Shown piece after piece: positions 1-64,000 of a stretch of DNA of 64,000 nt. The position numbers and the translations under genes were made by a program. The first letter of the stretch is position 1; each line of letters starts with the position of its first letter. Below the pieces are notes generated by a model. That model saw only the letters and a program-made list of their open reading frames with translations. It was not told where the DNA came from and did not search any database. Source of the DNA: Bdellovibrionales bacterium RIFOXYD12_FULL_39_22 (GTDB taxonomy: Bacteria; Bdellovibrionota; Bacteriovoracia; Bacteriovoracales; Bacteriovoracaceae); NCBI GenBank assembly GCA_001770205.1, contig MEQL01000012.1:62001-126000 (forward strand), in the 5' to 3' direction.

Positions 1-799
1 GTGCTTTTTGTACCACCATCTTGCCGTTAAGTAGCACTTCTTGAAAGAAATAAAGGGTTATCTCATATAACTCTGCTTCAGTTGGGGCACGGCCATAAAA
101 CTCGCCAAATGCTGGGGCCAGAGATTCTGCGATACTGATGAAAGAAATTCCAAACGATCCATTGGCCACGTCGGCCTCTTTTTGCCCAACGTATGAGGAA
201 ACTAAATCAAGCCTGCGCATTTGCATTTGCGCCAATGTTTTTAACTCCGCCTTTATGACGCTTAAATCCGCATCATTGCCCGATTTTACGATCATGCCGG
301 ATGGTTTTAAAATGGATGCCTCGGTAGAAAGCAACTTGATAATCATAAGTTCAACGTTGTCGTTTCCACTTCCCACAATTCCAGCAACATGAGTTCCATG
401 CATAAATCCAGCATAACGCTCAACTCTTGCTAGAAACAGTTGATCTTCTAACATTTTTCGAACCCAGACCAAATCATCCGAAGTCATCGTTCCGTCATAA
501 CTTTTTGCTTGGATCTCAAAAAACCTGCTTACATCTGCGTTTAGCAGTTGGGCCAAATTCATATCGATCAATTGATTATTGTCGTCGCCAAAATTCCAGC
601 CGTAGACGTCATCAATGTAACCGTTTTTGTCATCGTCGATGGCATTATCGAAACGACTCTCACCTTTGTTTTCCCAAATTTTATATGTAATCGCTGGGTG
701 AAATATATCCGTTCCAGAATCCACGATTGCTACTGTCGACGCCCAAGCAACGCCGGCAAAAAGAGAAAGTAGGGCCACCAACAACAAACCTTTTTTCAT
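1..799 (-). CDS. S8 (subtilisin-like) serine peptidase, secreted; 3' end runs off the window
   Basis: Not in the ORF track. Hand translation from ATG at 799 (SD GGAG): MKKGLLLVALLSLFAGVAWA signal peptide, VAIVDSG (catalytic Asp), DDDKNGYIDDVYGWNF, HGTHVAGIV (catalytic His). Confidence 0.92.
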   Translation of the reverse strand, partial: MKKGLLLVALLSLFAGVAWASTVAIVDSGTDIFHPAITYKIWENKGESRFDNAIDDDKNGYIDDVYGWNFGDDNNQLIDMNLAQLLNADVSRFFEIQAKSYDGTMTSDDLVWVRKMLEDQLFLARVERYAGFMHGTHVAGIVGSGNDNVELMIIKLLSTEASILKPSGMIVKSGNDADLSVIKAELKTLAQMQMRRLDLVSSYVGQKEADVANGSFGISFISIAESLAPAFGEFYGRAPTEAELYEITLYFFQEVLLNGKMVVQKA

Positions 800-952
800 A
801 GTCACTCCATTTTTCAAATGCGCTCATTAATTCTTGTCCAAATCGTTTTGGCCAAGGGGGTGTCATATTTATAATTTTTGTAGAGAGTGTCAAAAAAAAG
901 AATCTTTCATTTTCTTACACATTTTTCTGTCTTGAAAAAATGAAAGGTCTAA

Positions 953-2089
953 CTAGGCCGCCCGTCGGCATTTTTTAATTAAATCGTAGGCGTTTTTAAT
1001 CTTAACAAACTCTTCGTGTGCCGCCCGCACGGCCTCCTCCGAGGAGGCTCTATTGCTGACACGATCTGGATGTTTCAATAATACCAGTCTCTTAAAACGC
1101 TTTTTGACCGTTTTTTCTGAATCTCCCCAAGCACAGCCCATGATTGAAAGGGCCTCTTCTAACGCCTTGGGGGGGGCAGGGCAATTCTCTCTGTTTTCTT
1201 CTTTGCGCTTTTGTGAGGTGCGCTCCTTTTGTACCTTTGCAATATAATTTTTCCGAAAATGATCCATTTTGATGGCACTATCACACAAACGTTTACAGAT
1301 GAAATCGACATCACCGTAATGGCCATGGCCATCGGTACAGATGCTTATAATTGCCCCAAAGAGTTTTGTCTCTTTTAATTTTTTTGCAACCTCTTTAGGC
1401 GAGATTTTATTGCGCACAAATTCTTCCATTATCACTGCCTCCACCGCCCCATTTTTCAAGGCCAAAAGCAGCGCTAATGCCTCAAAGAGACGAGTAGAAG
1501 AGATATTTTTTCTCTGTACCAAAAAATCCAAAAGTCGCCCGCCTCCAACTTCCAATTCTAAAATGGCCGCCTGTAGAAACGAAGCGGCAACAATTAGTGA
1601 TAACATCTGTACATCTGTTAAAAAAATTTTGTGTTCACGGTCTACAAAAAAGAAATTATGCGCAAGTAGTTCCTTGGCCATTTTAACAATAATGGCCGAA
1701 GAGAATTTTTTTTTGGTAATCTTTTCCAAAGAAGCGCTAACTTCCTTGGCGTAGGATTCTTTGCCGGCAGCAATATTTTCAATGAACCGTTGCGCCTTGT
1801 TGCGTTCTTTTTCCTCTTTTTCGGATAGTTTTTCATCCAATAATGGTGGATAAATAAATAATTTCCTTCCATCCACCGCTCTTTTATCCTCTCGCATATC
1901 CGCCTTTGTCGTACTATTTCTACGATGTCCAAATTCAAATCTTTTGTGATTTAAAAGATTATTAAAAGAAGAAGAGAAATTTGGATTGCTGAGTCGAAAG
2001 TAACTTATTATAACCGGCAACTTATAAAGTAAGTAGATCATCAGCGATAAAGATGCCAGACGAATTAAAATTTCTAAATAATAGTGCAC
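953..2089 (-). CDS. Membrane-anchored J-domain co-chaperone (DjlA-like)
   Basis: N-terminal hydrophobic helix; C-terminal J domain VKKRFKRLVLLKHPDR...FVKIKNAYDLI with HPD motif. Confidence 0.8.
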   Translation of the reverse strand: MHYYLEILIRLASLSLMIYLLYKLPVIISYFRLSNPNFSSSFNNLLNHKRFEFGHRRNSTTKADMREDKRAVDGRKLFIYPPLLDEKLSEKEEKERNKAQRFIENIAAGKESYAKEVSASLEKITKKKFSSAIIVKMAKELLAHNFFFVDREHKIFLTDVQMLSLIVAASFLQAAILELEVGGGRLLDFLVQRKNISSTRLFEALALLLALKNGAVEAVIMEEFVRNKISPKEVAKKLKETKLFGAIISICTDGHGHYGDVDFICKRLCDSAIKMDHFRKNYIAKVQKERTSQKRKEENRENCPAPPKALEEALSIMGCAWGDSEKTVKKRFKRLVLLKHPDRVSNRASSEEAVRAAHEEFVKIKNAYDLIKKCRRAA

Positions 2090-2141
2090 AATGCTCCATT
2101 CCTTTGACAGCGACTAACTAGCAAATCGTCCCTCTTCTTTA

Positions 2142-2168
2142 TTATCGGAAAAGTTTTGGAGGCCATTA
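2142..2168 (-). promoter_or_regulatory. Putative sigma28 (FliA) promoter for the J-domain gene
   Basis: Minus strand TAAT-N15-TCCGATAA versus consensus TAAA-N15-GCCGATAA, about 50 bp upstream of the start. Confidence 0.5.
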
Positions 2169-2180
2169 TTTTTAAATAAT

Positions 2181-2217
2181 CTTCACCAAAAATGGCAGCT
2201 TTTGCCTTCACCAAAAA
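2181..2217. repeat. 12-bp direct repeat in a divergent promoter region
   Basis: CTTCACCAAAAA at 2181-2192 and 2206-2217. Confidence 0.6.
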
Positions 2218-2286
2218 CAATATACAACCTTGTCACTCTTCTATTGCTCTGCTACTTTATCTTTAAATTACTTATGGAGATTATTT

Positions 2287-3027
2287 TTGCCAGCTAATTT
2301 CAAATACATCTTTGGCCCTATCCAGTCCCGTCGTTTGGGAGTGTCGCTAGGAATTAACTATCTTCCACCCAAAAGCTGTAATTTTGACTGTCTATATTGC
2401 GAATGTGGGCCAACTGATAAACGTCTTAGTGTCGTTACCTCTTTTGTCGGCCACCAAGAAATCACTGCCGAACTAGACCAATTTCTATCTACTGCTCCAA
2501 CTCTTGACTATATCACCTTTTCTGGTTCTGGAGAGCCAACACTCTATCGAGACATAGATAAGATCATCCACTTTTTAAAGGCCAACTATCCCCAATATAA
2601 AGTTGCCCTCATTACTAATGGAACTCTCTTACAAGACAATGCTCTCTTGGCAAAAATTGCTGACTGCGATTTAATCATCCCCTCATTAGATGCCGCTAGC
2701 GAAAAAGTCTTTCTCAAAATTAATCGCCCGAACAATGGATTGCATTTATCCCATATAGTTCTGGGCCTAAAAAATTTAGAGGCCCAATTTAAAGGAAAAA
2801 TTTGGCTTGAACTTTTTTTTATGAAGGGAATCAATGATCATCCTCAGGAAATATTAGCATTTCGAAATATCCTAAAAACACTACATCCTGACAAAATCCA
2901 ACTTAACTCTATTGACCGCCACCCGGCCTATCAAGTAGGTGGAGAACTCTCTTATGCGGAGTTGGTGGCCATCAGTGAGCTTTTAGATTTGCCTAATATC
3001 GAAATAATTAACAAAAGGGAGAATTGA
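2287..3027 (+). CDS. Radical SAM protein (COG0731-like Fe-S oxidoreductase)
   Basis: YIFGPIQSRRLGVSLGIN, CNFDCLYC (CxxxCxxC), TFSGSGEPTL. Likely start is TTG 2287 behind SD GGAGA (ORF track starts at 2230). Confidence 0.85.
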   Translation: MPANFKYIFGPIQSRRLGVSLGINYLPPKSCNFDCLYCECGPTDKRLSVVTSFVGHQEITAELDQFLSTAPTLDYITFSGSGEPTLYRDIDKIIHFLKANYPQYKVALITNGTLLQDNALLAKIADCDLIIPSLDAASEKVFLKINRPNNGLHLSHIVLGLKNLEAQFKGKIWLELFFMKGINDHPQEILAFRNILKTLHPDKIQLNSIDRHPAYQVGGELSYAELVAISELLDLPNIEIINKREN

Positions 3028-3028
3028 G

Positions 3029-3409
3029 ATGGAAACTAAGATATCTGAACCAATTGCCATTTTAGGAATATCTGACGATAAAGATCGCTACAGTTATAAG
3101 GCATACGAGATGTTGCTACAAAATGGTTATAACAATTTGGTGGGCATTACTCCTAAAACGCTTACCTTACCAAAAATCAAACTTGTGGCCTCACTAGCGG
3201 AGATTACCACCCCTATTCATACGCTAACTCTTTATGTTTCATCCAAAATCTCGGAGCTACAGATTGCAGCAATTGTAAAACTGCATCCGAAGAGAATCAT
3301 CATGAATCCGGGAACTGAAAATCCTAATTTAGAACAAATTGCCACTCAAAATGAAATAGAGGTAATCCACGCTTGTACTTTAGTTCTGTTGCGAACCAGT
3401 CAGTTTTAA
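3029..3409 (+). CDS. CoA-binding domain protein (YccU-like)
   Basis: IAILGISDDKDRYSY, TLTLYV, IIMNPGTEN, ACTLVLL motifs. Confidence 0.85.
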   Translation: METKISEPIAILGISDDKDRYSYKAYEMLLQNGYNNLVGITPKTLTLPKIKLVASLAEITTPIHTLTLYVSSKISELQIAAIVKLHPKRIIMNPGTENPNLEQIATQNEIEVIHACTLVLLRTSQF

Positions 3410-3576
3410 ATACCAAACACCAACAACAACCAATCATTCTATTCCACTTCTTAAAATCTTAAAAATAAATCATTTTGCTCTATTGATAATTTTAATTGCT
3501 GCTTTAGAATTTACTCACGTAAACAACTAATCTGTCGATAGATGCATAAATTAAATTTTTACGGGAGTTAATTCTC

Positions 3577-5535
3577 ATGGAAGAAAAGAAAAAAACTATT
3601 CTCTATTTATGCAATTGCGGAAAAAATATTGCGGAATTTATCAACATGGATGAATTACAAACCTGGGCAAAATCCCAAGGTAATATTGATGCTGTAGAGA
3701 TCCATGATCTTCTCTGTGCACCAAACGGTAAATCCTTTTTTAAGGAGAAACTCAACGCTAGCAAAGCAGAAAACGTAATCATCGCCGCCTGCTCTCCTAA
3801 AATGCATGAGGCCACCTTTTCCAAACTAGCAGAAGAGGCTTCTGTCAATAGTGGACGAGTCTTGATGGCCAATATTCGGGAACAGTGCTCTTGGGTTACC
3901 AAAGATAAAGAGCACGCGACTAAAAAGGCCAAGCATCTAATCAGTGCGGCCTTGGCCAAAGCTCCTTTCTTAGAAAATATTGAACATCGCTCGCTAGAGT
4001 GTCTTACTGACCTTTTGATTATTGGGGGCGGCGTGGCCGGTATTGAAGCGGCCATCACTGCTTCGCGCGCCGGCCGCAAGGTTTACATTGTTGATAAAAA
4101 TATCTCTTTAGGTGGACACGTCATCACAACTGAAGAAGTTGCCCCACACATGGAATGCGCTCCTTGTATGTTGGCACCTCGACTGGCGATGATAAAAAAT
4201 GATCCCAATATTCAAGTAATAACTAACGCGGAAGTAAAGGCCGTGCGCGGCTTTAAAGGAAATTTTGAGGCCAAAATAAAAGTAAAAAAACGCTATATTG
4301 AAAATTCCTGTATTGGTTGCGAGGCCTGTTTTCCCGTATGTCCAGTAGAAAGAAAAAGTGAGTTCCATTTGGGAATGGGATCCACCAAGGCCGTCTACAC
4401 ATTATTTCCCGGCTCTGTTCCTGCGGCGGCAATTATTGACGACTCTCTCTGCAAACACTTTTCCGATAAAAGTTGCAATGATGCCTGCGTGAAAGAGTGT
4501 CCCTTTGGATCAATTAATTTTGAACAGACAGATAGTGAGCTGATAGTTAAGGTGGGTGCCGTTGTGGTGGCATCTGGTTTTGACAGTTTCAACCCCGCCA
4601 AACATCCTTCCACGGCCACCCATCTAAAATATGGGGAGTTAAACAACGTATATACCATAAATGAGTTTGAACGGTTGGCCGCCTCCAATGGCCCCAGCGG
4701 AGGAAGAGTCTTACTGAAAGACGGAACCTCTCCAAAAAATGTGGCGGTTATTCACTGTGTAGGCTCAAGGCGCGAAGATATTTTAAATTACTGCTCCGGA
4801 ACTTGCTGTGTCAGTGCTACCAAAGTTGGCCATATGCTACGCAAGCAAGACAAGGAGATCAAAGTAATTAATGTACACAACGATCTCTCTTTTGCTACGC
4901 CAGAAGAATATAGCTTTTATACCAAAGAGCGGACCGCCGGAACTGACTATCGACGCTCAACAGATCAAAGTGCTGTCAAATTGGCCAGCAATGGTAAGGC
5001 CATTAAGGTAAGCGCTCCGGGAATAACTTCTTTTGATGCAGATATGGTTATCTTGGCCACTGGCGCTATCCCGGCAAAAAGCACTCCTGAGCTTGCCTCT
5101 CTTTTGAATATTGAAACTGATAAATTTGGTTTTTTTAAATCGGCCAGTTCTTTGTTAGAAAAAACCCTCTCCACTATAGATGGAATTCATGTAGTCGGAA
5201 GCGCCCAACACCCGGCCAGTGTTGGAGACTCTATTGCGCTGGCCCACTCGGCCACGGCCGAAATTTTAAGCTCGCTAATGCCAGGAAGAAAAATTGAATT
5301 AGAAGTGGCCACTGCTACTATTGATAAAGAGAGATGTGCTGGATGTAAACTCTGCATCTCCGTCTGTCCATATAGCGCCGTCGTTTTTAATAGCGAGAAA
5401 AAAATATCAGAAGTCATCGAGGCCATTTGTCGAGGATGTGGTACCTGTACTGCCTCCTGCCCCAGCGGCGCGAGCAAAGCACGCATGTTTACCAATGAAC
5501 AAATTGCCGCAGAAATTGGAGGATTGTTTAAATGA
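3577..5535 (+). CDS. hdrA: Heterodisulfide reductase subunit A (FAD, Fe-S)
   Basis: CNCG, AACSP and NIREQCSW N-terminus; IGGGVAG FAD motif; inserted 2x[4Fe-4S] ferredoxin; EFERL; CVGSR...YCSGTCCVSATK; C-terminal 2x[4Fe-4S] ferredoxin. Confidence 0.93.
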   Translation: MEEKKKTILYLCNCGKNIAEFINMDELQTWAKSQGNIDAVEIHDLLCAPNGKSFFKEKLNASKAENVIIAACSPKMHEATFSKLAEEASVNSGRVLMANIREQCSWVTKDKEHATKKAKHLISAALAKAPFLENIEHRSLECLTDLLIIGGGVAGIEAAITASRAGRKVYIVDKNISLGGHVITTEEVAPHMECAPCMLAPRLAMIKNDPNIQVITNAEVKAVRGFKGNFEAKIKVKKRYIENSCIGCEACFPVCPVERKSEFHLGMGSTKAVYTLFPGSVPAAAIIDDSLCKHFSDKSCNDACVKECPFGSINFEQTDSELIVKVGAVVVASGFDSFNPAKHPSTATHLKYGELNNVYTINEFERLAASNGPSGGRVLLKDGTSPKNVAVIHCVGSRREDILNYCSGTCCVSATKVGHMLRKQDKEIKVINVHNDLSFATPEEYSFYTKERTAGTDYRRSTDQSAVKLASNGKAIKVSAPGITSFDADMVILATGAIPAKSTPELASLLNIETDKFGFFKSASSLLEKTLSTIDGIHVVGSAQHPASVGDSIALAHSATAEILSSLMPGRKIELEVATATIDKERCAGCKLCISVCPYSAVVFNSEKKISEVIEAICRGCGTCTASCPSGASKARMFTNEQIAAEIGGLFK

Positions 5536-5972
5536 CAACAGAATTTAATCCCAAAATTGTGGCCTTTGTTTGCAACTGGTGCTCCTATGCTGGAGCAGAT
5601 AAAGCAGGAGGCCAAAGACTAGATTATGCTCACAACGTGGAATTAATACGAGTTATGTGTAGTGGGCGTGTCACCCCTTCCTTTGTGATGGAGGCCTTTG
5701 AAAAAGGGGCCGATGGCGTGATGGTACTGGGTTGTCACCCGGGAGATTGTCACTATCGCACGGGAAATTATAAGGCCAAACGGCGCTTTACCCTTTTCCA
5801 AAAAATGCTCTCGCAATTTGGCGTTGATCCTCGGCGCTTTAAGCTGGATTGGGTGGCCGCTGGCGAAGGTGCTAAATTTCAAAAAGTCTCCAATGAAATT
5901 ACAGAAGAAGTAAAAAAGCTAGGCCCTCTAAAACTAACTGGTTTTGTAAAAGAACGAGGTAATGATCTATGA
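5532..5972 (+). CDS. mvhD: Methyl-viologen-reducing hydrogenase delta subunit ([2Fe-2S])
   Basis: FVCNWCSYAGAD, RVMCSGRV, GCHPGDCHY; overlaps the hdrA stop (ATGA). Confidence 0.93.
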   Translation: MTTEFNPKIVAFVCNWCSYAGADKAGGQRLDYAHNVELIRVMCSGRVTPSFVMEAFEKGADGVMVLGCHPGDCHYRTGNYKAKRRFTLFQKMLSQFGVDPRRFKLDWVAAGEGAKFQKVSNEITEEVKKLGPLKLTGFVKERGNDL

Positions 5973-6937
5973 GTAAACCAAAGGTAACTTTTTATTGGTG
6001 TGCCTCTTGTGGCGGCTGCGAAGAAACCGTAGTTGATCTAGCAGAGGGAGTTTTGGATGTTGTCGCGGCCGTAGACATTGTTTTATGGCCCGTAGCACTT
6101 GATTTCAAGTACAAAGATATAGAAGCTATGGCCGATAAATCGATTGCGGTCTCTTTTATCAATGGAGCAGTGCGAACTTCTGAGCAAGAACATATTTGCA
6201 AACTACTTCGCCAAAAATCTCAACTAGTGGTCTCTTTTGGCAGTTGTGCCGGAAGCGGAGGAATTCCCGCTTTGGCCAATCTAACCAACAAACAGGATAT
6301 TTTCACTACCGTTTACCTAGATAACCCTAGTCTTGATAATAAAGAGAAAAAGGTTCCCAAAGAACTTTCGCGAGAAGGAAAATATGATCTAACACTTCCC
6401 TCTTTCTACGACACCGTTTATAAGCTCGATGATATAATCGAGGTGGATTACTATCTTCCTGGTTGTCCGCCCACCCCAGAACTTATTGCGCAGGCGGTGG
6501 GGGCCATCTTAAAAAATCAGCTCCCCCCGAAGGGAACAATCCTTTCTCCCAATAAGGCATTATGTAGTAGCTGCAAGCTCAATGACTCAAAGCCAGAAGA
6601 TATAGCTATCAAAGAGATTAAACGAGTAATCGATATCAAGCTTGATCCTAGCAAATGCTATTTAGCACAGGGAGTAGTTTGTATGGGCCCGGCCACTCGT
6701 GATGGCTGTGGAGTAAGTTGCATTAACGGAAATATGCCTTGTACTGGCTGCTTTGGCCCGACCGATTCGGTAAAAGATCAGGGAGCAGAGATGATCTCAG
6801 CATTAGGGGGAATTATCGATGCTGATAGCAGCGAACAGTTAAACAAATGTTTTGCCAGACTGCCAGATCCCGCAGGAACATTTTATCGTTACGGCATGAG
6901 TGCTTCTCTTTTGGGAAGTAAAAATAAAAAGGAGTAG
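5969..6937 (+). CDS. mvhG: [NiFe]-hydrogenase small subunit
   Basis: CASCGGCE, FGSCA, PGCPP, CYLAQGVVCMGPATRDGC, PCTGCFGP. Confidence 0.92.
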   Translation: MSKPKVTFYWCASCGGCEETVVDLAEGVLDVVAAVDIVLWPVALDFKYKDIEAMADKSIAVSFINGAVRTSEQEHICKLLRQKSQLVVSFGSCAGSGGIPALANLTNKQDIFTTVYLDNPSLDNKEKKVPKELSREGKYDLTLPSFYDTVYKLDDIIEVDYYLPGCPPTPELIAQAVGAILKNQLPPKGTILSPNKALCSSCKLNDSKPEDIAIKEIKRVIDIKLDPSKCYLAQGVVCMGPATRDGCGVSCINGNMPCTGCFGPTDSVKDQGAEMISALGGIIDADSSEQLNKCFARLPDPAGTFYRYGMSASLLGSKNKKE

Positions 6938-6940
6938 AAT

Positions 6941-8434
6941 GTGGGAAAAGTAATTACCATTGATCCAATCACCCGCTTAGAGGGACATGGAAAAATTTCA
7001 ATCATGCTAGATGATGCCGGCGATGTTGAACGCGCCTTCATGCAAGTTCCTGAGTTGCGCGGTTTTGAACGCTTCTGTATCGGCCGGCCGGCAGAAGAGA
7101 TGCCCCAGATTACTTCTCGCATTTGTGGAGTATGTCCAACGGCCCACCACATGGCCGGAACGGTAACTTTGGACGCTCTTTTTAAAGTAGATCCTACTCC
7201 TGAAGCGCATGCTATTCGCGAATTGTTCTACAATCTTTTTATGTTTGAAGATCACACTATTCATTTCTATTTTTTAGGCGGCCCGGATTTTATTGTTGGC
7301 CCACAAGCACCTGGAGCACAAAGAAATATCCTGGGGGTAATTGATAAAGTGGGAGTGGAGATTGGTAAAAAAGTTATTATGATCCGCAAGCGCTGCCGTT
7401 CTCTAATGAGTCAAATTGGTGGAAAAACAATCCATCCAGTGCTGGGCCTACCAGGTGGAGTGGCAAAACCCTTATCCAAAGAAACTCATGCAGAGTTAAA
7501 ACTTTTTGCCCAAGATGCTATCGAGTTTGCTAAATTTACTCTGCAAGCATTTTCCGATATTGTGTTAAAAAATAAGGCCTATGTTGATCTAATTTTATCT
7601 GACGCCTACACTCATCACACCAACTATCTTGGAACCGTGGATAAAAATCAAAAAGTAAATTTTTACCAAGGAGTACAGCGCATCGTGGGGCCAACCGGAG
7701 AGATCATTGATGAATTCAGTGCGAAAGATTATACTCAGCATGTGGCCGAGCATGTAGAAGAGTGGAGCTATATAAAATTTCCTTTTGCTAAAAAAATTGG
7801 TTGGAAGGGATTTGTTGATGGCGCACAAAGTGGGGTTATGCGGGTGGGCCCACTGGCCCGACTAAATGTTTCCAAGGGAATGGCCACTCCCGCGGCGCAT
7901 GCTGAATATGAAAAAATGTATGCTACTTTAGCAGCAAAAAATCAAATTGCTCATCAAACTTTGGCAATTCACTACGCTCGCCTAGTAGAACTACTTTACG
8001 CTGCCGAGCGAGTTCATGAACTGGCGCAAAATGATGCTATCTGTTCTGATAATACGCGCAACATGAAGATGGGAATCCCTAGCGAAGGAGTCGGAATTGT
8101 AGAGGCACCACGCGGCACGCTCCTGCATCACTACAAAAGTGATAATCAGGGAATCCTTACTGGAGTAAACCTGATCGTGGCAACCGTCTTCAACTCACCT
8201 TCAATGTGCATGTCTATTGAAAAAGTGGCAAAAAATGTAATAAAAAAGGGACAGGTTAATGATGGATTGCTTAATATGGTGGAGATGGCATTCCGGGCCT
8301 ATGATCCTTGTCTTTCCTGTGCTACCCACTCGCTTCCTGGAAAAATGCCTTTGATCGTAGAGATGGTTGATAAAAACCATAAACCAATACAAACTATAAC
8401 CCGTGACTGCTCTGGCAATGAACACAAAGAGTAA
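6941..8434 (+). CDS. mvhA: Group 3c-type [NiFe]-hydrogenase large subunit
   Basis: ITRLEGH, L1 motif RICGVCPTAH, EAPRG, L2 motif RAYDPCLSCATH followed by a cleavable C-terminal extension. Confidence 0.93.
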   Translation: MGKVITIDPITRLEGHGKISIMLDDAGDVERAFMQVPELRGFERFCIGRPAEEMPQITSRICGVCPTAHHMAGTVTLDALFKVDPTPEAHAIRELFYNLFMFEDHTIHFYFLGGPDFIVGPQAPGAQRNILGVIDKVGVEIGKKVIMIRKRCRSLMSQIGGKTIHPVLGLPGGVAKPLSKETHAELKLFAQDAIEFAKFTLQAFSDIVLKNKAYVDLILSDAYTHHTNYLGTVDKNQKVNFYQGVQRIVGPTGEIIDEFSAKDYTQHVAEHVEEWSYIKFPFAKKIGWKGFVDGAQSGVMRVGPLARLNVSKGMATPAAHAEYEKMYATLAAKNQIAHQTLAIHYARLVELLYAAERVHELAQNDAICSDNTRNMKMGIPSEGVGIVEAPRGTLLHHYKSDNQGILTGVNLIVATVFNSPSMCMSIEKVAKNVIKKGQVNDGLLNMVEMAFRAYDPCLSCATHSLPGKMPLIVEMVDKNHKPIQTITRDCSGNEHKE

Positions 8435-8458
8435 TCACACAACGGATGAGGAAATATT

Positions 8459-8680
8459 ATGGCCGACAAAGTTTTAGATTATCGTGGACTCAAATGTCCC
8501 CAGCCAACTCTTAAAGTTACTATTATCTCGGGCACTATTCCCGCAGGACAGGTGGTAGAAGTTAAGGCCGATTGCCCCAGCTTCCCCAAAGATATTGCAA
8601 AATGGTGTGCGGACTCTGGCAGAGTACTAGTTAGCTGCGTAGAAAGTGGTGGAGTACATACTGCTACTATTCAGTTTTAG
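8459..8680 (+). CDS. tusA: TusA/SirA-family sulfur carrier
   Basis: LDYRGLKCPQP (CPxP motif), DIAKWC; 73 aa. Confidence 0.85.
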   Translation: MADKVLDYRGLKCPQPTLKVTIISGTIPAGQVVEVKADCPSFPKDIAKWCADSGRVLVSCVESGGVHTATIQF

Positions 8681-8717
8681 CTTTTGTTGCTACACAACTG
8701 AGAATAGCTTTTTTGTA

Positions 8718-9197
8718 TTAACAAATTTGATAGTTATATTCGTTCTGAATAATATCTAAGACCCGTTCTACTGCTTGCAAAGCAGCAGCTTCCACCTCTT
8801 TTGACATATTAAGACTAACCGTGGAATTATCACCAATTTCGACGGCCACTATTTTTATCACTTCCGGTATTTTCATCTCTAATTTTTTGGCCATTAAAAG
8901 TGCATCAAAAAAACCTACATCGTGAATCATCGAGCTGCGAGGGGTAAAATTAAAATCAGCAGGAGAAAACTCCACAATCTCCCCTATTGGGAACTGGCCA
9001 GTTTTAATGGAGTCAATAATAATAGCGTGGTCATAATCCAAAATACTATCTAAGAGCTTCAGTCCACCAATTTCTGCAACTTCCAAATTAATCTGGGGGG
9101 AAGTAATAACCTTTTGCAGGTAGTCTAAAATTTTAAGGCCCACAATATCATCGGATAAAATAGAATTTCCTAGTCCCAAAATAACAAGTCTTGGCAC
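8718..9197 (-). CDS. Hydrogenase maturation endopeptidase (HyaD/HycI family)
   Basis: ILGLGNSILSDDIVG, IIIDSI, SSMIHD. Confidence 0.9.
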   Translation of the reverse strand: MPRLVILGLGNSILSDDIVGLKILDYLQKVITSPQINLEVAEIGGLKLLDSILDYDHAIIIDSIKTGQFPIGEIVEFSPADFNFTPRSSMIHDVGFFDALLMAKKLEMKIPEVIKIVAVEIGDNSTVSLNMSKEVEAAALQAVERVLDIIQNEYNYQIC

Positions 9198-9326
9198 AAT
9201 AGCTCCTTTAAAATTGGTGCAAATAACCTAGTAAAAAAGAACACAAGGCAAAAAACACACAATCTCCCAAACTATTTCATAAACTCTGATAATACGCTAG
9301 AATTATTTAAATAAGGAGATAAATCC

Positions 9327-10796
9327 ATGCTTGCTAAAATGAATATTTCTCAAAAACTAATTAGCGGTTTTTCCATCATCTTTTTTCTTTTTGCTGTAGT
9401 GGTCATTTTTTTGATCACGGAGATGTATCAATTATCGTCCCTGCAAGAGGAATCCACAAAACGCTCTGCCAATGTTCTAAAAGTTAGTAACGCAATGGAG
9501 ACAATATACGCTTACTACACAGTAACCGCCGACGCGATTGTTAATCGCAATCTGCTCACCACCGAAAGTGCCATGTCGGAATTTGAAAAGCAGATGAGAG
9601 ATGATTTTTCGGCCATAGATAAAATTGTAAGCAACGATAAAGAGCGAGCTTTAGCGGAAGCATATAAAATAAATTTCCAAGAGTTTATTAATCTATTTAA
9701 AGATAACGTTTTGCCCATTTTGAAAAGCAAAGTTAATGAGCAAGCACTAGATCAACTCTCCATGTTTGATATCTCTGCAGCAAACAGCTACATGGTAGAT
9801 AAACGAACGGTGGCAGATAGTTCATTGCGAGAAATAATCCTCTCTATTAGACAAAAAATGGATGATGCTAATAATCTTTTTCAAGCTACCAGACAACGCA
9901 TTTTGATAATTGCCATTTCAATGGCATTTATCTCTTTTCTCATCGCCCTCATTGTAGTTTATCTAGTAACTCGTGATATAAATAGGGCCGGCAAGATAAT
10001 CTCCTTATCCATCGAAGAAATTATGGAGGCCTCCGGCCAAGTGGCCAGTGGCAATGTTGAACTATCCTCGAGAACTCAAGAGCAAGCGGCCTCACTAGAA
10101 GAAACCGCCTCTACGCTTGAAGAGATCACGGCCACTGTAAAACAAAGTGCTGATAATGCTCAAAGCGCTGAACTCTCTTCTAAAAATGCGCTGGATTCTG
10201 CAACCAAAGGAGCAGAACTTTCAGTACAAGCAACTTCTGCGATGCAAGAGATTGCAAAAAGTAGCGAACAAATTTCCAATATCGTTAATATGGTGGAAGA
10301 GATTGCCTTTCAAACTAATATATTGGCCATTAATGCCGCCATTGAAGCGGCCAAGGCCGGTGAAATGGGCAAGGGCTTTGCAGTCGTGGCCATTGAAGTC
10401 CGCGACCTAGCACAGCGTGCGGCCGATGCCGCCAAAGAGATTAAAGACCTTATTGTTAAAAGTAACGACAAGGTTCAAAAAGGTTCCATGTTAGTAAATG
10501 AAAATGCCGAACGTCTCTTAGATATTGCTCAAAGCGTGCAAAAGGTCTCTGACATAATGCAAGAGATGGCCGCGGGAACACGAGAACAATCTTCGGCCAT
10601 CGAACAAATCAACCTTGCCATTACCCAGCTAGATTCCACCACCCAGGCCAACTCCTCTCTAGTAGAAAAAGTATCGTCAAATGCAGAAACCATGTCTAAT
10701 AAGGCCAACGAGATTTCTCAATCAGTTCAAAAGTTTTTTCAAAAACATCAATCCACTCATTTGGCGAGCAAGCCCCCTGAGGAGAACATGGCCTGA
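9327..10796 (+). CDS. Methyl-accepting chemotaxis protein (2 TM, periplasmic helical sensor)
   Basis: Two TM helices; [44 protein letters not shown] hairpin. Confidence 0.95.
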
Positions 10797-11734
10797 CAGA
10801 AGGCCGAACTCTTCGACAAACAGATCATTTGTGATTTTTTGTCTTTAAACGTTTTAATCACGTGGCCCATTAACTTCTCTTCAAAAAAATGCTCCGCTTC
10901 TAGGAAAAAAAGTAGTGATGGTTTAATGGCGGTTTTATTTTTATAAAAATAGTAAATTAAAAAAGCTGCTAACTCGCTCTGAGGAGAATGAATGGTAAAG
11001 AGAGGAGAAATTGCGCCAGTTTCATCGGCAATGATAAAAGGTTTTTCTTCTCCTTCGATAAACTCTAATTGAGAATTTTTTCCAGTTATCTCTTTTAGTT
11101 TTGCCGAGACCTCTAGCAATAAGGCCTTCCAAACGTTGGGGGCCGCCGAAGTAAGTAACTTTGTGGAATTTAGCAGTCCCTCCAAGAGACGAAAAGATTT
11201 ATCACCCTTTCCTCCCAAATACACAGCACTCTGAAAAATCTTATTAATAATCATCAGTAAACGCGCAAAGGCCTTGGGATCATTAACCAAATATTCATTA
11301 CCCTCTTTAAATTTTACCAGTCCCGTATTTTGCTGTAGTAAAAAAACTCTTGTTGTATTAAAGATTACCTCGGATAAAAAACGCTCACCATTTTTTATAG
11401 AAAATATCACTCCTATTTTTGCGTTAGATAATTCCCCAACATGATTTAACCATCCTAAAATATCTTTGAACTCATCGGTTAAGGCAGAAAGTTCAAATGA
11501 GAGAACTATTCGCGATAATTTGGAAGCTGACAAATCTGCCACCATTTGTGAATCCAATTGCACGCTGGCCGCTCCTAATTTCAAAGTAATAGGTGCCCGA
11601 TGAAAAGAGGCAAAAAAAGTACTAAAATCACCAATGGAATTGGCCAGATCACTCTCTTTTTTTACAACTACCAAGTCATGCTTTTGTAATTGAATGGACT
11701 CTGCTAAATCTACTTGCAAAATAGTTGTATGCAT
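10757..11734 (-). CDS. Hypothetical protein, last gene of che cluster 1
   Basis: 325-aa ORF with SD GAGGA, co-oriented with the che genes; no clear motif. Confidence 0.65.
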
Positions 11735-11752
11735 CAGTTCTTATCCTCACTC

Positions 11753-13297
11753 TTAGTTTTTATTTAAAGAACTATCCTTACCCATCGCCTCTTGCGCCAT
11801 GATATTTGCCTGATCAATTGCTTTAATTACCTCTCCTAAATTTTTGCTAGTCGATAAAATGCTACTGGCCGAACCGGCCGCTACTCCCACTTGGCCTGCA
11901 ATATCTTTTGCCACAAAACTCTGCTCTTCTACGCTAGTTGCCACTGCGCTGGTAAATTCCACCACGGAAGTAATGATTTCCTTGATGCGCGCAATTTCCT
12001 GATGGGCCGAAGCAATGGTTTCTGTAATTTTCTCAATCTGCGAGCTAATTACCTCGGTAGATTTTATCGTCTGATTGGCCAGGCCTTTTACTTCGGATGC
12101 AACTACCGCAAATCCTCTTCCCGCCTCGCCCGCACTGGCCGCCTCGATAGTAGCATTAAGCGCCAGTAAGTTTGTTTGCGTAGCAATGGTTTCAATCATA
12201 TTAACAATTTTTCCAATCTCTTTGGAATTTTCTTTTAAGTGATCCATTATCTCCGAAGAAACCTGTGCACGTTTATCTGCTTCTTGGGCCACTCCTGCGG
12301 CCTTCGTAGTATTTTTTGAAATCTCATTAATTGCACCACACATCTCATCTAACGCAACGGCCGTGGATGTTACACTGGCGGAAGTTTTGGTGGCCGACTG
12401 AAAAACCTTCTCGATATCTTCTCGGGCCCTGACTGATTTAACGACTAACATATCAATGGCCGCACGAACTCCTTGTGCTTTGGCCTCAGCGGTAGAATTT
12501 TGTTTTTTAAAAAAGGCAGTTTGAGTTTCTAGCGAAGAAGAAATCTCGGCAATTTTTTCTTGGGCCTTTTGCAACTCGAGATTTTTTTGGACAATCTCTT
12601 CTTTTTGCGTATTAAACTCTTTGTTGTCATGCAAATAAAGAAGCCGCCGGCCTTCTCCATTGTGTTGCAGAAGATATGCCAAACAAGTGAAAGAGTGTGG
12701 TTGGCCGTCTTTATAAAGATAAATCTGACATTTTTCCTGTGAATTACTATCTAACCACAAAGATAACTCCTCTTGTAGAGGCAAGGGCATGAACATCGCA
12801 AAAAGCGAAAAGAAACCATCCTCTTCGGATAAGGGATGGGACATAAATTCGCTGGCCGCTTCATTGGCAAAAAATACCTTTTTGTCGCTAGATATTTCTA
12901 TAATTGGAGAAGAAATCTTATTCAACAAGGATAACCAATGATCTGCCTGGGCCTTATTGTCGCTGGCCATTTCCACTAAACGATTAATACTATCTATAAA
13001 TCCACTCAGCTCGGCATTTGTATCAACACGAGTTAATTTTAATAATGTTCCTTCAAATATGGCAGATAGATCATTAACGCTTCGAGAAAGCGGCGAAATT
13101 ATTTTTTTCAAATTAATATGTAAAAAAAGTAATGATATTGCTAAAATACCTAAGAGGGCCACTAATTCAATTCCTATTCCAGTTTTTCCCTGCAACAGTC
13201 GCTCTTTTTGAAAAAAATAGATGGCCATCATGGCCGGCAGTAATAAAACATAGACTGTCTTTATCACCTCTTTAAAAGTAGTCATTTTAACTTTCAT
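11753..13297 (-). CDS. Methyl-accepting chemotaxis protein with HAMP and PAS-like region
   Basis: Two TM helices; HAMP-like [17 protein letters not shown]-like [38 protein letters not shown]. Confidence 0.9.
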
Positions 13298-13307
13298 ATT
13301 TATTACC

Positions 13308-13733
13308 TCACATCCTTACAAAACCTGTAATAAGTGTTTCTAGAACTTTTGCTGAAAAATTATCTGCTTTGAATGGTTTCATAATATATCCATCCACTCC
13401 CATTTTTAAAACTTTTACAATATCATCTTTTTTTGTATGGCCAGTGACCATTAAAAACGGAATGATCTTTGACGAAGGAACTTTTTTTACCATCTGCAAA
13501 ACCTGAACTCCCGTCACCTTGGGCATATCCCAGTCGCAAATAATAAGATCAACCCTACCACGCACTTGAATAATCTTGGCCAGCTCACTTAAGGCCATCG
13601 CTCCATCTTCTGCTAAATACAAATTACCTTCCTTGATTCCTAAACCTAGCAACATTTTTTTATGATTGGCCCGCATTAGCGCAGTATCGTCGACCACCAA
13701 AATAATACGGTTTTCCATTGAAAATAGTTCCAT
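13308..13733 (-). CDS. cheY: CheY-like response regulator
   Basis: ILVVDD, ICDWDMP, MVTG, YIMKPF. Confidence 0.88.
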
Positions 13734-14612
13734 CTATTTCTCTCCATCTGCTAATTTATAGGTGGTAGTAGAAAATCTTTCATCCAAAACTAGTTGAGAA
13801 AAACCTACAGGAAGAAACTCCGAGGATCCTAGCACTAAGGTTCCTTTATCTGAGAGTGACTTGGCCAATTTCTCCACCACTTGCGCCTTGAGATCTTCTC
13901 GAAAATAGATCAAAACATTGCGACAAAAAATTATATCAAATTTTTCTGATCCGAGATGGAAGGGATCTAGAAGATTCAAGGCATCAAAAGATGCCATTTT
14001 TCTTATATCACTTTTTAGTTGATAGCGAGTATCATCGAAGCGATCCATATAAGCAAGTAATCGGGAGGTAGGCCCTCGAGAAATCTGTGCCTCCGAATAT
14101 ATTCCATCACTGGCCACTTTGAGTGATTTTGGAGAAAGATCGGTCCCTCTGATATTAATCATCAAGCGACAATCATCTGCCATTTTCTGCCGAATAAAAT
14201 AATCACAAAAAGCAATGGCCATGGAATAGGCCTCCTGCCCAGTAGCGGCAGCTGCCGACCAAATTTTCAAAGGGCGTTTTTTTCCTAGCACTATTTGCCC
14301 TACGAAATAGGGAATAATTTCTTTTTCAAAAACTTCCCACAATTTATCATCTCTAAACCAGAAGGTTTCATTGGTAGTCAAAAGTTCTAACATCTCAAAA
14401 AGCAAACGCGGCATATTTTTTACAGAAGAATAAATCTCCTTATAATCTTTCAGCTCATGCTTTATGGCAAAATCGGAAAGGCGTGATTGCATTAAATATC
14501 CTTTATCCGCTCCCAAATGTAGGCCTGAATATTTTTCAATCATGCTGCCAAGCAAGCGAATCTCTTCGCTAGAAGGCAATGGCAAAATTCTATTGGTATT
14601 TAAATAACTCAT
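13734..14612 (-). CDS. cheR: Chemotaxis methyltransferase
   Basis: LTTNETFWFRD, IWSAAAATGQEAYS, FDIIFCRNVLIYF, LGSSE. Confidence 0.93.
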   Translation of the reverse strand: MSYLNTNRILPLPSSEEIRLLGSMIEKYSGLHLGADKGYLMQSRLSDFAIKHELKDYKEIYSSVKNMPRLLFEMLELLTTNETFWFRDDKLWEVFEKEIIPYFVGQIVLGKKRPLKIWSAAAATGQEAYSMAIAFCDYFIRQKMADDCRLMINIRGTDLSPKSLKVASDGIYSEAQISRGPTSRLLAYMDRFDDTRYQLKSDIRKMASFDALNLLDPFHLGSEKFDIIFCRNVLIYFREDLKAQVVEKLAKSLSDKGTLVLGSSEFLPVGFSQLVLDERFSTTTYKLADGEK

Positions 14613-14621
14613 GCCTATTTT

Positions 14622-15275
14622 TCATCCTTTCCCTTTTACTAATTTGTTAATTCTCATCGCCAAGCGCTCAAGCGAAACTATTTCACTAACCACCCCTTTT
14701 TCCCATGTGGCCTTGGGCATTCCCCATACTACCGAGGACTTTTCATCTTGAATAATTATATAGTTTCGGGCCTCAGTGGCCATTCGATACGCCCCCTCCG
14801 CGCCATCATTTCCCATTCCAGTCATAATCAATCCAACGATGTTGTGATTATTCAAATCGGCAACTGAATTAAAAAGCACATCTACTGAGGGGCGACAACT
14901 ATGTACATTGGGGCCATCGCGTAAAACAATTTTGTATCGTCCTGGCCGAGATAAATTCGTATTCATTTTTAGATACATATGAATTCCGCCTGGGCAAAGA
15001 TAAATTTCTCCGGGCATCGGCACATCATCGTGTTGGGCCTCACAAACTTTTAAAGAAGTGTGTCTTTGTAGTTGTTGGGCCAACTGCTTTGTAAATCCCT
15101 CTTTAACATGTAGAACAATAACGATGGGGCAAGTAAGGTTAGGGTCAAGTCCCTTTACTAAAACAGAAAGAGCTTCTGGCCCTCCCGTGGAAACGCCAAT
15201 GACTAACATCTCCACGGCCGCCGGAATTTCTCTTTTTAGAATTTTGGCCTCCAAGTCAACCACGCTACTATTCAC
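14622..15275 (-). CDS. cheB: CheB methylesterase, catalytic domain only
   Basis: GVSTGGP, VLH, CRPSVDVLF, MTGMGNDG, VWGMP; no receiver domain. Confidence 0.92.
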   Translation of the reverse strand: MNSSVVDLEAKILKREIPAAVEMLVIGVSTGGPEALSVLVKGLDPNLTCPIVIVLHVKEGFTKQLAQQLQRHTSLKVCEAQHDDVPMPGEIYLCPGGIHMYLKMNTNLSRPGRYKIVLRDGPNVHSCRPSVDVLFNSVADLNNHNIVGLIMTGMGNDGAEGAYRMATEARNYIIIQDEKSSVVWGMPKATWEKGVVSEIVSLERLAMRINKLVKGKG

Positions 15276-15289
15276 TTATAGATTCTCCT

Positions 15290-15760
15290 TCAAATTTTTT
15301 TAAAAAATTTAAACGCATCAATGATCAACACCAATCCATGATCTAATTGTACCACTCCCGAAATGACATCCAATAAATTCTGCGGGAAATTTTGAGAAAT
15401 TGCTTTAACTTTTCTATTGTCTATTTCTAAAACATCTCCAATGCTGTTTATCACTAGGCCAACTAAATCATTTCCCAGATCTCCGGCCGCTATCAGTCCC
15501 TTTTCTACTATGGGACGAATTAGATCACTATTTTTAAAAATTAAGACATTATCATTTTTCTTATTCAGTGGAGTAAAATGCTTTGTGAACATACCTGGAT
15601 GGATTAAAGAAACTACGTTACCTCGCAAATTCATCAGTCCACAATATTCTTCTTTGGCACCAGGAACATTTACTATTTCAAAGATGGGAGAAATTTCTTT
15701 GATAAATAAAACATCAACTCCGTAAAGTTCATTACCTATTTTAAAAGTACTTATTTGCAT
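15290..15760 (-). CDS. cheW: CheW adaptor
   Basis: FKIGNELYGVD, VPGA...GLMNLRGNVV. Confidence 0.88.
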   Translation of the reverse strand: MQISTFKIGNELYGVDVLFIKEISPIFEIVNVPGAKEEYCGLMNLRGNVVSLIHPGMFTKHFTPLNKKNDNVLIFKNSDLIRPIVEKGLIAAGDLGNDLVGLVINSIGDVLEIDNRKVKAISQNFPQNLLDVISGVVQLDHGLVLIIDAFKFFKKI

Positions 15761-18600
15761 GACAAAATATCCTGGATTGAATTTAACAGCTCTAATTTAT
15801 CCGTCTTTTTCAACCACCGTTTCATACCTAAGCTCATTCCCTTATCTACCATTTTTTTATTGGTGAGACTGGTGATGGCAATTACTGGTACTTGCCGAAT
15901 ATTGCTCATGGCGTTTAAGCGCTCTGTTAACTCGAGGCCGCTCATTTCCGGCATTTCAATATCTGTAAGAAGTAAGTCATAATCATGATCAGCGTTCATC
16001 AATCGCTCTAATGCCAACTTCCCATTTCCAACCAAATCAACAGAATGTTCATCTTCTTTCAGATAAGACATAACCATCTTTTGATAAAGAGGAGTATCTT
16101 CTGCAAAAAGAATTTTATATTTGCCCCGCTTCTTACTTTCTCGAAAGCAATCGTGAACAAAAGATTCAAAAAACTTATGAATGTCTAACAAAAAAGTTAT
16201 CTTATCATCAATAATTGCCGTCCCCATAAAATGGGGGCCCAGGGTAGTGTTGGGTTCAATATGCAAAGAGACTTCTTTAGTATCCACTATTTTCCCAATA
16301 AGTAAGGCCATTGGAATTTTTAGTTCTTTGGGAATAATAATAAAGCCCTCTCCTTTCATGGGCAGATTAGTTTGGTTTTGTTCTAAATCAACAATCATGG
16401 TAGTGCTTTCCATGTAATTTAAATACTTCTGTTTTTCGATAAATTGAATATTACTCTTTTCAATTTGATCTACTCGCTTGATAGCAGAAACCGGAATGGC
16501 ATAGCGCTCTTGTCCATTATTATCAAAAATTAAAATATTAATTCGATCAGTAGAAGAACTCTGTTTTTGACGAATTATCTTTTGTGATAGGCCCTGCGCC
16601 TTCTCAAAAATCAGACGATTCTTGCTTGCAATCCCATGAACATCAACAATGAGTGCAACTTTCCCATCACCTAAAATAGTTACCCCCGCGTAACTAGACA
16701 GATAACGCAAATGCATTGGCAGCGATTTTACTATAATCTCTTCAAAGCCAATAATTTTATCCACAATCACGGCAAAACGATTATGCCCTGTAGTCACCAC
16801 CATTACTTTTATATTTTTCTCGATAGAGGGTGGACGAAAGTTGGCAATCACCTCTTTCCTATCTAGACTAGATCCATCCTCTAGGATTTCTACACTAGAG
16901 AGATTGCGCCGTTTTTCCACTTGACGCTGGCCAGTCTCTGGATGAGTAAAATAGCGAAGAAGTCCCACGCAATCTGCCAAATGCATAAGCGGAATTAGTT
17001 CTCCTCGCAATTGAATTACTTGCCCATCTAAAATGGTTGCAATCTTTTCAGAAAATTCCGTGGGGGTAACTCGTAAAAGTTCTTCCACACTCACCTGTGG
17101 AACGGCAAAAGTTTGGCCTCCCACTTCAACAATCAAAGAAGAAATTATGGCCAACGTCAGCGGTAAGGAAATTTTAACGGTACTTCCGCGGCCGATGGCC
17201 GTTTCAATATCCACACTGCCGCCTAATTTTTCAATATTAGTCTTAACCACATCCATGCCAACCCCTCGCCCAGAAAGATCTGTTACCTTTTCTGCGGTGG
17301 AAAATCCCGGCATAAAAATTAATCTTAATTTCTCTTCATGCTTCATCTGATGGTAGTGCTCCGTCGAAATCACTCCTTTTTCCAATGCCTTTTTAGCAAC
17401 TTTCTCCGCATCAATTCCTCTCCCATCGTCACTCACTTCGATATGTACCAATCCCCCAGCATGAAAGGCCTTGAGGGTAATTTTCCCTTCTCGCGGCTTA
17501 CCTGCCGCTTCTCGCTCCTTTTCTGTCTCTAATCCATGATCTGCACAGTTGCGCACTAAATGGTTTAAAGGATCGGAGATGGCCTCAATGATAGTTTTAT
17601 CTAATTCAACATTCTCTCCCTCGGTAGATACATTTATGGCCTTGCCTAATTTCCCGGCCATATCTCTAACCAGCCGAGGAAATTTGTTAAAGGCCAAGGA
17701 AATGGGCTGCATGCGCATACTCATAATTTCTGTCTGAATTTCTGTGGTAATGCGATTAGTATTTTGGAAAATTCCTCCCGCGGCCTGATTTTTTATATCA
17801 TCTCTATAAAAACTCAAAAGCTGATTGCGCGCCAGAACCAACTCGCCGGCCAAATTAACCAACTTGTTAAGTTTAGCAACACTAATTCGCAAGGTTTGAT
17901 CAGCTGCCGAAACCGCAGTAGTTGTAGTTGTTGCTGTTGTTGTATGGACATTAGAAGTGGGCGTTGCTACTTTTGCTATTGGAAGTTTTTTCTTTTCTTT
18001 TGAATCAGAAACTGTCTCTAATTGCTGCTTTAACTCTTTGGACATCTCAAGAAGTGTAGCTATATCATCTTGTACACTATCTTCCTTGCCTAATTGCTTG
18101 CGCAAATCAGCGGAGAATGCCAACAACATAGCAACATCATTTTGCACATTCTGAGGAGATATCTCCGTCTTGATTTCCGTTTTCTCTTCCGTTTCCATTT
18201 TCGTTTCAGTATTTGTTTCTATTTCTGTTGCTGTTTCTTGTGTTTCTACAAACTTCAAAGAATTCTCTATCTCCGCAAAGTCAAAAGAGTCTGACGGATT
18301 AGACAAATGAGACTTAAGCAGATCTGTTCCGGCCAAAAGAGCATCAATACTTTTTTTGCTGGGAGAAATACTTCCCTCCCTCACCGCTCCCAGAAAATTT
18401 TCCATAGTGTGTGCCAACTTCATCATGGAATCATATTCCAAGAGGCCAGCACCACCTTTTATACTATGAATAGCGCGAAAGAGTTCATTAACCAAATCAG
18501 TTTCAGTTGAATTTTCTAACTCTAACAGTTTGCGTTCAAGCAACGTCAGTGCCTCGCTAGTATCATCAATAAATAGTTTTACTAAATCATCATCGGCCAT
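15751..18600 (-). CDS. cheA: Hybrid CheA histidine kinase (HPt, dimerisation, HATPase, two CheW-like domains, C-terminal receiver)
   Basis: FRAIHSIKG, HLVRNCADHG, DDGRG, SGRGVGMDVV, two P5-like segments, ILFAED...TDIEMP receiver. Confidence 0.94.
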   Translation of the reverse strand: MADDDLVKLFIDDTSEALTLLERKLLELENSTETDLVNELFRAIHSIKGGAGLLEYDSMMKLAHTMENFLGAVREGSISPSKKSIDALLAGTDLLKSHLSNPSDSFDFAEIENSLKFVETQETATEIETNTETKMETEEKTEIKTEISPQNVQNDVAMLLAFSADLRKQLGKEDSVQDDIATLLEMSKELKQQLETVSDSKEKKKLPIAKVATPTSNVHTTTATTTTTAVSAADQTLRISVAKLNKLVNLAGELVLARNQLLSFYRDDIKNQAAGGIFQNTNRITTEIQTEIMSMRMQPISLAFNKFPRLVRDMAGKLGKAINVSTEGENVELDKTIIEAISDPLNHLVRNCADHGLETEKEREAAGKPREGKITLKAFHAGGLVHIEVSDDGRGIDAEKVAKKALEKGVISTEHYHQMKHEEKLRLIFMPGFSTAEKVTDLSGRGVGMDVVKTNIEKLGGSVDIETAIGRGSTVKISLPLTLAIISSLIVEVGGQTFAVPQVSVEELLRVTPTEFSEKIATILDGQVIQLRGELIPLMHLADCVGLLRYFTHPETGQRQVEKRRNLSSVEILEDGSSLDRKEVIANFRPPSIEKNIKVMVVTTGHNRFAVIVDKIIGFEEIIVKSLPMHLRYLSSYAGVTILGDGKVALIVDVHGIASKNRLIFEKAQGLSQKIIRQKQSSSTDRINILIFDNNGQERYAIPVSAIKRVDQIEKSNIQFIEKQKYLNYMESTTMIVDLEQNQTNLPMKGEGFIIIPKELKIPMALLIGKIVDTKEVSLHIEPNTTLGPHFMGTAIIDDKITFLLDIHKFFESFVHDCFRESKKRGKYKILFAEDTPLYQKMVMSYLKEDEHSVDLVGNGKLALERLMNADHDYDLLLTDIEMPEMSGLELTERLNAMSNIRQVPVIAITSLTNKKMVDKGMSLGMKRWLKKTDKLELLNSIQDILSCK

Positions 18601-18610
18601 ATAAAATTTT

Positions 18611-19828
18611 CTACTCTAGCGGCGATTGTTGTTTGGTTATTTTCGCACTATCTAAAACTTTTCTCATTTCACTTAATTCTTCTTGTAATTCACTAATTCG
18701 GTTGGCCATTATTTCTCCCGTAACTACAATTTCACTCCCTACCTTGCCATTACCACTCAACATTTCCAAAATGGAAATTAGCTGCTGATTAATATCTCCC
18801 CCTAAAGAAGACATGGTTGAGATTAATTTATTTGATGACTCCGATTTAGCGGCAATATTCTTCGTGGAGGTAGATGCTGTTTGCATAGTTTTAGAAATAT
18901 CCGAAATGGCAAAACTCTGTTCTTCAATGCTCGTGGCCAAAGTGTTGGTAAATTCTCCCACCTGCGCAATAATTTCTTGGATACGAGCAGTCTCTTCATG
19001 CGCAATCTTAACCGTATTTTGAATTTTTCCTATTTGCTCCGAAATAACGTTGGTGGAATTAATTGTCTGATTTGCCAAACTTTTTATTTCTGAGGCAACA
19101 ACCGCAAATCCAGCTCCGGCCTCGTTGGCACTGGCCGCCTCAATCGTGGCGTTCAGAGAGAGCAAGTTGGTTTGATCTGCAATGTCTTCAATAATATTTA
19201 TAATTTTACTAATCTGCTTAGAATTTGCAGACAATTCCTTCATTACCTCAAATGAATTATGAACTTTATCCGTCGCCTCTTTGGAAATTGCCGCCACTTG
19301 AACGGTCTGCTTAGATAAATTATTAATGGTAGCAGAGAGCTCTTCTGTGGCAGTAGCAATAGTGGCAATCGGCCCTGCAACTTCATTGGTATTGGTGGAA
19401 ACTAAGGCCAAGTCATTTGATACATCTTTGGTTTTATCTCCAAATTTCAACGAATCACTCTTCACCTGTTCTGTCGACTTTATAATCTCTTTGGTCTGAC
19501 CAGAGAGCAGTTGGATATTTTTAAAAAAATCGTTGGCCACCAAGGCCATGGCCGAAACGATGGAGGTTGCTGTTTCAACTTTTTGGAAAAGCGTAGTTGC
19601 CATGTTATGAAAATCATCAGCGACAGCTACCTTTGGCGGCAAGGCCGCACTGGCCTTAATTTTTTGCTGCAGTTGTGCCAACTGCTGTAAATAGTCCTCT
19701 TTTTCTAAAATAAGCTGCCCAACTTTTGCTTGTTCTTGTGTGAATAGCTTTTTTATTTTGGACAAGCTATGCCATAACGCCAGCGCCAATAGCGGAAAAA
19801 CTAGTAATAGAAACTCCCAAAACTTCAT
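18611..19828 (-). CDS. Methyl-accepting chemotaxis protein, single TM anchor
   Basis: N-terminal TM helix; [30 protein letters not shown]. Confidence 0.9.
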   Translation of the reverse strand: MKFWEFLLLVFPLLALALWHSLSKIKKLFTQEQAKVGQLILEKEDYLQQLAQLQQKIKASAALPPKVAVADDFHNMATTLFQKVETATSIVSAMALVANDFFKNIQLLSGQTKEIIKSTEQVKSDSLKFGDKTKDVSNDLALVSTNTNEVAGPIATIATATEELSATINNLSKQTVQVAAISKEATDKVHNSFEVMKELSANSKQISKIINIIEDIADQTNLLSLNATIEAASANEAGAGFAVVASEIKSLANQTINSTNVISEQIGKIQNTVKIAHEETARIQEIIAQVGEFTNTLATSIEEQSFAISDISKTMQTASTSTKNIAAKSESSNKLISTMSSLGGDINQQLISILEMLSGNGKVGSEIVVTGEIMANRISELQEELSEMRKVLDSAKITKQQSPLE

Positions 19829-19865
19829 AGGGCCTCGACTGGTTGCTAGATAGTTACTTTATTAG

Positions 19866-19894
19866 ATTATAATTAGTTGCCCTTGGCCGGTCTA
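19866..19894 (-). promoter_or_regulatory. Putative sigma70 promoter of che cluster 1
   Basis: Minus strand TAGACC-N17-TATAAT, 38 bp upstream of the MCP start. Confidence 0.55.
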
Positions 19895-19965
19895 CCGGCA
19901 AAAACTCCACCACGCTACCACTTGCCAATTCCAAAACGACACTAGGCGCTAAATACTGCACCAAA

Positions 19966-19978
19966 CAACTTGCTGATT
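19966..19978 (-). promoter_or_regulatory. IHF consensus site
   Basis: Minus strand AATCAG-CAAG-TTG matches WATCAR-N4-TTR, just upstream of a sigma54-like element. Confidence 0.5.
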
Positions 19979-20004
19979 TTCCACTAAACATTCTCGGCGC
20001 AAAC

Positions 20005-20020
20005 CGGCATGTTCTTTGTA
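20005..20020 (+). promoter_or_regulatory. Putative sigma54 -24/-12 promoter
   Basis: CGGCATG-TTCT-TTGTA versus TGGCACG-N4-TTGCW (correct GG-N10 spacing; -12 is GT rather than GC). Confidence 0.5.
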
Positions 20021-20061
20021 AATAGAGCTTAGAGTCTTGGGAAACATAGTAAGGAGGTCCC

Positions 20062-20157
20062 ATGAAAAGACAATTGAGCAAAAAGATCACCATAAGACGC
20101 CAAGAATTAGTTCATGGATTGGCCCTGGCAATTTTGATTCTTCTCTCCTGGGCATAA
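20062..20157 (+). CDS. Small 31-aa putative membrane protein
   Basis: Not in the ORF track. SD TAAGGAGGT then ATG; MKRQLSKKITIRRQELVHGLALAILILLSWA, basic N-terminus and hydrophobic C-terminus. Confidence 0.6.
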   Translation: MKRQLSKKITIRRQELVHGLALAILILLSWA

Positions 20158-20260
20158 TTGCCCCAAATTAAGTACCTATGAAATAAATACGGCCTTAAAA
20201 TTTCATTTTGTAAAAGTATAAAGTTTTTCGTAGATTGCATCCAAGGAAGGAATAACTGTC

Positions 20261-21493
20261 ATGAGAAACAATATCAAAGTCTTGCTTGCAAGCGAATTAA
20301 GCTCTGCTAGTACCTATTTAAATCGCCTCTTTTATGCGCTTTATGATCTCTCTTCACTGATCCACAATCAAAAAGCGAAAGAGGCCACTGAATGCCTCTA
20401 TTTTGAAATTATTTCACTCTTTGAGGCCAACGTTTTCACAGAGAAACTAATTGATATTACTCCGGTAATTCTTAATCCTCGTGGGATAAAAGATAGAGTT
20501 CAGGCAACTCAAAAATTATTAGACTCCATGCTTTTGCTACACCTAAATGAGGAATCCATGGTAGATTTATTGGCCGACTATATCAATATCACCTATGAAT
20601 TTGCCTACAAGCTGCATCTGATCTTGGCCAAGGAAACTAACTTAGAAGTTCAATTTCCACGTATTAATATTACTGAAATGTTTTTCCCGGAAGCGACAAC
20701 TGGCCGCAATGATGCAAAAAAATTTAAAATCATTGAGGGCGAAAAGGGCAAATTACATAAAATAACTCCTACTGATGGAAACACTCAGGCCATCCAAGAT
20801 CCCAACGTTACCGCCCCTTCTTCTTCTGCTGGAAAACAAAAAACAACAGAAGCTGTTCCTAAATTCTTCCTTAATAAAAAATCCCTGATGAATTGCTGTG
20901 ACAGTGGTGCATCTATTATCGATTCCATTGAATTACAACGTAACAGAAAATATGAAGAGCTGATGCAAAAAGGCCACGAAGCGGTTTATAACAAAAAACA
21001 TAACGAGGCCTTAGAACATTTTTTGAATGCGGCCAAACACAAAGAAAATTCCGAGGTGTTAACTTTGATTGGCTGGGTTTATTCCATCTTAGGAAATAGT
21101 GAGCAAGCAAAAAATAGTTGTCTTCGCGCAATCCAAGTTAATCCTGAATATGGCCCGGCCTACAACGATCTTGGCAGTTACCTCTTAGCAGAAGGAGAGA
21201 TTAACGAAAGTTTTAAATGGTTTGATCTGGCCAAAAAAGCGCCCATTTATCATAACCGAGAATATCCCTATATCAACGCTGGCCGTGCCTATATGATAAA
21301 AAAAGATTACAAAATGGCACTGGTTGAATTTAATACCGCTCTAACCCTGGCCCCTTTTCACCAAGAGCTGCAACAAACAATAGATCGCCTAAAAAATTCC
21401 CTAAAAAAAGGTATCGCACATAAGGTCGAACAAGTTCCAACAAAGAATATTAGCAAAGAATCATCTGATATGAATTGGCCTATTTTTGAGTAG
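20261..21493 (+). CDS. TPR-repeat protein
   Basis: C-terminal TPRs (AIQVNPEYGPAYNDLGSY, PYINAGRAY, ALTLAPFH); N-terminal helical region of unknown function. Confidence 0.82.
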   Translation: MRNNIKVLLASELSSASTYLNRLFYALYDLSSLIHNQKAKEATECLYFEIISLFEANVFTEKLIDITPVILNPRGIKDRVQATQKLLDSMLLLHLNEESMVDLLADYINITYEFAYKLHLILAKETNLEVQFPRINITEMFFPEATTGRNDAKKFKIIEGEKGKLHKITPTDGNTQAIQDPNVTAPSSSAGKQKTTEAVPKFFLNKKSLMNCCDSGASIIDSIELQRNRKYEELMQKGHEAVYNKKHNEALEHFLNAAKHKENSEVLTLIGWVYSILGNSEQAKNSCLRAIQVNPEYGPAYNDLGSYLLAEGEINESFKWFDLAKKAPIYHNREYPYINAGRAYMIKKDYKMALVEFNTALTLAPFHQELQQTIDRLKNSLKKGIAHKVEQVPTKNISKESSDMNWPIFE

Positions 21494-21535
21494 TTTTTTC
21501 ATATCACCTACTTTGTTTTGCAAGGATATACTCCA

Positions 21536-22312
21536 ATGAAGAAAAAAAGTATTACCCGAGACCAATTAGAATTATATTTAAAAGAACTATTTGCTCTCGA
21601 TGCGCTGGAAGATCTCTGTCCTAACGGGTTACAAATTGAGGGAACCAATAGAATTGAAAAAGTTGCTTTTGCTGTCTCTGCGACTGCCGACTCTATCGGC
21701 CAGGCCATTGCTTGGGGGGCCGATACATTAATTGTGCACCATGGTATTTTTTGGAAGTTTCATGGTGCCAGGCCTATCACTGGTGCCTTCGCCCGACGCG
21801 TACGCCCTCTAATTCAAAAGGAGATGAACCTTTTTGGTATTCATCTGCCTCTTGATGGCCATATTTTACTCGGGAACGCTCGGTCTATCGCTGATAAACT
21901 AGAAATGAAAGAGATTATTCCCTTTGGTGAATATAAAAAAACACCTACCGGGGTAAAAGGTATTTTACAAAAAAAACTATCCGCTAAAAAACTCCAACAA
22001 CAATTGGAAAAAATTTTAGATCATCAAATATTGATGGCCACCCCTAATCCAGAGGCCATGATCTCTTCAATAGGAATCATTACCGGGGGGGCCCGCAGCG
22101 GATGGCAAGAGGCGGCAATGCAAAAATTGGATGCATATATCACCGGAGAGATGAGTGAACATGATTGGTATGAAAGCCAAGAAGGTGGGATTCACATGTT
22201 TGCTGGCGGCCATAACGCTACCGAACGCTTTGGTATTCAAAACCTGATGGCCAAGGTCAATCATGAGTTTAAGCTTAATTCCATTTTTATTCCTAGTAAC
22301 AATCCCGCCTAG
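21536..22312 (+). CDS. Nif3/YbgI-like dinuclear metal-centre protein
   Basis: CPNGLQIEG, IVHHGIFW, HLPLDGH, YITGE, GGHNATE. Confidence 0.92.
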   Translation: MKKKSITRDQLELYLKELFALDALEDLCPNGLQIEGTNRIEKVAFAVSATADSIGQAIAWGADTLIVHHGIFWKFHGARPITGAFARRVRPLIQKEMNLFGIHLPLDGHILLGNARSIADKLEMKEIIPFGEYKKTPTGVKGILQKKLSAKKLQQQLEKILDHQILMATPNPEAMISSIGIITGGARSGWQEAAMQKLDAYITGEMSEHDWYESQEGGIHMFAGGHNATERFGIQNLMAKVNHEFKLNSIFIPSNNPA

Positions 22313-22406
22313 TCAAATATTCTCTTCTCTAGCGCAAATTTTGCCGATAATTTCATACAACAAAAATAAACGATAAAGCGCTTTACTCTATGACGATAGT
22401 AATAGC

Positions 22407-23564
22407 ATGGCATTATTCTCTCACTCAAACATAATTAACATTACTCTATTTTGCATACTTTTTTTTATTGCCATTTTTATAGACAATAACTTACTACTGG
22501 CAACAGATGCCTTTCAACTAAACTGCCCAACTTCTGGCCATACAATCACCACCGCCCGAAATTCTAATCTAAATTTTGAATATCTCTGCACTTTAAACGG
22601 TCTCTTTGATGGCAATATGATTGAACTTCATCCGACAGGAAGTATCGCCAAAAAAGGCCACTACACCAAAGGGGCAATGAGCGGAAGGTGGGAACGTTTT
22701 TTTATAAATGGTATAAAATCAGATTCGGGAATTTGGCTAAATGATAGGCCAATAGGACTTTGGACATTCTGGTACGAGAATGGCCAAAAAAAAGAAGAAG
22801 GAAATTTTAAAGATGGTGAAAAAGATGGAGAGTGGATCTATTGGAATGAAGAGGGCCTGTTTCAATCTCGCGGTGAATATCGTTTCGGAGATATTGTTCG
22901 ACAACACACTCTTACTCTCTCCTGGCGTAATCTTAGCGAAGAAATTAAATATACTGACATCAACAAAAAAACGGCCAAGCTTTTTTCTAAAATATCCTCC
23001 GTCGCAGAAATTGACCTCCAACAAAAAGTAGCTCCTCATTGCACAACTCATTTACAACTACGTTTAAAATATTTAACTCTGGCAAACAGCGCAGAAGTTG
23101 ATCTTCTACAAACCCAGCCGCTGCGGGGAGGAGTAACTTTAGGTGCCAGTTATCAATACGGTGATAATATTTTTTCGAGCAATTTCATGTTAGACGAAAC
23201 GATCTTTGCTACCAGTGAGGCCAATTCAACTCTCTCCACACATTCTGCACTAATTCCCGGGGGCTCTTTAGAGTGGGCCTATCTTTTTTGGAAAAATTCC
23301 CGCTACGCCACTTCTTCATTTTTTCAATTAGGTCTGTTATTTAAATCCGAAATTGATCAGGAGTGGTCAGTGAGTAGCTCTCCCATGTTTTTAGTGGGGG
23401 CCCAAATTGACCGTACAATTAATCTACGCTCTAACATTTTGCTTAAATCTTACTACCAAGAAAGTTCTCAAACTATCAGACAAAAAGAAGATAGCATTAC
23501 TTCCGAATATCCCCAGCAAACAAAACGACTAGCACTTGAAATAAGTTATCGTTGGAATTTTTAA
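22407..23564 (+). CDS. Secreted MORN-variant repeat protein with C-terminal beta-barrel-like domain
   Basis: Hydrophobic N-terminus; repeats such as GLWTFWYENGQKKEEGNFKDGEKDGEWIYW; amphipathic strands ending ISYRWNF. Confidence 0.7.
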   Translation: MALFSHSNIINITLFCILFFIAIFIDNNLLLATDAFQLNCPTSGHTITTARNSNLNFEYLCTLNGLFDGNMIELHPTGSIAKKGHYTKGAMSGRWERFFINGIKSDSGIWLNDRPIGLWTFWYENGQKKEEGNFKDGEKDGEWIYWNEEGLFQSRGEYRFGDIVRQHTLTLSWRNLSEEIKYTDINKKTAKLFSKISSVAEIDLQQKVAPHCTTHLQLRLKYLTLANSAEVDLLQTQPLRGGVTLGASYQYGDNIFSSNFMLDETIFATSEANSTLSTHSALIPGGSLEWAYLFWKNSRYATSSFFQLGLLFKSEIDQEWSVSSSPMFLVGAQIDRTINLRSNILLKSYYQESSQTIRQKEDSITSEYPQQTKRLALEISYRWNF

Positions 23565-23578
23565 CCAGGAGATCCGAT

Positions 23579-24646
23579 ATAAAAACATTACAATTTCTTT
23601 CTGTTTTTATCGCTACTTCGGTGACCTATGTGACCTATTCTCAAGAGATATCCACACTCTCAATCCAAGAGACGACACCAACTCCAACAGTAACTCCAAC
23701 GCTATCAGATGAATCTTCTAATTTCATTATCTCTGCAGGAGTAGGAATGCGTGCGACCAGTTGGAATAACTGGAAAAAAACTTGGGATCATACCACTTAT
23801 GATATGACGAGCACCAATCACACCATTATTGAAGGTGATCTAAGTATTCCCAAAATCTCTACTAAAATTGGTTTTAATCTGCAACAAGACAGTGGAGATC
23901 TTTCCAAAATCAAGCAATATGCTGGATATTTAGGTTTTGGATATCTTAGCGTCAAAGCAGAAAGAGGAAAATTTACTGGGACGGCCCATTACAAAGGCCT
24001 AGTCTCGAGTGAGCAGAGTGCAGATATAAATTTTGATCAAATCTACAGCTACACAGAATTGGACTATAACATGGCCGGAGTTCTGCCCAAGGGTGTACAA
24101 GATTTTCACTATCTGGGCCTTCGCTATACTAAATGGCAACTTCCCTCTGAGATTATTCTTACTCAGGAGTCAAAGGCCTATACCGTCATTGATCCTGATT
24201 ATAAAACAGAGTTTTACTCTTTTATTTTGGGAGAAGATTCTTTTACCAATGAGCTTTTGTATAATAGTGAAAATTGGAAACCCGGCCTAGACTGGATTCG
24301 TTCATACGTTTTAGGAGTTGGATATGGCCACTGTAGTGTAGGATCCAAAGCAATTCGCGCAGCAAAATCTCTTTATAATCTCACAATGACTGAAACTGAT
24401 TATGATATTTTGGCCGGGCATATTTCCGGACAACTTGGGCCTATGTATGGCCTAGCTTTAGGGGGACTGCGCATGGCCATCGGTATTGCTTATGATGTTA
24501 ATTTCTTATTCGTTGGCAAGTCACCTTTTTCTTCGCAAGGAATGTCGCTGGAATATCCGGCCATTGACAGCGGAAAGGCCGCTGTCGATACTTTTCCAAT
24601 GTTTTTGTATCATGGCCCTATCTTTCGTGCCCATGCCGCTTTTTAG
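23579..24646 (+). CDS. Putative outer-membrane beta-barrel protein
   Basis: Signal-like N-terminus, PT linker, alternating Gly/aromatic strands, terminal Phe. SD AGGAG points to ATA at 23579 (ORF track uses TTG 23552). Confidence 0.6.
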   Translation: MKTLQFLSVFIATSVTYVTYSQEISTLSIQETTPTPTVTPTLSDESSNFIISAGVGMRATSWNNWKKTWDHTTYDMTSTNHTIIEGDLSIPKISTKIGFNLQQDSGDLSKIKQYAGYLGFGYLSVKAERGKFTGTAHYKGLVSSEQSADINFDQIYSYTELDYNMAGVLPKGVQDFHYLGLRYTKWQLPSEIILTQESKAYTVIDPDYKTEFYSFILGEDSFTNELLYNSENWKPGLDWIRSYVLGVGYGHCSVGSKAIRAAKSLYNLTMTETDYDILAGHISGQLGPMYGLALGGLRMAIGIAYDVNFLFVGKSPFSSQGMSLEYPAIDSGKAAVDTFPMFLYHGPIFRAHAAF

Positions 24647-24650
24647 TAAG

Positions 24651-26117
24651 TTAGATTATGGGAAAAATTCCCATCTGAATGGTAATAAAAATAGAAACAA
24701 GGACAGTAATCCCACAGCCGGCCCATTTAGAAGCAGTAAGCATTGCCTGCCCTTTGGGGGCCTCTTTCATAAACATGGCAATGATTACTCGCAAATAGTA
24801 ATAAACAGAAACCACCGAGGCCAATACCGCCAAAACAACCAAGGCCACTTGTTGTGACGAAACTGCGGCGGCAAAGAGTAAATACTTTCCAATAAACCCC
24901 GAAGTAAGAGGAATCCCGGCCATAGAAAGAAGAAAAATCGTCATCGAAATTGCCATAAGTGGATGCTTTAACCAAAATCCTCCCAATTCCTCAATCACAA
25001 TGTCGCGCTCCCCTTTCCTCTCCAACATTACTATAAGGGCAAAAATGCCGATATTTGAAAAAGCGTAGAGAACTAAATAGATCATAATAAATTGTGCGTT
25101 AGTGGGAGTTCCATTTAAACTAAGCAATCCCAAAAGCAAATAACCAGTATGCGCAATAGTAGAGTAGGCCAACATTCGCTTAAGTTCATTCTGTTTAAGG
25201 GCCACAAAATTACCATAGACAATGGTGGCGGCGGCAATCGTTCCAATCACAAACTTAAAAATATCCACTTCTAAAAAGGAGGGAACAAAAATCATATTCA
25301 GACAAACTTTCGTTAGTGCCATAAAAGCGGTCAACTTTACTGCCGCCCCCATAAAACCAGTTATTGAGGTAGTGGCACCTTGATAGACATCAGGAATCCA
25401 AGAATGAAAAGGAAATGCCCCCACCTTAAAAAACAGGCCGGTCAAAACAAAAAGCAACCCAACATAAAATAGTGGAGAAATTCCTCGCACAAAAGATTGA
25501 GAAATGACTTCCATATTAAAAGAGCCCGTTGCGCCATAAACTAGCGCGGAACCATATAGTAAAAATGCCGAGGCCAGACCGCCTAAAATAAAATATTTCA
25601 ATCCGGCCTCTGCTGAAAATTTAAAAGTGCGACGCATGGCCACCATAACATAAATGGCCAAAGACATAATTTCCAGTGAAACAAACATAAAAAGTAGATG
25701 ATTGGTAGCAATCATGAAGATCATTCCGGCCAACGCAATAGGAAGTAGGCCATAGACTTCCGCCAAAAGTTCTTCTTTTTCGTCATAACCAAAATTCACT
25801 AAAATTGCCAAGATAGTACAGAGATGAACCACCAGACTCAACAATCGAGAGGTAGAATCAAAAAATAGAGTTCCATTGAGCAAATTAACCGGATCATAGG
25901 AGAGACTTATGTAGGTTATCGTAGTACTTACAGCAACTCCAAAAAGACTAATTATCATGGCCAACATTCTACCACGTGCTACCACTTTTGAGGCTCCGGC
26001 CACGATGGCCACTACGGCCGTAATAGATAAAATAATCAAAGGCCACAATGAAATCATCTCCGCCAAAGAAAGCGATGGAAGTGGAAAAATTTCTACTAAA
26101 CTAATAGCACTATTCAT
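24651..26117 (-). CDS. nuoN: NADH-quinone oxidoreductase subunit N
   Basis: EAGLKYFILG, FKVGAFPFHSWIPDVYQG, KRMLAYSTIAH, GIPLTSGFIGK. Confidence 0.95.
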   Translation of the reverse strand: MNSAISLVEIFPLPSLSLAEMISLWPLIILSITAVVAIVAGASKVVARGRMLAMIISLFGVAVSTTITYISLSYDPVNLLNGTLFFDSTSRLLSLVVHLCTILAILVNFGYDEKEELLAEVYGLLPIALAGMIFMIATNHLLFMFVSLEIMSLAIYVMVAMRRTFKFSAEAGLKYFILGGLASAFLLYGSALVYGATGSFNMEVISQSFVRGISPLFYVGLLFVLTGLFFKVGAFPFHSWIPDVYQGATTSITGFMGAAVKLTAFMALTKVCLNMIFVPSFLEVDIFKFVIGTIAAATIVYGNFVALKQNELKRMLAYSTIAHTGYLLLGLLSLNGTPTNAQFIMIYLVLYAFSNIGIFALIVMLERKGERDIVIEELGGFWLKHPLMAISMTIFLLSMAGIPLTSGFIGKYLLFAAAVSSQQVALVVLAVLASVVSVYYYLRVIIAMFMKEAPKGQAMLTASKWAGCGITVLVSIFITIQMGIFPII

Positions 26118-27654
26118 GAATCACCTTTTCAATTAATTGTTGAGAATACACCGAGAGAGTTGTGTCTGACTTTCCAAAAAAACTTCCAGGGAAAAATCCA
26201 ATACCAAAAATAAAAATTGCCAAAACTCCCATTGCTAAAAATTCGCGAACAGACAAATCAACTACATTTTTATTATGATCGTTAGTAAGAGGCCCAAACA
26301 TCACTCGCTGATAGGCCTTTAGAGCATAGATGGCCCCGAAAATCACTCCTAAACCAGCAATCAGTGCGACTGCTGGTTGGGCCTGAAAGGTTCCAAATAA
26401 AATAGTAAACTCTCCCACAAAGCCGTTTGTACCAGGAAGCGCTACTGAAGAGAGTGTCAAAATCATAAAGCCGATGGCCATAAGGGGTGCCACTTTAGCA
26501 ATATTGCCAAAATCATCCAAGTTTCTAGTATGCAATCTCTCATATAAAAAACCCACCACCATAAATAGTCCAGCGGAGGAAATTCCGTGATTAATCATTT
26601 GGTATAAAGATCCTGCAATGGCCACTTGATTAAAAGAAAAAAGTCCGACTAAAATATATCCCATGTGCGAGACAGAAGAGTAAGCAACCAATTTTTTAAA
26701 ATCACTCTGCCCCCAAGCACAGAAGGCCCCATAAACAACGCCTATCACTCCAAATCCCATCATCATCATGGAAAAATAATATGCCGCTTCTGGAAACATC
26801 GGCATAGAAATTCTCATCAAACCGTAAGTTCCCAATTTTAACAGCACGGCCGCCAAAAAGACAGAACCCAAAGTTGGTGCCTGCACATGGGCATCTGGCA
26901 ACCAAGTATGAAATGGTACCATTGGAACTTTTATAACGAAGGCCAAAGTAAAGGCCAAAAAGAGCAGGCCCTGTTCACTAAAGATTGCCTTCATCCAACT
27001 TTCGTCCACAAAGTTATATTGCACTCGGGCCAAATCAGCAAAGGAGGCCGAAGGAACACCAAACCCCTGCTTGTAACGATAAATCATCCACCAGATGGCC
27101 ACCAACATTAAAAGTGATCCCACCATAGTGTAGAGAAAAAATTTGATGGTTGCATAAATTCTTTCTGCTCCCCCCCAAATTCCAATAAGAAAAAACATCG
27201 GTATAAGTACTATTTCCCAGAAGAAATAAAAAAGAAAAATATCACTGGCCAAAAAAGTTCCATACATACCAGTTTGCAAGGCCAAAACCATTAAAACAAA
27301 AAATTTTTCCTGTTTTAGTTTTGAGAGATCATGCGGCCAAGTTCCCAAGATCGCTATAGGGGTAATAATTGCGGTGAGCATAACTAGCGGAAGTGAAATA
27401 CCATCCACTCCAAGAAGATAGCTTATACCTAATTTGGGAATCCAAGGGATGGATTGTACAAATTGCATAGTACTTATGGCCCCATCAAAATTGCTCCATA
27501 ACTTTATGGCAAATAATAAGTTGGCCATGCCAGCAACTAGGGCCAAATGGCGAAAGTATTGCTCAAACTTTTTTGGCAAACAAAGCAGCAATATGCCAAA
27601 AAGAAGTGGAGTAAAAATTATCCAACTTAGCAAGGAAGAACTATTTTCCGTCAT
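26110..27654 (-). CDS. nuoM: NADH-quinone oxidoreductase subunit M
   Basis: FYFFWE, KVPMVPFHTWLPDAHVQAP, KLVAYSSVSHMG, LPGTNGFVGE. Confidence 0.96.
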   Translation of the reverse strand: MTENSSSLLSWIIFTPLLFGILLLCLPKKFEQYFRHLALVAGMANLLFAIKLWSNFDGAISTMQFVQSIPWIPKLGISYLLGVDGISLPLVMLTAIITPIAILGTWPHDLSKLKQEKFFVLMVLALQTGMYGTFLASDIFLFYFFWEIVLIPMFFLIGIWGGAERIYATIKFFLYTMVGSLLMLVAIWWMIYRYKQGFGVPSASFADLARVQYNFVDESWMKAIFSEQGLLFLAFTLAFVIKVPMVPFHTWLPDAHVQAPTLGSVFLAAVLLKLGTYGLMRISMPMFPEAAYYFSMMMMGFGVIGVVYGAFCAWGQSDFKKLVAYSSVSHMGYILVGLFSFNQVAIAGSLYQMINHGISSAGLFMVVGFLYERLHTRNLDDFGNIAKVAPLMAIGFMILTLSSVALPGTNGFVGEFTILFGTFQAQPAVALIAGLGVIFGAIYALKAYQRVMFGPLTNDHNKNVVDLSVREFLAMGVLAIFIFGIGFFPGSFFGKSDTTLSVYSQQLIEKVIHE

Positions 27655-27666
27655 AACTATTTCCTA

Positions 27667-29655
27667 TTAATTGTTCAACATCCCATACACAGTTAATACT
27701 AAAGCAAATACGCCAATAATCATGGCCAAGGCATAAGTCTGCAAATCCCCTGTCTGAATAACTCTAATCCTATCCGCAAAATATCTACTCCAAACACCTA
27801 CCCCATTCACTGCACCATCAACAACTAACTTGTCAAAAATTTGTGCCGCCCACTGCGAGAGTCGCTTAAGTGGCGATAGAATTAAAAAATCATATAGTTC
27901 ATCAACATAATATTTATTGGCCAATACTTTATGAAAAGGGCCTATGGCCGAAAGAAAATCAGAGATAAAAAATTTATTTTGAAAAACTTTCCATCCTGAC
28001 CAAAAGCTGGCAACGGCCAATACTACCGATAGCGCCATAACCACACCTTCATGCCAAGGCAAATGTTCCCCAACCAAAGGCATATGCTTAATCGCAATCA
28101 CAGGAGCTAACCAATTGGAGAGAAAATGAGGAATATGTCCCAGTGCCATTCCCAGAAGATGAGGAACTCCAAAAAAACCACCCAGCGTTGCCAATGCGGC
28201 CAACACATACAATGGCCCAACCATACTCCAAGGAGATTCATGCAAATGTTCTTTGGCATGATGAGAGAGACGCTCCTCACCTAAAAAAGTGATGCTCATC
28301 ATCCGCGCAGTATAAAACGCGGTTAAAATTGCTGTCAGCACACCGATAAAAAAGAGGTGAGAAAATCCTGCCGGCAGAGCAATTGTAGAATAGATAATTT
28401 CATCCTTACTAAAAAAACCTGCGAATATAGGTATCCCCGAAATTGCCAGTGAACCAATCAGCATAGTTACATAGGTGTGCGGCAAATGCTTTTTAAGGCC
28501 ACCCATTTTACGCATATCCTGCTCACCACTACAGGCGTGAATTACCGAACCTGATCCTAAGAAAAGTAGTGCTTTAAAAAATGCGTGAGTCATTAAGTGA
28601 AAGATAGCAGTATTATAAGCGCCCACACCACAGGCCAAAAACATATAGCCAAGTTGCGACACCGTTGAATAGGCCAAAACTTTTTTAATATCTGTTTGCG
28701 CAATAGCAATAGTTCCAGCAAAAAGAGCAGTAAACGCTCCAACATGGGCCACTACTGAAAGCGTCATGACCGACAACTCAAAAAGAGGATTCAAACGCGC
28801 TACCATATAAACACCAGCAGTAACCATGGTTGCCGCGTGAATAAGCGCCGAAACTGGTGTCGGGCCGGCCATGGCATCCGGCAACCAAACATAAAGAGGC
28901 AACTGCGCCGACTTTCCGGTGGCCCCCACAAATAAGGCCAAGGTTATCATGGTGGCAATAGGGGCCACTTGGGCGGCCATCTCAGGCCGTGCTAGCGCCG
29001 CAATTATTTCTGAAATAGTTAGTGTTCCAAAAACTCGATAGAGTAAAAACATGCCTACCAAAAAACCTAAATCCCCTACACGATTAGTAACAAATGCCTT
29101 AACTCCAGCGTTGGCCTTTTCTGTATCACTATACCAAAAACCTATAAGCAAGTAGGAACATAATCCCACTCCTTCCCAGCCAAAAAACAAAATGACTAAA
29201 CTGTCGCCTAACACTAACATCAACATCGCAAAGCAAAAAAGATTGAGATAACTAAAATAGCGGCCGACCGCATGGTCGTGGTGCATGTATCCTATACTAT
29301 AAATGTGAATTAAACTTCCCACTCCTGTGATAATTAACGTCATAACCACACTCAGAGCATCCACTCGTAAAGCAAAAGGAATTACTAGACCGCCAAAATT
29401 AAACCAATCAAAGGCATAACTTAAGATTGCGCCACCAGCTTCTCCGTCGATCCCCTGCAAAGTAAAAAACGATTTAACTGCTAAGATGAAAGAGGTAGCA
29501 ATAAAAAAAGTGGCAATTCCTCCTGCTACGTTGGCCGGAGTCTTAGCAAATCCACGATAAACGATTGGCAAAATAGCACCATTGATCAAAAAACCAATGA
29601 GGGGAAGTAGTATAATCCATAAGGGAATGTGTGATTCAATTATCTGAGTATGCAC
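27667..29655 (-). CDS. nuoL: NADH-quinone oxidoreductase subunit L
   Basis: GWEGVGLCSYLLIGFW, GKSAQLPLYVWLPDAMAGPTPVSALIHAATMV; GTG start at 29655 behind SD GAGGA. Confidence 0.96.
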   Translation of the reverse strand: MHTQIIESHIPLWIILLPLIGFLINGAILPIVYRGFAKTPANVAGGIATFFIATSFILAVKSFFTLQGIDGEAGGAILSYAFDWFNFGGLVIPFALRVDALSVVMTLIITGVGSLIHIYSIGYMHHDHAVGRYFSYLNLFCFAMLMLVLGDSLVILFFGWEGVGLCSYLLIGFWYSDTEKANAGVKAFVTNRVGDLGFLVGMFLLYRVFGTLTISEIIAALARPEMAAQVAPIATMITLALFVGATGKSAQLPLYVWLPDAMAGPTPVSALIHAATMVTAGVYMVARLNPLFELSVMTLSVVAHVGAFTALFAGTIAIAQTDIKKVLAYSTVSQLGYMFLACGVGAYNTAIFHLMTHAFFKALLFLGSGSVIHACSGEQDMRKMGGLKKHLPHTYVTMLIGSLAISGIPIFAGFFSKDEIIYSTIALPAGFSHLFFIGVLTAILTAFYTARMMSITFLGEERLSHHAKEHLHESPWSMVGPLYVLAALATLGGFFGVPHLLGMALGHIPHFLSNWLAPVIAIKHMPLVGEHLPWHEGVVMALSVVLAVASFWSGWKVFQNKFFISDFLSAIGPFHKVLANKYYVDELYDFLILSPLKRLSQWAAQIFDKLVVDGAVNGVGVWSRYFADRIRVIQTGDLQTYALAMIIGVFALVLTVYGMLNN

Positions 29656-29659
29656 AATA

Positions 29660-29968
29660 TTATCCTCGCAAAATTGATGCTTCACCTGTTTTAGATGAAC
29701 CAAAATTTCTAAATAGATTAATTAATATGGATAGTCCTACTGCCGATTCTGCCGCTGCGATGGTGATAGTAAAAAACACCTGCACCTGTCCATCAATCTG
29801 GGAAAGGTAGTGAGAAAAACCCACCATCGAAAGATTGGCCGCATTTAACATCAGCTCAATGCCCATCAACACCATAATGGTATTACGTCGCTGCACAACT
29901 ATAAGCATCCCCATCATAAAAAGAAATGCTGCTAAAATCTGAATAAAAAGTTCATTGGTTATATACAT
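29660..29968 (-). CDS. nuoK: NADH-quinone oxidoreductase subunit K
   Basis: RRNTIMVLMGIELMLNAANL, AAAESAVGL. Confidence 0.95.
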   Translation of the reverse strand: MYITNELFIQILAAFLFMMGMLIVVQRRNTIMVLMGIELMLNAANLSMVGFSHYLSQIDGQVQVFFTITIAAAESAVGLSILINLFRNFGSSKTGEASILRG

Positions 29969-29980
29969 AGCTAATACTCC

Positions 29981-30514
29981 TTAATCAAATTTTCGCTTCG
30001 CCAACACCACGGCCCCAATAATGGCCACAAGAAGTGCCAAAGAAATCACTTCAAACGAAAGATAGTATTGAGAAAATAGTGCATGCGCTAATACTTTGGT
30101 ATTACCACCTAAATTTGCCACTTCCGCAGTATTAAAAGGTCCTGGTATCATCGTGGACTTAAATAGATCATAGTGCACTAACAGCTGAAAAATAATTCCA
30201 ATGAAAATAACAATCCCCGCGGTGTAGGTGGCCATAAAAGATGGAGTGGTAAACTTAAAATCTCTCTCTTCTTTTTTTAAGTTTAAAAGCATAATGGAAA
30301 AAATAAATAATACCATAACGGCACCGGCGTAAACTACTAACTGAATCGCCGCAATAAAATGCTCTTGCATCATCCCATAAAGTCCCGCGGTACAAAGCAT
30401 AATCCCCAGAAGAGATAAGGCAGCCGCAATAGGATTTTTAGCAAGCAACATCGCTATTGATAAAAAAGCTGCGACTCCCCCTAAAAAAAGAAAGGCCAAA
30501 TTTAAATTATCCAC
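29981..30514 (-). CDS. nuoJ: NADH-quinone oxidoreductase subunit J
   Basis: QLVVYAGAVMVLFIF, FEVISLALLVAIIGAVVLA. Confidence 0.94.
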   Translation of the reverse strand: MDNLNLAFLFLGGVAAFLSIAMLLAKNPIAAALSLLGIMLCTAGLYGMMQEHFIAAIQLVVYAGAVMVLFIFSIMLLNLKKEERDFKFTTPSFMATYTAGIVIFIGIIFQLLVHYDLFKSTMIPGPFNTAEVANLGGNTKVLAHALFSQYYLSFEVISLALLVAIIGAVVLAKRKFD

Positions 30515-31013
30515 GTCCCTTCACCTCACGTTTTAAATAGATAAGATCATACTTGGTATCACTGCGACTCGTTGCCGCCATTTCGTACTTGCCAGAAAGC
30601 TTAATTGCATCTTTAGGACAGGCCTCCTCACAAAAACCGCAAAAACAGCACCGAAGAGAATCAATATCAAATCGCACTGGCCGTTTTTCTTTTTTTACAC
30701 CATCGGGATTTTTCGAACTCTCTCTCTCCCCGGCCACAATTGTTATACATTCGGCTGGACAGACTGTTTGACAAAGATAACAGGCCGTACAATTTTCTGT
30801 TTTATTTTTGTCTACAGAAATAAAATGTGAGCCCCTAAAACGATTTGAGTATTCTCGCTTAACTTCCGGATACATAATAGTGTTATGCTTCCGTAAGAAA
30901 AAACCATTAATAAAATGTTTCAGCGTAATTAACAGTCCCTGTACAATAGCAAAGAGGTAGAATTTCTCCTGCCAAGTATAAGGCCTAGATACATTAACTG
31001 TTTTCGTGGCCAT
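30507..31013 (-). CDS. nuoI: NADH-quinone oxidoreductase subunit I
   Basis: CTACYLCQTVCP and CCFCGFCEEACP; RFRG. Confidence 0.94.
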   Translation of the reverse strand: MATKTVNVSRPYTWQEKFYLFAIVQGLLITLKHFINGFFLRKHNTIMYPEVKREYSNRFRGSHFISVDKNKTENCTACYLCQTVCPAECITIVAGERESSKNPDGVKKEKRPVRFDIDSLRCCFCGFCEEACPKDAIKLSGKYEMAATSRSDTKYDLIYLKREVKGRG

Positions 31014-31031
31014 CGCTCAATCTCCCCTTTT

Positions 31032-32117
31032 CTAACTAACAAAAAAATACGACATAAAAATTACCACTAGCAAATTGACAAATGAGAGAGGAAAAAGCAC
31101 TTTCCAACCCAAATCCATCAATTGATCAAACCTAAAACGAGGAAGTGTCCAACGCACCCATACAAAGACAAAAAGAAAAAATCCTACCTTTAGTAATATA
31201 GATACAAACTCAAAGGCCGCTTTTACATTCTGTAAAGCATCGGGTGATCCATCCGTATATCCTCCGACCCAAGAAACCAACAGGCCAAATCCTGGCAGTA
31301 GATTAAAGCCTCCAAAATAAAGAGTAGAAATCAATGCCGATGCCATTACCATTGCTACATATTCTGCCAAAAAAAACATTCCAAATTTCATGGCCCCATA
31401 CTCAGTGTGATAACCACCAACAATTTCGGCATCTCCTTCAGGTAAATCAAAAGGAAGACGATTGGTTTCAGCAAAGATGGAGATAAAAAAGATCAGTGCA
31501 CCAATGGGGTTAATGAAGGCCCCCCAGGTGGGAATAAATCCCAACCAACTATCTCCCTGCCAGGCCACCATTTCCTGTAAGTTGAAAGTTCCATAGATCA
31601 CCAACATAGAAAGAATAGACATCCCCATCGCAATCTCGTAAGAGACCATTTGAGAAGAACCTCTGAGCGCTCCCAGTACAGTATATTTATTATGCGACGC
31701 CCAGCCCCCTAAAATGACCGGATAAACTTCAAGGCCTGCGAAGGCCAATAGAAAAATAAGTCCGCTATCGATCTGAGCAATTTGTAAAACAACCTTCTGT
31801 CCCATCACCATAGCGTGTGAACCAAAAGGAATCACCATTAATGCCCCCAGCGGAGCTGCCAAAGCAATGGCCGGTGCCAAAAGATAGAAAAATTTATTCA
31901 CATGTCCGGGTATAAAACTCTCCTTCAAAAAGAGTTTAAGCACATCGGCTACTGATTGCAAAAGGCCAAAGGGGCCAACTCGATTGGGGCCCACCCTACC
32001 CTGCATCCAGGCCGAGCCACGTCGTTCAAACCAAACCAAAAAGGGCACACTTGAAAGCGCCAGGCCAACTACTACGGCCATTTTGGCAAACATTTGGATA
32101 AAATCAAATAGTGTCAT
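31032..32117 (-). CDS. nuoH: NADH-quinone oxidoreductase subunit H
   Basis: GPNRVGPFGLLQSVADVLKL, AETNRLPFDLPE, LPRFRFDQLM. Confidence 0.96.
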   Translation of the reverse strand: MTLFDFIQMFAKMAVVVGLALSSVPFLVWFERRGSAWMQGRVGPNRVGPFGLLQSVADVLKLFLKESFIPGHVNKFFYLLAPAIALAAPLGALMVIPFGSHAMVMGQKVVLQIAQIDSGLIFLLAFAGLEVYPVILGGWASHNKYTVLGALRGSSQMVSYEIAMGMSILSMLVIYGTFNLQEMVAWQGDSWLGFIPTWGAFINPIGALIFFISIFAETNRLPFDLPEGDAEIVGGYHTEYGAMKFGMFFLAEYVAMVMASALISTLYFGGFNLLPGFGLLVSWVGGYTDGSPDALQNVKAAFEFVSILLKVGFFLFVFVWVRWTLPRFRFDQLMDLGWKVLFPLSFVNLLVVIFMSYFFVS

Positions 32118-32140
32118 CTCTATTTCCTATTTTATACTTT

Positions 32141-33652
32141 TTACTTTTTAGTAAATCTAAGCAACCGATTAACTGCCATACCCTCTCCCAAATGCACTAC
32201 TGCTGGGATAAATTGTTGTCTGATACCATCACAATTAATATAGGTGCCGCTCTTTTCCACTGTCGCAAGGCCTGGAAGCATCACCTCTACGGCCGCTCCC
32301 AAAGACGCCTGCTCTGCACTGTTCCATACACCTAACAAAATTAACTTTTGGCCATTACCCACTGCTGGCACTGCTGACCGGCCGAAACGAACGAGTAAAA
32401 CTAAATCACTATCATTAATCTGCCCATTTTCTAGTGGTGCCAATTTACACTCTTCCGCTCCACGCAAGTTGGCAGTTTTATCCTGCATAATCAGCAAGTG
32501 GTCTAATTTTTTATCTTGGGAAGAAGTTGAGAGTGTTCCTGTTCCATTAAAAGATCTAAAGGTAAATTTACTCCCAAACATATCCGGCAAGGCCGCTTGC
32601 AGATATCTAATCTCTTCAATAGTAGCATCTGTTCCTATTACCACTTTTACCTTTTTTGCCGTCTCCAATAAGTGTCCAGTCGCCGCTTGCGCCAACTCCC
32701 AACTAGTGGCCTGCAAGGCCCCATTGTGCGCTAACATTGGACGTACGATACGCGTCGGATCCATCACCTGATGATAACTAAGCCGGCCAGTATCACAAAT
32801 CCAATGGCCGTTAATTTTTTCATTATAGGCCGGAGTGAAGCGATAAATAATATTATCCTCGCTATGCACTTCGATATTACATCCTTTAGAACAACCATCA
32901 CACACGGAAGGATGGCGCTGCAAAAACCAAGAGCGCTTTACAAAGCGAAAATCATTAAAAGTTAAGGCCCCCACTGGACAAAAATCTGAAAGGCATCCTT
33001 GATACTCGCTGGTTAATCCCAATTTATCATCTGCTAAAGTTAGTTCTTTATGCCAACTGCGATTGACCATCATCAAATCACAACTTTTGACGACCTCTTC
33101 GGAAAAACGTACGCAACGCTCACAGTGCACACAACGATTCATATTAAGTGTTATTTTTTCTGAAAGCTTTTTGGTGGCCGCCTTAGGATAAGTACGCTTG
33201 TCCTCTAAAAAACTAGAAGTCACTGGCCCATAGCGATAGTTATTATCTTGTAAATCACACTCACCGGCCTTATCACAAACCGGACAATCCAGTGGATGAT
33301 TGATAAGCAAAAACTCCATAACTCCTGCGCGACTTTTTAAAACTCTTTCCGTTTTAGTATGTACCACCATCCCGTCTGCAGCGGGAGTAGAACAGGCAGT
33401 CATAAGCTTGACCATTTTCTCCACTTCAACTGTACACATACGACAAGTACCTGCGATAGGAAGGCCCGGATGATAACAGTAACGTGGAATTAAATGTCCT
33501 CGTCCGGCCCGCTCGGCCACTTGTAAAATAGTATCTCCGGCCACAAACTCTACCACTTCTCCATCTAAAATTAACTTGGGAGCAGGATTGGCCCCTTTTT
33601 GCACGGCATGCTTGTTTGAACAATAATTCAAAGCAATCTCATGCTTACCCAT
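32141..33652 (-). CDS. nuoG: NADH-quinone oxidoreductase subunit G (short form, about 500 aa)
   Basis: IPRYCYHP, CRMC, HPLDCPVCDKAGECDLQ, CVHCERC, CDGCSKGC; ATG 33652 avoids a long overlap with nuoF. Confidence 0.93.
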   Translation of the reverse strand: MGKHEIALNYCSNKHAVQKGANPAPKLILDGEVVEFVAGDTILQVAERAGRGHLIPRYCYHPGLPIAGTCRMCTVEVEKMVKLMTACSTPAADGMVVHTKTERVLKSRAGVMEFLLINHPLDCPVCDKAGECDLQDNNYRYGPVTSSFLEDKRTYPKAATKKLSEKITLNMNRCVHCERCVRFSEEVVKSCDLMMVNRSWHKELTLADDKLGLTSEYQGCLSDFCPVGALTFNDFRFVKRSWFLQRHPSVCDGCSKGCNIEVHSEDNIIYRFTPAYNEKINGHWICDTGRLSYHQVMDPTRIVRPMLAHNGALQATSWELAQAATGHLLETAKKVKVVIGTDATIEEIRYLQAALPDMFGSKFTFRSFNGTGTLSTSSQDKKLDHLLIMQDKTANLRGAEECKLAPLENGQINDSDLVLLVRFGRSAVPAVGNGQKLILLGVWNSAEQASLGAAVEVMLPGLATVEKSGTYINCDGIRQQFIPAVVHLGEGMAVNRLLRFTKK

Positions 33653-33674
33653 TTCTCTGTTTATATCTGTTGTA

Positions 33675-35012
33675 TTACACATGCGTTTGCCCTCGCACTG
33701 AATCTGTGGCCGGTGCTCGCAGCATGGCCTTCTGCGGACAGCGTCTTTGTCGAATATGATCTTCAAATTCCGATCTAAATTTTCTAACTGCCGATAATGC
33801 CGGCCCGGTTACGGCATCCGCAAAAGCGCAGATAGTTTGGCCGGCCATATTAGCACAAATGCGCTCAATAGTAATTAAATCATCATGCGTTCCTTTCCCG
33901 GCCTCAATCCGCGCAAACATGCGCGCTAACCAGTGACTACCTTCCCTACATTGTGAACACTGGCCACAGGACTCATGTTCATAAAAACGCAATAAAATAG
34001 AGGTGGCCTCTACGATGCAGACATCCTCACTCATCACAATTGCACCACCCGATCCGGCCATAGTTTGGGCCTTCATCATCGCATCAAAACAAAGTGGTAC
34101 ATCTATCTCTTCGGCAGTAAGCATCGGAGCAGAAGCGCCACCAGGAATAACCGCTTTTAATTTTTTTCCATTACGTACTCCCCCTGCGATATCTATTAAC
34201 TCACGCAAAGTAGTCCGCATCGACAACTCATAAATACCCGGCCGTTCAACTTGGCCTGAAACACAAAACAGTCGCAAGCCACCTGATTTTTCCGTTCCCA
34301 TGGCCGCAAACTTCGGGCCACCATGCTCAATAATATAAGGGATCACTGCAAAAGTTTCTACATTGTTTACACAAGTTGGCATGCCAAAGGCCCCGACTTG
34401 AGCTGGAAAAGGCGGTTTCAATCTCGGCTCACCACGCTTTCCTTCTAGAGAATTAAGCAGCGCTGACTCTTCTCCACAAATATAAGCTCCTGCACCTCGA
34501 TAGACAAAAAGATCAAAATGCAAATTTGACCCCAAAATATTTTTTCCCAAATATCCCTGGCCTCTAGCATCATCAATGGCCCGCTGGAGAAGACGTGCCT
34601 CCTTAAAAAATTCACCGCGGATATAGATATATCCACGCACTGCCCCCACCGCATGTGCCGCAATAACCATCCCTTCAATCAAAGCATGAGGATTTTTTGT
34701 CATGATCAAACGATCTTTAAAGGTCCCAGGCTCTCCTTCATCTGCATTGCATACTAAATATTTTGGCCTAGGACGGCCATCTGCATCCACCGGATTTTTT
34801 GGCATAAATGACCATTTCATCCCGGTGGGAAATCCCGCGCCACCTCTCCCGCGCAAATTAGATTTTTTTACTTCTTCGATTACTGCGTCTGGAGTGATAG
34901 AAAGCGCTTTACGAAGTGCCTTATAACCATCATGGGCCAGATAAAAATCTATGGTTTGACAGTTTTGTTCCGCAATATATTTGGTTAAAATTTTCTCTCC
35001 CATCATGGCCAA
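33675..35012 (-). CDS. nuoF: NADH-quinone oxidoreductase subunit F
   Basis: [44 protein letters not shown]. Confidence 0.96.
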
Positions 35013-35533
35013 ACCTCTGGATTATAGGTTTCTCGTCCAATATATTTTTCTCCCGCATTAATTTTGCTGGAAAAACTTTGCATCAACTCATCTAACATCG
35101 GCAGATCCACATTTTCATAATAATCTTCATTCACCTGCAATACTGGCGCAGATCCGCAGGCACCCAAACATTCCACCTCACTTAGCGTATACTTTCCGTC
35201 GGTAGAACTCTGACCGGCGTTAATTTTTAATCGCTGCTCCATATGATGCATAAGTTTATCAGAACCATTTAGCCAACAACCAATATTGCTGCAAAGTTGA
35301 TAATGAACTTGGCCAACCGCTTTCTTATTAAACATAGTATAAAAGGTTGCTACTTCTCTAATTTTCATCAACGGTAATTGCAAAAAAACGGCAATCTCTC
35401 GCATCGAATCTTCGCTCACCATTCCCGTTTCATGCTGCACTTCATGCAACATGGGAATGACCAACGCCTGGGTAGTCGGGAAATTGGGCCGCAGCCGATC
35501 TATCTTCTCTTTTAACTGCTGGGATATTGCCAT
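35003..35533 (-). CDS. nuoE: NADH-quinone oxidoreductase subunit E
   Basis: [20 protein letters not shown]. Confidence 0.95.
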
Positions 35534-35571
35534 AATTTTCTATCCTCTCTAAATCTATCTTAGAAACAGCG

Positions 35572-37302
35572 CTAACGATCTAACTCGCCAGCAATAATGT
35601 TAATACTACCAAGCGTTGCGACGGCATCAGGAATCTTGCCGCCCTTTACAGTTTGCTCAAAATTTTGGAAAAGCATAAACGAAGGAGACTTCACTCGCAT
35701 TCTCCAGGCCTTTGGCCCTCCACGCGCTACAATATAAAATCCCAACTCACCGTTAGGTGCCTCTATGGAAGAATAGGCTTCTCCCGGAGGAATCTCTATT
35801 CCTTCCATAAAAATTTTAAAATGATGAATTAGATCTTCCATCTTCGTATAAACATCTTGTTTGGCCGGAATTTTTACCCGCTTATCATCCACCCAAATCG
35901 GCCCTTTAGGAATTTTGGCCACACACTGCTGTAAAATACGTACCGACTGACGCATCTCTTCCATCCGCACCAAATAGCGATCGTAAACATCCCCATTAGT
36001 ACCCACGGCCACGTCAAAATCCAAGTTGGGATAATTGTAATAAGGCCGATCTCGTCGCAAATCAAAATCAACTCCCGACGCTCTTGCCACTGGCCCCATC
36101 AGCGAATATTTAATGGCATCTTCTTTAGAGATAATGCCGACACCTCTGGTGCGATCGATCCAAATACGATTAGAGGTTAGCAAATTAGAAACTTCATTTA
36201 AGGTACGCGGAAACTCTTCTACAAAGCGGCGCATACGAGCTTCAAAATTCTCTGGCAGATCATAACTCATTCCACCAATACGCGCATAACTAGTCGTCAG
36301 GCGCATTCCACACATGCTCTCAATCATGGTGTAGGCCTCTTCTCGCCAATAGTAAAAATGCCAAAAAATAGTCATGGCCCCCAAATCTAATGCATTAATG
36401 GCCACACACACCAGGTGATCAATAATTCGAGACAACTCCATGGCCATCACTCGAATAACCATAGTACGATCGGTAATTGTCAACCCCATCAATTTTTCCA
36501 CGGCCATGCAGTAACCAACATTATTGGCCAAAGAGGAGCAGTAGTTTAAGCGATCAGTATATACAATCCATTGATGATAACTGCGATTTTCTCCTAATTT
36601 TTCAATGGCACGATGAAGATATCCTAACTCACAGGCAGCATCCTCAATAGTTTCTCCATTGATTCGACACATAACTCGCAAAGTTCCATGCATGGCCGGG
36701 TGGGAAGGTCCTAAATTTAACAAAACATTAGGATTATAAAAATCATTAAGATTAACTCTGTTTTCACCACTCTCCTCATTGGACAAAGGAAGAGGTGTTT
36801 GTCCTAAGTGGAACTTTATGTTATCTGAAAATGGTTGACGCTGCTTCATTGGATATTCTTTTCTCAACGGGTAACCAACAAAACGATCATCCATCATTAT
36901 GCGACGGAGATTGGGATGGCCTTCAAACACAATCCCATACATATCGAAGGCCTCTCGCTCTAACCAATTGGCCCCCAAAAAAAGTGATACAAGACTTTTA
37001 ACTTGTGTATCTAACCCCACTAAAAGTTTGAGACGTACTCGCATGTGCGTACTTTGCGAATATAATTGATAAACCAATACAAAACGCTCGCTGCCATCTA
37101 CGCCATCAATATTATCGTAAGCGGTAAGATCTACCAAATAATCAAAAAGAAACTCTTTATCCGATTTCAATTCAGCGGCCAGAGTTACCATATCAGTCGG
37201 AGAAGTTGCCCACAAGATCAACTCGAAGGCCGCGTCCATTTGTGACTTTCTCTTATCGCCATATTTACTTTTTAAATTTTCATAGTTTTGTGCGCCACTC
37301 AT
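35572..37302 (-). CDS. nuoCD: Fused NADH-quinone oxidoreductase subunit C/D
   Basis: NuoC WLEREAFDMYG..F.GHP; NuoD LGPSHPAMHG, GYLHR, IIAGELDR C-terminus. Confidence 0.95.
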   Translation of the reverse strand: MSGAQNYENLKSKYGDKRKSQMDAAFELILWATSPTDMVTLAAELKSDKEFLFDYLVDLTAYDNIDGVDGSERFVLVYQLYSQSTHMRVRLKLLVGLDTQVKSLVSLFLGANWLEREAFDMYGIVFEGHPNLRRIMMDDRFVGYPLRKEYPMKQRQPFSDNIKFHLGQTPLPLSNEESGENRVNLNDFYNPNVLLNLGPSHPAMHGTLRVMCRINGETIEDAACELGYLHRAIEKLGENRSYHQWIVYTDRLNYCSSLANNVGYCMAVEKLMGLTITDRTMVIRVMAMELSRIIDHLVCVAINALDLGAMTIFWHFYYWREEAYTMIESMCGMRLTTSYARIGGMSYDLPENFEARMRRFVEEFPRTLNEVSNLLTSNRIWIDRTRGVGIISKEDAIKYSLMGPVARASGVDFDLRRDRPYYNYPNLDFDVAVGTNGDVYDRYLVRMEEMRQSVRILQQCVAKIPKGPIWVDDKRVKIPAKQDVYTKMEDLIHHFKIFMEGIEIPPGEAYSSIEAPNGELGFYIVARGGPKAWRMRVKSPSFMLFQNFEQTVKGGKIPDAVATLGSINIIAGELDR

Positions 37303-37916
37303 TATCTCCCCTCCTGCTGGGCCCGCTGAGAGGCCACATACTCAGGTGTAATGGTTAGGCCCGCAGCAATAATCTGCTCTCGAGTTTGGGATAGTTTGTT
37401 ATTATAGGACATAGCATTTATCGCATCATCAAAGGTAGGCTTGTTTGCGCTACAACGGGAAATTTTTCCATCAATAATTTTCTGCAAATGCAAAATGGCG
37501 TACAAAAATCCCTCTGGGATTGGCGGACACCCTGGAACATAAACATCTACAGGCATAATCTCATCAATGCCCTGCAATACAGAATAGGTGTCAAAAATAC
37601 CTCCAGAAGAGGAACATGCTCCAATAGCAATAACCCACTTAGGCTCTAACATCTGATCATAGATTGTTCGCAAAACTGGCGCCATTTTAGTAGTAATTGT
37701 GCCAGCCACTAAAAGCATGTCACACTGCCTTGGCGAAAACCGCACTACTTCCGCTCCAAAACGAGAGACATCGTAATGAGAAGAGAGCGTCGACATTAAC
37801 TCAATTCCACAGCATGATGTTCCAAAGGGCATTGGCCAGAGAGAATTTTTTCTTGCCCACTTGGCCGCCTCTTCAAAGAGCATGGGAAAGATCATTGCAC
37901 TTCCATCTTTAGACAT
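37302..37916 (-). CDS. nuoB: NADH-quinone oxidoreductase subunit B
   Basis: [29 protein letters not shown]. Confidence 0.95.
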
Positions 37917-37934
37917 CTTTATATCTCCTAATAT

Positions 37935-37955
37935 CTCTTAACTCTTAACTCTTAA
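37935..37955. repeat. Heptamer tandem repeat in the nuoA-nuoB spacer
   Basis: CTCTTAA x3. Confidence 0.7.
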
Positions 37956-37958
37956 AAA

Positions 37959-38360
37959 CTAATCCCAATTAAAGGCGTTCCTTTTTCGCAAATAGATGTA
38001 TCCACCCAACAAAAGCAAGATAAAAAAGAGCATCTCCAACAGAACAAATGGGCCAATAGAGCGATAGTGCTTGTACACTAACGTCCACGGATACATGAAG
38101 ACAATCTCCACATCAAAAATCAAAAAAATAATTCCAATTAAGTAATAACGAACAGAAAATTGTTGATGAGCATCCCCAACATAAGCAACACCACACTCAT
38201 ACACATCCAATTTCTTGGCCAATGCTTTACCGTTTTTTTCCTTAGGCCGCATACCGAGTAAATTATTGATAATGAGCAGTGCACTGCCTAGAACAATCGC
38301 AATAACTAGTAAACTAGCAGCGGCAACATATCCCTCAACTTCCCAAAATTGTAGAGGCAT
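37959..38360 (-). CDS. nuoA: NADH-quinone oxidoreductase subunit A
   Basis: YECG, FLIFDVEIVF. Confidence 0.95.
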   Translation of the reverse strand: MPLQFWEVEGYVAAASLLVIAIVLGSALLIINNLLGMRPKEKNGKALAKKLDVYECGVAYVGDAHQQFSVRYYLIGIIFLIFDVEIVFMYPWTLVYKHYRSIGPFVLLEMLFFILLLLGGYIYLRKRNAFNWD

Positions 38361-38388
38361 ACTTTCTCCTGAAATTTAAGTTTGCAAA

Positions 38389-38417
38389 AGTCTAGCACAT
38401 CGATTTTATGAACTCAA
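38389..38417 (-). promoter_or_regulatory. Putative sigma70 promoter of the nuo operon
   Basis: Minus strand TTGAGT-N17-TAGACT with extended -10 TG. Confidence 0.6.
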
Positions 38418-38453
38418 CGATGTTTAAAAGAAAAATTGAAGATTATTTATTCG

Positions 38454-40355
38454 CTATGACAAAACCGCCGGGAAGTAGCTTTGTTGCGCCCCCACCTGGT
38501 GGCCGGCGGGAATAGGAATCCCCAACTCATCTATTCGAAAAACATCTTTGGGCAAATTAAGAGACTGCCGTAATATATCCATCGTCTGAGGAACAAAGGG
38601 ATAAAGCATTATCATAATATTTTTTAGAATATAGAAGGAGGAGAAAAGTGCATCTTTGCGCTCATTTTCAGGATAGCGATCATCATGCGGCCGATATTGA
38701 GTAAAGAGACTATTAATAATGCGCGCATAATTTTCTATGGCAAACAGCAGTGTAGAATATTCTGCTTTTTCCATAGACCGTAAATATTTGGAAACTATCT
38801 TAACCGTCTCACTCTCCACCTTTTCTAGCAATTTTCCATCCGGAATCTTTCCCTCATACTTGGAATGAGCTGCCGAAATAGGTTTTTCAAAGGAGGCATT
38901 AAGCGGCCCGGCCAAAAACTTATTGCGCTCATCCAAAGTTTTAAAATCAAAGTTGGAATTCTTCTCGGGCAAACTAAGCAATGCCAAAAAATACCGAATC
39001 TGATCGCAGCTATAACCTTTCTCATCTAGCAACTGATCTCCCGAGAAAAAATTACCTCGGGACTTACTCATTTTCTCTCCATCTACTTGCAAATGGAAAC
39101 AGCCAAAAACATCGGTCATCTGGGGCTCACCCTCTTTAGGCATTCGCATCGGATCATCTTGGGACCCCAACCACAATGCCGCCTGCATTAGGGTATAAAA
39201 ATAGATATTATCCTGTCCTAAAAACTGAAAAATGCGGGCCTTCGGGTCACACCAAAATTCTCGATAACGCTCAGGATTTTCCCCGCGTGCTTTAAGGGCA
39301 GTTTTAGAAAAAGAGATCGGGGCAATCAACGAATCTGGCCAAACGTATAACGTCTTACCGGCCATCTCCTCATCAATCTCTGCCGGCACAGGAATTCCCC
39401 AAGAAACATCTCGAGTAATCGAACGATGTGCCCAACCATCTAGTAGGGATGTCGCTATGTGATGTTCTGCAAATATCTCCTGTCCCCTCGTCAACGCCCC
39501 TAGTGATTCAAACTGTACCACAATTTTTTTGCCGGGAGCATAGCGACTCTTGTGTGCAGGAAGTTTATCTTTGAGATCTTTAAACTTCTGCTCATCTACA
39601 TTGCTAAACACAATACAAGGCATAACTGTATTGATAACTTCACGATAAACTGGTTTGCGCCACACTTTTTCTTTGCTTTGGGCCCACTCTCGCAATAAAT
39701 CTGAGACTTTCCACATATCTAGCCACCAATGAGCGGTATCTTTTAACACTGGCGTGGCATCACTAAGAGCGCTCCGCGGATTGATCAATTCCTGTGGCCC
39801 ATACTGCGCACCACAAACATCACAATCATCACTATAGGCCTTAGTATTACTGCATTTTTCGTTCGGGCATTTCCCCATGATATAACGATCTGGTAAAAAA
39901 CGATTTAGCTTCGGATCATACCATTGCTTGCTAATGCGCTTATTCAACATTTTATTGCGATACATTTTCCGTAGCATCTCTTGTGCTAGGGCGGCATGAT
40001 GCGGAAAAGTTTCTGCACGAGAAGTTCCTGTATAGATATCGGTCTGAATGGAATAACGCTCTAGCGTTTTTTTTTGTTTTTGATGAATAGAATCAATAAA
40101 ATCATGAATATTCATTCCACTCTGAATGGCCGAAACCTCGCTGGTAGAGCCATGATCATCTGTACCGCAAACAAATAAAACATTTTCCCCGCCAATTAAC
40201 ATTCGCAACCAACGAGCATAAATGTCTGGTGGCAGTAATGCCCCGGCCAAATGACCTAAATGTAGTGGCCCATTGGCATACGGCATCCCCCCAGTGACCA
40301 CGGCCTTAGTTGGACGTTTAAAATTGCTTAATACTGATGCTACTGTTTGCGCCAC
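38454..40355 (-). CDS. metG: Methionyl-tRNA synthetase
   Basis: MPYANGPLHLGH, GTDDHG, Zn knuckle CPNEKC...CDVC, ITRDVSWG, KMSKS; no C-terminal OB domain. True start may be ATA 40376. Confidence 0.94.
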   Translation of the reverse strand: MAQTVASVLSNFKRPTKAVVTGGMPYANGPLHLGHLAGALLPPDIYARWLRMLIGGENVLFVCGTDDHGSTSEVSAIQSGMNIHDFIDSIHQKQKKTLERYSIQTDIYTGTSRAETFPHHAALAQEMLRKMYRNKMLNKRISKQWYDPKLNRFLPDRYIMGKCPNEKCSNTKAYSDDCDVCGAQYGPQELINPRSALSDATPVLKDTAHWWLDMWKVSDLLREWAQSKEKVWRKPVYREVINTVMPCIVFSNVDEQKFKDLKDKLPAHKSRYAPGKKIVVQFESLGALTRGQEIFAEHHIATSLLDGWAHRSITRDVSWGIPVPAEIDEEMAGKTLYVWPDSLIAPISFSKTALKARGENPERYREFWCDPKARIFQFLGQDNIYFYTLMQAALWLGSQDDPMRMPKEGEPQMTDVFGCFHLQVDGEKMSKSRGNFFSGDQLLDEKGYSCDQIRYFLALLSLPEKNSNFDFKTLDERNKFLAGPLNASFEKPISAAHSKYEGKIPDGKLLEKVESETVKIVSKYLRSMEKAEYSTLLFAIENYARIINSLFTQYRPHDDRYPENERKDALFSSFYILKNIMIMLYPFVPQTMDILRQSLNLPKDVFRIDELGIPIPAGHQVGAQQSYFPAVLS

Positions 40356-40449
40356 TTCGGGAAAATCTGGTTTTATAAATCACCACCTAAAAAATGGATG
40401 TTTTGTATCTTGTAAAAAAATATAATATCTACTGAAAGCTGTCAGCAAT

Positions 40450-40872
40450 TTATTTTAAGGCCTCTTGCACTAACTGACTGGCACGCTTCCCATCAAATTG
40501 CCCCTTAATCTTGGGTGTTAACTCTTTCATTATCATTCCCATATTGGGATTAGTTAAACTGCCCTTGATCTGGCCTATTAATTTTATAACCGCTGCCTCA
40601 TCTAATTGGGCCGGTAAATATTCGGTCAAGATAGCAACCTCTTTTGAAGTTTTCTCATATAACTCACTACCTTTAGGAAAATTTTCCAAAGAATCTTTCA
40701 TTTTCTTCACATGTGCCACTAAAACATCCATCTCCTCCTTGGGTTTTACGGAAGTTTTATTTTCTAGCAACATACTCTTTAGGTAGCGCAAGGCCTCTAG
40801 GCGATCTTTGTCCTTACTTTTCATCGCCGCCTTGATTTCTTCTCCGATCTGTTCAAACATTGTTGCGGCCAT
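40450..40872 (-). CDS. GatB/YqeY domain protein
   Basis: IKAAMKSKDK, EYLPAQL, MGMIMK, DGK; SD AAGGAG before ATG 40872. Confidence 0.9.
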   Translation of the reverse strand: MAATMFEQIGEEIKAAMKSKDKDRLEALRYLKSMLLENKTSVKPKEEMDVLVAHVKKMKDSLENFPKGSELYEKTSKEVAILTEYLPAQLDEAAVIKLIGQIKGSLTNPNMGMIMKELTPKIKGQFDGKRASQLVQEALK

Positions 40873-41110
40873 ATTAACTCTCCTTACAAAATTAAGTTGT
40901 ATATATAAATGGTGATAAATTACCAAAATGGTATAAGCGGAAATACGTTAAGTCAGTATAAAAAATGGCAAAACCACATATATTGGCAATATTTTTCTTT
41001 CTATTTTATCCCTAATTTGGGTTGGTTTTTTACAAAGTGCCAGGGTTTCAATAAATCGGCCCAAAATTCCTTTCTAATAGTAAGTTAACCACATGCGAGA
41101 GTCGACGGCG

Positions 41111-41953
41111 CTAAAAATCATTCAATATTTTTAATGATTCCTGAGCTTGATTGTTTTCAGGCCTTGGAATGATATTTTCATCGATAGCATTATTAACTTC
41201 TTTTACAGATGCTTGTATAAAACAACGATCACCGTGTTGCAGATCTTTTAGTTTTGAATATTTTTCAAGTGAAAGAATCAGTAGCTCGACACGTTCTTGA
41301 TATTTGGTAGAGGGAAGACTATTTGTTTTAAATTCTTCAATGATTGATCTAATGGCAGACTGGAATATTTTTTTTCTAAGGTCCTTTACTGCTTCGGTTT
41401 GTCTTTTAAATCCTTCGGCGTAAACACTAGAGTCTTGTTTGAGTTTATAATCTAGATAAAGGTGAAATATTATTGGTGGCATGATGGAGGAAGCTAGAAG
41501 ACTATAGTAAATCACCGGATAGTTCGCTAACAACCTTGCTAAAATATACTGGTTTAAAAACAGAAAAGATAAAGTCGCTGTGGCCTTACTCGATACATCG
41601 AGACCAATAAGGGAAAAAAAGAATAAATCTTTATAGAGTTGATTGTCTCCATAGCAGGTCTGAAGGGCATCAAAAAAGCCATTGGAGGAAATGAGATCTT
41701 CCATCCCACTCCCTAATTTAATTTTAAACTCCTTGTTTTTGATGCCTTTAATACTCTTGTCAACCACCTCAAAATTTATAGTTTCCCAAACTCCATTTAG
41801 GAATAAATTCTTTTTCAAAAGAAGGTCTGCCTTAAGGTTGGTTCCCTCACACATAACCAAGGTTCTATCGTACTCATCTTGATAATCACCATGAAAACCG
41901 TAAGATGAGTACGAAACAAGTAATATCAATATTACGAAAGCAATTTTTTTCAC
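41111..41953 (-). CDS. Hypothetical secreted/membrane protein
   Basis: GTG 41953 gives MKKIAFVILILLVSYSSYG signal peptide; internal hydrophobic segments. Confidence 0.65.
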   Translation of the reverse strand: MKKIAFVILILLVSYSSYGFHGDYQDEYDRTLVMCEGTNLKADLLLKKNLFLNGVWETINFEVVDKSIKGIKNKEFKIKLGSGMEDLISSNGFFDALQTCYGDNQLYKDLFFFSLIGLDVSSKATATLSFLFLNQYILARLLANYPVIYYSLLASSIMPPIIFHLYLDYKLKQDSSVYAEGFKRQTEAVKDLRKKIFQSAIRSIIEEFKTNSLPSTKYQERVELLILSLEKYSKLKDLQHGDRCFIQASVKEVNNAIDENIIPRPENNQAQESLKILNDF

Positions 41954-41978
41954 ATCGTCCACCACGAATATCTTAGCG

Positions 41979-42518
41979 TTATTGATCAATCTCTAAATCG
42001 TTTGGAAAATCTTGAATATCGTCCTGGAGACTTTTAATTTCTTTCTCTAGTTCTTCTCTTTTAGCTTTAAGATCCTCAAGTTGATCCATATCTAACGTCA
42101 AATAATCCTTCCCTTTATATAGTAGATAGGCTCCAGCACCGGCAGCTAGTACTGCCAAATAGGTTTTTCCAATGCCATTCCCGTAGATCATTTTCACAAC
42201 CTCTTTGAATGAGCTCCGATTAGTACTTATTCCATCAAGGGCGCCAGTAGCTTGGAATGCATATAGGCCCACGGGAATTAAAAGTGTACCGCCAACCACT
42301 GCAATCCCGGCATTTTTCATACCGTCTGTGATCTCAATCATGGCCTTGCCCTCTTTTATTTGAAAATTCTCAATCGATTTCTCCACTTCTTCCAAAGCAA
42401 CTTGAGTGCTACGTAGATCTCGTTTCTTTTCCCCTATTGTAATAGTCTCACTTGCTGAGGAGGAAAGCGATAAAAGCGTTAAAGTAACAGCGACAAAAAT
42501 AGACCTTAGTTGTTTCAT
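41979..42518 (-). CDS. Hypothetical secreted protein (coiled coil, Gly-rich hydrophobic hairpin, coiled coil)
   Basis: SD AAGGAG; MKQLRSIFVAVTLTLLSLSSSA signal peptide; AGIAVVGGTLLIPVG and LAVLAAGAGAYLL segments. Confidence 0.7.
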   Translation of the reverse strand: MKQLRSIFVAVTLTLLSLSSSASETITIGEKKRDLRSTQVALEEVEKSIENFQIKEGKAMIEITDGMKNAGIAVVGGTLLIPVGLYAFQATGALDGISTNRSSFKEVVKMIYGNGIGKTYLAVLAAGAGAYLLYKGKDYLTLDMDQLEDLKAKREELEKEIKSLQDDIQDFPNDLEIDQ

Positions 42519-42925
42519 AAAAATTCTCCTTATGGATATTGTCCCAGAACTTCTGTGTTTATTCTTCACTTGAGTACTGAGCCAGATTAATTAACAGCTA
42601 CTATAATGTTAATCTAAATCATCGGTCGCAACTATGAGGTTGAATTTTTTATAGGGGAAATACTTGTTGCTGTCCAAAAAGTTTACATGCAAAAGGTAAG
42701 CGAAAAACGACCTAGTGCTAAGATTATCGTAGGTGCACAATACTATTTTTCATTTCTTTAGGCCGTAGCAAAGAATTAGAAGACGTATAAGTTGATTCAT
42801 GAAAAGAGGGAAGCGAAAGCATCCATCTTTTTTTGCAGCAGAATGAGAACCTCAGGAAAAAGGCACACAAACAGATATGACGTGCCGGCTCGCAACTGCC
42901 AACTTTTGTGGGCAGCATAATTAAA

Positions 42926-42995
42926 AATCAAACGGTTATTTGAAAATAACAAAGCTCTGCTTAAATAAAACAAACCCTATTAAATCAATATATTG
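42926..42995 (+). promoter_or_regulatory. Two IHF consensus sites
   Basis: AATCAA-ACGG-TTA (42926-42938) and AATCAA-TATA-TTG (42983-42995). Confidence 0.5.
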
Positions 42996-43142
42996 CATAT
43001 TAATTAAAAAAAACATATCCCGCTCTTAAAATTACATTATAAAATTTTAAATAGGTAAATGTGTATTTTAGTGAGTTTCTCCAGAACGTATCCTCTTTTA
43101 GAAAACTCCAAAAGATTATCAACCTTTAACAAGGTGGCGCGT

Positions 43143-44612
43143 ATGAAAAAGATGATCGTTCGTTTTATTGTGTTTGGTTTTTTTGTTTCCTCATTATCGA
43201 TGATCGGGTGTACTCCTAATGAGCAGTTTTTTGCAGAAAAAAGTTATCTAGACGCCAGCGGACAAGATCCTTCTGATCAAAATTCCCCTGAGTTTGGATA
43301 TGACGGCGAAGACTCTATCCCACCAGAACAGCTAGGTGCTCCAAACGCTCAAGCTGGCCAAGAGATTGCCGCAGAAGAAGGTATTACTTCACAACAGCCT
43401 TCTGACCCAACTACTGAGGCCATCCGCGAGATAATTAACGCTCCTAGCAGTGATGTCGCAGAAATGGGCCTGGTCTACAAAGAAAAAATTACTGAATTTG
43501 CCATGATTTTAGATGCTCAGTCGGCACTCTCAATTAACAGCTTGGGACTCGTTGCCCCAAGTGGCAGCGAAATAGCTACAGCTATTGCCGGAAAGCTTGA
43601 TCCGGCCAAAATAGGAAGCAGTAGCGACCTTTCTTTGATGTGTTTTAATGAATTTGAGGTTATTGAAAATGCGCCTGACAGCGTTATCCAAAGTATAGTA
43701 TTCGGTAATGACCGCGCTTCTGCCATTTTATACTTTTCTCAGGACCTCTTTATCCCATTGGATCTATCAAAATTTAAAGTCTATTACCGCGAGGTTCTTA
43801 ATGTTGATGCTCCTTATGATGGAACTACCTGGTGCGATAAAGCATTTGATGAAGACTACTTGCACGATGTAGTTGCTAGCATTGCAGAAAATAAGTGGAT
43901 TGAATTAAGTTACAACGTAATAATTCCCAAAATAGAGCAGATCGCACCTGAAATAATTCCAGAGGAAGTAGCGCAACTGGCGGTTATGCCTGAAGTGGTA
44001 ATTGCAGAACCTGTCGCTCCTGCACCGGCAATTATTCCAGAGGAAGTAGCGCAACTGGCCGTTATGCCCGAAGTGGTACCTGTGCGTGCACCCGCCTCTT
44101 CTGAGGAGGAAGTTGTTGCTGCACCAGTTGTTGCTGCACCAGCTAACGGAGACAGTACTTCTAGTAGCGTTATTGAAGAGAGCTCTTCCATTGAGTACTC
44201 CTATGATGAAGAGGGCGTAGATGATTCATTGGAAGACAGCTTCGTACAGGTTAGCGAAGAGGAGCTGGAGTTTTCTGGCAGCAGCGCAGAGGCCGACCAA
44301 TTTGCTATAAGTACTGAGCGAAATAACTTGGCATGTTTAAAAATTAAACTTTTAAAAACAAAACACAGACATCATGGCCAGGGAAAAGCTCATTGGCACA
44401 TTAAGAAAATTAAATATAGCAAAAAAGAGTGCAATGAATGCTTAATTTCATTGAAAGCAAATGGACTTAACTGGAAACTACAATGGCAAGAAGCAAAACG
44501 TGCTGCCTACAAATCATCCTCTAAAGATGAATTTAAAAAATTATTCAAGGAGTCTAGACATGTTGCCGGACCTAGCTGCATGAGCAGACTAGGACGTGGT
44601 TTTAAAAAATAG
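43143..44612 (+). CDS. Hypothetical lipoprotein with Pro/Ala-rich repeats
   Basis: SD AAGGTGG; MKKMIVRF...SMIGC lipobox; acidic body, basic Cys-containing tail. Confidence 0.75.
   Translation: MKKMIVRFIVFGFFVSSLSMIGCTPNEQFFAEKSYLDASGQDPSDQNSPEFGYDGEDSIPPEQLGAPNAQAGQEIAAEEGITSQQPSDPTTEAIREIINAPSSDVAEMGLVYKEKITEFAMILDAQSALSINSLGLVAPSGSEIATAIAGKLDPAKIGSSSDLSLMCFNEFEVIENAPDSVIQSIVFGNDRASAILYFSQDLFIPLDLSKFKVYYREVLNVDAPYDGTTWCDKAFDEDYLHDVVASIAENKWIELSYNVIIPKIEQIAPEIIPEEVAQLAVMPEVVIAEPVAPAPAIIPEEVAQLAVMPEVVPVRAPASSEEEVVAAPVVAAPANGDSTSSSVIEESSSIEYSYDEEGVDDSLEDSFVQVSEEELEFSGSSAEADQFAISTERNNLACLKIKLLKTKHRHHGQGKAHWHIKKIKYSKKECNECLISLKANGLNWKLQWQEAKRAAYKSSSKDEFKKLFKESRHVAGPSCMSRLGRGFKK
43956..44142 (+). 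repeat. Intragenic duplications
   Basis: 45-bp copies at 43956-44000 and 44034-44078 (2 synonymous differences; IPEEVAQLAVMPEVV); AGTTGTTGCTGCACC x2 at 44111-44140. Confidence 0.9.
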
Positions 44613-44615
44613 TTA

Positions 44616-44643
44616 GTCGCTCTTTTTAAAAAACAGAGACGAC
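44616..44643. terminator. Possible terminator between convergent genes
   Basis: Imperfect hairpin GTCG-CTCT...AGAG-A-CGAC directly after the lipoprotein stop. Confidence 0.3.
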
Positions 44644-44678
44644 ATCTCGATAAATATCGCAAATACACAAAGGGGCGC

Positions 44679-45266
44679 TTAGGAGGCGCCCTTTTGCTTT
44701 ATCTTGGCATCACCAGATGGCAGTGGTGGTGGAAGTGATGATGAAGAGAGATCTGCCTCTAAGCGCCGTTTAAGGCCGCGCAAACCAATATTACAGGCAT
44801 CGGCTATTTCACGAAAATAGTCGGTAGAGCGAAAAGAAAGAGGCCGTAAATCAACATTGTTCTCTAAATTAAGAAGATAGCGACGCAGGTTAAACATGGG
44901 CCCGGCCAACTTGTGAGAAGTAAAAATTCCCATAATAAAAATAATTAAAAAGGCGCCAAGAAATGTGTAAATTAAAATTCCATCCATGGCCATCTTTTGC
45001 AGCGATAAAAATTTATAAAAGACATGTCCGGGCGGCATTCCCATTTGCATAGCAGTCTTTCGAAATTTATTAAAAAAATAAAAATTAGAAAAATATACGG
45101 TAAAAATTATTAGAAAAGCGATCAAACATTGATAGGCCACAAACTTAAACTGAAAGCGAGGATTTATCAGAAAGTTACGAAACTTCCTCTCCTTCAGTCG
45201 CTTAATGAAATTACCAAGCTGCATTATTATTTTATTATTTATTATCACAATCACAAATGATGACAC
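44679..45266 (-). CDS. Hypothetical 2-TM membrane protein with HAMP-like segment
   Basis: FLINPRFQ, two TM helices, SHKLAGP..., FRSTDYFREIADACN; start codon uncertain. Confidence 0.7.
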   Translation of the reverse strand: MSSFVIVIINNKIIMQLGNFIKRLKERKFRNFLINPRFQFKFVAYQCLIAFLIIFTVYFSNFYFFNKFRKTAMQMGMPPGHVFYKFLSLQKMAMDGILIYTFLGAFLIIFIMGIFTSHKLAGPMFNLRRYLLNLENNVDLRPLSFRSTDYFREIADACNIGLRGLKRRLEADLSSSSLPPPLPSGDAKIKQKGAS

Positions 45267-45294
45267 TTTCCCGAACTATCATCAAGTCTTTTTT

Positions 45295-47661
45295 TTAAGT
45301 CAATGTTCTACTTATTAAAGTTCTAACCCACTCTCCCCGCACAGTATATTTAAAGGAACCTTGAGCAAATTCTTCTGGTTCAAATTTTTCTAACGCCGAC
45401 ACTTCTACTTTTTTGCCTGTAATTACAACACGAGATAGATATTTCTTTTTTAGTGAATCTTTTGCTAACTCCAAATAAGTAATCCCCTCTTTTTTGCTTA
45501 AAGTAAAACGTAATCCTCTCTCCTTCAAATATGGCCAGTCATCGTTGATAACAAATGGTGAATCGAAAAGGTATTTGACCGATTTAAGCGCCAATGAATT
45601 ATTAAAAGAAGAGATCAATTCGCCATGTGGTAAAAAGTGGCCATTAATCTTCTCAACGTTATCGGGGTGGGCCAACAACTCACGCAACTTACCTGCCCCC
45701 TCTCGCTCAAAGGCCAAAGATAAAATATCATCACCGCATACCCAATAATTTTTTCCTTTTGTCGCTTCCACCGACGATCCACTAAAAAAGTAATAACTCT
45801 CTACTAATTCTGGAAAGCTCAGCATAATAGCACGCGCCAAGGCCTGTCCGGCATATTTTTTAGGAAGTCCAAGACAAGAGGGACCTATTTTAACATAAAA
45901 ATCAACTACCATTTGCGTCTCTCGCTTCTGACGTAATAGGTTCCTAATCGCCTCGTTGCGCACATTATCTTTCTTCTCGATATTTAGTGCTAAACTTCCA
46001 ATCTCTACATAATTACTATTTTTTAAAAAAGTCTCTTTTAAAAAATTATTTTTCAAACCCAAATCTACAGGGATCTCCACACCTTCTGAAAAATCCTGTC
46101 CCATAAAGTCTATAAACTTTTTTGAAATGATTGTGGAAATTTCATTATCATATACAAACTCGGAGGCCTTTAGAAAGGCCAATAGTTTATCCTGATGCTT
46201 CCAATTGGCCCGCACTAAAGTTTGCGAAACACTCCATTCCGCTAAACTCATTGACAAGCGAAACTCCAATCCGCTTTGAACAACAATTTTCTCCACCCGT
46301 TGAATGCTTTTTTCTAAAGTATTTATTTGCGGAATATGATCAAATGCCAGCGGAGTAAAAGGAAACCGAACCAGAGGCGTAATCGAAAAAATAACTCGCG
46401 TTTTATCACCATATTGTTCTCGCTTTTTCCTCACTAGCTCAACAAATTCTTCAAATTCAACATAATCCGCCTCTTCTTCTCGGCCAGTGGCCAGTAGAAA
46501 AATTTTCAACTCTCTCTGTCCATCTCGCAAAACTAGTTCTATTCCTTTTCGCAATAGCTCTTCTGTTAAATTTTTATTTAAAAAACGGCGCAATCGCGGA
46601 GAAATACCTTCTAATCCACAACTGATAATCGATTTTCCTAACAATTTCTGCGTATCCCAAAGTCCCAAGTCTAAGGCCAAATAGTCAAAGCGTTCAGACT
46701 TCAGCCCAATGGCCTTAAACAAGGCCAGTAATCCAAAAAGCAAAGGTTGTAACTCCTTGTACATGTTAAAACTAAAGCTAAAAAGGTCTATTCTCTCCAG
46801 GCCCATATTGGCCTTGGCACGTTTGGCGGAGGCCAACAACGAACTACACTCATAATCTTTATAAGGACGTTTCTCCCAGCTCTCCGCACAAAAAGAACAA
46901 AATCCTCGACAGCCAGAGCTTATTTTTAAGTGGCCCTCTCCCATACTCTCCTGATTATAAAGCACAGGACCTCTTTCATATTGCAATGCTGATTTAGCAA
47001 GCGCATAGCGCACTGGCCGCAATACATCCGGCAAAATTACACCTGGCAAGCATGCCAGCTGCTCTAAAATAGTATCTTTACTTTTTCTCTCCATTTTTCC
47101 TTGGGCCAGCCCGGCAAATAGTTTTTCAATGGTGGCCGGATCATCTCCGACAAAAACTAAATCCACTAACGAATTTTCTCCCCATAAAATCGGCGTCCAA
47201 AGTGCTGAGGCCCCACCTAAAATGATTAAAGGAAGATCGTCACGCTTCATCCTCTCTTGTTTATCTAAAGGAATTCCACTATGTCGCAACATCTGCGGCA
47301 AATTTATTATTTCCTGCACTATGGACAAAGAAAATGCTACTGCAAAAAATTCAGACATGGCCTTTTTACTTTTAGTTCCAAAAACCCAGGAAATATTTTC
47401 TTTCTCAAATATTTTGCGTTCTACTGCCGAGGGCAGATAGGCCAAATCAGGAAAAATATTATTATTACTAGCGGCCAACTGATATAGATATTGATGGGTA
47501 AAAGAGTTGGCAACATCAGCATAGGAAGAAGGCCGCACAATCAATAACGACATTGGACGATTTGCCATTTCTGAAAGAGGGAGCGTGTTTATCTCCTCCC
47601 CTCTGGCCCAAATACCACCATAGGAAAGACGATGATAATTCTCTGTAAACCACTTATTCAT
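45295..47661 (-). CDS. Large radical SAM protein (N-terminal B12-binding-like fold)
   Basis: GCRGFCSFC (CxxxCxxC), IILGGASA, GLEGISPRLR. Confidence 0.82.
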   Translation of the reverse strand: MNKWFTENYHRLSYGGIWARGEEINTLPLSEMANRPMSLLIVRPSSYADVANSFTHQYLYQLAASNNNIFPDLAYLPSAVERKIFEKENISWVFGTKSKKAMSEFFAVAFSLSIVQEIINLPQMLRHSGIPLDKQERMKRDDLPLIILGGASALWTPILWGENSLVDLVFVGDDPATIEKLFAGLAQGKMERKSKDTILEQLACLPGVILPDVLRPVRYALAKSALQYERGPVLYNQESMGEGHLKISSGCRGFCSFCAESWEKRPYKDYECSSLLASAKRAKANMGLERIDLFSFSFNMYKELQPLLFGLLALFKAIGLKSERFDYLALDLGLWDTQKLLGKSIISCGLEGISPRLRRFLNKNLTEELLRKGIELVLRDGQRELKIFLLATGREEEADYVEFEEFVELVRKKREQYGDKTRVIFSITPLVRFPFTPLAFDHIPQINTLEKSIQRVEKIVVQSGLEFRLSMSLAEWSVSQTLVRANWKHQDKLLAFLKASEFVYDNEISTIISKKFIDFMGQDFSEGVEIPVDLGLKNNFLKETFLKNSNYVEIGSLALNIEKKDNVRNEAIRNLLRQKRETQMVVDFYVKIGPSCLGLPKKYAGQALARAIMLSFPELVESYYFFSGSSVEATKGKNYWVCGDDILSLAFEREGAGKLRELLAHPDNVEKINGHFLPHGELISSFNNSLALKSVKYLFDSPFVINDDWPYLKERGLRFTLSKKEGITYLELAKDSLKKKYLSRVVITGKKVEVSALEKFEPEEFAQGSFKYTVRGEWVRTLISRTLT

Positions 47662-48221
47662 CTGCTCTTTTTCTTAGGAATTTTTAATTCATCTATTGAA
47701 AGTATTTTTTCAAAATTTAAAAGCAAAATTAATTGCTTATTTGCTTCTTTAGCAATGCCTGCGATAAAATCCCTATTGATTTTACTTTGAGCATTTATTT
47801 TCGTTTCAATTTGATCCTTGTGCAATCCAATAACATCATTTACCTGATCAATAATTATTCCGATAGTAAGCTCATTAACTTGTGTGATAATAATGGAACT
47901 CATTTTCGCAGAACTACTGGTGGCCAGTAAATTTAGTTTGTTTTTTAAATCTATGACTGAAATTATTTTTCCCCGCAAATTAATTAGCCCTTTAAAATAG
48001 GACGGCACATTGGGAACTTCGGTAATATTATACATTCCTACAATCTCGCGAACTACCGATAGTAACATTCCATAACGTTCACCATTCAAGGAAAAAGTAA
48101 GATATTTTTTTAAGCCCAATGATTCATCTATAACTTGCGCATCTGCGGCCGCAATCGACGCTCCCAGATTAGAAACATTACTCACTTCGTTTTTTTCTAA
48201 TATTGCATCATTGCTATTCAT
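47658..48221 (-). CDS. cheW: CheW adaptor
   Basis: YLTFSL, VPNVPSYFKGLINLRGKIISVIDL, GIIIDQV. Confidence 0.94.
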   Translation of the reverse strand: MNSNDAILEKNEVSNVSNLGASIAAADAQVIDESLGLKKYLTFSLNGERYGMLLSVVREIVGMYNITEVPNVPSYFKGLINLRGKIISVIDLKNKLNLLATSSSAKMSSIIITQVNELTIGIIIDQVNDVIGLHKDQIETKINAQSKINRDFIAGIAKEANKQLILLLNFEKILSIDELKIPKKKSR

Positions 48222-48247
48222 ATATCACCATACATCACTATATAAAC

Positions 48248-49873
48248 CTATCTGTTTAAATGCTTAACAATAAATTTGGGCATGTCCTGCAACGATAACA
48301 TCTCATCTACCGCTCCCAATTCGTAGGCAACTTTGGGCATTCCATAAACCACACAACTAGATTCATCTTGCGCAGCCGTTTTGGCCCCTAACTCTTTTAA
48401 TTTTAGCAACCCCTCTGCCCCATCTCGGCCCATTCCCGTAAGCAGCAACGCAATAACTTTTTTTCCTAACTTATCGTGCTGAATAAGTGAGTTAAACATA
48501 TAATCAACAGAAGGCCTAAATCTATTAACCGGCTCATCATCTGTTATCTTAATTATATATTTGCTATTTTGATAAACTACTTTCATATGCCGCCCACCGG
48601 GCGCAATAAAGGCCTGCGAAGCTTTTAAAACATCACCATCTTCTGCTTCTTTGACAGAAAATTTACATAACTGATTTAAGCGCTCGGCAAATGCTTTGGA
48701 AAATACCGGTGGTATATGTTGCGTAATAATAATTGGCGGAACAGTGTTTGGTAATTGTGTAAGTAAATCAGACAAGGCCTTTGTTCCTCCGGTAGATGCT
48801 CCTATCGCCAAAATATAATCATCTAAATTTTTACCGCTAACTACCAGCGGAGATTTGAAAGAGGCCAAATTATTTGCTTTACTGATACGTCCAACATACT
48901 TCGATGTATAAGCAGCAATAATTTTCTCATGCAACTCTCCAGATATATGCTGCAAATCTTCAAAGGCCGGCTTTTTCATATAATCAAATGCCCCCAGCTC
49001 TAGTGCCTCAAAAACTGGCCCAGACTCTAAATAATTCAAAGCAGAAATCATAATAGTTGGAATAGGTTTTTCTTGCATCATTTTCCGCAGAAAGGTAACC
49101 CCATCAACTTCCGGCATATTGATGTCTAATGTAATAACATCTGGCAATTCCTTGGCCATCAACGCTTCCGCCTCGGCCGCACTTTTGGCCTCGCCTATTA
49201 CTACTAATTTAGAATTCATTTCGATCATCTTTCGTAAAATCATCCTAATCGGAGTTGAGTCATCCACAATCATCACTTTAATTTTTGTCGTTGCCTTGAG
49301 AATATGCACTTGACGATCCGGCCCTATTTCCACTTGAGTTGCTTCACTGCATAGCGAACTCTCTTTCTCCTTATCTGCTAGAAGGTTTAACTCTATTTTT
49401 TTTATCTGAATTTCACCAGTCTCAGTAAAAAAACGCAACTGCCTTCCGAACTGCCCACCTATCGACTCTGCCACAATTTTAAGATTATAGCTTGCAATCA
49501 ATTCATGAGCCGCCTTAATATTTTCTTGCCCACTTGCCACAATTACCTTGCCCAGTCGCTGCTCTTTTCCAGCAGAAGTACCTCCCACTAACTTAAGAAC
49601 AAGGTTTTCAGGCCGAGAACCCCTTTTTTTAAATTCGCGAAGCAAATTGGGAATAGCAAAAATGGCCTGATTGTTATCTGTTGCATCCACTGGCCAAGTA
49701 GAATTATCTCCAGGCACTTTAAATTGACAGATTCCACCTACCCGTTTTACCAAATCAAAAACACATAGTGCAACACATGGCCCCAAAAACGTTTCAATAA
49801 TAGTAGACTCTTCGGCAAAAAATAGTTCACCGGACTTAAGATAATGTGTATTTATAGTTATGGCCTTATTCAT
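48248..49873 (-). CDS. cheB: CheD-like domain fused to receiver-CheB methylesterase
   Basis: About aa 1-160 CheD-like (TFLGPCVALC, KLVGG, IGGQFGR); VMIVDDS/TLDINMP receiver; GASTGG, QHIP, FRPSVD, LTGMGRDG. Confidence 0.9.
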   Translation of the reverse strand: MNKAITINTHYLKSGELFFAEESTIIETFLGPCVALCVFDLVKRVGGICQFKVPGDNSTWPVDATDNNQAIFAIPNLLREFKKRGSRPENLVLKLVGGTSAGKEQRLGKVIVASGQENIKAAHELIASYNLKIVAESIGGQFGRQLRFFTETGEIQIKKIELNLLADKEKESSLCSEATQVEIGPDRQVHILKATTKIKVMIVDDSTPIRMILRKMIEMNSKLVVIGEAKSAAEAEALMAKELPDVITLDINMPEVDGVTFLRKMMQEKPIPTIMISALNYLESGPVFEALELGAFDYMKKPAFEDLQHISGELHEKIIAAYTSKYVGRISKANNLASFKSPLVVSGKNLDDYILAIGASTGGTKALSDLLTQLPNTVPPIIITQHIPPVFSKAFAERLNQLCKFSVKEAEDGDVLKASQAFIAPGGRHMKVVYQNSKYIIKITDDEPVNRFRPSVDYMFNSLIQHDKLGKKVIALLLTGMGRDGAEGLLKLKELGAKTAAQDESSCVVYGMPKVAYELGAVDEMLSLQDMPKFIVKHLNR

Positions 49874-50750
49874 AATTTAACTTTCTATAAACAGATGATC
49901 CCAATGGAATTAAATTATGCTTAATTCCATTTAATGATTCGGCATGTCCTATGAACAAAATTCCTCCTGGTTCCAAGTGCGCTACCACATTATCAATAAC
50001 TTTTTGAATAACTGGCAGTTGAAAATAAATTAAAACATTGCGCAGAAATATAAAATCAAAGTTAATTTGAAATCCAACTAATGGTTCTATCAAGTTGTGT
50101 TGACGAAATCTAATTTTTTCTTTGAGAGAATCAACGACTTTGTACAATCCCACATTTTTTCCGGTACCGCGTACAAAACTAGATCGCAAGAACTCTTCTG
50201 GAATAGGGGCCATTTCATCTTCGCCATAAATGGCCGCTTCTGCTTTATGAATGACTTCTGTATCAATATCCGTTCCCCAAATTTTATAATCTAGGCCAGG
50301 ATGTTTGCACACAAAATCTTGCATAACCATGGCGATGGTATATACCTCCGGGCCGGTAGAGCAGGCGGCAGACCAAAAACTAACACCCTTTTTTTCTCCA
50401 CTCTTTCTCCGAGCAATTTCCGGCAAAAATTCATCTCGCAGTCTATTGAAATGTTCTACCTCTCTAAAAAAATCTGTTTTATTTGTAGTAAGAGCATTAA
50501 TAAAATTGCCCAATTCACTACTATTGTCTTTTAAATAATTCAAATAATCTGGGATGGTTTTTACGGCCAGAGCAAGCATTCGTTTGAATAGACGTGATTG
50601 CACCATTGATTTTTTATTTTCACTCAGGGAAATTCCGGCAACTTTTAATATTAGACTTCGAATAAATTGAAAAGACTCCTCATCTAAGGAATTATCTACC
50701 AAGTGATAACTAATAAATGGCCCTTCTTTTCGTTTGGCACTGTCTCTCAT
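49866..50750 (-). CDS. cheR: Chemotaxis methyltransferase
   Basis: LTTNKTDFFRE, WSAACSTG, FDFIFLRNVLIYF, GHAES. Confidence 0.93.
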   Translation of the reverse strand: MRDSAKRKEGPFISYHLVDNSLDEESFQFIRSLILKVAGISLSENKKSMVQSRLFKRMLALAVKTIPDYLNYLKDNSSELGNFINALTTNKTDFFREVEHFNRLRDEFLPEIARRKSGEKKGVSFWSAACSTGPEVYTIAMVMQDFVCKHPGLDYKIWGTDIDTEVIHKAEAAIYGEDEMAPIPEEFLRSSFVRGTGKNVGLYKVVDSLKEKIRFRQHNLIEPLVGFQINFDFIFLRNVLIYFQLPVIQKVIDNVVAHLEPGGILFIGHAESLNGIKHNLIPLGSSVYRKLNYE

Positions 50751-52462
50751 CCCAGGGCCTCTTTGTATAAGTCGACAATATCACCGACCTCCAAAATTAA
50801 GGCCACTGTTCCATCTGCCAAAATGGTTCCTCCAGCGATGGCCGGAAGGCCCTCAAGTTCTGCGCCCAGATTTTTAAAAACAATTCGCTGTTGAATTAAA
50901 ATGTCATCAACATGTAACAGATAGTTTTTATCATGATGTGCCACTAAAAAAAGAATGTCGTTGTTTTTATTACCTGCAACTTTTTGTTTGGGCGGCAAGT
51001 GAAATACTTCTCGTAATTCAATAATCGGATATACCGCATCTTTTACTTTTAAGATCTTTTCTCCCGTTCTAACGCTACGAGCATCTTGAAGAGAAGCATG
51101 ATGGATTTCTAGCACTTCCGAACTAGGCATAATATATTTTTTATTATCTACAACGATGACCATGCCATTAAAGATGGCCAAGGTAGGAGGCAGCTTAATA
51201 ACTGTTTTAGTTCCTTGTCCCTCAACACTCTTTACCTCTATGGTTCCATGCAACTTATCAATTGATTTTTTAATGGCATCCATTCCGACGCCCCGCCCGG
51301 AAATATCAGTAGCAACTTCGTTGGTAGAAAAACCACTAGCAAAAATAAAACTAATTAATTCTTTTTCACTAACATCTCTCCCTTCTTCCAACATTCCTTT
51401 TTGAATGGCCTTCTTTTTTATTCGTTCTAAATTTAATCCTCCGCCATCATCTTCAATAATCAAATAAAAGTATCGGCCACTATAAGAGGCACTCATTTTA
51501 ACCGTGCCATACTCTGGCTTTCCTGATTTTTGTCGCACTTCTTTGGACTCAATACCATGATCTACGGAGTTACGAATAATATGAGTCAGAGGAGACGAGA
51601 GCTCATCCAACATGGTCTTATCCAATTCAGTCTCCTCGCCTACACCAACAAAACGGACTGTTTTATTTAAAAATTTTGCAGTATCTCTTACCGTTCTCTG
51701 CATCTTATTAAATATATTTTTCAGTGATAACATTCGCAATGATATCGAATTTTGTTGTAACTCGTAGGTAATCTTATTCAATTGCATTATAGTGCGATGA
51801 ATAGCATCTGCATTCTTTATAATATCGTCCTTATAATGTTCTAATGATGATTGTAAAATAACCTGTTCACTAAAATCATTAAGCAGATCCTCTATTTTTT
51901 TAATTGGTAAGCGAATAAAATCATCATTCTTTTTTCCTTTAACCCCTCCTTCCTCTTCGCTGGAAGGATTATCCAAAATACGCTTAGATGGACGCTCCAA
52001 AAGTGTGGACTTAGACTTCATCTGTTGAATAGATTCAATTTGCGCTAAATTGTCTGCTGCTGACTTTTCTGCCAAAATAGAGTTTATACGATTAACAATC
52101 GCGGCCGTATCAATATGCGCACTTTTATTCTCTTTTAGTGTTCTAATAAATGTTTTTAACACATCATTAGATGCCAATAAAATATCTACCACATTGGCCG
52201 AAACATTGACTTCACTTTGCTTAATGCGAACTAATAAATTTTCAAACTGATGCGCAAAAGTGGAAAACTCTTCAAACCCAACTGCTGCTGCTGACCCCTT
52301 TATATTATGGGCCATACGCAAAATATCTTCAATTATTCGCTTATCGTTGGGATTTTTTTCTAGCTCTAAAAAACGCTTTTCTGTTTGCTCTAAAAAGCCA
52401 CAAGATTCGGCCAGAAATTCTTCTTGAATTTCAGCAACAAATTTTTGCTCGCCATCATCCAT
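50747..52462 (-). CDS. cheA: CheA histidine kinase (no evident P2 domain)
   Basis: RMAHNIKG, HIIRNSVDHG, DDGGG, SGRGVGMD, single P5. Confidence 0.93.
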   Translation of the reverse strand: MDDGEQKFVAEIQEEFLAESCGFLEQTEKRFLELEKNPNDKRIIEDILRMAHNIKGSAAAVGFEEFSTFAHQFENLLVRIKQSEVNVSANVVDILLASNDVLKTFIRTLKENKSAHIDTAAIVNRINSILAEKSAADNLAQIESIQQMKSKSTLLERPSKRILDNPSSEEEGGVKGKKNDDFIRLPIKKIEDLLNDFSEQVILQSSLEHYKDDIIKNADAIHRTIMQLNKITYELQQNSISLRMLSLKNIFNKMQRTVRDTAKFLNKTVRFVGVGEETELDKTMLDELSSPLTHIIRNSVDHGIESKEVRQKSGKPEYGTVKMSASYSGRYFYLIIEDDGGGLNLERIKKKAIQKGMLEEGRDVSEKELISFIFASGFSTNEVATDISGRGVGMDAIKKSIDKLHGTIEVKSVEGQGTKTVIKLPPTLAIFNGMVIVVDNKKYIMPSSEVLEIHHASLQDARSVRTGEKILKVKDAVYPIIELREVFHLPPKQKVAGNKNNDILFLVAHHDKNYLLHVDDILIQQRIVFKNLGAELEGLPAIAGGTILADGTVALILEVGDIVDLYKEALG

Positions 52463-52564
52463 AACGGCCCATCACTTTTGATAATAATTAATTATACTGC
52501 GCAAACCAGATATTTGTACTCTTTTTTAAAAAGAAGCAAATCCTTCAATGGCCGCCCGTTTTAA

Positions 52565-52918
52565 TCAGGCCTTCGGCCGTAGCATACTGATGGCAACTCC
52601 TATTACTATGAACAAAAAGGCCAGCAAGTCATATTTTGTGGGCCGCTCGCGCAGATAAAAAATACTAAAAATTGAAAAAACAAAAAAAGTTATAACTTCT
52701 TGCAAAATTTTCAATTGAGAGGCGGAAAAAACCGCATGGCCCCATCGATTGGCCGGCACTTGTAAACAATATTCAAAAAAAGCAATTCCCCAACTTGCCA
52801 CAATAACCAACCAAATAGAGCTGTTTTTAAAGCGAAGATGGCCATACCAAGCGAAAGTCATAAAAATATTGCTCAATATTAATAGAACTACCGTGCGCGT
52901 CCCTACCAGCAAATCCAT
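52565..52918 (-). CDS. DMT-family small membrane protein
   Basis: SNIFMTFAWYGHL, SWGIAFFEYCLQVPANR, QLKILQEVIT. Confidence 0.9.
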   Translation of the reverse strand: MDLLVGTRTVVLLILSNIFMTFAWYGHLRFKNSSIWLVIVASWGIAFFEYCLQVPANRWGHAVFSASQLKILQEVITFFVFSIFSIFYLRERPTKYDLLAFLFIVIGVAISMLRPKA

Positions 52919-52939
52919 AGCAAAAAAACTCCTCTAATC

Positions 52940-55900
52940 TTATGGTGCCAATCCAGGCATCATAGCGCGATAAATATCGTGCAGTTGATAGATAAATAAT
53001 AACTCATCATTTACCAATAAGCGAATTTGTTGTTTAACCTCTTCTGGTATTTCCTTGCTATAGGTTAAATCTTCAAAGTTTTTTACCTTCTCAAGCAATG
53101 CTTGAGAGAAGCGGCCACTGTTATCCTTTTCGCTGCCTGATGCAATTATCAAGCGGGAGCTGGACAGATCTTGATAGTACTTGGTTTTCTTATTTATACC
53201 ATGTCGCTCCAGCTCTTCATCTAAAATTGCCTTATTTTTTCGACACTCCGTTAAAATGCGAAGGCCCTCTTCGCGCGCTTTTAACTCTTCTTCTGAAAAG
53301 CGCTTACTTGCTTTTGCCCGCTCAATTAATTGAGCATATTCTTCGGTAGTGACAGGTGGATCATATGGCCATTCCATATTGGCAATCATCATCCGAATTG
53401 TCTCCAACGAAGATAGGGTTTGATTTAAAAGCTCTCGTCGTTTCTCATCCTCTTTGCTTACAGCATTAGCATTCATATTTTCTAGTTGTTTTAAATTTTC
53501 AACATAACTATTTAGTAATTTTATAATCTCCGTTTCTTGTGCTTTAATATTTCTTTTTTCTAACTCAACTATATAGTTATCTCTAAAGGCCATAACCTCG
53601 GTAGAAGATTTTAAATCTCTCTCTTCCAAAATCGGCTCAAATTTCTCACTCAAATCAGCAGACATCTCCAAATAGTTATTTTCCGCATTGCTAATTCTAT
53701 CTATCAAATAAGGATCCTCTACTACCTTGAAAGAAAAGTTAAAAGGGATGGCCAAATGATAAGTAGAACTATCAAAGATGTTTATCAGCTTGGCAGCAGC
53801 ATATGCCCGAAGGCCTTTGGACATAAACATCATACTATTTTCATCTTTTGATTCCCCTTGATACATATCATAAGGCCTAAAAATTCCCGAAATGGCCATA
53901 CGATAATCACGCACTAAGGTATCATCTTTTCCTTTCTTTTTTTGCATGTAATCAAAGTAGCTAATTCCCGAAGAAGCGTCATAATATCCTTCTCCGATTT
54001 CCTCTGAAATTGACTCCATTGTTAAAAAATCAACTGCTAGCATTCTATCCATCCCAGTACCAATAACTTTAACCTCTTCATCCCTATTCATCTCGTGTGC
54101 TGAGGGATATGAGTTATAAAGTGCACTCAAAAAGAAATTAACCGACAAATCAACGGCCTTATCCCAACTTTCTCCTTGTAAATTATTTTTCTCTTTGTAA
54201 TCGATAAATGATCGAAGGGGTAAAAAGTAGTTATTTCGCAAATGATAATAGTACATAGCATCAAAATACTGGGTATAATAACGCTTACCATATGGACTCT
54301 CTAAATTGCGAAGTACATATTCATCATGATAGGAATCGGCAATATCTTTGGCCACCTCGTAGGGAGTTGAGCCTTTATCAAAACGGTTGCATAGTGGATC
54401 GATATCCACATGCTGGTCAGTACAAAACTCATAGTCAAATTTAGTAAGTCTATTCTGCAAAGCATCTTTAGAAGAATCATTATACAAAAGATCAATCGCC
54501 GCAATATCATATTTCCCAGGACGATCAAGAAGGTGGGCCACATCCGCAGAATAATCCATAACGGAGGCCTGGCGAAATTTAAGCTCTCCCTTCTCATCCA
54601 AATCCGGATAGAAGTTTTTCTTATCCACCGAGGCCCTAAAGTTATGCCGCAATCCTAAATTATGTCCCATCTCGTGAGTGATGGCAAACAACATAAAGCT
54701 TTCGATAAATTCTTCATCACTCATTCCAAGCTCTGCCGCATCATCTAGCGCCATGGCCATTTTATCGCGATCATATAATCCCGAACAGTCTCGCCCTTCA
54801 TCTGCATGATCTGCATGATCTGCGTGATTAAGATGTTTATGCTCAGAACTTTTATTTCTTACCAATTGCGCAATATTTTTTCCCACAAGTCTATTAGAAG
54901 AAATAGCATTCATCAGTTCGGCCAAACTATTTTCTTCTTTGCTATTAAATTTAGCATTAAAGGAGAGATATTTTTGTTGCGTCTCTCTATCTGAATAACG
55001 TTGGGCCAAAGAGCGCAAATCTATTTTCTCCAAATGTTTAACAAGGCCTTTTTTATCTTCATCTTTTTTTATAGAAGATTCTACTACCGCCTTTACTTTT
55101 TCTTCCTTTACCAATTCTTTTTCTACTGGCCTCTTTTCCTCCGACATGGCCTTTTGCGTTGTATGCTTTTTGCTATCTCGCAGGTACCAAACATGTCTTA
55201 AAATGGCCCCTCCGTAGATCATGGTATCCGCATTTATAATTTCTCCGCTAAACGGATTATTAATCGATGGCCCAAATCCCAATGGTACCGAATCAAAGGG
55301 TTCCTCAATCCACTCCAACATAGAATAGCGTATATCCCCCAAACGCTGCGTACCATCACTCTCTTTTAGCTCTATAAAGTTATCTATTCCCAATTGCTTT
55401 TTAAAAACCTTATTCCACTCTTTCACTGCCTGATAGGCCAGATGTTTATACTTTGCACCATTACCAGAAGTCCAATTTTTTGAAAGATAATAGACAACTT
55501 TTTTTCGAGGATCTCGACGAACTAAAAGTGGTCGATCTTTTGTGACATAATTGTTATCTACCACCATCTGATCTTGAGTAAAGAATCCAACTTTATCTAA
55601 TATTCCCGCACTTACCTCTTTTCCTTTGTAGTCACTTTTTTCTACTGGCATAAAAGAGTAACGCACATTTACCAATGTAGAATTCTCTCCCTTACCTAGA
55701 CTGGCCCGTTTGAGGGCAGTAATATTAATAATATCTTTTAAAACCACTAGCTCACTAATTTCACCAGCAGATTCTAGACTTAAAAATTCACCATCTTGAT
55801 AGATTCCATATCCTTCGTAATAGTTTCCTCGATCTAATAATTCTTCATCGGTAAAGTCCACTATTGCATACTCGCGCTTATCCCAACTACGATCTTCTTC

Positions 55901-56308
55901 CGTTTCCACCATCTTATTGGTTTTATCACCATTTTCATCCTTCTCTCTCCGAACATCGATATGCTTGCTAACAGGAAAACGACTCAGCACTCGCTCTGAA
56001 GAAAACGGAGTGTCAGAACTTTTTTTCATAAAGTCGGTAGACTTTTTATCAACATTGTAAATTGTTAGATAATTTTCAGAAAATTTTAATCTTACGATGC
56101 GACTGCTGCCTAAATTTCCCACTGTCGCGGTAGAGGCCTCCAAGTCACTTTTGGTGATCGTCTCCTTAAAATAGTACAGGCCATCACTAATCAGAGCTTT
56201 TTTTATGCGAAAACGATTGGGTTCTAGCTCCTTAACCGGGCGCTTTTCCGCACAGGCAAAAAGGGAAAGTAAAAAGAGTGCTCCTAAAACTGTAATTAAA
56301 TTTCTCAT
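52940..56308 (-). CDS. Zinc-dependent metalloprotease lipoprotein (metzincin, EcxA-like)
   Basis: Lipobox LFAC; LGDIRYS, GFGPS..NP.SGEI; HEMGHNLGLRH; Met-turn SVMDY. Confidence 0.88.
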   Translation of the reverse strand: MRNLITVLGALFLLSLFACAEKRPVKELEPNRFRIKKALISDGLYYFKETITKSDLEASTATVGNLGSSRIVRLKFSENYLTIYNVDKKSTDFMKKSSDTPFSSERVLSRFPVSKHIDVRREKDENGDKTNKMVETEEDRSWDKREYAIVDFTDEELLDRGNYYEGYGIYQDGEFLSLESAGEISELVVLKDIINITALKRASLGKGENSTLVNVRYSFMPVEKSDYKGKEVSAGILDKVGFFTQDQMVVDNNYVTKDRPLLVRRDPRKKVVYYLSKNWTSGNGAKYKHLAYQAVKEWNKVFKKQLGIDNFIELKESDGTQRLGDIRYSMLEWIEEPFDSVPLGFGPSINNPFSGEIINADTMIYGGAILRHVWYLRDSKKHTTQKAMSEEKRPVEKELVKEEKVKAVVESSIKKDEDKKGLVKHLEKIDLRSLAQRYSDRETQQKYLSFNAKFNSKEENSLAELMNAISSNRLVGKNIAQLVRNKSSEHKHLNHADHADHADEGRDCSGLYDRDKMAMALDDAAELGMSDEEFIESFMLFAITHEMGHNLGLRHNFRASVDKKNFYPDLDEKGELKFRQASVMDYSADVAHLLDRPGKYDIAAIDLLYNDSSKDALQNRLTKFDYEFCTDQHVDIDPLCNRFDKGSTPYEVAKDIADSYHDEYVLRNLESPYGKRYYTQYFDAMYYYHLRNNYFLPLRSFIDYKEKNNLQGESWDKAVDLSVNFFLSALYNSYPSAHEMNRDEEVKVIGTGMDRMLAVDFLTMESISEEIGEGYYDASSGISYFDYMQKKKGKDDTLVRDYRMAISGIFRPYDMYQGESKDENSMMFMSKGLRAYAAAKLINIFDSSTYHLAIPFNFSFKVVEDPYLIDRISNAENNYLEMSADLSEKFEPILEERDLKSSTEVMAFRDNYIVELEKRNIKAQETEIIKLLNSYVENLKQLENMNANAVSKEDEKRRELLNQTLSSLETIRMMIANMEWPYDPPVTTEEYAQLIERAKASKRFSEEELKAREEGLRILTECRKNKAILDEELERHGINKKTKYYQDLSSSRLIIASGSEKDNSGRFSQALLEKVKNFEDLTYSKEIPEEVKQQIRLLVNDELLFIYQLHDIYRAMMPGLAP
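54800..54826. repeat. 9-bp tandem repeat encoding HAD x3
   Basis: ATCTGCATG x3 (third copy has 1 mismatch). Confidence 0.85.
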
Positions 56309-56319
56309 TGCGCATCCTT

Positions 56320-57120
56320 TTAAAATTTCACACCCAGCGACACACCAACTTGTGTAGCATCGGTATGATATAAACTATAGTTTGCTTGCTCGTATTTCAA
56401 ATTAGGCCCACCAGAACTTATTCCTAGTGCCATAAAGGAACTTTCCGTTATTGCATACTCCAAGGCCGCTTCAGTCGCATGAGAGCCACTCCACCGTCCA
56501 GCATAATTCATCAAATTACTAAACACAAAATTTAGGCCACAAGAAAAAAATTCTCCAACGGAGTATCTAATTCCTAGCGCATTTTTCATCACAACTGAAG
56601 TGTATTGCCCTAAAGGGCCGTTGTAGTATTTATGAAAATTTTTCCCCACACTTAAGGCATGAGTTAATGCTAATTCTTTAGAAAAACTATATGATTGAAC
56701 ACCTGCTACTCCCATTGCACCATAGAGCGTTTCTTTTTTATATAAATCCGGCGTCGTCCAAAGTGCCTTGGCCGAAAGTTCATCTACGCTATATCCGGCG
56801 GCGCTAAACACTTTAGTGTAGCTATATCCGGCAAAGGGGGGATTTAAAATTATATCTGATTCATTAGGTCCCACCATGGTGGGATATATCTTATCAAGCG
56901 CCCCACCGACAAAAAAAATGTTATTTCCTTCAATGGCCAGCACTTTTAACATTAAGCTGTTGGCAAACTCCTTATTCGCTTCATAGGTTAGCTTCATGGC
57001 CGAATCTAAAATGGCCACTCCACCAAACTTGTAAGTGGCAAAAGAAGAGGTGGTGGCCAACGATAAAGTAATGGCCAGAAAAAAAGATAGGCGATGCAAA
57101 TTTTTACCTAAAAACTTCAT
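56320..57120 (-). CDS. Putative outer-membrane beta-barrel protein
   Basis: Signal peptide ending SFA; amphipathic strands; C-terminal VSLGVKF. Confidence 0.7.
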   Translation of the reverse strand: MKFLGKNLHRLSFFLAITLSLATTSSFATYKFGGVAILDSAMKLTYEANKEFANSLMLKVLAIEGNNIFFVGGALDKIYPTMVGPNESDIILNPPFAGYSYTKVFSAAGYSVDELSAKALWTTPDLYKKETLYGAMGVAGVQSYSFSKELALTHALSVGKNFHKYYNGPLGQYTSVVMKNALGIRYSVGEFFSCGLNFVFSNLMNYAGRWSGSHATEAALEYAITESSFMALGISSGGPNLKYEQANYSLYHTDATQVGVSLGVKF

Positions 57121-57157
57121 CCAAAATCCTTGGCAAATAGTTCTTCATAATAATATG

Positions 57158-57173
57158 AGCAATAAACATTCCA
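57158..57173 (-). promoter_or_regulatory. Putative sigma54 promoter of the OMP-metalloprotease genes
   Basis: Minus strand TGGAATG-TTTA-TTGCT with exact GG-N10-GC spacing, 38 bp upstream of the OMP start. Confidence 0.65.
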
Positions 57174-57244
57174 ACTACCAAAAGAGTGCGCTCCCCAATA
57201 ATTTCAAAGGCAGCAAACGCATAGAAATTTTATAGAAAAGATGG

Positions 57245-57282
57245 CCTGTCTAAGGATTAGACAGGTGTATAAAAATTTTGCA
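57245..57282. promoter_or_regulatory. Inverted repeat; tandem enhancer-like sites (may also terminate the upstream gene)
   Basis: CCTGTCTAA-GGA-TTAGACAGG perfect 9-bp palindrome, then TGTATAAAAATTTTGCA; both have TGT-N11-(A/G)CA form. Confidence 0.5.
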
Positions 57283-57286
57283 GTAA

Positions 57287-59929
57287 TTATGATTCAGATG
57301 ATTCCAATCTATTTTTTAATTCGCGATAATCAATTTTACCAGTTCCCAGCACCGGAATAGTATCAACTTTGACCACTCGACGAATATTATGCAACGGACT
57401 AAGTCCGCCCTCCTGAATAAAACGATTGGCCTCTTCTCTGGTAGTTTCTGTTATGCAAAACAAAACTAACTCCGGACGAATCTCTTCCGCGGTGGCCTCC
57501 ACCGCCAACGTCGGGCCTTCTTCGCTTTTAGGATAATGTTTTTCCAATACCTGTTCGATGGCCGGCAAAGAGATCATTTCCCCGCCCATTTTTATAAAAC
57601 GCTTTAGCCGCCCCTTGAAAATCAAATATCCATTTACTTCTTGCACTAAATCACCGGTCTTATACCAACTCTTTCCATCATGATCTACAAAAGGCGAAGG
57701 GCCATCATAATTTAAATATCCTCCAAAAATACTACGCCCTCTCACTAACAACATTCCCATCTCTCCCTTCGCAATAGGCCCATTATTTTCTGGATGAACT
57801 ATGGTGTACTCAATATTAGAAAGTACTTTCCCAATGGTTCCTGGACGAGAATCCTCCGGAGTGTTGGCGGAAATTACCGGAGAGCATTCGGTTATCCCAT
57901 AACCTTCTAAAATATGCGCGTTCGGACAACTCTCCTTCAGCGCTTCATAAACATACTCCTGACACTTCTCCGCACCAGTTACCGCAAAACGCAAACTATC
58001 CAAATCTCCTGGCAAGGAGGCCTTCACAATGCCGTTCACAAAAGTTGGAGTTCCGGCCATAATGGCCAATTTATATTCCTTTATTAATTTGGCCAAGGTA
58101 TTGGCATCAGTTGGATTTGGGGAAAAATAGACTGGCAGTCCCATTAAAATGGGTGCCAAAGTAGTCAGCTCAATTCCAAAGGAGTGAAACGTTGGCAAAA
58201 ATCCAATAAAACTATCTGAACGATAAAAAGTTATCATCTCGGCCACACCTTTAATGTTGGTAAGCTGATTGGCATGTGTAAGCGGTACTGCTTTGGGGAA
58301 TCCTTCTGAACCAGAAGTAAAAAGCACTACACCAATGGGCGAAACAGAAACTTGCGTCAACTCCCTCCAGCAAAAGAAAGTTTTATACAAAGCAGTAAGT
58401 TTGGCCTTTAACTTTATTTTGGGGGCCAACTTTTCCATAATAAAAAAGCTATCTTCCACTTCGGAAAAATCAAGGCCTTGATCTTTTAACTTATCCAGTA
58501 ATGCCTGGGCCGTTATCACATTTTTTATAGCGAGCGAATCTAGGGCATATTTAATAGTTCGAATACCGGCAGTCCAATTAATCATAACTGGAGTTTTTCC
58601 AGAAAACAAAGTAGCAAAATAGACAATTGCTCCAGCTACCGATGCTGGCAACATAATTCCCACCATATTTCCTTCTAGCTTTTCAATAAAGGGGCGGAGC
58701 GCAAATATTGAAGTAACAATATTGCGATAAGTTTTGGGCCCACTTTTTTGATCTGCAATAATCATTTTATTCGGCCACTTTTTAAAGCTTCTTAAAAACA
58801 TTTCCGTAACAGTGGCAGCCTCTTCAAAAATTACAGGGGAGTTATCTTTTTTATTCCAAAACCATTTGGCGTTTGCCGGCGTGATGGCGATACCTACACT
58901 ACTGGCCATCACTTCTCCTTCCGCCGCACGAAGTACATCTTCTACACTTCGAAGAGAATCAGAGTTACTCTGCGAAAAACCAAATTCTGCCTCCAGCCAC
59001 AAGACTAACTCTGCTCTCGCCAAACTATCCATCATTAAATCCAAGGCCAACAAATCGCCATCTGCAATTTTGCGCTTCCCTGTTTTGTCCTGTAAATATT
59101 TATAGACAATGCTTCGAGTGCTATCGGCAATCGTCGCTGCTTTTTGGGAAAAAGTTGCTTGTTTAACTTCATGTAGATATTTAGTGCTTTCACCTCTCCA
59201 GAAATAATAGGGAACGTATAGATGATGATGAAAAACTTTCGAATAAAATTTACTCAAATAGCGATTGATCTCATTGCGCTCTCCTTTTTTTGGCAGGTCA
59301 TGCGTTGATACAAATTCAATACTCACTTCTCTTCGTGGAATAAAAAAAATAAAATTGGCCATAAGCAACCATAAATACCAACCCAAAAGATTGGCAATTT
59401 TGGGCTCTTTCCCAGTGGGAGCATAACTAAAACTACTCCCCCATAATCCTTTAATTCGCACTAGCACTACCTGCAAATCAGGATTATCGTTTAAAAGAGT
59501 ATGTACTGCGCTGGTTCCACCAATTTCTTCTTGCCAGCTACGATAAACACGTCCACCTGGATATAACAAAACATCCTCTCCCTTGCGTAAACTCAAAGAG
59601 AGATTCTGCATGGCCGCAACAACCTTATCTCGACCTTTGTTACCGACTCGACTAATATCCGGGATCGGTAGGCCATTAACGGCCTTAACCAAGGCCCCCA
59701 CCCCAAAGCGCCGCCCCTGACGCTCATCCACTAATACTCTAGGCGTAAATCTTTTTAAAAGAAAAGAATAAAGAAGAATGGGATCAATCAGGGCCGGATG
59801 ATTGGGCAAAAATAAAATGCCCAAACTCCCCTTACGCTTTATTTGATCAAAATTTACAACATCTACTTTATATCTTAAAGAAAACAAAAGACGGCCAAGG
59901 GCACCCGCCCATCTAATAATTGTCATCAT
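57287..59929 (-). CDS. Aas-like acyltransferase, carrier protein and acyl-AMP ligase fusion
   Basis: NHPALID (HX4D), LLYPGG; DLMMDSL phosphopantetheine Ser motif; FTSGSEGFPKAV, GYGITE, YKTGD, KMGGE. Confidence 0.88.
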   Translation of the reverse strand: MMTIIRWAGALGRLLFSLRYKVDVVNFDQIKRKGSLGILFLPNHPALIDPILLYSFLLKRFTPRVLVDERQGRRFGVGALVKAVNGLPIPDISRVGNKGRDKVVAAMQNLSLSLRKGEDVLLYPGGRVYRSWQEEIGGTSAVHTLLNDNPDLQVVLVRIKGLWGSSFSYAPTGKEPKIANLLGWYLWLLMANFIFFIPRREVSIEFVSTHDLPKKGERNEINRYLSKFYSKVFHHHLYVPYYFWRGESTKYLHEVKQATFSQKAATIADSTRSIVYKYLQDKTGKRKIADGDLLALDLMMDSLARAELVLWLEAEFGFSQSNSDSLRSVEDVLRAAEGEVMASSVGIAITPANAKWFWNKKDNSPVIFEEAATVTEMFLRSFKKWPNKMIIADQKSGPKTYRNIVTSIFALRPFIEKLEGNMVGIMLPASVAGAIVYFATLFSGKTPVMINWTAGIRTIKYALDSLAIKNVITAQALLDKLKDQGLDFSEVEDSFFIMEKLAPKIKLKAKLTALYKTFFCWRELTQVSVSPIGVVLFTSGSEGFPKAVPLTHANQLTNIKGVAEMITFYRSDSFIGFLPTFHSFGIELTTLAPILMGLPVYFSPNPTDANTLAKLIKEYKLAIMAGTPTFVNGIVKASLPGDLDSLRFAVTGAEKCQEYVYEALKESCPNAHILEGYGITECSPVISANTPEDSRPGTIGKVLSNIEYTIVHPENNGPIAKGEMGMLLVRGRSIFGGYLNYDGPSPFVDHDGKSWYKTGDLVQEVNGYLIFKGRLKRFIKMGGEMISLPAIEQVLEKHYPKSEEGPTLAVEATAEEIRPELVLFCITETTREEANRFIQEGGLSPLHNIRRVVKVDTIPVLGTGKIDYRELKNRLESSES

Positions 59930-59944
59930 AAGAAGAATCCCTCA

Positions 59945-61942
59945 TTATTTGGAAGTAAGTTGCATTGTTCCATCTATCCAACGAACAATAATCTTTTGAG
60001 AAAGATCTTCTCCCGAAACAATCATTTTGGCCAATGGCCGGACAATAAATTTATTAAAGACTATTGCTAGCGGCCTTGCCCCATAGGTGGCATCATATCC
60101 GCGCTCTTCTAGCAAATGATAGGCACTATCCTCTAATTCGACCTCTATATTTTTCCCACGTAAATGAGAGTTTAATTCTCTCAGTTGCTTTTCTACTAAT
60201 TTCCGCATAACTAAATTGCTCAAGTTACTATAGCGTAAAATAGCATCAATGCGGCCCAAAAGCTCTGGCCTAAAATCGCTTTGCAGGTCTTTAGAATTAG
60301 AGGTCATAATAATAATACTATTTTTAAAATTTATTGTACGACCTTTGTTATCAGTAAGCCGGCCATCATCTAAAATCTGCAGCATGATGTCCGTAAAATC
60401 TATATGCGCCTTTTCTACTTCATCAAATAAAATGACCGAATAAGGCCGCTTGCGAACCGCTTCTGTTAAAACGCCACCATCGTCATATCCAACATATCCG
60501 GCCGGCGATCCAATCAATTTGGCAACTGAGTGACGTTCTGAATATTCACTCATATCCAAGCGAATCATATTATCTTCACTTTCAAATAAAAACTTGGCCA
60601 ATTTTTTTGCAGTTTCAGTCTTCCCTACTCCCGTCGGCCCAAGCAATAGGAAAGATCCTAAAGGCCGGTGAATACTGGATAGGCCGGCATAACTAGAAAT
60701 TAATGTTTCCGCAATTTCTTTGATCGACTCCTCTTGTCCATAGATGGCCTCATTCAAAAAGTCTTCCAATTGCAAAATATTTTCCTGCTTAGTCTTTAAA
60801 ATCTTTTCTATAGGAATTCCCAATTGTCGTGAAATGACTAAGGCAATATGTTCTTTACCTAGCACCCAATCGTGAGCAGTATTACCTAACTCCTTTTCAA
60901 TCTCTGGGATGGTAGAATATTTTATCCTTGAGGCCTCTTCATAGTTTTGAGAAAGTTCGGCCTGCTCCAGCATGAATTTTGCACGATCTAGTTTTGCCTT
61001 CAAGGCCGTGATATTTTTTACTGCTCTCACTTTCGCTGCCCAAATCTCTTTTTGTCGATCAAAGTCGGCCTGCATAACTTCAATTTGCTGGGCAATTTCT
61101 TTATTGTTTTTTTCTACTTGTGCATATATTCGCTTGGATCTAATCTCTGATTCTAACTCTAACAAATCAGCGGGCATGGATTCCGCCGAAAGCTTAAGTG
61201 CTGAGGCGGCCTGATCTATTAAATCGATGGCCTTGTCAGGTAAATGCTTATTGGTAATATATTGGTCTGATAAAAAAACCGCTCCATAAATAGCATCATC
61301 AGAAATTTTTATACCATGATGAATTTCATATTTATCCCGAATCCCCATCAAAATTTCAATGGTATCCTCTTTCGATGGTTCCCGCACTGGAACATTGCAA
61401 AAACGTCGCTCCAGTGCGGGGTCCTGTAAAATATACTTTTGATACTCCTGCGGAGTTGTGGCCCCGATACAGTGCAACTCTCCACGGGCCAACGCAGGCT
61501 TAAGTAAGTTGGCCCCATCCATCGCGCCTTCTGTTTTCCCTGCTCCCACCAATTGATGAATCTCATCAATAAATAAAATACTTTCTCCTGCTGACTCTTT
61601 AACAAAGGCCAATAGTTGCTGAATACGCTCTTCAAACTCTCCGCGAAACTTAGTACCGGCCATCAATGCGCCCATATCCAAGCTATAAACTATTTTTTTC
61701 TTCAAAACGTCTGGCACTTGCCCTTTAACAATCTGCTCGGCCAATCCTTCAACAATAGCAGTTTTCCCCACTCCGGCCTCCCCTTCTAGCACCGGATTGT
61801 TTTTACTACGCCGCCCCAATATTTCAATTACTGATCGAATCTCTTTTATTCGACCAATCACCGGATCAAGCTTGCCTTCTTTGGCGCGGTCATTGAGATT
61901 GATTAGAAACTTAGGAGTTTTTTCCTCAACATTTTTATCCAT
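59945..61942 (-). CDS. clpB: ClpB-like AAA+ chaperone lacking the N-terminal domain
   Basis: LDPVIGR near the start; [14 protein letters not shown]; coiled-coil M domain (YEEASRIKY); [29 protein letters not shown] before ATG 61942. Confidence 0.85.
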
Positions 61943-62027
61943 AAATTTGCCTCCAGACATTTTTCAGTCTCTAGAGACAAGATGGCCGCAGATAGATAAA
62001 TGTCAATATTGGCGGATAGAAATTATT

Positions 62028-63584
62028 TCAGTCTTTATTTTTGATTAAACAGTCCATGACATACTTCAAATTATTACCAGATAAATTTTTCGGGAGCTTA
62101 CCGCGCAAAAAGGTTGCTTCAATCTTGATATCCCGAATGTGATGCTTTTCTACTTGCAAAATATTTTCAGAAAGTATTACAAAATTAGCATATTTGCCTT
62201 CCTGCAATGATCCGTGCGTTTTCTCCATGAAAGATATTTTTGCTCCGGCAATAGTGTGCATTTTGATGGCGTCCATCACCTCCACACTCTCGGCCGAATT
62301 AGGGTGATTACAGGCAGAATGGATTCCCCAAATTGGATTAGGCAAGGTAGTCGGGCCATCAGAACCTCCGGCCAACAAAATGCCGGCAGCAAGCATACTT
62401 TTTAGTGGCATAAAATTTTGTGTGCGCTGGCCCAAAATAGATTGCAAATATTCCATTGGCTCTAACTCCCAATGTAAAAAAGGCGTTTGCAAAGCTATAC
62501 ATATCCCTAGCTTTTTTACTCGAGCAATTAATTTCTCATCCATCAACTCCGCATGAATGATCGTGTGTCTATGATCTTTGCGTGGATTCTCTCTTAAGGC
62601 CGTTTCAAACGCGTTTAAGGCCTGCTCAATTGCCGCATCTCCGATGGCATGCAAGGCCATTTGCAACCCGCTATTGTGTGCTTCTTTTACAAAGGAATTT
62701 ACCTTTTCTTGAGAATAGTAGAGTACTCCTTTATTGCTGATATCGTGATTGTAGGGTTCTTTGAGTGCCGCATCTACACTTCCAAAGCAACCATCTAAGG
62801 CCGTCTCAAAGCATCCTCCGATACAATCAAGTTTTCGCCGTAAAACTTTTTGCACATTCATCGTCTGATAATAAGTTTTTATATTTATCGGAAGTCCTCT
62901 GGCCGCGAAACGCATCAAATCAACATCAAAAGGAATACCTACTCCTTCCACACTACTGATAGATCCAATACCGTTTTTAATTAATTGATTGCTTCCTTCC
63001 ACCAAATTGGTGAAGATTTTTGCGAGAGAAACTTTCTTTGAAATATAATTTACTACCTCATAAAAGGCCTCTTGAAAAAACTGTCCACTTTCTTTTTCAA
63101 ATCCCCTTTTTTCCAAAACGACGGAAGGTAAGTGAGAAATTAGAGCTTCATTGGCCATCGCCGCATGGCCATCATATTTTATTAATAAAAGTGGATGACT
63201 GGTAATTTTGTCTAAATCCTTACTGGTCGGCAAGCGCTTTTCTTTTAATGTATGAGCAGAAATCCCAAAACCTAAAACTATTTTTTCTTCTAAATGTTGC
63301 GCTACATACTTCCCAATAATAGCTTGGAGCTCCCGAAAGTCACCGGCATTTCGACAATCAAGCCCTAGATTAAAAAAAGCATAAGATGAAAAATGAATAT
63401 GGGTATCAAAAAAAGCAGGCAGTACTGTTTTTTTTTGCAGGTCAATTTTTTTCGCACTTTGATATTGGTGAGGAATTTTATTGCCAGTAAAGACAATCTT
63501 TCCTTGGTCCTCCACCAAAACAGAAAAAATGGTATTTTGCTCGTCACATGAAATAAAATTTCCATTTTCAAAAATTGTGGCCAT
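62028..63584 (-). CDS. Amidohydrolase family 3 (YtcJ-like)
   Basis: PAFFDTHIH, DGH, LDG, HAIGD, HAE, GSD; SD GAGG before ATG 63584. Confidence 0.9.
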   Translation of the reverse strand: MATIFENGNFISCDEQNTIFSVLVEDQGKIVFTGNKIPHQYQSAKKIDLQKKTVLPAFFDTHIHFSSYAFFNLGLDCRNAGDFRELQAIIGKYVAQHLEEKIVLGFGISAHTLKEKRLPTSKDLDKITSHPLLLIKYDGHAAMANEALISHLPSVVLEKRGFEKESGQFFQEAFYEVVNYISKKVSLAKIFTNLVEGSNQLIKNGIGSISSVEGVGIPFDVDLMRFAARGLPINIKTYYQTMNVQKVLRRKLDCIGGCFETALDGCFGSVDAALKEPYNHDISNKGVLYYSQEKVNSFVKEAHNSGLQMALHAIGDAAIEQALNAFETALRENPRKDHRHTIIHAELMDEKLIARVKKLGICIALQTPFLHWELEPMEYLQSILGQRTQNFMPLKSMLAAGILLAGGSDGPTTLPNPIWGIHSACNHPNSAESVEVMDAIKMHTIAGAKISFMEKTHGSLQEGKYANFVILSENILQVEKHHIRDIKIEATFLRGKLPKNLSGNNLKYVMDCLIKNKD

Positions 63585-63749
63585 CTTTTTCCTCACTATC
63601 TTAAAAGCAATCTGTTTTCAAAGAGTTTGTCTGTATATTTTTTTGACGCCCATGTAATTTATCGTCACTAAAGTTTTCATTCATTTTGCCATTTAGCTCT
63701 ATATGATACTTTAATCTTACAGCTTTATAATTATAAAAAGGTAATAATA

Positions 63750-64000
63750 ATGAAAATTAACTGGAAATTTCCACTGCTATCTCTACTCCTCACCTATACC
63801 CTAACATTTAGCTCCATTTCTTTGGCCTTTGAATTTAAAAACATAATAAAAGACACCACTCAATACTGGGGAAATTCCGCTTCCAAGGCCAAAGAAAAAA
63901 GTAAACAGGCCATTGGAAAAATTGCTCCTAAATTTAAAAAAATACTAGATAAATACTTTAAAAATGTTAACTGCATAGAAAACTGTGAAATTGATAATAA
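63750..64000 (+). CDS. Hypothetical secreted protein, runs off the window
   Basis: Not in the ORF track; MKINWKFPLLSLLLTYTLTFSSISLA signal peptide, frame open to 64000. Confidence 0.65.
   Translation, partial: MKINWKFPLLSLLLTYTLTFSSISLAFEFKNIIKDTTQYWGNSASKAKEKSKQAIGKIAPKFKKILDKYFKNVNCIENCEIDN

Follow-up and report, generated by a model that had tools for sequence, protein, structure and literature searches.

Which molecule takes up the high-potential electrons of a hydrogenase-linked HdrA when its operon is without the subunits that usually reduce disulfides? This question is raised by a predatory-type bacterium with a hydrogenase-HdrA module, in which a three-cysteine sulfur carrier, TusA, is encoded where those subunits are usual. 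The module lies in a 64,000-nucleotide stretch of DNA, the whole of which was analysed and is termed the window. Our preferred answer, to which we assign a probability of roughly 0.4, is that H2 reduces ferredoxin together with a persulfide or disulfide borne on TusA, a reading in which we infer complex formation, bifurcation, the direction of electron flow and the acceptor role of TusA. The gene content of the module, its intact motifs and its full maturation machinery are observed.

The hdrA-mvhDGA-tusA operon and its host

Five genes, hdrA-mvhD-mvhG-mvhA-tusA, form one tightly packed unit on the + strand (3577-8680), with open reading frames exactly at the coordinates given here. The first, hdrA (3577-5535), encodes a full-length methanogen-type HdrA of 652 aa with FAD and several [4Fe-4S] motifs and overlaps by 4 bp with mvhD (5532-5972; 146 aa), which encodes the [2Fe-2S] connector subunit (Pfam FlpD, E 1.5e-54). 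A second 4-bp overlap joins mvhD to mvhG (5969-6937; 322 aa), encoding the [NiFe] hydrogenase small subunit (Pfam Oxidored_q6, E 2.1e-23), which is followed after 3 bp by mvhA (6941-8434; 497 aa) for the large subunit (NiFeSe_Hases). After a further 24 bp comes tusA (8459-8680; 73 aa; Pfam TusA, 56.5 bits against a cut-off of 28.6), preceded by a ribosome-binding site, GAGGA (8448..8452, + strand), read from the sequence 6 nt 5' of the ATG. Convergent with tusA, and 37 bp from it, is a - strand gene (8718-9197) for a 159-aa maturation endopeptidase of the HycI/HybD family (Pfam HycI, E 1.9e-10; TIGR00072, 81.8 bits against a cut-off of 47.45). These coordinates agree with the packing, the 24-bp spacing and the convergent protease described in an earlier note on this DNA, and its statement that the window holds no hdrB or hdrC stands as well, as a Pfam scan found a CCG domain in 0 of the 53 window ORFs. 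Within the 167-bp gap ahead of the operon, the best sigma-70-like site 5' of hdrA is TTGATA-16-TAGAAT (3483..3510, + strand; 10/12 positions); because the region contains 14 such sites against 14.1 expected by chance, it is only a candidate promoter.

HdrA aligns end to end with the solved chains 8rvu_a (E 1.5e-124, residues 3-648) and 5odc_A, and its top NCBIfam models, HdrA2 and HdrA, both score under their own cut-offs. The EFER and CC-x4-K strings previously singled out in this protein were both found: EFER and YCSGTCCVSATK (CC-x4-K) correspond to ELER and YCSRVCCMYIMK in the methanogen HdrA 8rvu. Across 14 orthologues, C406, C410 and C411 of HdrA are invariant and K416 is nearly so, while MvhD, which matches 8rvu_F (E 4.4e-52) and 5odc_D (E 3.3e-46), has five invariant cysteines. 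The top NCBIfam models of MvhG and MvhA are VhuG (6.8e-59) and VhuA (1.3e-113), each under its cut-off, and the top PDB matches of MvhA are 7t2r_D, 9sw2_F and 5odc_F. Two MvhA motifs, RICGVCPTAHH near the N-terminus and AYDPCLSCATH ahead of a C-terminal extension, agree with the group 3c L1/L2 patterns in PMC6085437. Judged by sequence, MvhA/MvhG is a group-3c-type [NiFe] hydrogenase.

The operon therefore invites comparison with the group 3c MvhAGD-HdrABC complex of hydrogenotrophic methanogens (PDB 5odc, 8rvu, 9sw2), to which HdrA, MvhD, MvhG and MvhA align over their full lengths and whose hydrogenase L1/L2 motifs, HdrA FAD-region strings and cysteine clusters are retained. It differs in having a three-cysteine TusA instead of HdrB/HdrC, in that genes for coenzyme M or B chemistry are not implied, and in its bacterial host, which has complex I and a haem-copper oxidase. 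MetRS relatives place this host in Bdellovibrionota and it has a full complex I, both as had been expected. HdrA and the three-cysteine TusA are absent from 40 of 40 sampled Bdellovibrionota relatives, and the module was not found there. The hyp genes on which the earlier proposal relied were all found in the genome: hypA and hypB on contig C9, hypC, hypD and hypE on C57, and hypF on C20.

Near-exclusive linkage of a three-cysteine TusA subfamily to HdrA/MvhD genes

The order hdrA-mvhD-mvhG-mvhA was found in most of 40 genome loci selected by MvhA, from many phyla, with tusA directly after mvhA in nine, a recurrence that argues against chance; we found no description of the hdrA-mvhDGA-tusA arrangement in the literature. 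Many related loci have a hycI-type protease homologue adjoining the operon on its 5' or its 3' side, and hdrB and hdrC are both nearby in only 2 of the 40. In a quick MvhA tree, all 20 tusA-linked rows fell inside one 31-row clade (SH-aLRT 99).

A second set consisted of metagenome loci chosen by two TusA peptide patterns alone, from which the best 80 of at least 482 confirmed relatives were taken; these are the most query-like relatives and are not phylogenetically independent. In 78 of these best 80, mvhA, mvhD or hdrA lies within 700 bp of tusA, in the layouts mvhA-tusA (23), tusA-mvhD-hdrA (48), tusA-hdrA (5), tusA-hycI-hdrA (1) and hdrA-tusA (1), and in each of the remaining two the sequence breaks off on one flank no more than about 100 bp from tusA. 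The three-cysteine TusA subfamily is near-exclusively linked to HdrA/MvhD genes, with or without a hydrogenase, so the suggestion that tusA is conserved beside homologous operons is borne out from both the MvhA and the TusA side.

The cysteines that define this subfamily are C13 (KCPQP, the CPxP cysteine), C39 (ADCPSFP) and C50 (WC), which are invariant in sets of 11 and of 14 orthologues and all present in 79 of the 80 TusA-selected loci. An AF2 model of TusA (pLDDT 87.6) superimposes on E. coli TusA 3lvk_B with a TM of 0.93 and an rmsd of 1.3 A. The fold, the CPxP cysteine and Cys56 (the position of C50) are thus shared with E. coli TusA (PDB 1dcj, 3lvj/3lvk), whereas Asp45 of the latter is replaced by the invariant C39; topology and the overlay suggest that Cys13 and Cys39 would lie close together. 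The context also differs, being HdrA/MvhD and not tRNA thiolation or molybdenum cofactor pathways. The operon gene is the sole TusA gene of the genome, and neither a DsrE (PF02635, TusBCDE/DsrEFH-family) protein nor DsrC was found in this genome, which is 94.6% complete.

DsrE-like proteins are classical sulfur-relay partners of TusA. Among the best 80 loci, a DsrE-like gene is directly upstream of tusA in 51 and directly downstream in one (L133); in another arrangement it stands between mvhA and tusA (L049). TusA proteins also donate sulfur in several biosynthetic pathways, and TusA might accordingly supply sulfur for building or repairing the Fe-S clusters of HdrA/MvhD, or another cofactor, with no catalytic part. 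This would suit one locus in which tusA precedes hypF-hypC-hypD-hypE (L021), as well as the adjacent maturation protease of the window. We nevertheless give it little credence: the HdrA/MvhD linkage persists whether or not a hydrogenase is encoded, Fe-S assembly in general manages without a carrier of its own, and neither the second cysteine peculiar to the subfamily nor the pairing with DsrE would be accounted for.

TusA as a candidate electron acceptor

We propose that the operon product would be a soluble H2-oxidising complex in which electrons pass from MvhA/MvhG through the [2Fe-2S] cluster of MvhD to the FAD of HdrA. There they would most likely be divided, with ferredoxin receiving one share at low potential and a high-potential acceptor based on sulfur the other. 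That acceptor would be TusA or a cargo borne on it, in place of HdrB/HdrC. The acceptor could take the form of a Cys13 persulfide or of a Cys13-Cys39 disulfide or trisulfide, giving TusA a role like that of CoM-S-S-CoB in methanogens or that proposed for DsrC in sulfate reducers. For H2 at -414 mV to drive ferredoxin at about -500 mV, the acceptor must lie above about -330 mV, a requirement that persulfide and disulfide couples suit. Support for the proposed acceptor role comes from the complete and intact components, with hypABCDEF and the protease; from the linkage of tusA to HdrA/MvhD genes and the invariant C13, C39 and C50, with C39 replacing Asp45; from the DsrE-like pairing and the rarity of nearby hdrB/hdrC; and from the single MvhA clade, the ferredoxin-using enzymes of the genome and the redox potentials.

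Counting against it, the operon has no known disulfide- or persulfide-reducing subunit such as HdrB with its non-cubane clusters, and we know of no reduction of sulfur compounds by HdrA alone; nor was a DsrE or DsrC that could load TusA with sulfur found in the genome. Moreover, contig C35 encodes hdrC (171 aa) and hdrB (281 aa, two CCG domains), making classical HdrBC chemistry in trans possible. HdrA-MvhADG might borrow this HdrC-HdrB or another CCG protein, with TusA delivering sulfur or serving as the substrate of HdrB. Co-location of hdrA and hdrBC is not obligatory in methanogens (PMC6085437), and in one TusA-selected locus (L118) tusA adjoins an hdrA::mvhD fusion and hdrC-hdrB, so TusA is no simple substitute for HdrBC. 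Yet the C35 genes are part of a full hdrCBA-flxDCBA cluster that brings an hdrA of its own (32% identity between the two HdrA proteins), an mvhD-like gene and flxCBA-like genes. Among ten other genomes with three-cysteine tusA beside hdrA-mvhDGA, canonical hdrC-hdrB-hdrA occurs in only two, and in two no CCG protein was found (MAGs, completeness not established). C61 encodes the other CCG protein, a membrane fusion of 684 aa; its gene is a core one, present in 36 of 40 relatives without HdrA and TusA. Borrowing of HdrBC seems to us decidedly unlikely. The earlier proposal of H2 oxidation feeding ferredoxin and a protein-bound (per)sulfide is partly supported: the hyp genes and the tusA linkage speak in its favour, the C35 genes, with their own hdrA and mvhD, are ambiguous, and the acceptor role of TusA stays conjectural.

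The genome also encodes ferredoxin-using enzymes (5 POR_N matches, including a 1211-aa open frame), several of them 2-oxoacid:ferredoxin oxidoreductases, and a second, group-3b-like hydrogenase. Since flavin-based bifurcating enzymes work reversibly, the complex might instead act as a redox valve in fermentation, evolving H2 by confurcating the electrons of reduced ferredoxin with those of a thiol or persulfide. The sequence itself fixes no direction, but methanogen Mvh runs in the uptake direction, and we regard this reversal as the least probable of the readings.

Reduction of a TusA-borne acceptor would have partial parallels elsewhere. Sulfur-oxidising sHdr systems of Hyphomicrobium, Aquifex and Thermomicrobium combine TusA/DsrE3 with a lipoate-binding protein (PMC6067878, PMC6776052). 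There, too, the Hdr genes have a tusA neighbour, frequently accompanied by a gene for a DsrE-type protein, and a sulfur carrier is thought to pass substrate to an Hdr-type complex. However, sHdrA is short (PDB 6tjr, 349 aa), matching only residues 327-577 of the operon HdrA, and sHdr has two HdrB and two HdrC and runs in the direction of sulfur oxidation. The sHdr system includes LbpA and, to our knowledge, neither MvhD nor a hydrogenase. DsrC, the 'bacterial heterodisulfide', is likewise a small protein with redox-active cysteines, two in its case, and has been proposed as a thiol/disulfide (trisulfide) substrate of Hdr-like enzymes; its fold is unrelated to that of TusA, and it is reduced by DsrK/HdrB-type CCG proteins. 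Sulfate reducers carry 'isolated' mvhADG genes away from hdrABC (PMC3333476), again an Mvh-type hydrogenase in a bacterium whose high-potential acceptor is not identified; here, by contrast, hdrA is kept and a TusA subfamily, which the parts of that paper drawn on here do not mention, travels with the module. The C35 cluster is a further likeness, in this case to FlxABCD-HdrABC of Desulfovibrio. The HdrA/MvhD-linked three-cysteine TusA points to the long-missing partner of such bacterial enzymes.

Chemotaxis neighbours and a possible sensory role

Beyond the protease gene lies a chemotaxis cluster (9327..19828) encoding an MCP, an ORF of 325 aa without any Pfam or NCBIfam match, an MCP, a CheY-like receiver, CheR, CheB, CheW, a CheA-CheY hybrid and an MCP; a functional link between this cluster and the operon is possible. 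HdrA-MvhD-TusA, fed by the hydrogenase, might thus be a redox, H2 or sulfur sensor and not a bulk catabolic enzyme, with the thiol state of TusA read by chemoreceptors or kinases in H2 or energy taxis. In addition to the window, 8 of 30 further hdrA-mvhDGA-tusA loci have MCP/che genes alongside (6 of 16 among loci of at least 8 kb); the figure is 0 of 30 for Mvh loci that have no tusA and 0 of 54 for tusA loci that have no hydrogenase, although these comparison groups are different phyla that are perhaps simply poor in che genes. Furthermore, 25 of 28 longer proteins with a closely related TusA domain have a histidine-kinase ATPase domain, mostly with PAS, and the KCPQP and ADCP cysteines are kept in the four kinase-type sequences read (three full fusions and a kinase-tail fragment, P0251).

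These chemotaxis and kinase links suit signalling no less well than they suit the acceptor role. On the other hand, the MCPs have only the generic signalling domain in common, with no common sensor domain found, a full [NiFe] hydrogenase and bifurcating-type HdrA would be costly for a sensor, and the DsrE pairing in 52 of the best 80 of at least 482 relatives points to sulfur trafficking. We consider a purely sensory system unlikely, if a serious contender; the sensory and acceptor readings are compatible, not exclusive.

Genes of the operon and their maturation

The hdrA-mvhDGA-tusA operon is an Mvh-HdrA module in which a dedicated TusA with three cysteines takes the place of HdrBC, the disulfide-reducing partners of the methanogen complex, and its host is an unexpected one. 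Pfam and NCBIfam agree on all six genes of the locus, which lie where the earlier note had placed them: hdrA (3577-5535), mvhD (5532-5972), mvhG (5969-6937), mvhA (6941-8434) and tusA (8459-8680) on the forward strand, and a HycI-family protease gene on the reverse strand (8718-9197). From hdrA to mvhA, each gene either overlaps the next by 4 bp or is 3 bp away from it, and tusA, which has its own GAGGA, follows mvhA after 24 bp, a spacing of which co-transcription would be the natural reading; promoter and terminator scans returned matches at chance level only. When 53 ORFs of the window were compared with Pfam, none carried a CCG domain, the hallmark of HdrB-type subunits, as had been claimed. 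Elsewhere in the window lie nuoA-N, in which nuoC and nuoD are fused (24651-38360), and a pair of chemotaxis clusters. The stretch was matched only in DNA sequencing runs from groundwater and soil metagenomes, which may be its source.

Residues 3-648 of HdrA (652 aa) align to residues 10-650 of the methanogen HdrA chain 8rvu_a (E 1.5e-124), and the methanogen structure 5odc also aligns. The protein is full-length and of the bifurcating-type architecture, with an N-terminal cluster, a thioredoxin-reductase-like FAD domain, and inserted and C-terminal ferredoxin domains, and its cysteine motifs are invariant among 14 orthologues. The EFER and CC-x4-K strings singled out in the earlier note occur in the protein and line up with their 8rvu counterparts; in a structure paper of 2017, the Glu and Lys of the E-x-E-R and CC-x4-K strings reportedly contact the flavin. 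MvhD matches 8rvu_F at 4.4e-52. MvhA carries RICGVCPTAHH and AYDPCLSCATH, the latter followed by a C-terminal extension, and these fit the L1 (ICGxCxxxH) and L2 (AYDPCxxCATH) patterns of group 3c large subunits in the passages of PMC6085437 that define them. As in group 3c enzymes, the small subunit MvhG and the [2Fe-2S] protein MvhD adjoin MvhA. Among solved chains, 7t2r_D, a NiFe large subunit, scores best (383.7 bits), a little above the methanogen MvhA chains 9sw2_F (351.8) and 5odc_F (344.6), and the NCBIfam Vhu models all score below their own cut-offs on this operon. Judged by sequence, the parts of the operon look functional.

The hyp genes, for which a genome-wide search had been proposed, are present in the host genome (94.6% complete): hypA and hypB lie on contig C9, hypC, hypD and hypE on C57, and hypF on C20. 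All six families score above their cut-offs and, with the C-terminal endopeptidase, complete the maturation set of a group 3c hydrogenase. The Mvh-HdrA gene set and the genes for its maturation are thus both complete.

The three-cysteine TusA and its gene neighbours

The 73-aa TusA reaches 56.5 bits against Pfam PF01206 (cut-off 28.6), with C13-P-Q-P as its CPxP motif; against NF001423, the E. coli TusA equivalog, it scores 32.5 bits with a cut-off of 78, and it therefore belongs to a different subfamily. Its AF2 model (pLDDT 87.6) has the element order E-H-E-H-E-E of a two-layer alpha/beta sandwich and superposes in Foldseek on 3lvk_B, the TusA of the IscS-TusA complex, with a TM score of 0.93 and an rmsd of 1.3 A. 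Three cysteines are invariant among orthologues, C13 (KCPQP), C39 (ADCPSFP) and C50 (WC), and align with Cys19, Asp45 and Cys56 of E. coli TusA, where Asp45 is part of the surface surrounding Cys19. In the model, C13 and C39 each occupy a loop that leads from one of the two parallel strands into helix 1 or helix 2, positions from which the two cysteines are probably neighbours in the fold.

The earlier note had asked whether tusA is conserved beside homologous operons. Among 40 loci chosen by MvhA from one-genome-per-species contigs, tusA follows mvhA in nine, which belong to Fibrobacterota, Chitinivibrionales, Chitinispirillaceae, Lentisphaerota, a MAG with the label Bifidobacteriales and a Neomarinimicrobiota MAG in which a DsrE-like gene separates mvhA from tusA. 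At a tenth locus, L019, hdrL-tusA-mvhD lies upstream of hdrA-mvhDGA. Within the 40, tusA is absent from the loci of Acidobacteriota, Cloacimonadota/Armatimonadota and Bacteroidota, and hdrB-like and hdrC-like ORFs occur together in two (L027 and L037). In a Fibrobacterota single-cell genome (L021, 2209-7029), hypF, hypC, hypD and hypE lie directly 3' of tusA. In a quick MvhA tree of 49 rows, whose metagenome rows were pre-selected for tusA, all 20 tusA-linked rows fall within one 31-row clade (SH-aLRT 99), inside which a Cloacimonadota/Armatimonadota subclade without tusA is nested; the tusA label changes 4 times against a shuffled mean of 15.7, and the branch of the window is long.

A reverse test, in which metagenomes were scanned with two TusA peptide patterns alone, was read on the best 80 of at least 482 relatives, one of which (L090) is the same organism as the window. 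The arrangement was mvhA-tusA at 23 loci, tusA followed by mvhD and hdrA at 48, tusA-hdrA at five, and tusA-hycI-hdrA and hdrA-tusA at one each; the two loci with no neighbour within 700 bp are both cut off on one side, no more than about 100 bp from tusA. All three cysteines are kept at 79 of the 80 loci, a count partly built in, since each search pattern includes one cysteine. A DsrE-like protein of 117-120 aa is encoded immediately upstream of tusA at 51 of the 80 and immediately downstream of it at L133. A common and widespread hydrogenase-free cassette (L110-L169, e.g. L155 6065-13074 and L130 6614-13966) consists of mvhD, a dsrE-like gene, tusA, mvhD, genes for a 430-aa flavoprotein and a 565-aa HdrA, two FrhB/FdhB-like genes and mvhD. 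At L118 (3940-13085), tusA is followed by an hdrA::mvhD fusion (790 aa), hdrC, hdrB, and genes for an Fe-S protein and a fumarate-reductase-like flavoprotein. These arrangements indicate that the TusA subfamily stays with HdrA/MvhD irrespective of what feeds the module, and that it can coexist with HdrBC; it is genomically dedicated to HdrA/MvhD. A role for TusA in maturation, to which the HycI-family protease gene beside it might point, is improbable given a subfamily that also occurs in hydrogenase-free cassettes.

A lipoate-protein ligase gene lies just 5' of the cassette at L130, and a two-subunit fumarase is encoded upstream at L118, whose cluster looks like an Hdr-linked system of the thiol:fumarate-reductase type. 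At L116, L145, L161, L164 and L166, the mvhD adjacent to tusA is split into two short ORFs, which could reflect an in-frame stop, e.g. a selenocysteine codon, or a frameshift.

A full-text literature search, covering passages of PMC12142623, PMC6085437, PMC8542988, PMC6776052, PMC8528874, PMC5947623 and PMC3333476, found in them no description of tusA joined to mvhA or hdrA-mvhD; subscription reviews on TusA and on HdrA modules may also bear on the point. PMC8542988 notes a Cloacimonadota MAG in which Hdr genes lie near TusA and interprets them as sulfur oxidation.

Hdr loci, hydrogenases and ancestry of the host

The earlier note found no hdrB or hdrC in the window, which is borne out; the genome does contain both. 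A genome-wide CCG search returned two proteins, an HdrB on contig C35 and a 684-aa protein on C61. The HdrB (281 aa, two CCG domains) is encoded in a run of seven consecutive genes (C35 69393-75751; L005 9394-15752) whose domain content is hdrC, hdrB, hdrA (664 aa), an mvhD-like gene, two Fe-S proteins and an NAD/FAD-binding protein, with hdrC 5' of hdrB and this second hdrA 3' of it. This is an hdrCBA-flxDCBA-type cluster, with the gene layout of FlxABCD-HdrABC; the two HdrA proteins are 32% identical. In MvhAGD-HdrABC, an HdrB with two CCG domains and an HdrC are partners of HdrA, and neither is encoded at the operon. The sHdr sulfur-oxidation system has hdrC1B1A-hyp-hdrC2B2 and dsrE3 next to tusA, whereas here no hdrB or hdrC adjoins tusA, the sole TusA-family gene of the genome, and a genome search for DsrC and DsrE found neither.

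That the operon uses HdrBC in trans is unlikely: a cognate HdrBC exists, and the composition of the C35 cluster shows it already paired with its own HdrA. A CCG search of ten genomes with tusA beside hdrA-mvhDGA (the nine with downstream tusA, and L019 with tusA upstream) gave matches in eight and the canonical hdrC-hdrB-hdrA in two, counts drawn from MAGs whose completeness is not known; in one of the ten, hdrA and mvhD have an HdrD-like gene next to them, and two have no CCG match. The 684-aa protein is an HdrE/HdrD- or DsrM/DsrK-like fusion, in which a membrane part of about four to six helices is joined to a ferredoxin domain and to two CCG domains. Since 36 of 40 Bdellovibrionota relatives have it, which makes it a core gene of the phylum, it was rejected as a specific partner. 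At its locus (C61 149020-157564; L006 7021-15565), four large ORFs of 652, 367, 388 and 706 aa, none with a Pfam match, lie 3' of it.

A second [NiFe] hydrogenase, of cytoplasmic type and group-3b-like layout, is encoded on contig C43 (5556-10270; L051), where its four subunits, a Fer4_22 protein, an FAD/NAD protein, a small subunit and a 518-aa large subunit, are accompanied by their own HycI-like protease. The genome also holds a haem-copper oxidase and several 2-oxoacid:ferredoxin oxidoreductases. Bdellovibrionota are known for aerobic predators, and MetRS, encoded on the same contig as the operon, is 65-69% identical to named relatives that are nearly all Bdellovibrionales, Bdellovibrionia, Oligoflexia or Bdellovibrionota. 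Across 40 relatives, 24 of them of the same family, an MvhA-like match occurs in just two (39% and 28% identity), and neither an HdrA at E <= 1e-30 nor an operon-type TusA occurs in any. One groundwater- or soil-associated lineage of the phylum thus combines two cytoplasmic hydrogenases with two Hdr modules, not found in the 40 sampled relatives, which suggests an anaerobic or microoxic, H2-linked lifestyle.

The nearest MvhA proteins among the matches listed are 86% and 83% identical, and the next, at 63-70%, come from Armatimonadota, Cloacimonadota, Fibrobacterota, Acidobacteriota, Planctomycetota and others; at least 8000 homologues were counted at E <= 1e-30. The G+C content of the operon is 0.44-0.46 against 0.392 for the genome. 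Composition was nonetheless dropped as evidence of recent horizontal transfer, since third-codon-position G+C is host-like (0.365-0.418 against 0.354-0.407 in host genes) and nuoF and nuoG are equally G+C-rich; acquisition of the operon, if any, would therefore not have been recent. Homologues of the radical-SAM gene upstream of the operon were seen in only 5 of 25 relatives and are 31-44% identical, too distant for a test of empty-site synteny. This gene and the upstream CoA-binding gene were rejected as members of the system, as they have no homologue in 40 related genome loci, nor in the 79 metagenome loci that remain without L090.

Proposed electron transfer and possible signalling

In the mechanism we propose, MvhAG would oxidise H2, MvhD would hand the electrons to the HdrA flavin, and the flavin would split them between ferredoxin and a TusA-borne sulfur acceptor, which could be a C13 persulfide or a C13-C39 disulfide or trisulfide. 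The redox potentials are compatible with such a bifurcation. The weak point of the mechanism is that, without HdrB, it has no known sulfur-reducing site. A complex prediction for HdrA, MvhD and TusA from 14-row alignments gave run scores of 0.00, 0.49 and 0.09, with a mark of 0.32, which speak neither for nor against the complex. We put at roughly one in four the chance that HdrA directly reduces the Cys13-Cys39 disulfide, persulfide or trisulfide of TusA and bifurcates without HdrB, with TusA as the "heterodisulfide" of a bacterial HdrA-MvhD that lacks HdrBC and its thiol state also read by chemoreceptors and histidine kinases; if so, one carrier would join H2 oxidation, sulfur trafficking and taxis. 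The earlier note's observation of the operon is borne out, and its interpretation, H2 oxidation feeding ferredoxin and a protein-bound sulfur acceptor, is supported in part. The same complete gene set might instead evolve H2, which is very improbable.

Many uncultured anaerobic bacteria carry group 3c hydrogenases and HdrA modules, and we know of no high-potential electron acceptor for them outside methanogens. As a small carrier whose gene is almost confined to the neighbourhood of HdrA/MvhD genes, TusA is a concrete candidate for such an acceptor, or for the signalling output of the module. A sensory role of the module is possible if doubtful. An MCP/che cluster (9327-19828) lies beside the operon, and MCP/che genes, including those for MCP, CheA, CheW, CheB and CheR, flank 8 of 30 other hdrA-mvhDGA-tusA loci, in many cases as direct neighbours, compared with none of 30 Mvh loci without tusA and none of 54 hydrogenase-free tusA loci, groups that differ in taxonomy. 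The che-flanked loci (L023, L029, L040, L042, L093, L104, L105, L121 and the window) span several phyla; among their MCPs no common sensor domain was found, the signalling domain alone being shared. A closely related TusA domain occurs in 28 longer proteins, of which 25 also have a histidine-kinase ATPase domain, in most cases with PAS; three of the longer proteins are named, two of them archaeal. In four kinase-type sequences, three of them full fusions and one a kinase-tail fragment, the first two cysteines are kept and Ala stands at the position of the third. The sensory and catalytic readings are compatible and can both be true.

The PAS histidine kinases that end in a TusA domain (P0246-P0272, e.g. 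P0247, P0248 and P0254), some of them from Archaeoglobaceae and Halobacteriota, retain the KCPQP and ADCP cysteines of the subfamily in that domain. At the thresholds used, no Pfam family was found for the window ORFs at 22407-24646 (+), 41111-42569 (-), 43059-44612 (+) and 10757-11734 (-); the Pfam-less ORFs span 196-517 aa, and the 325-aa one lies between two MCP genes by the operon. The second chemotaxis cluster contains a 541-aa ORF (48248-49873, reverse strand) that joins CheD, a receiver domain and a CheB methylesterase. A search of TusA representatives returned mostly multi-TusA-repeat proteins, and P0245 and P0273-P0281, of 450-820 aa, carry three to six tandem TusA domains separated by proline-rich linkers.
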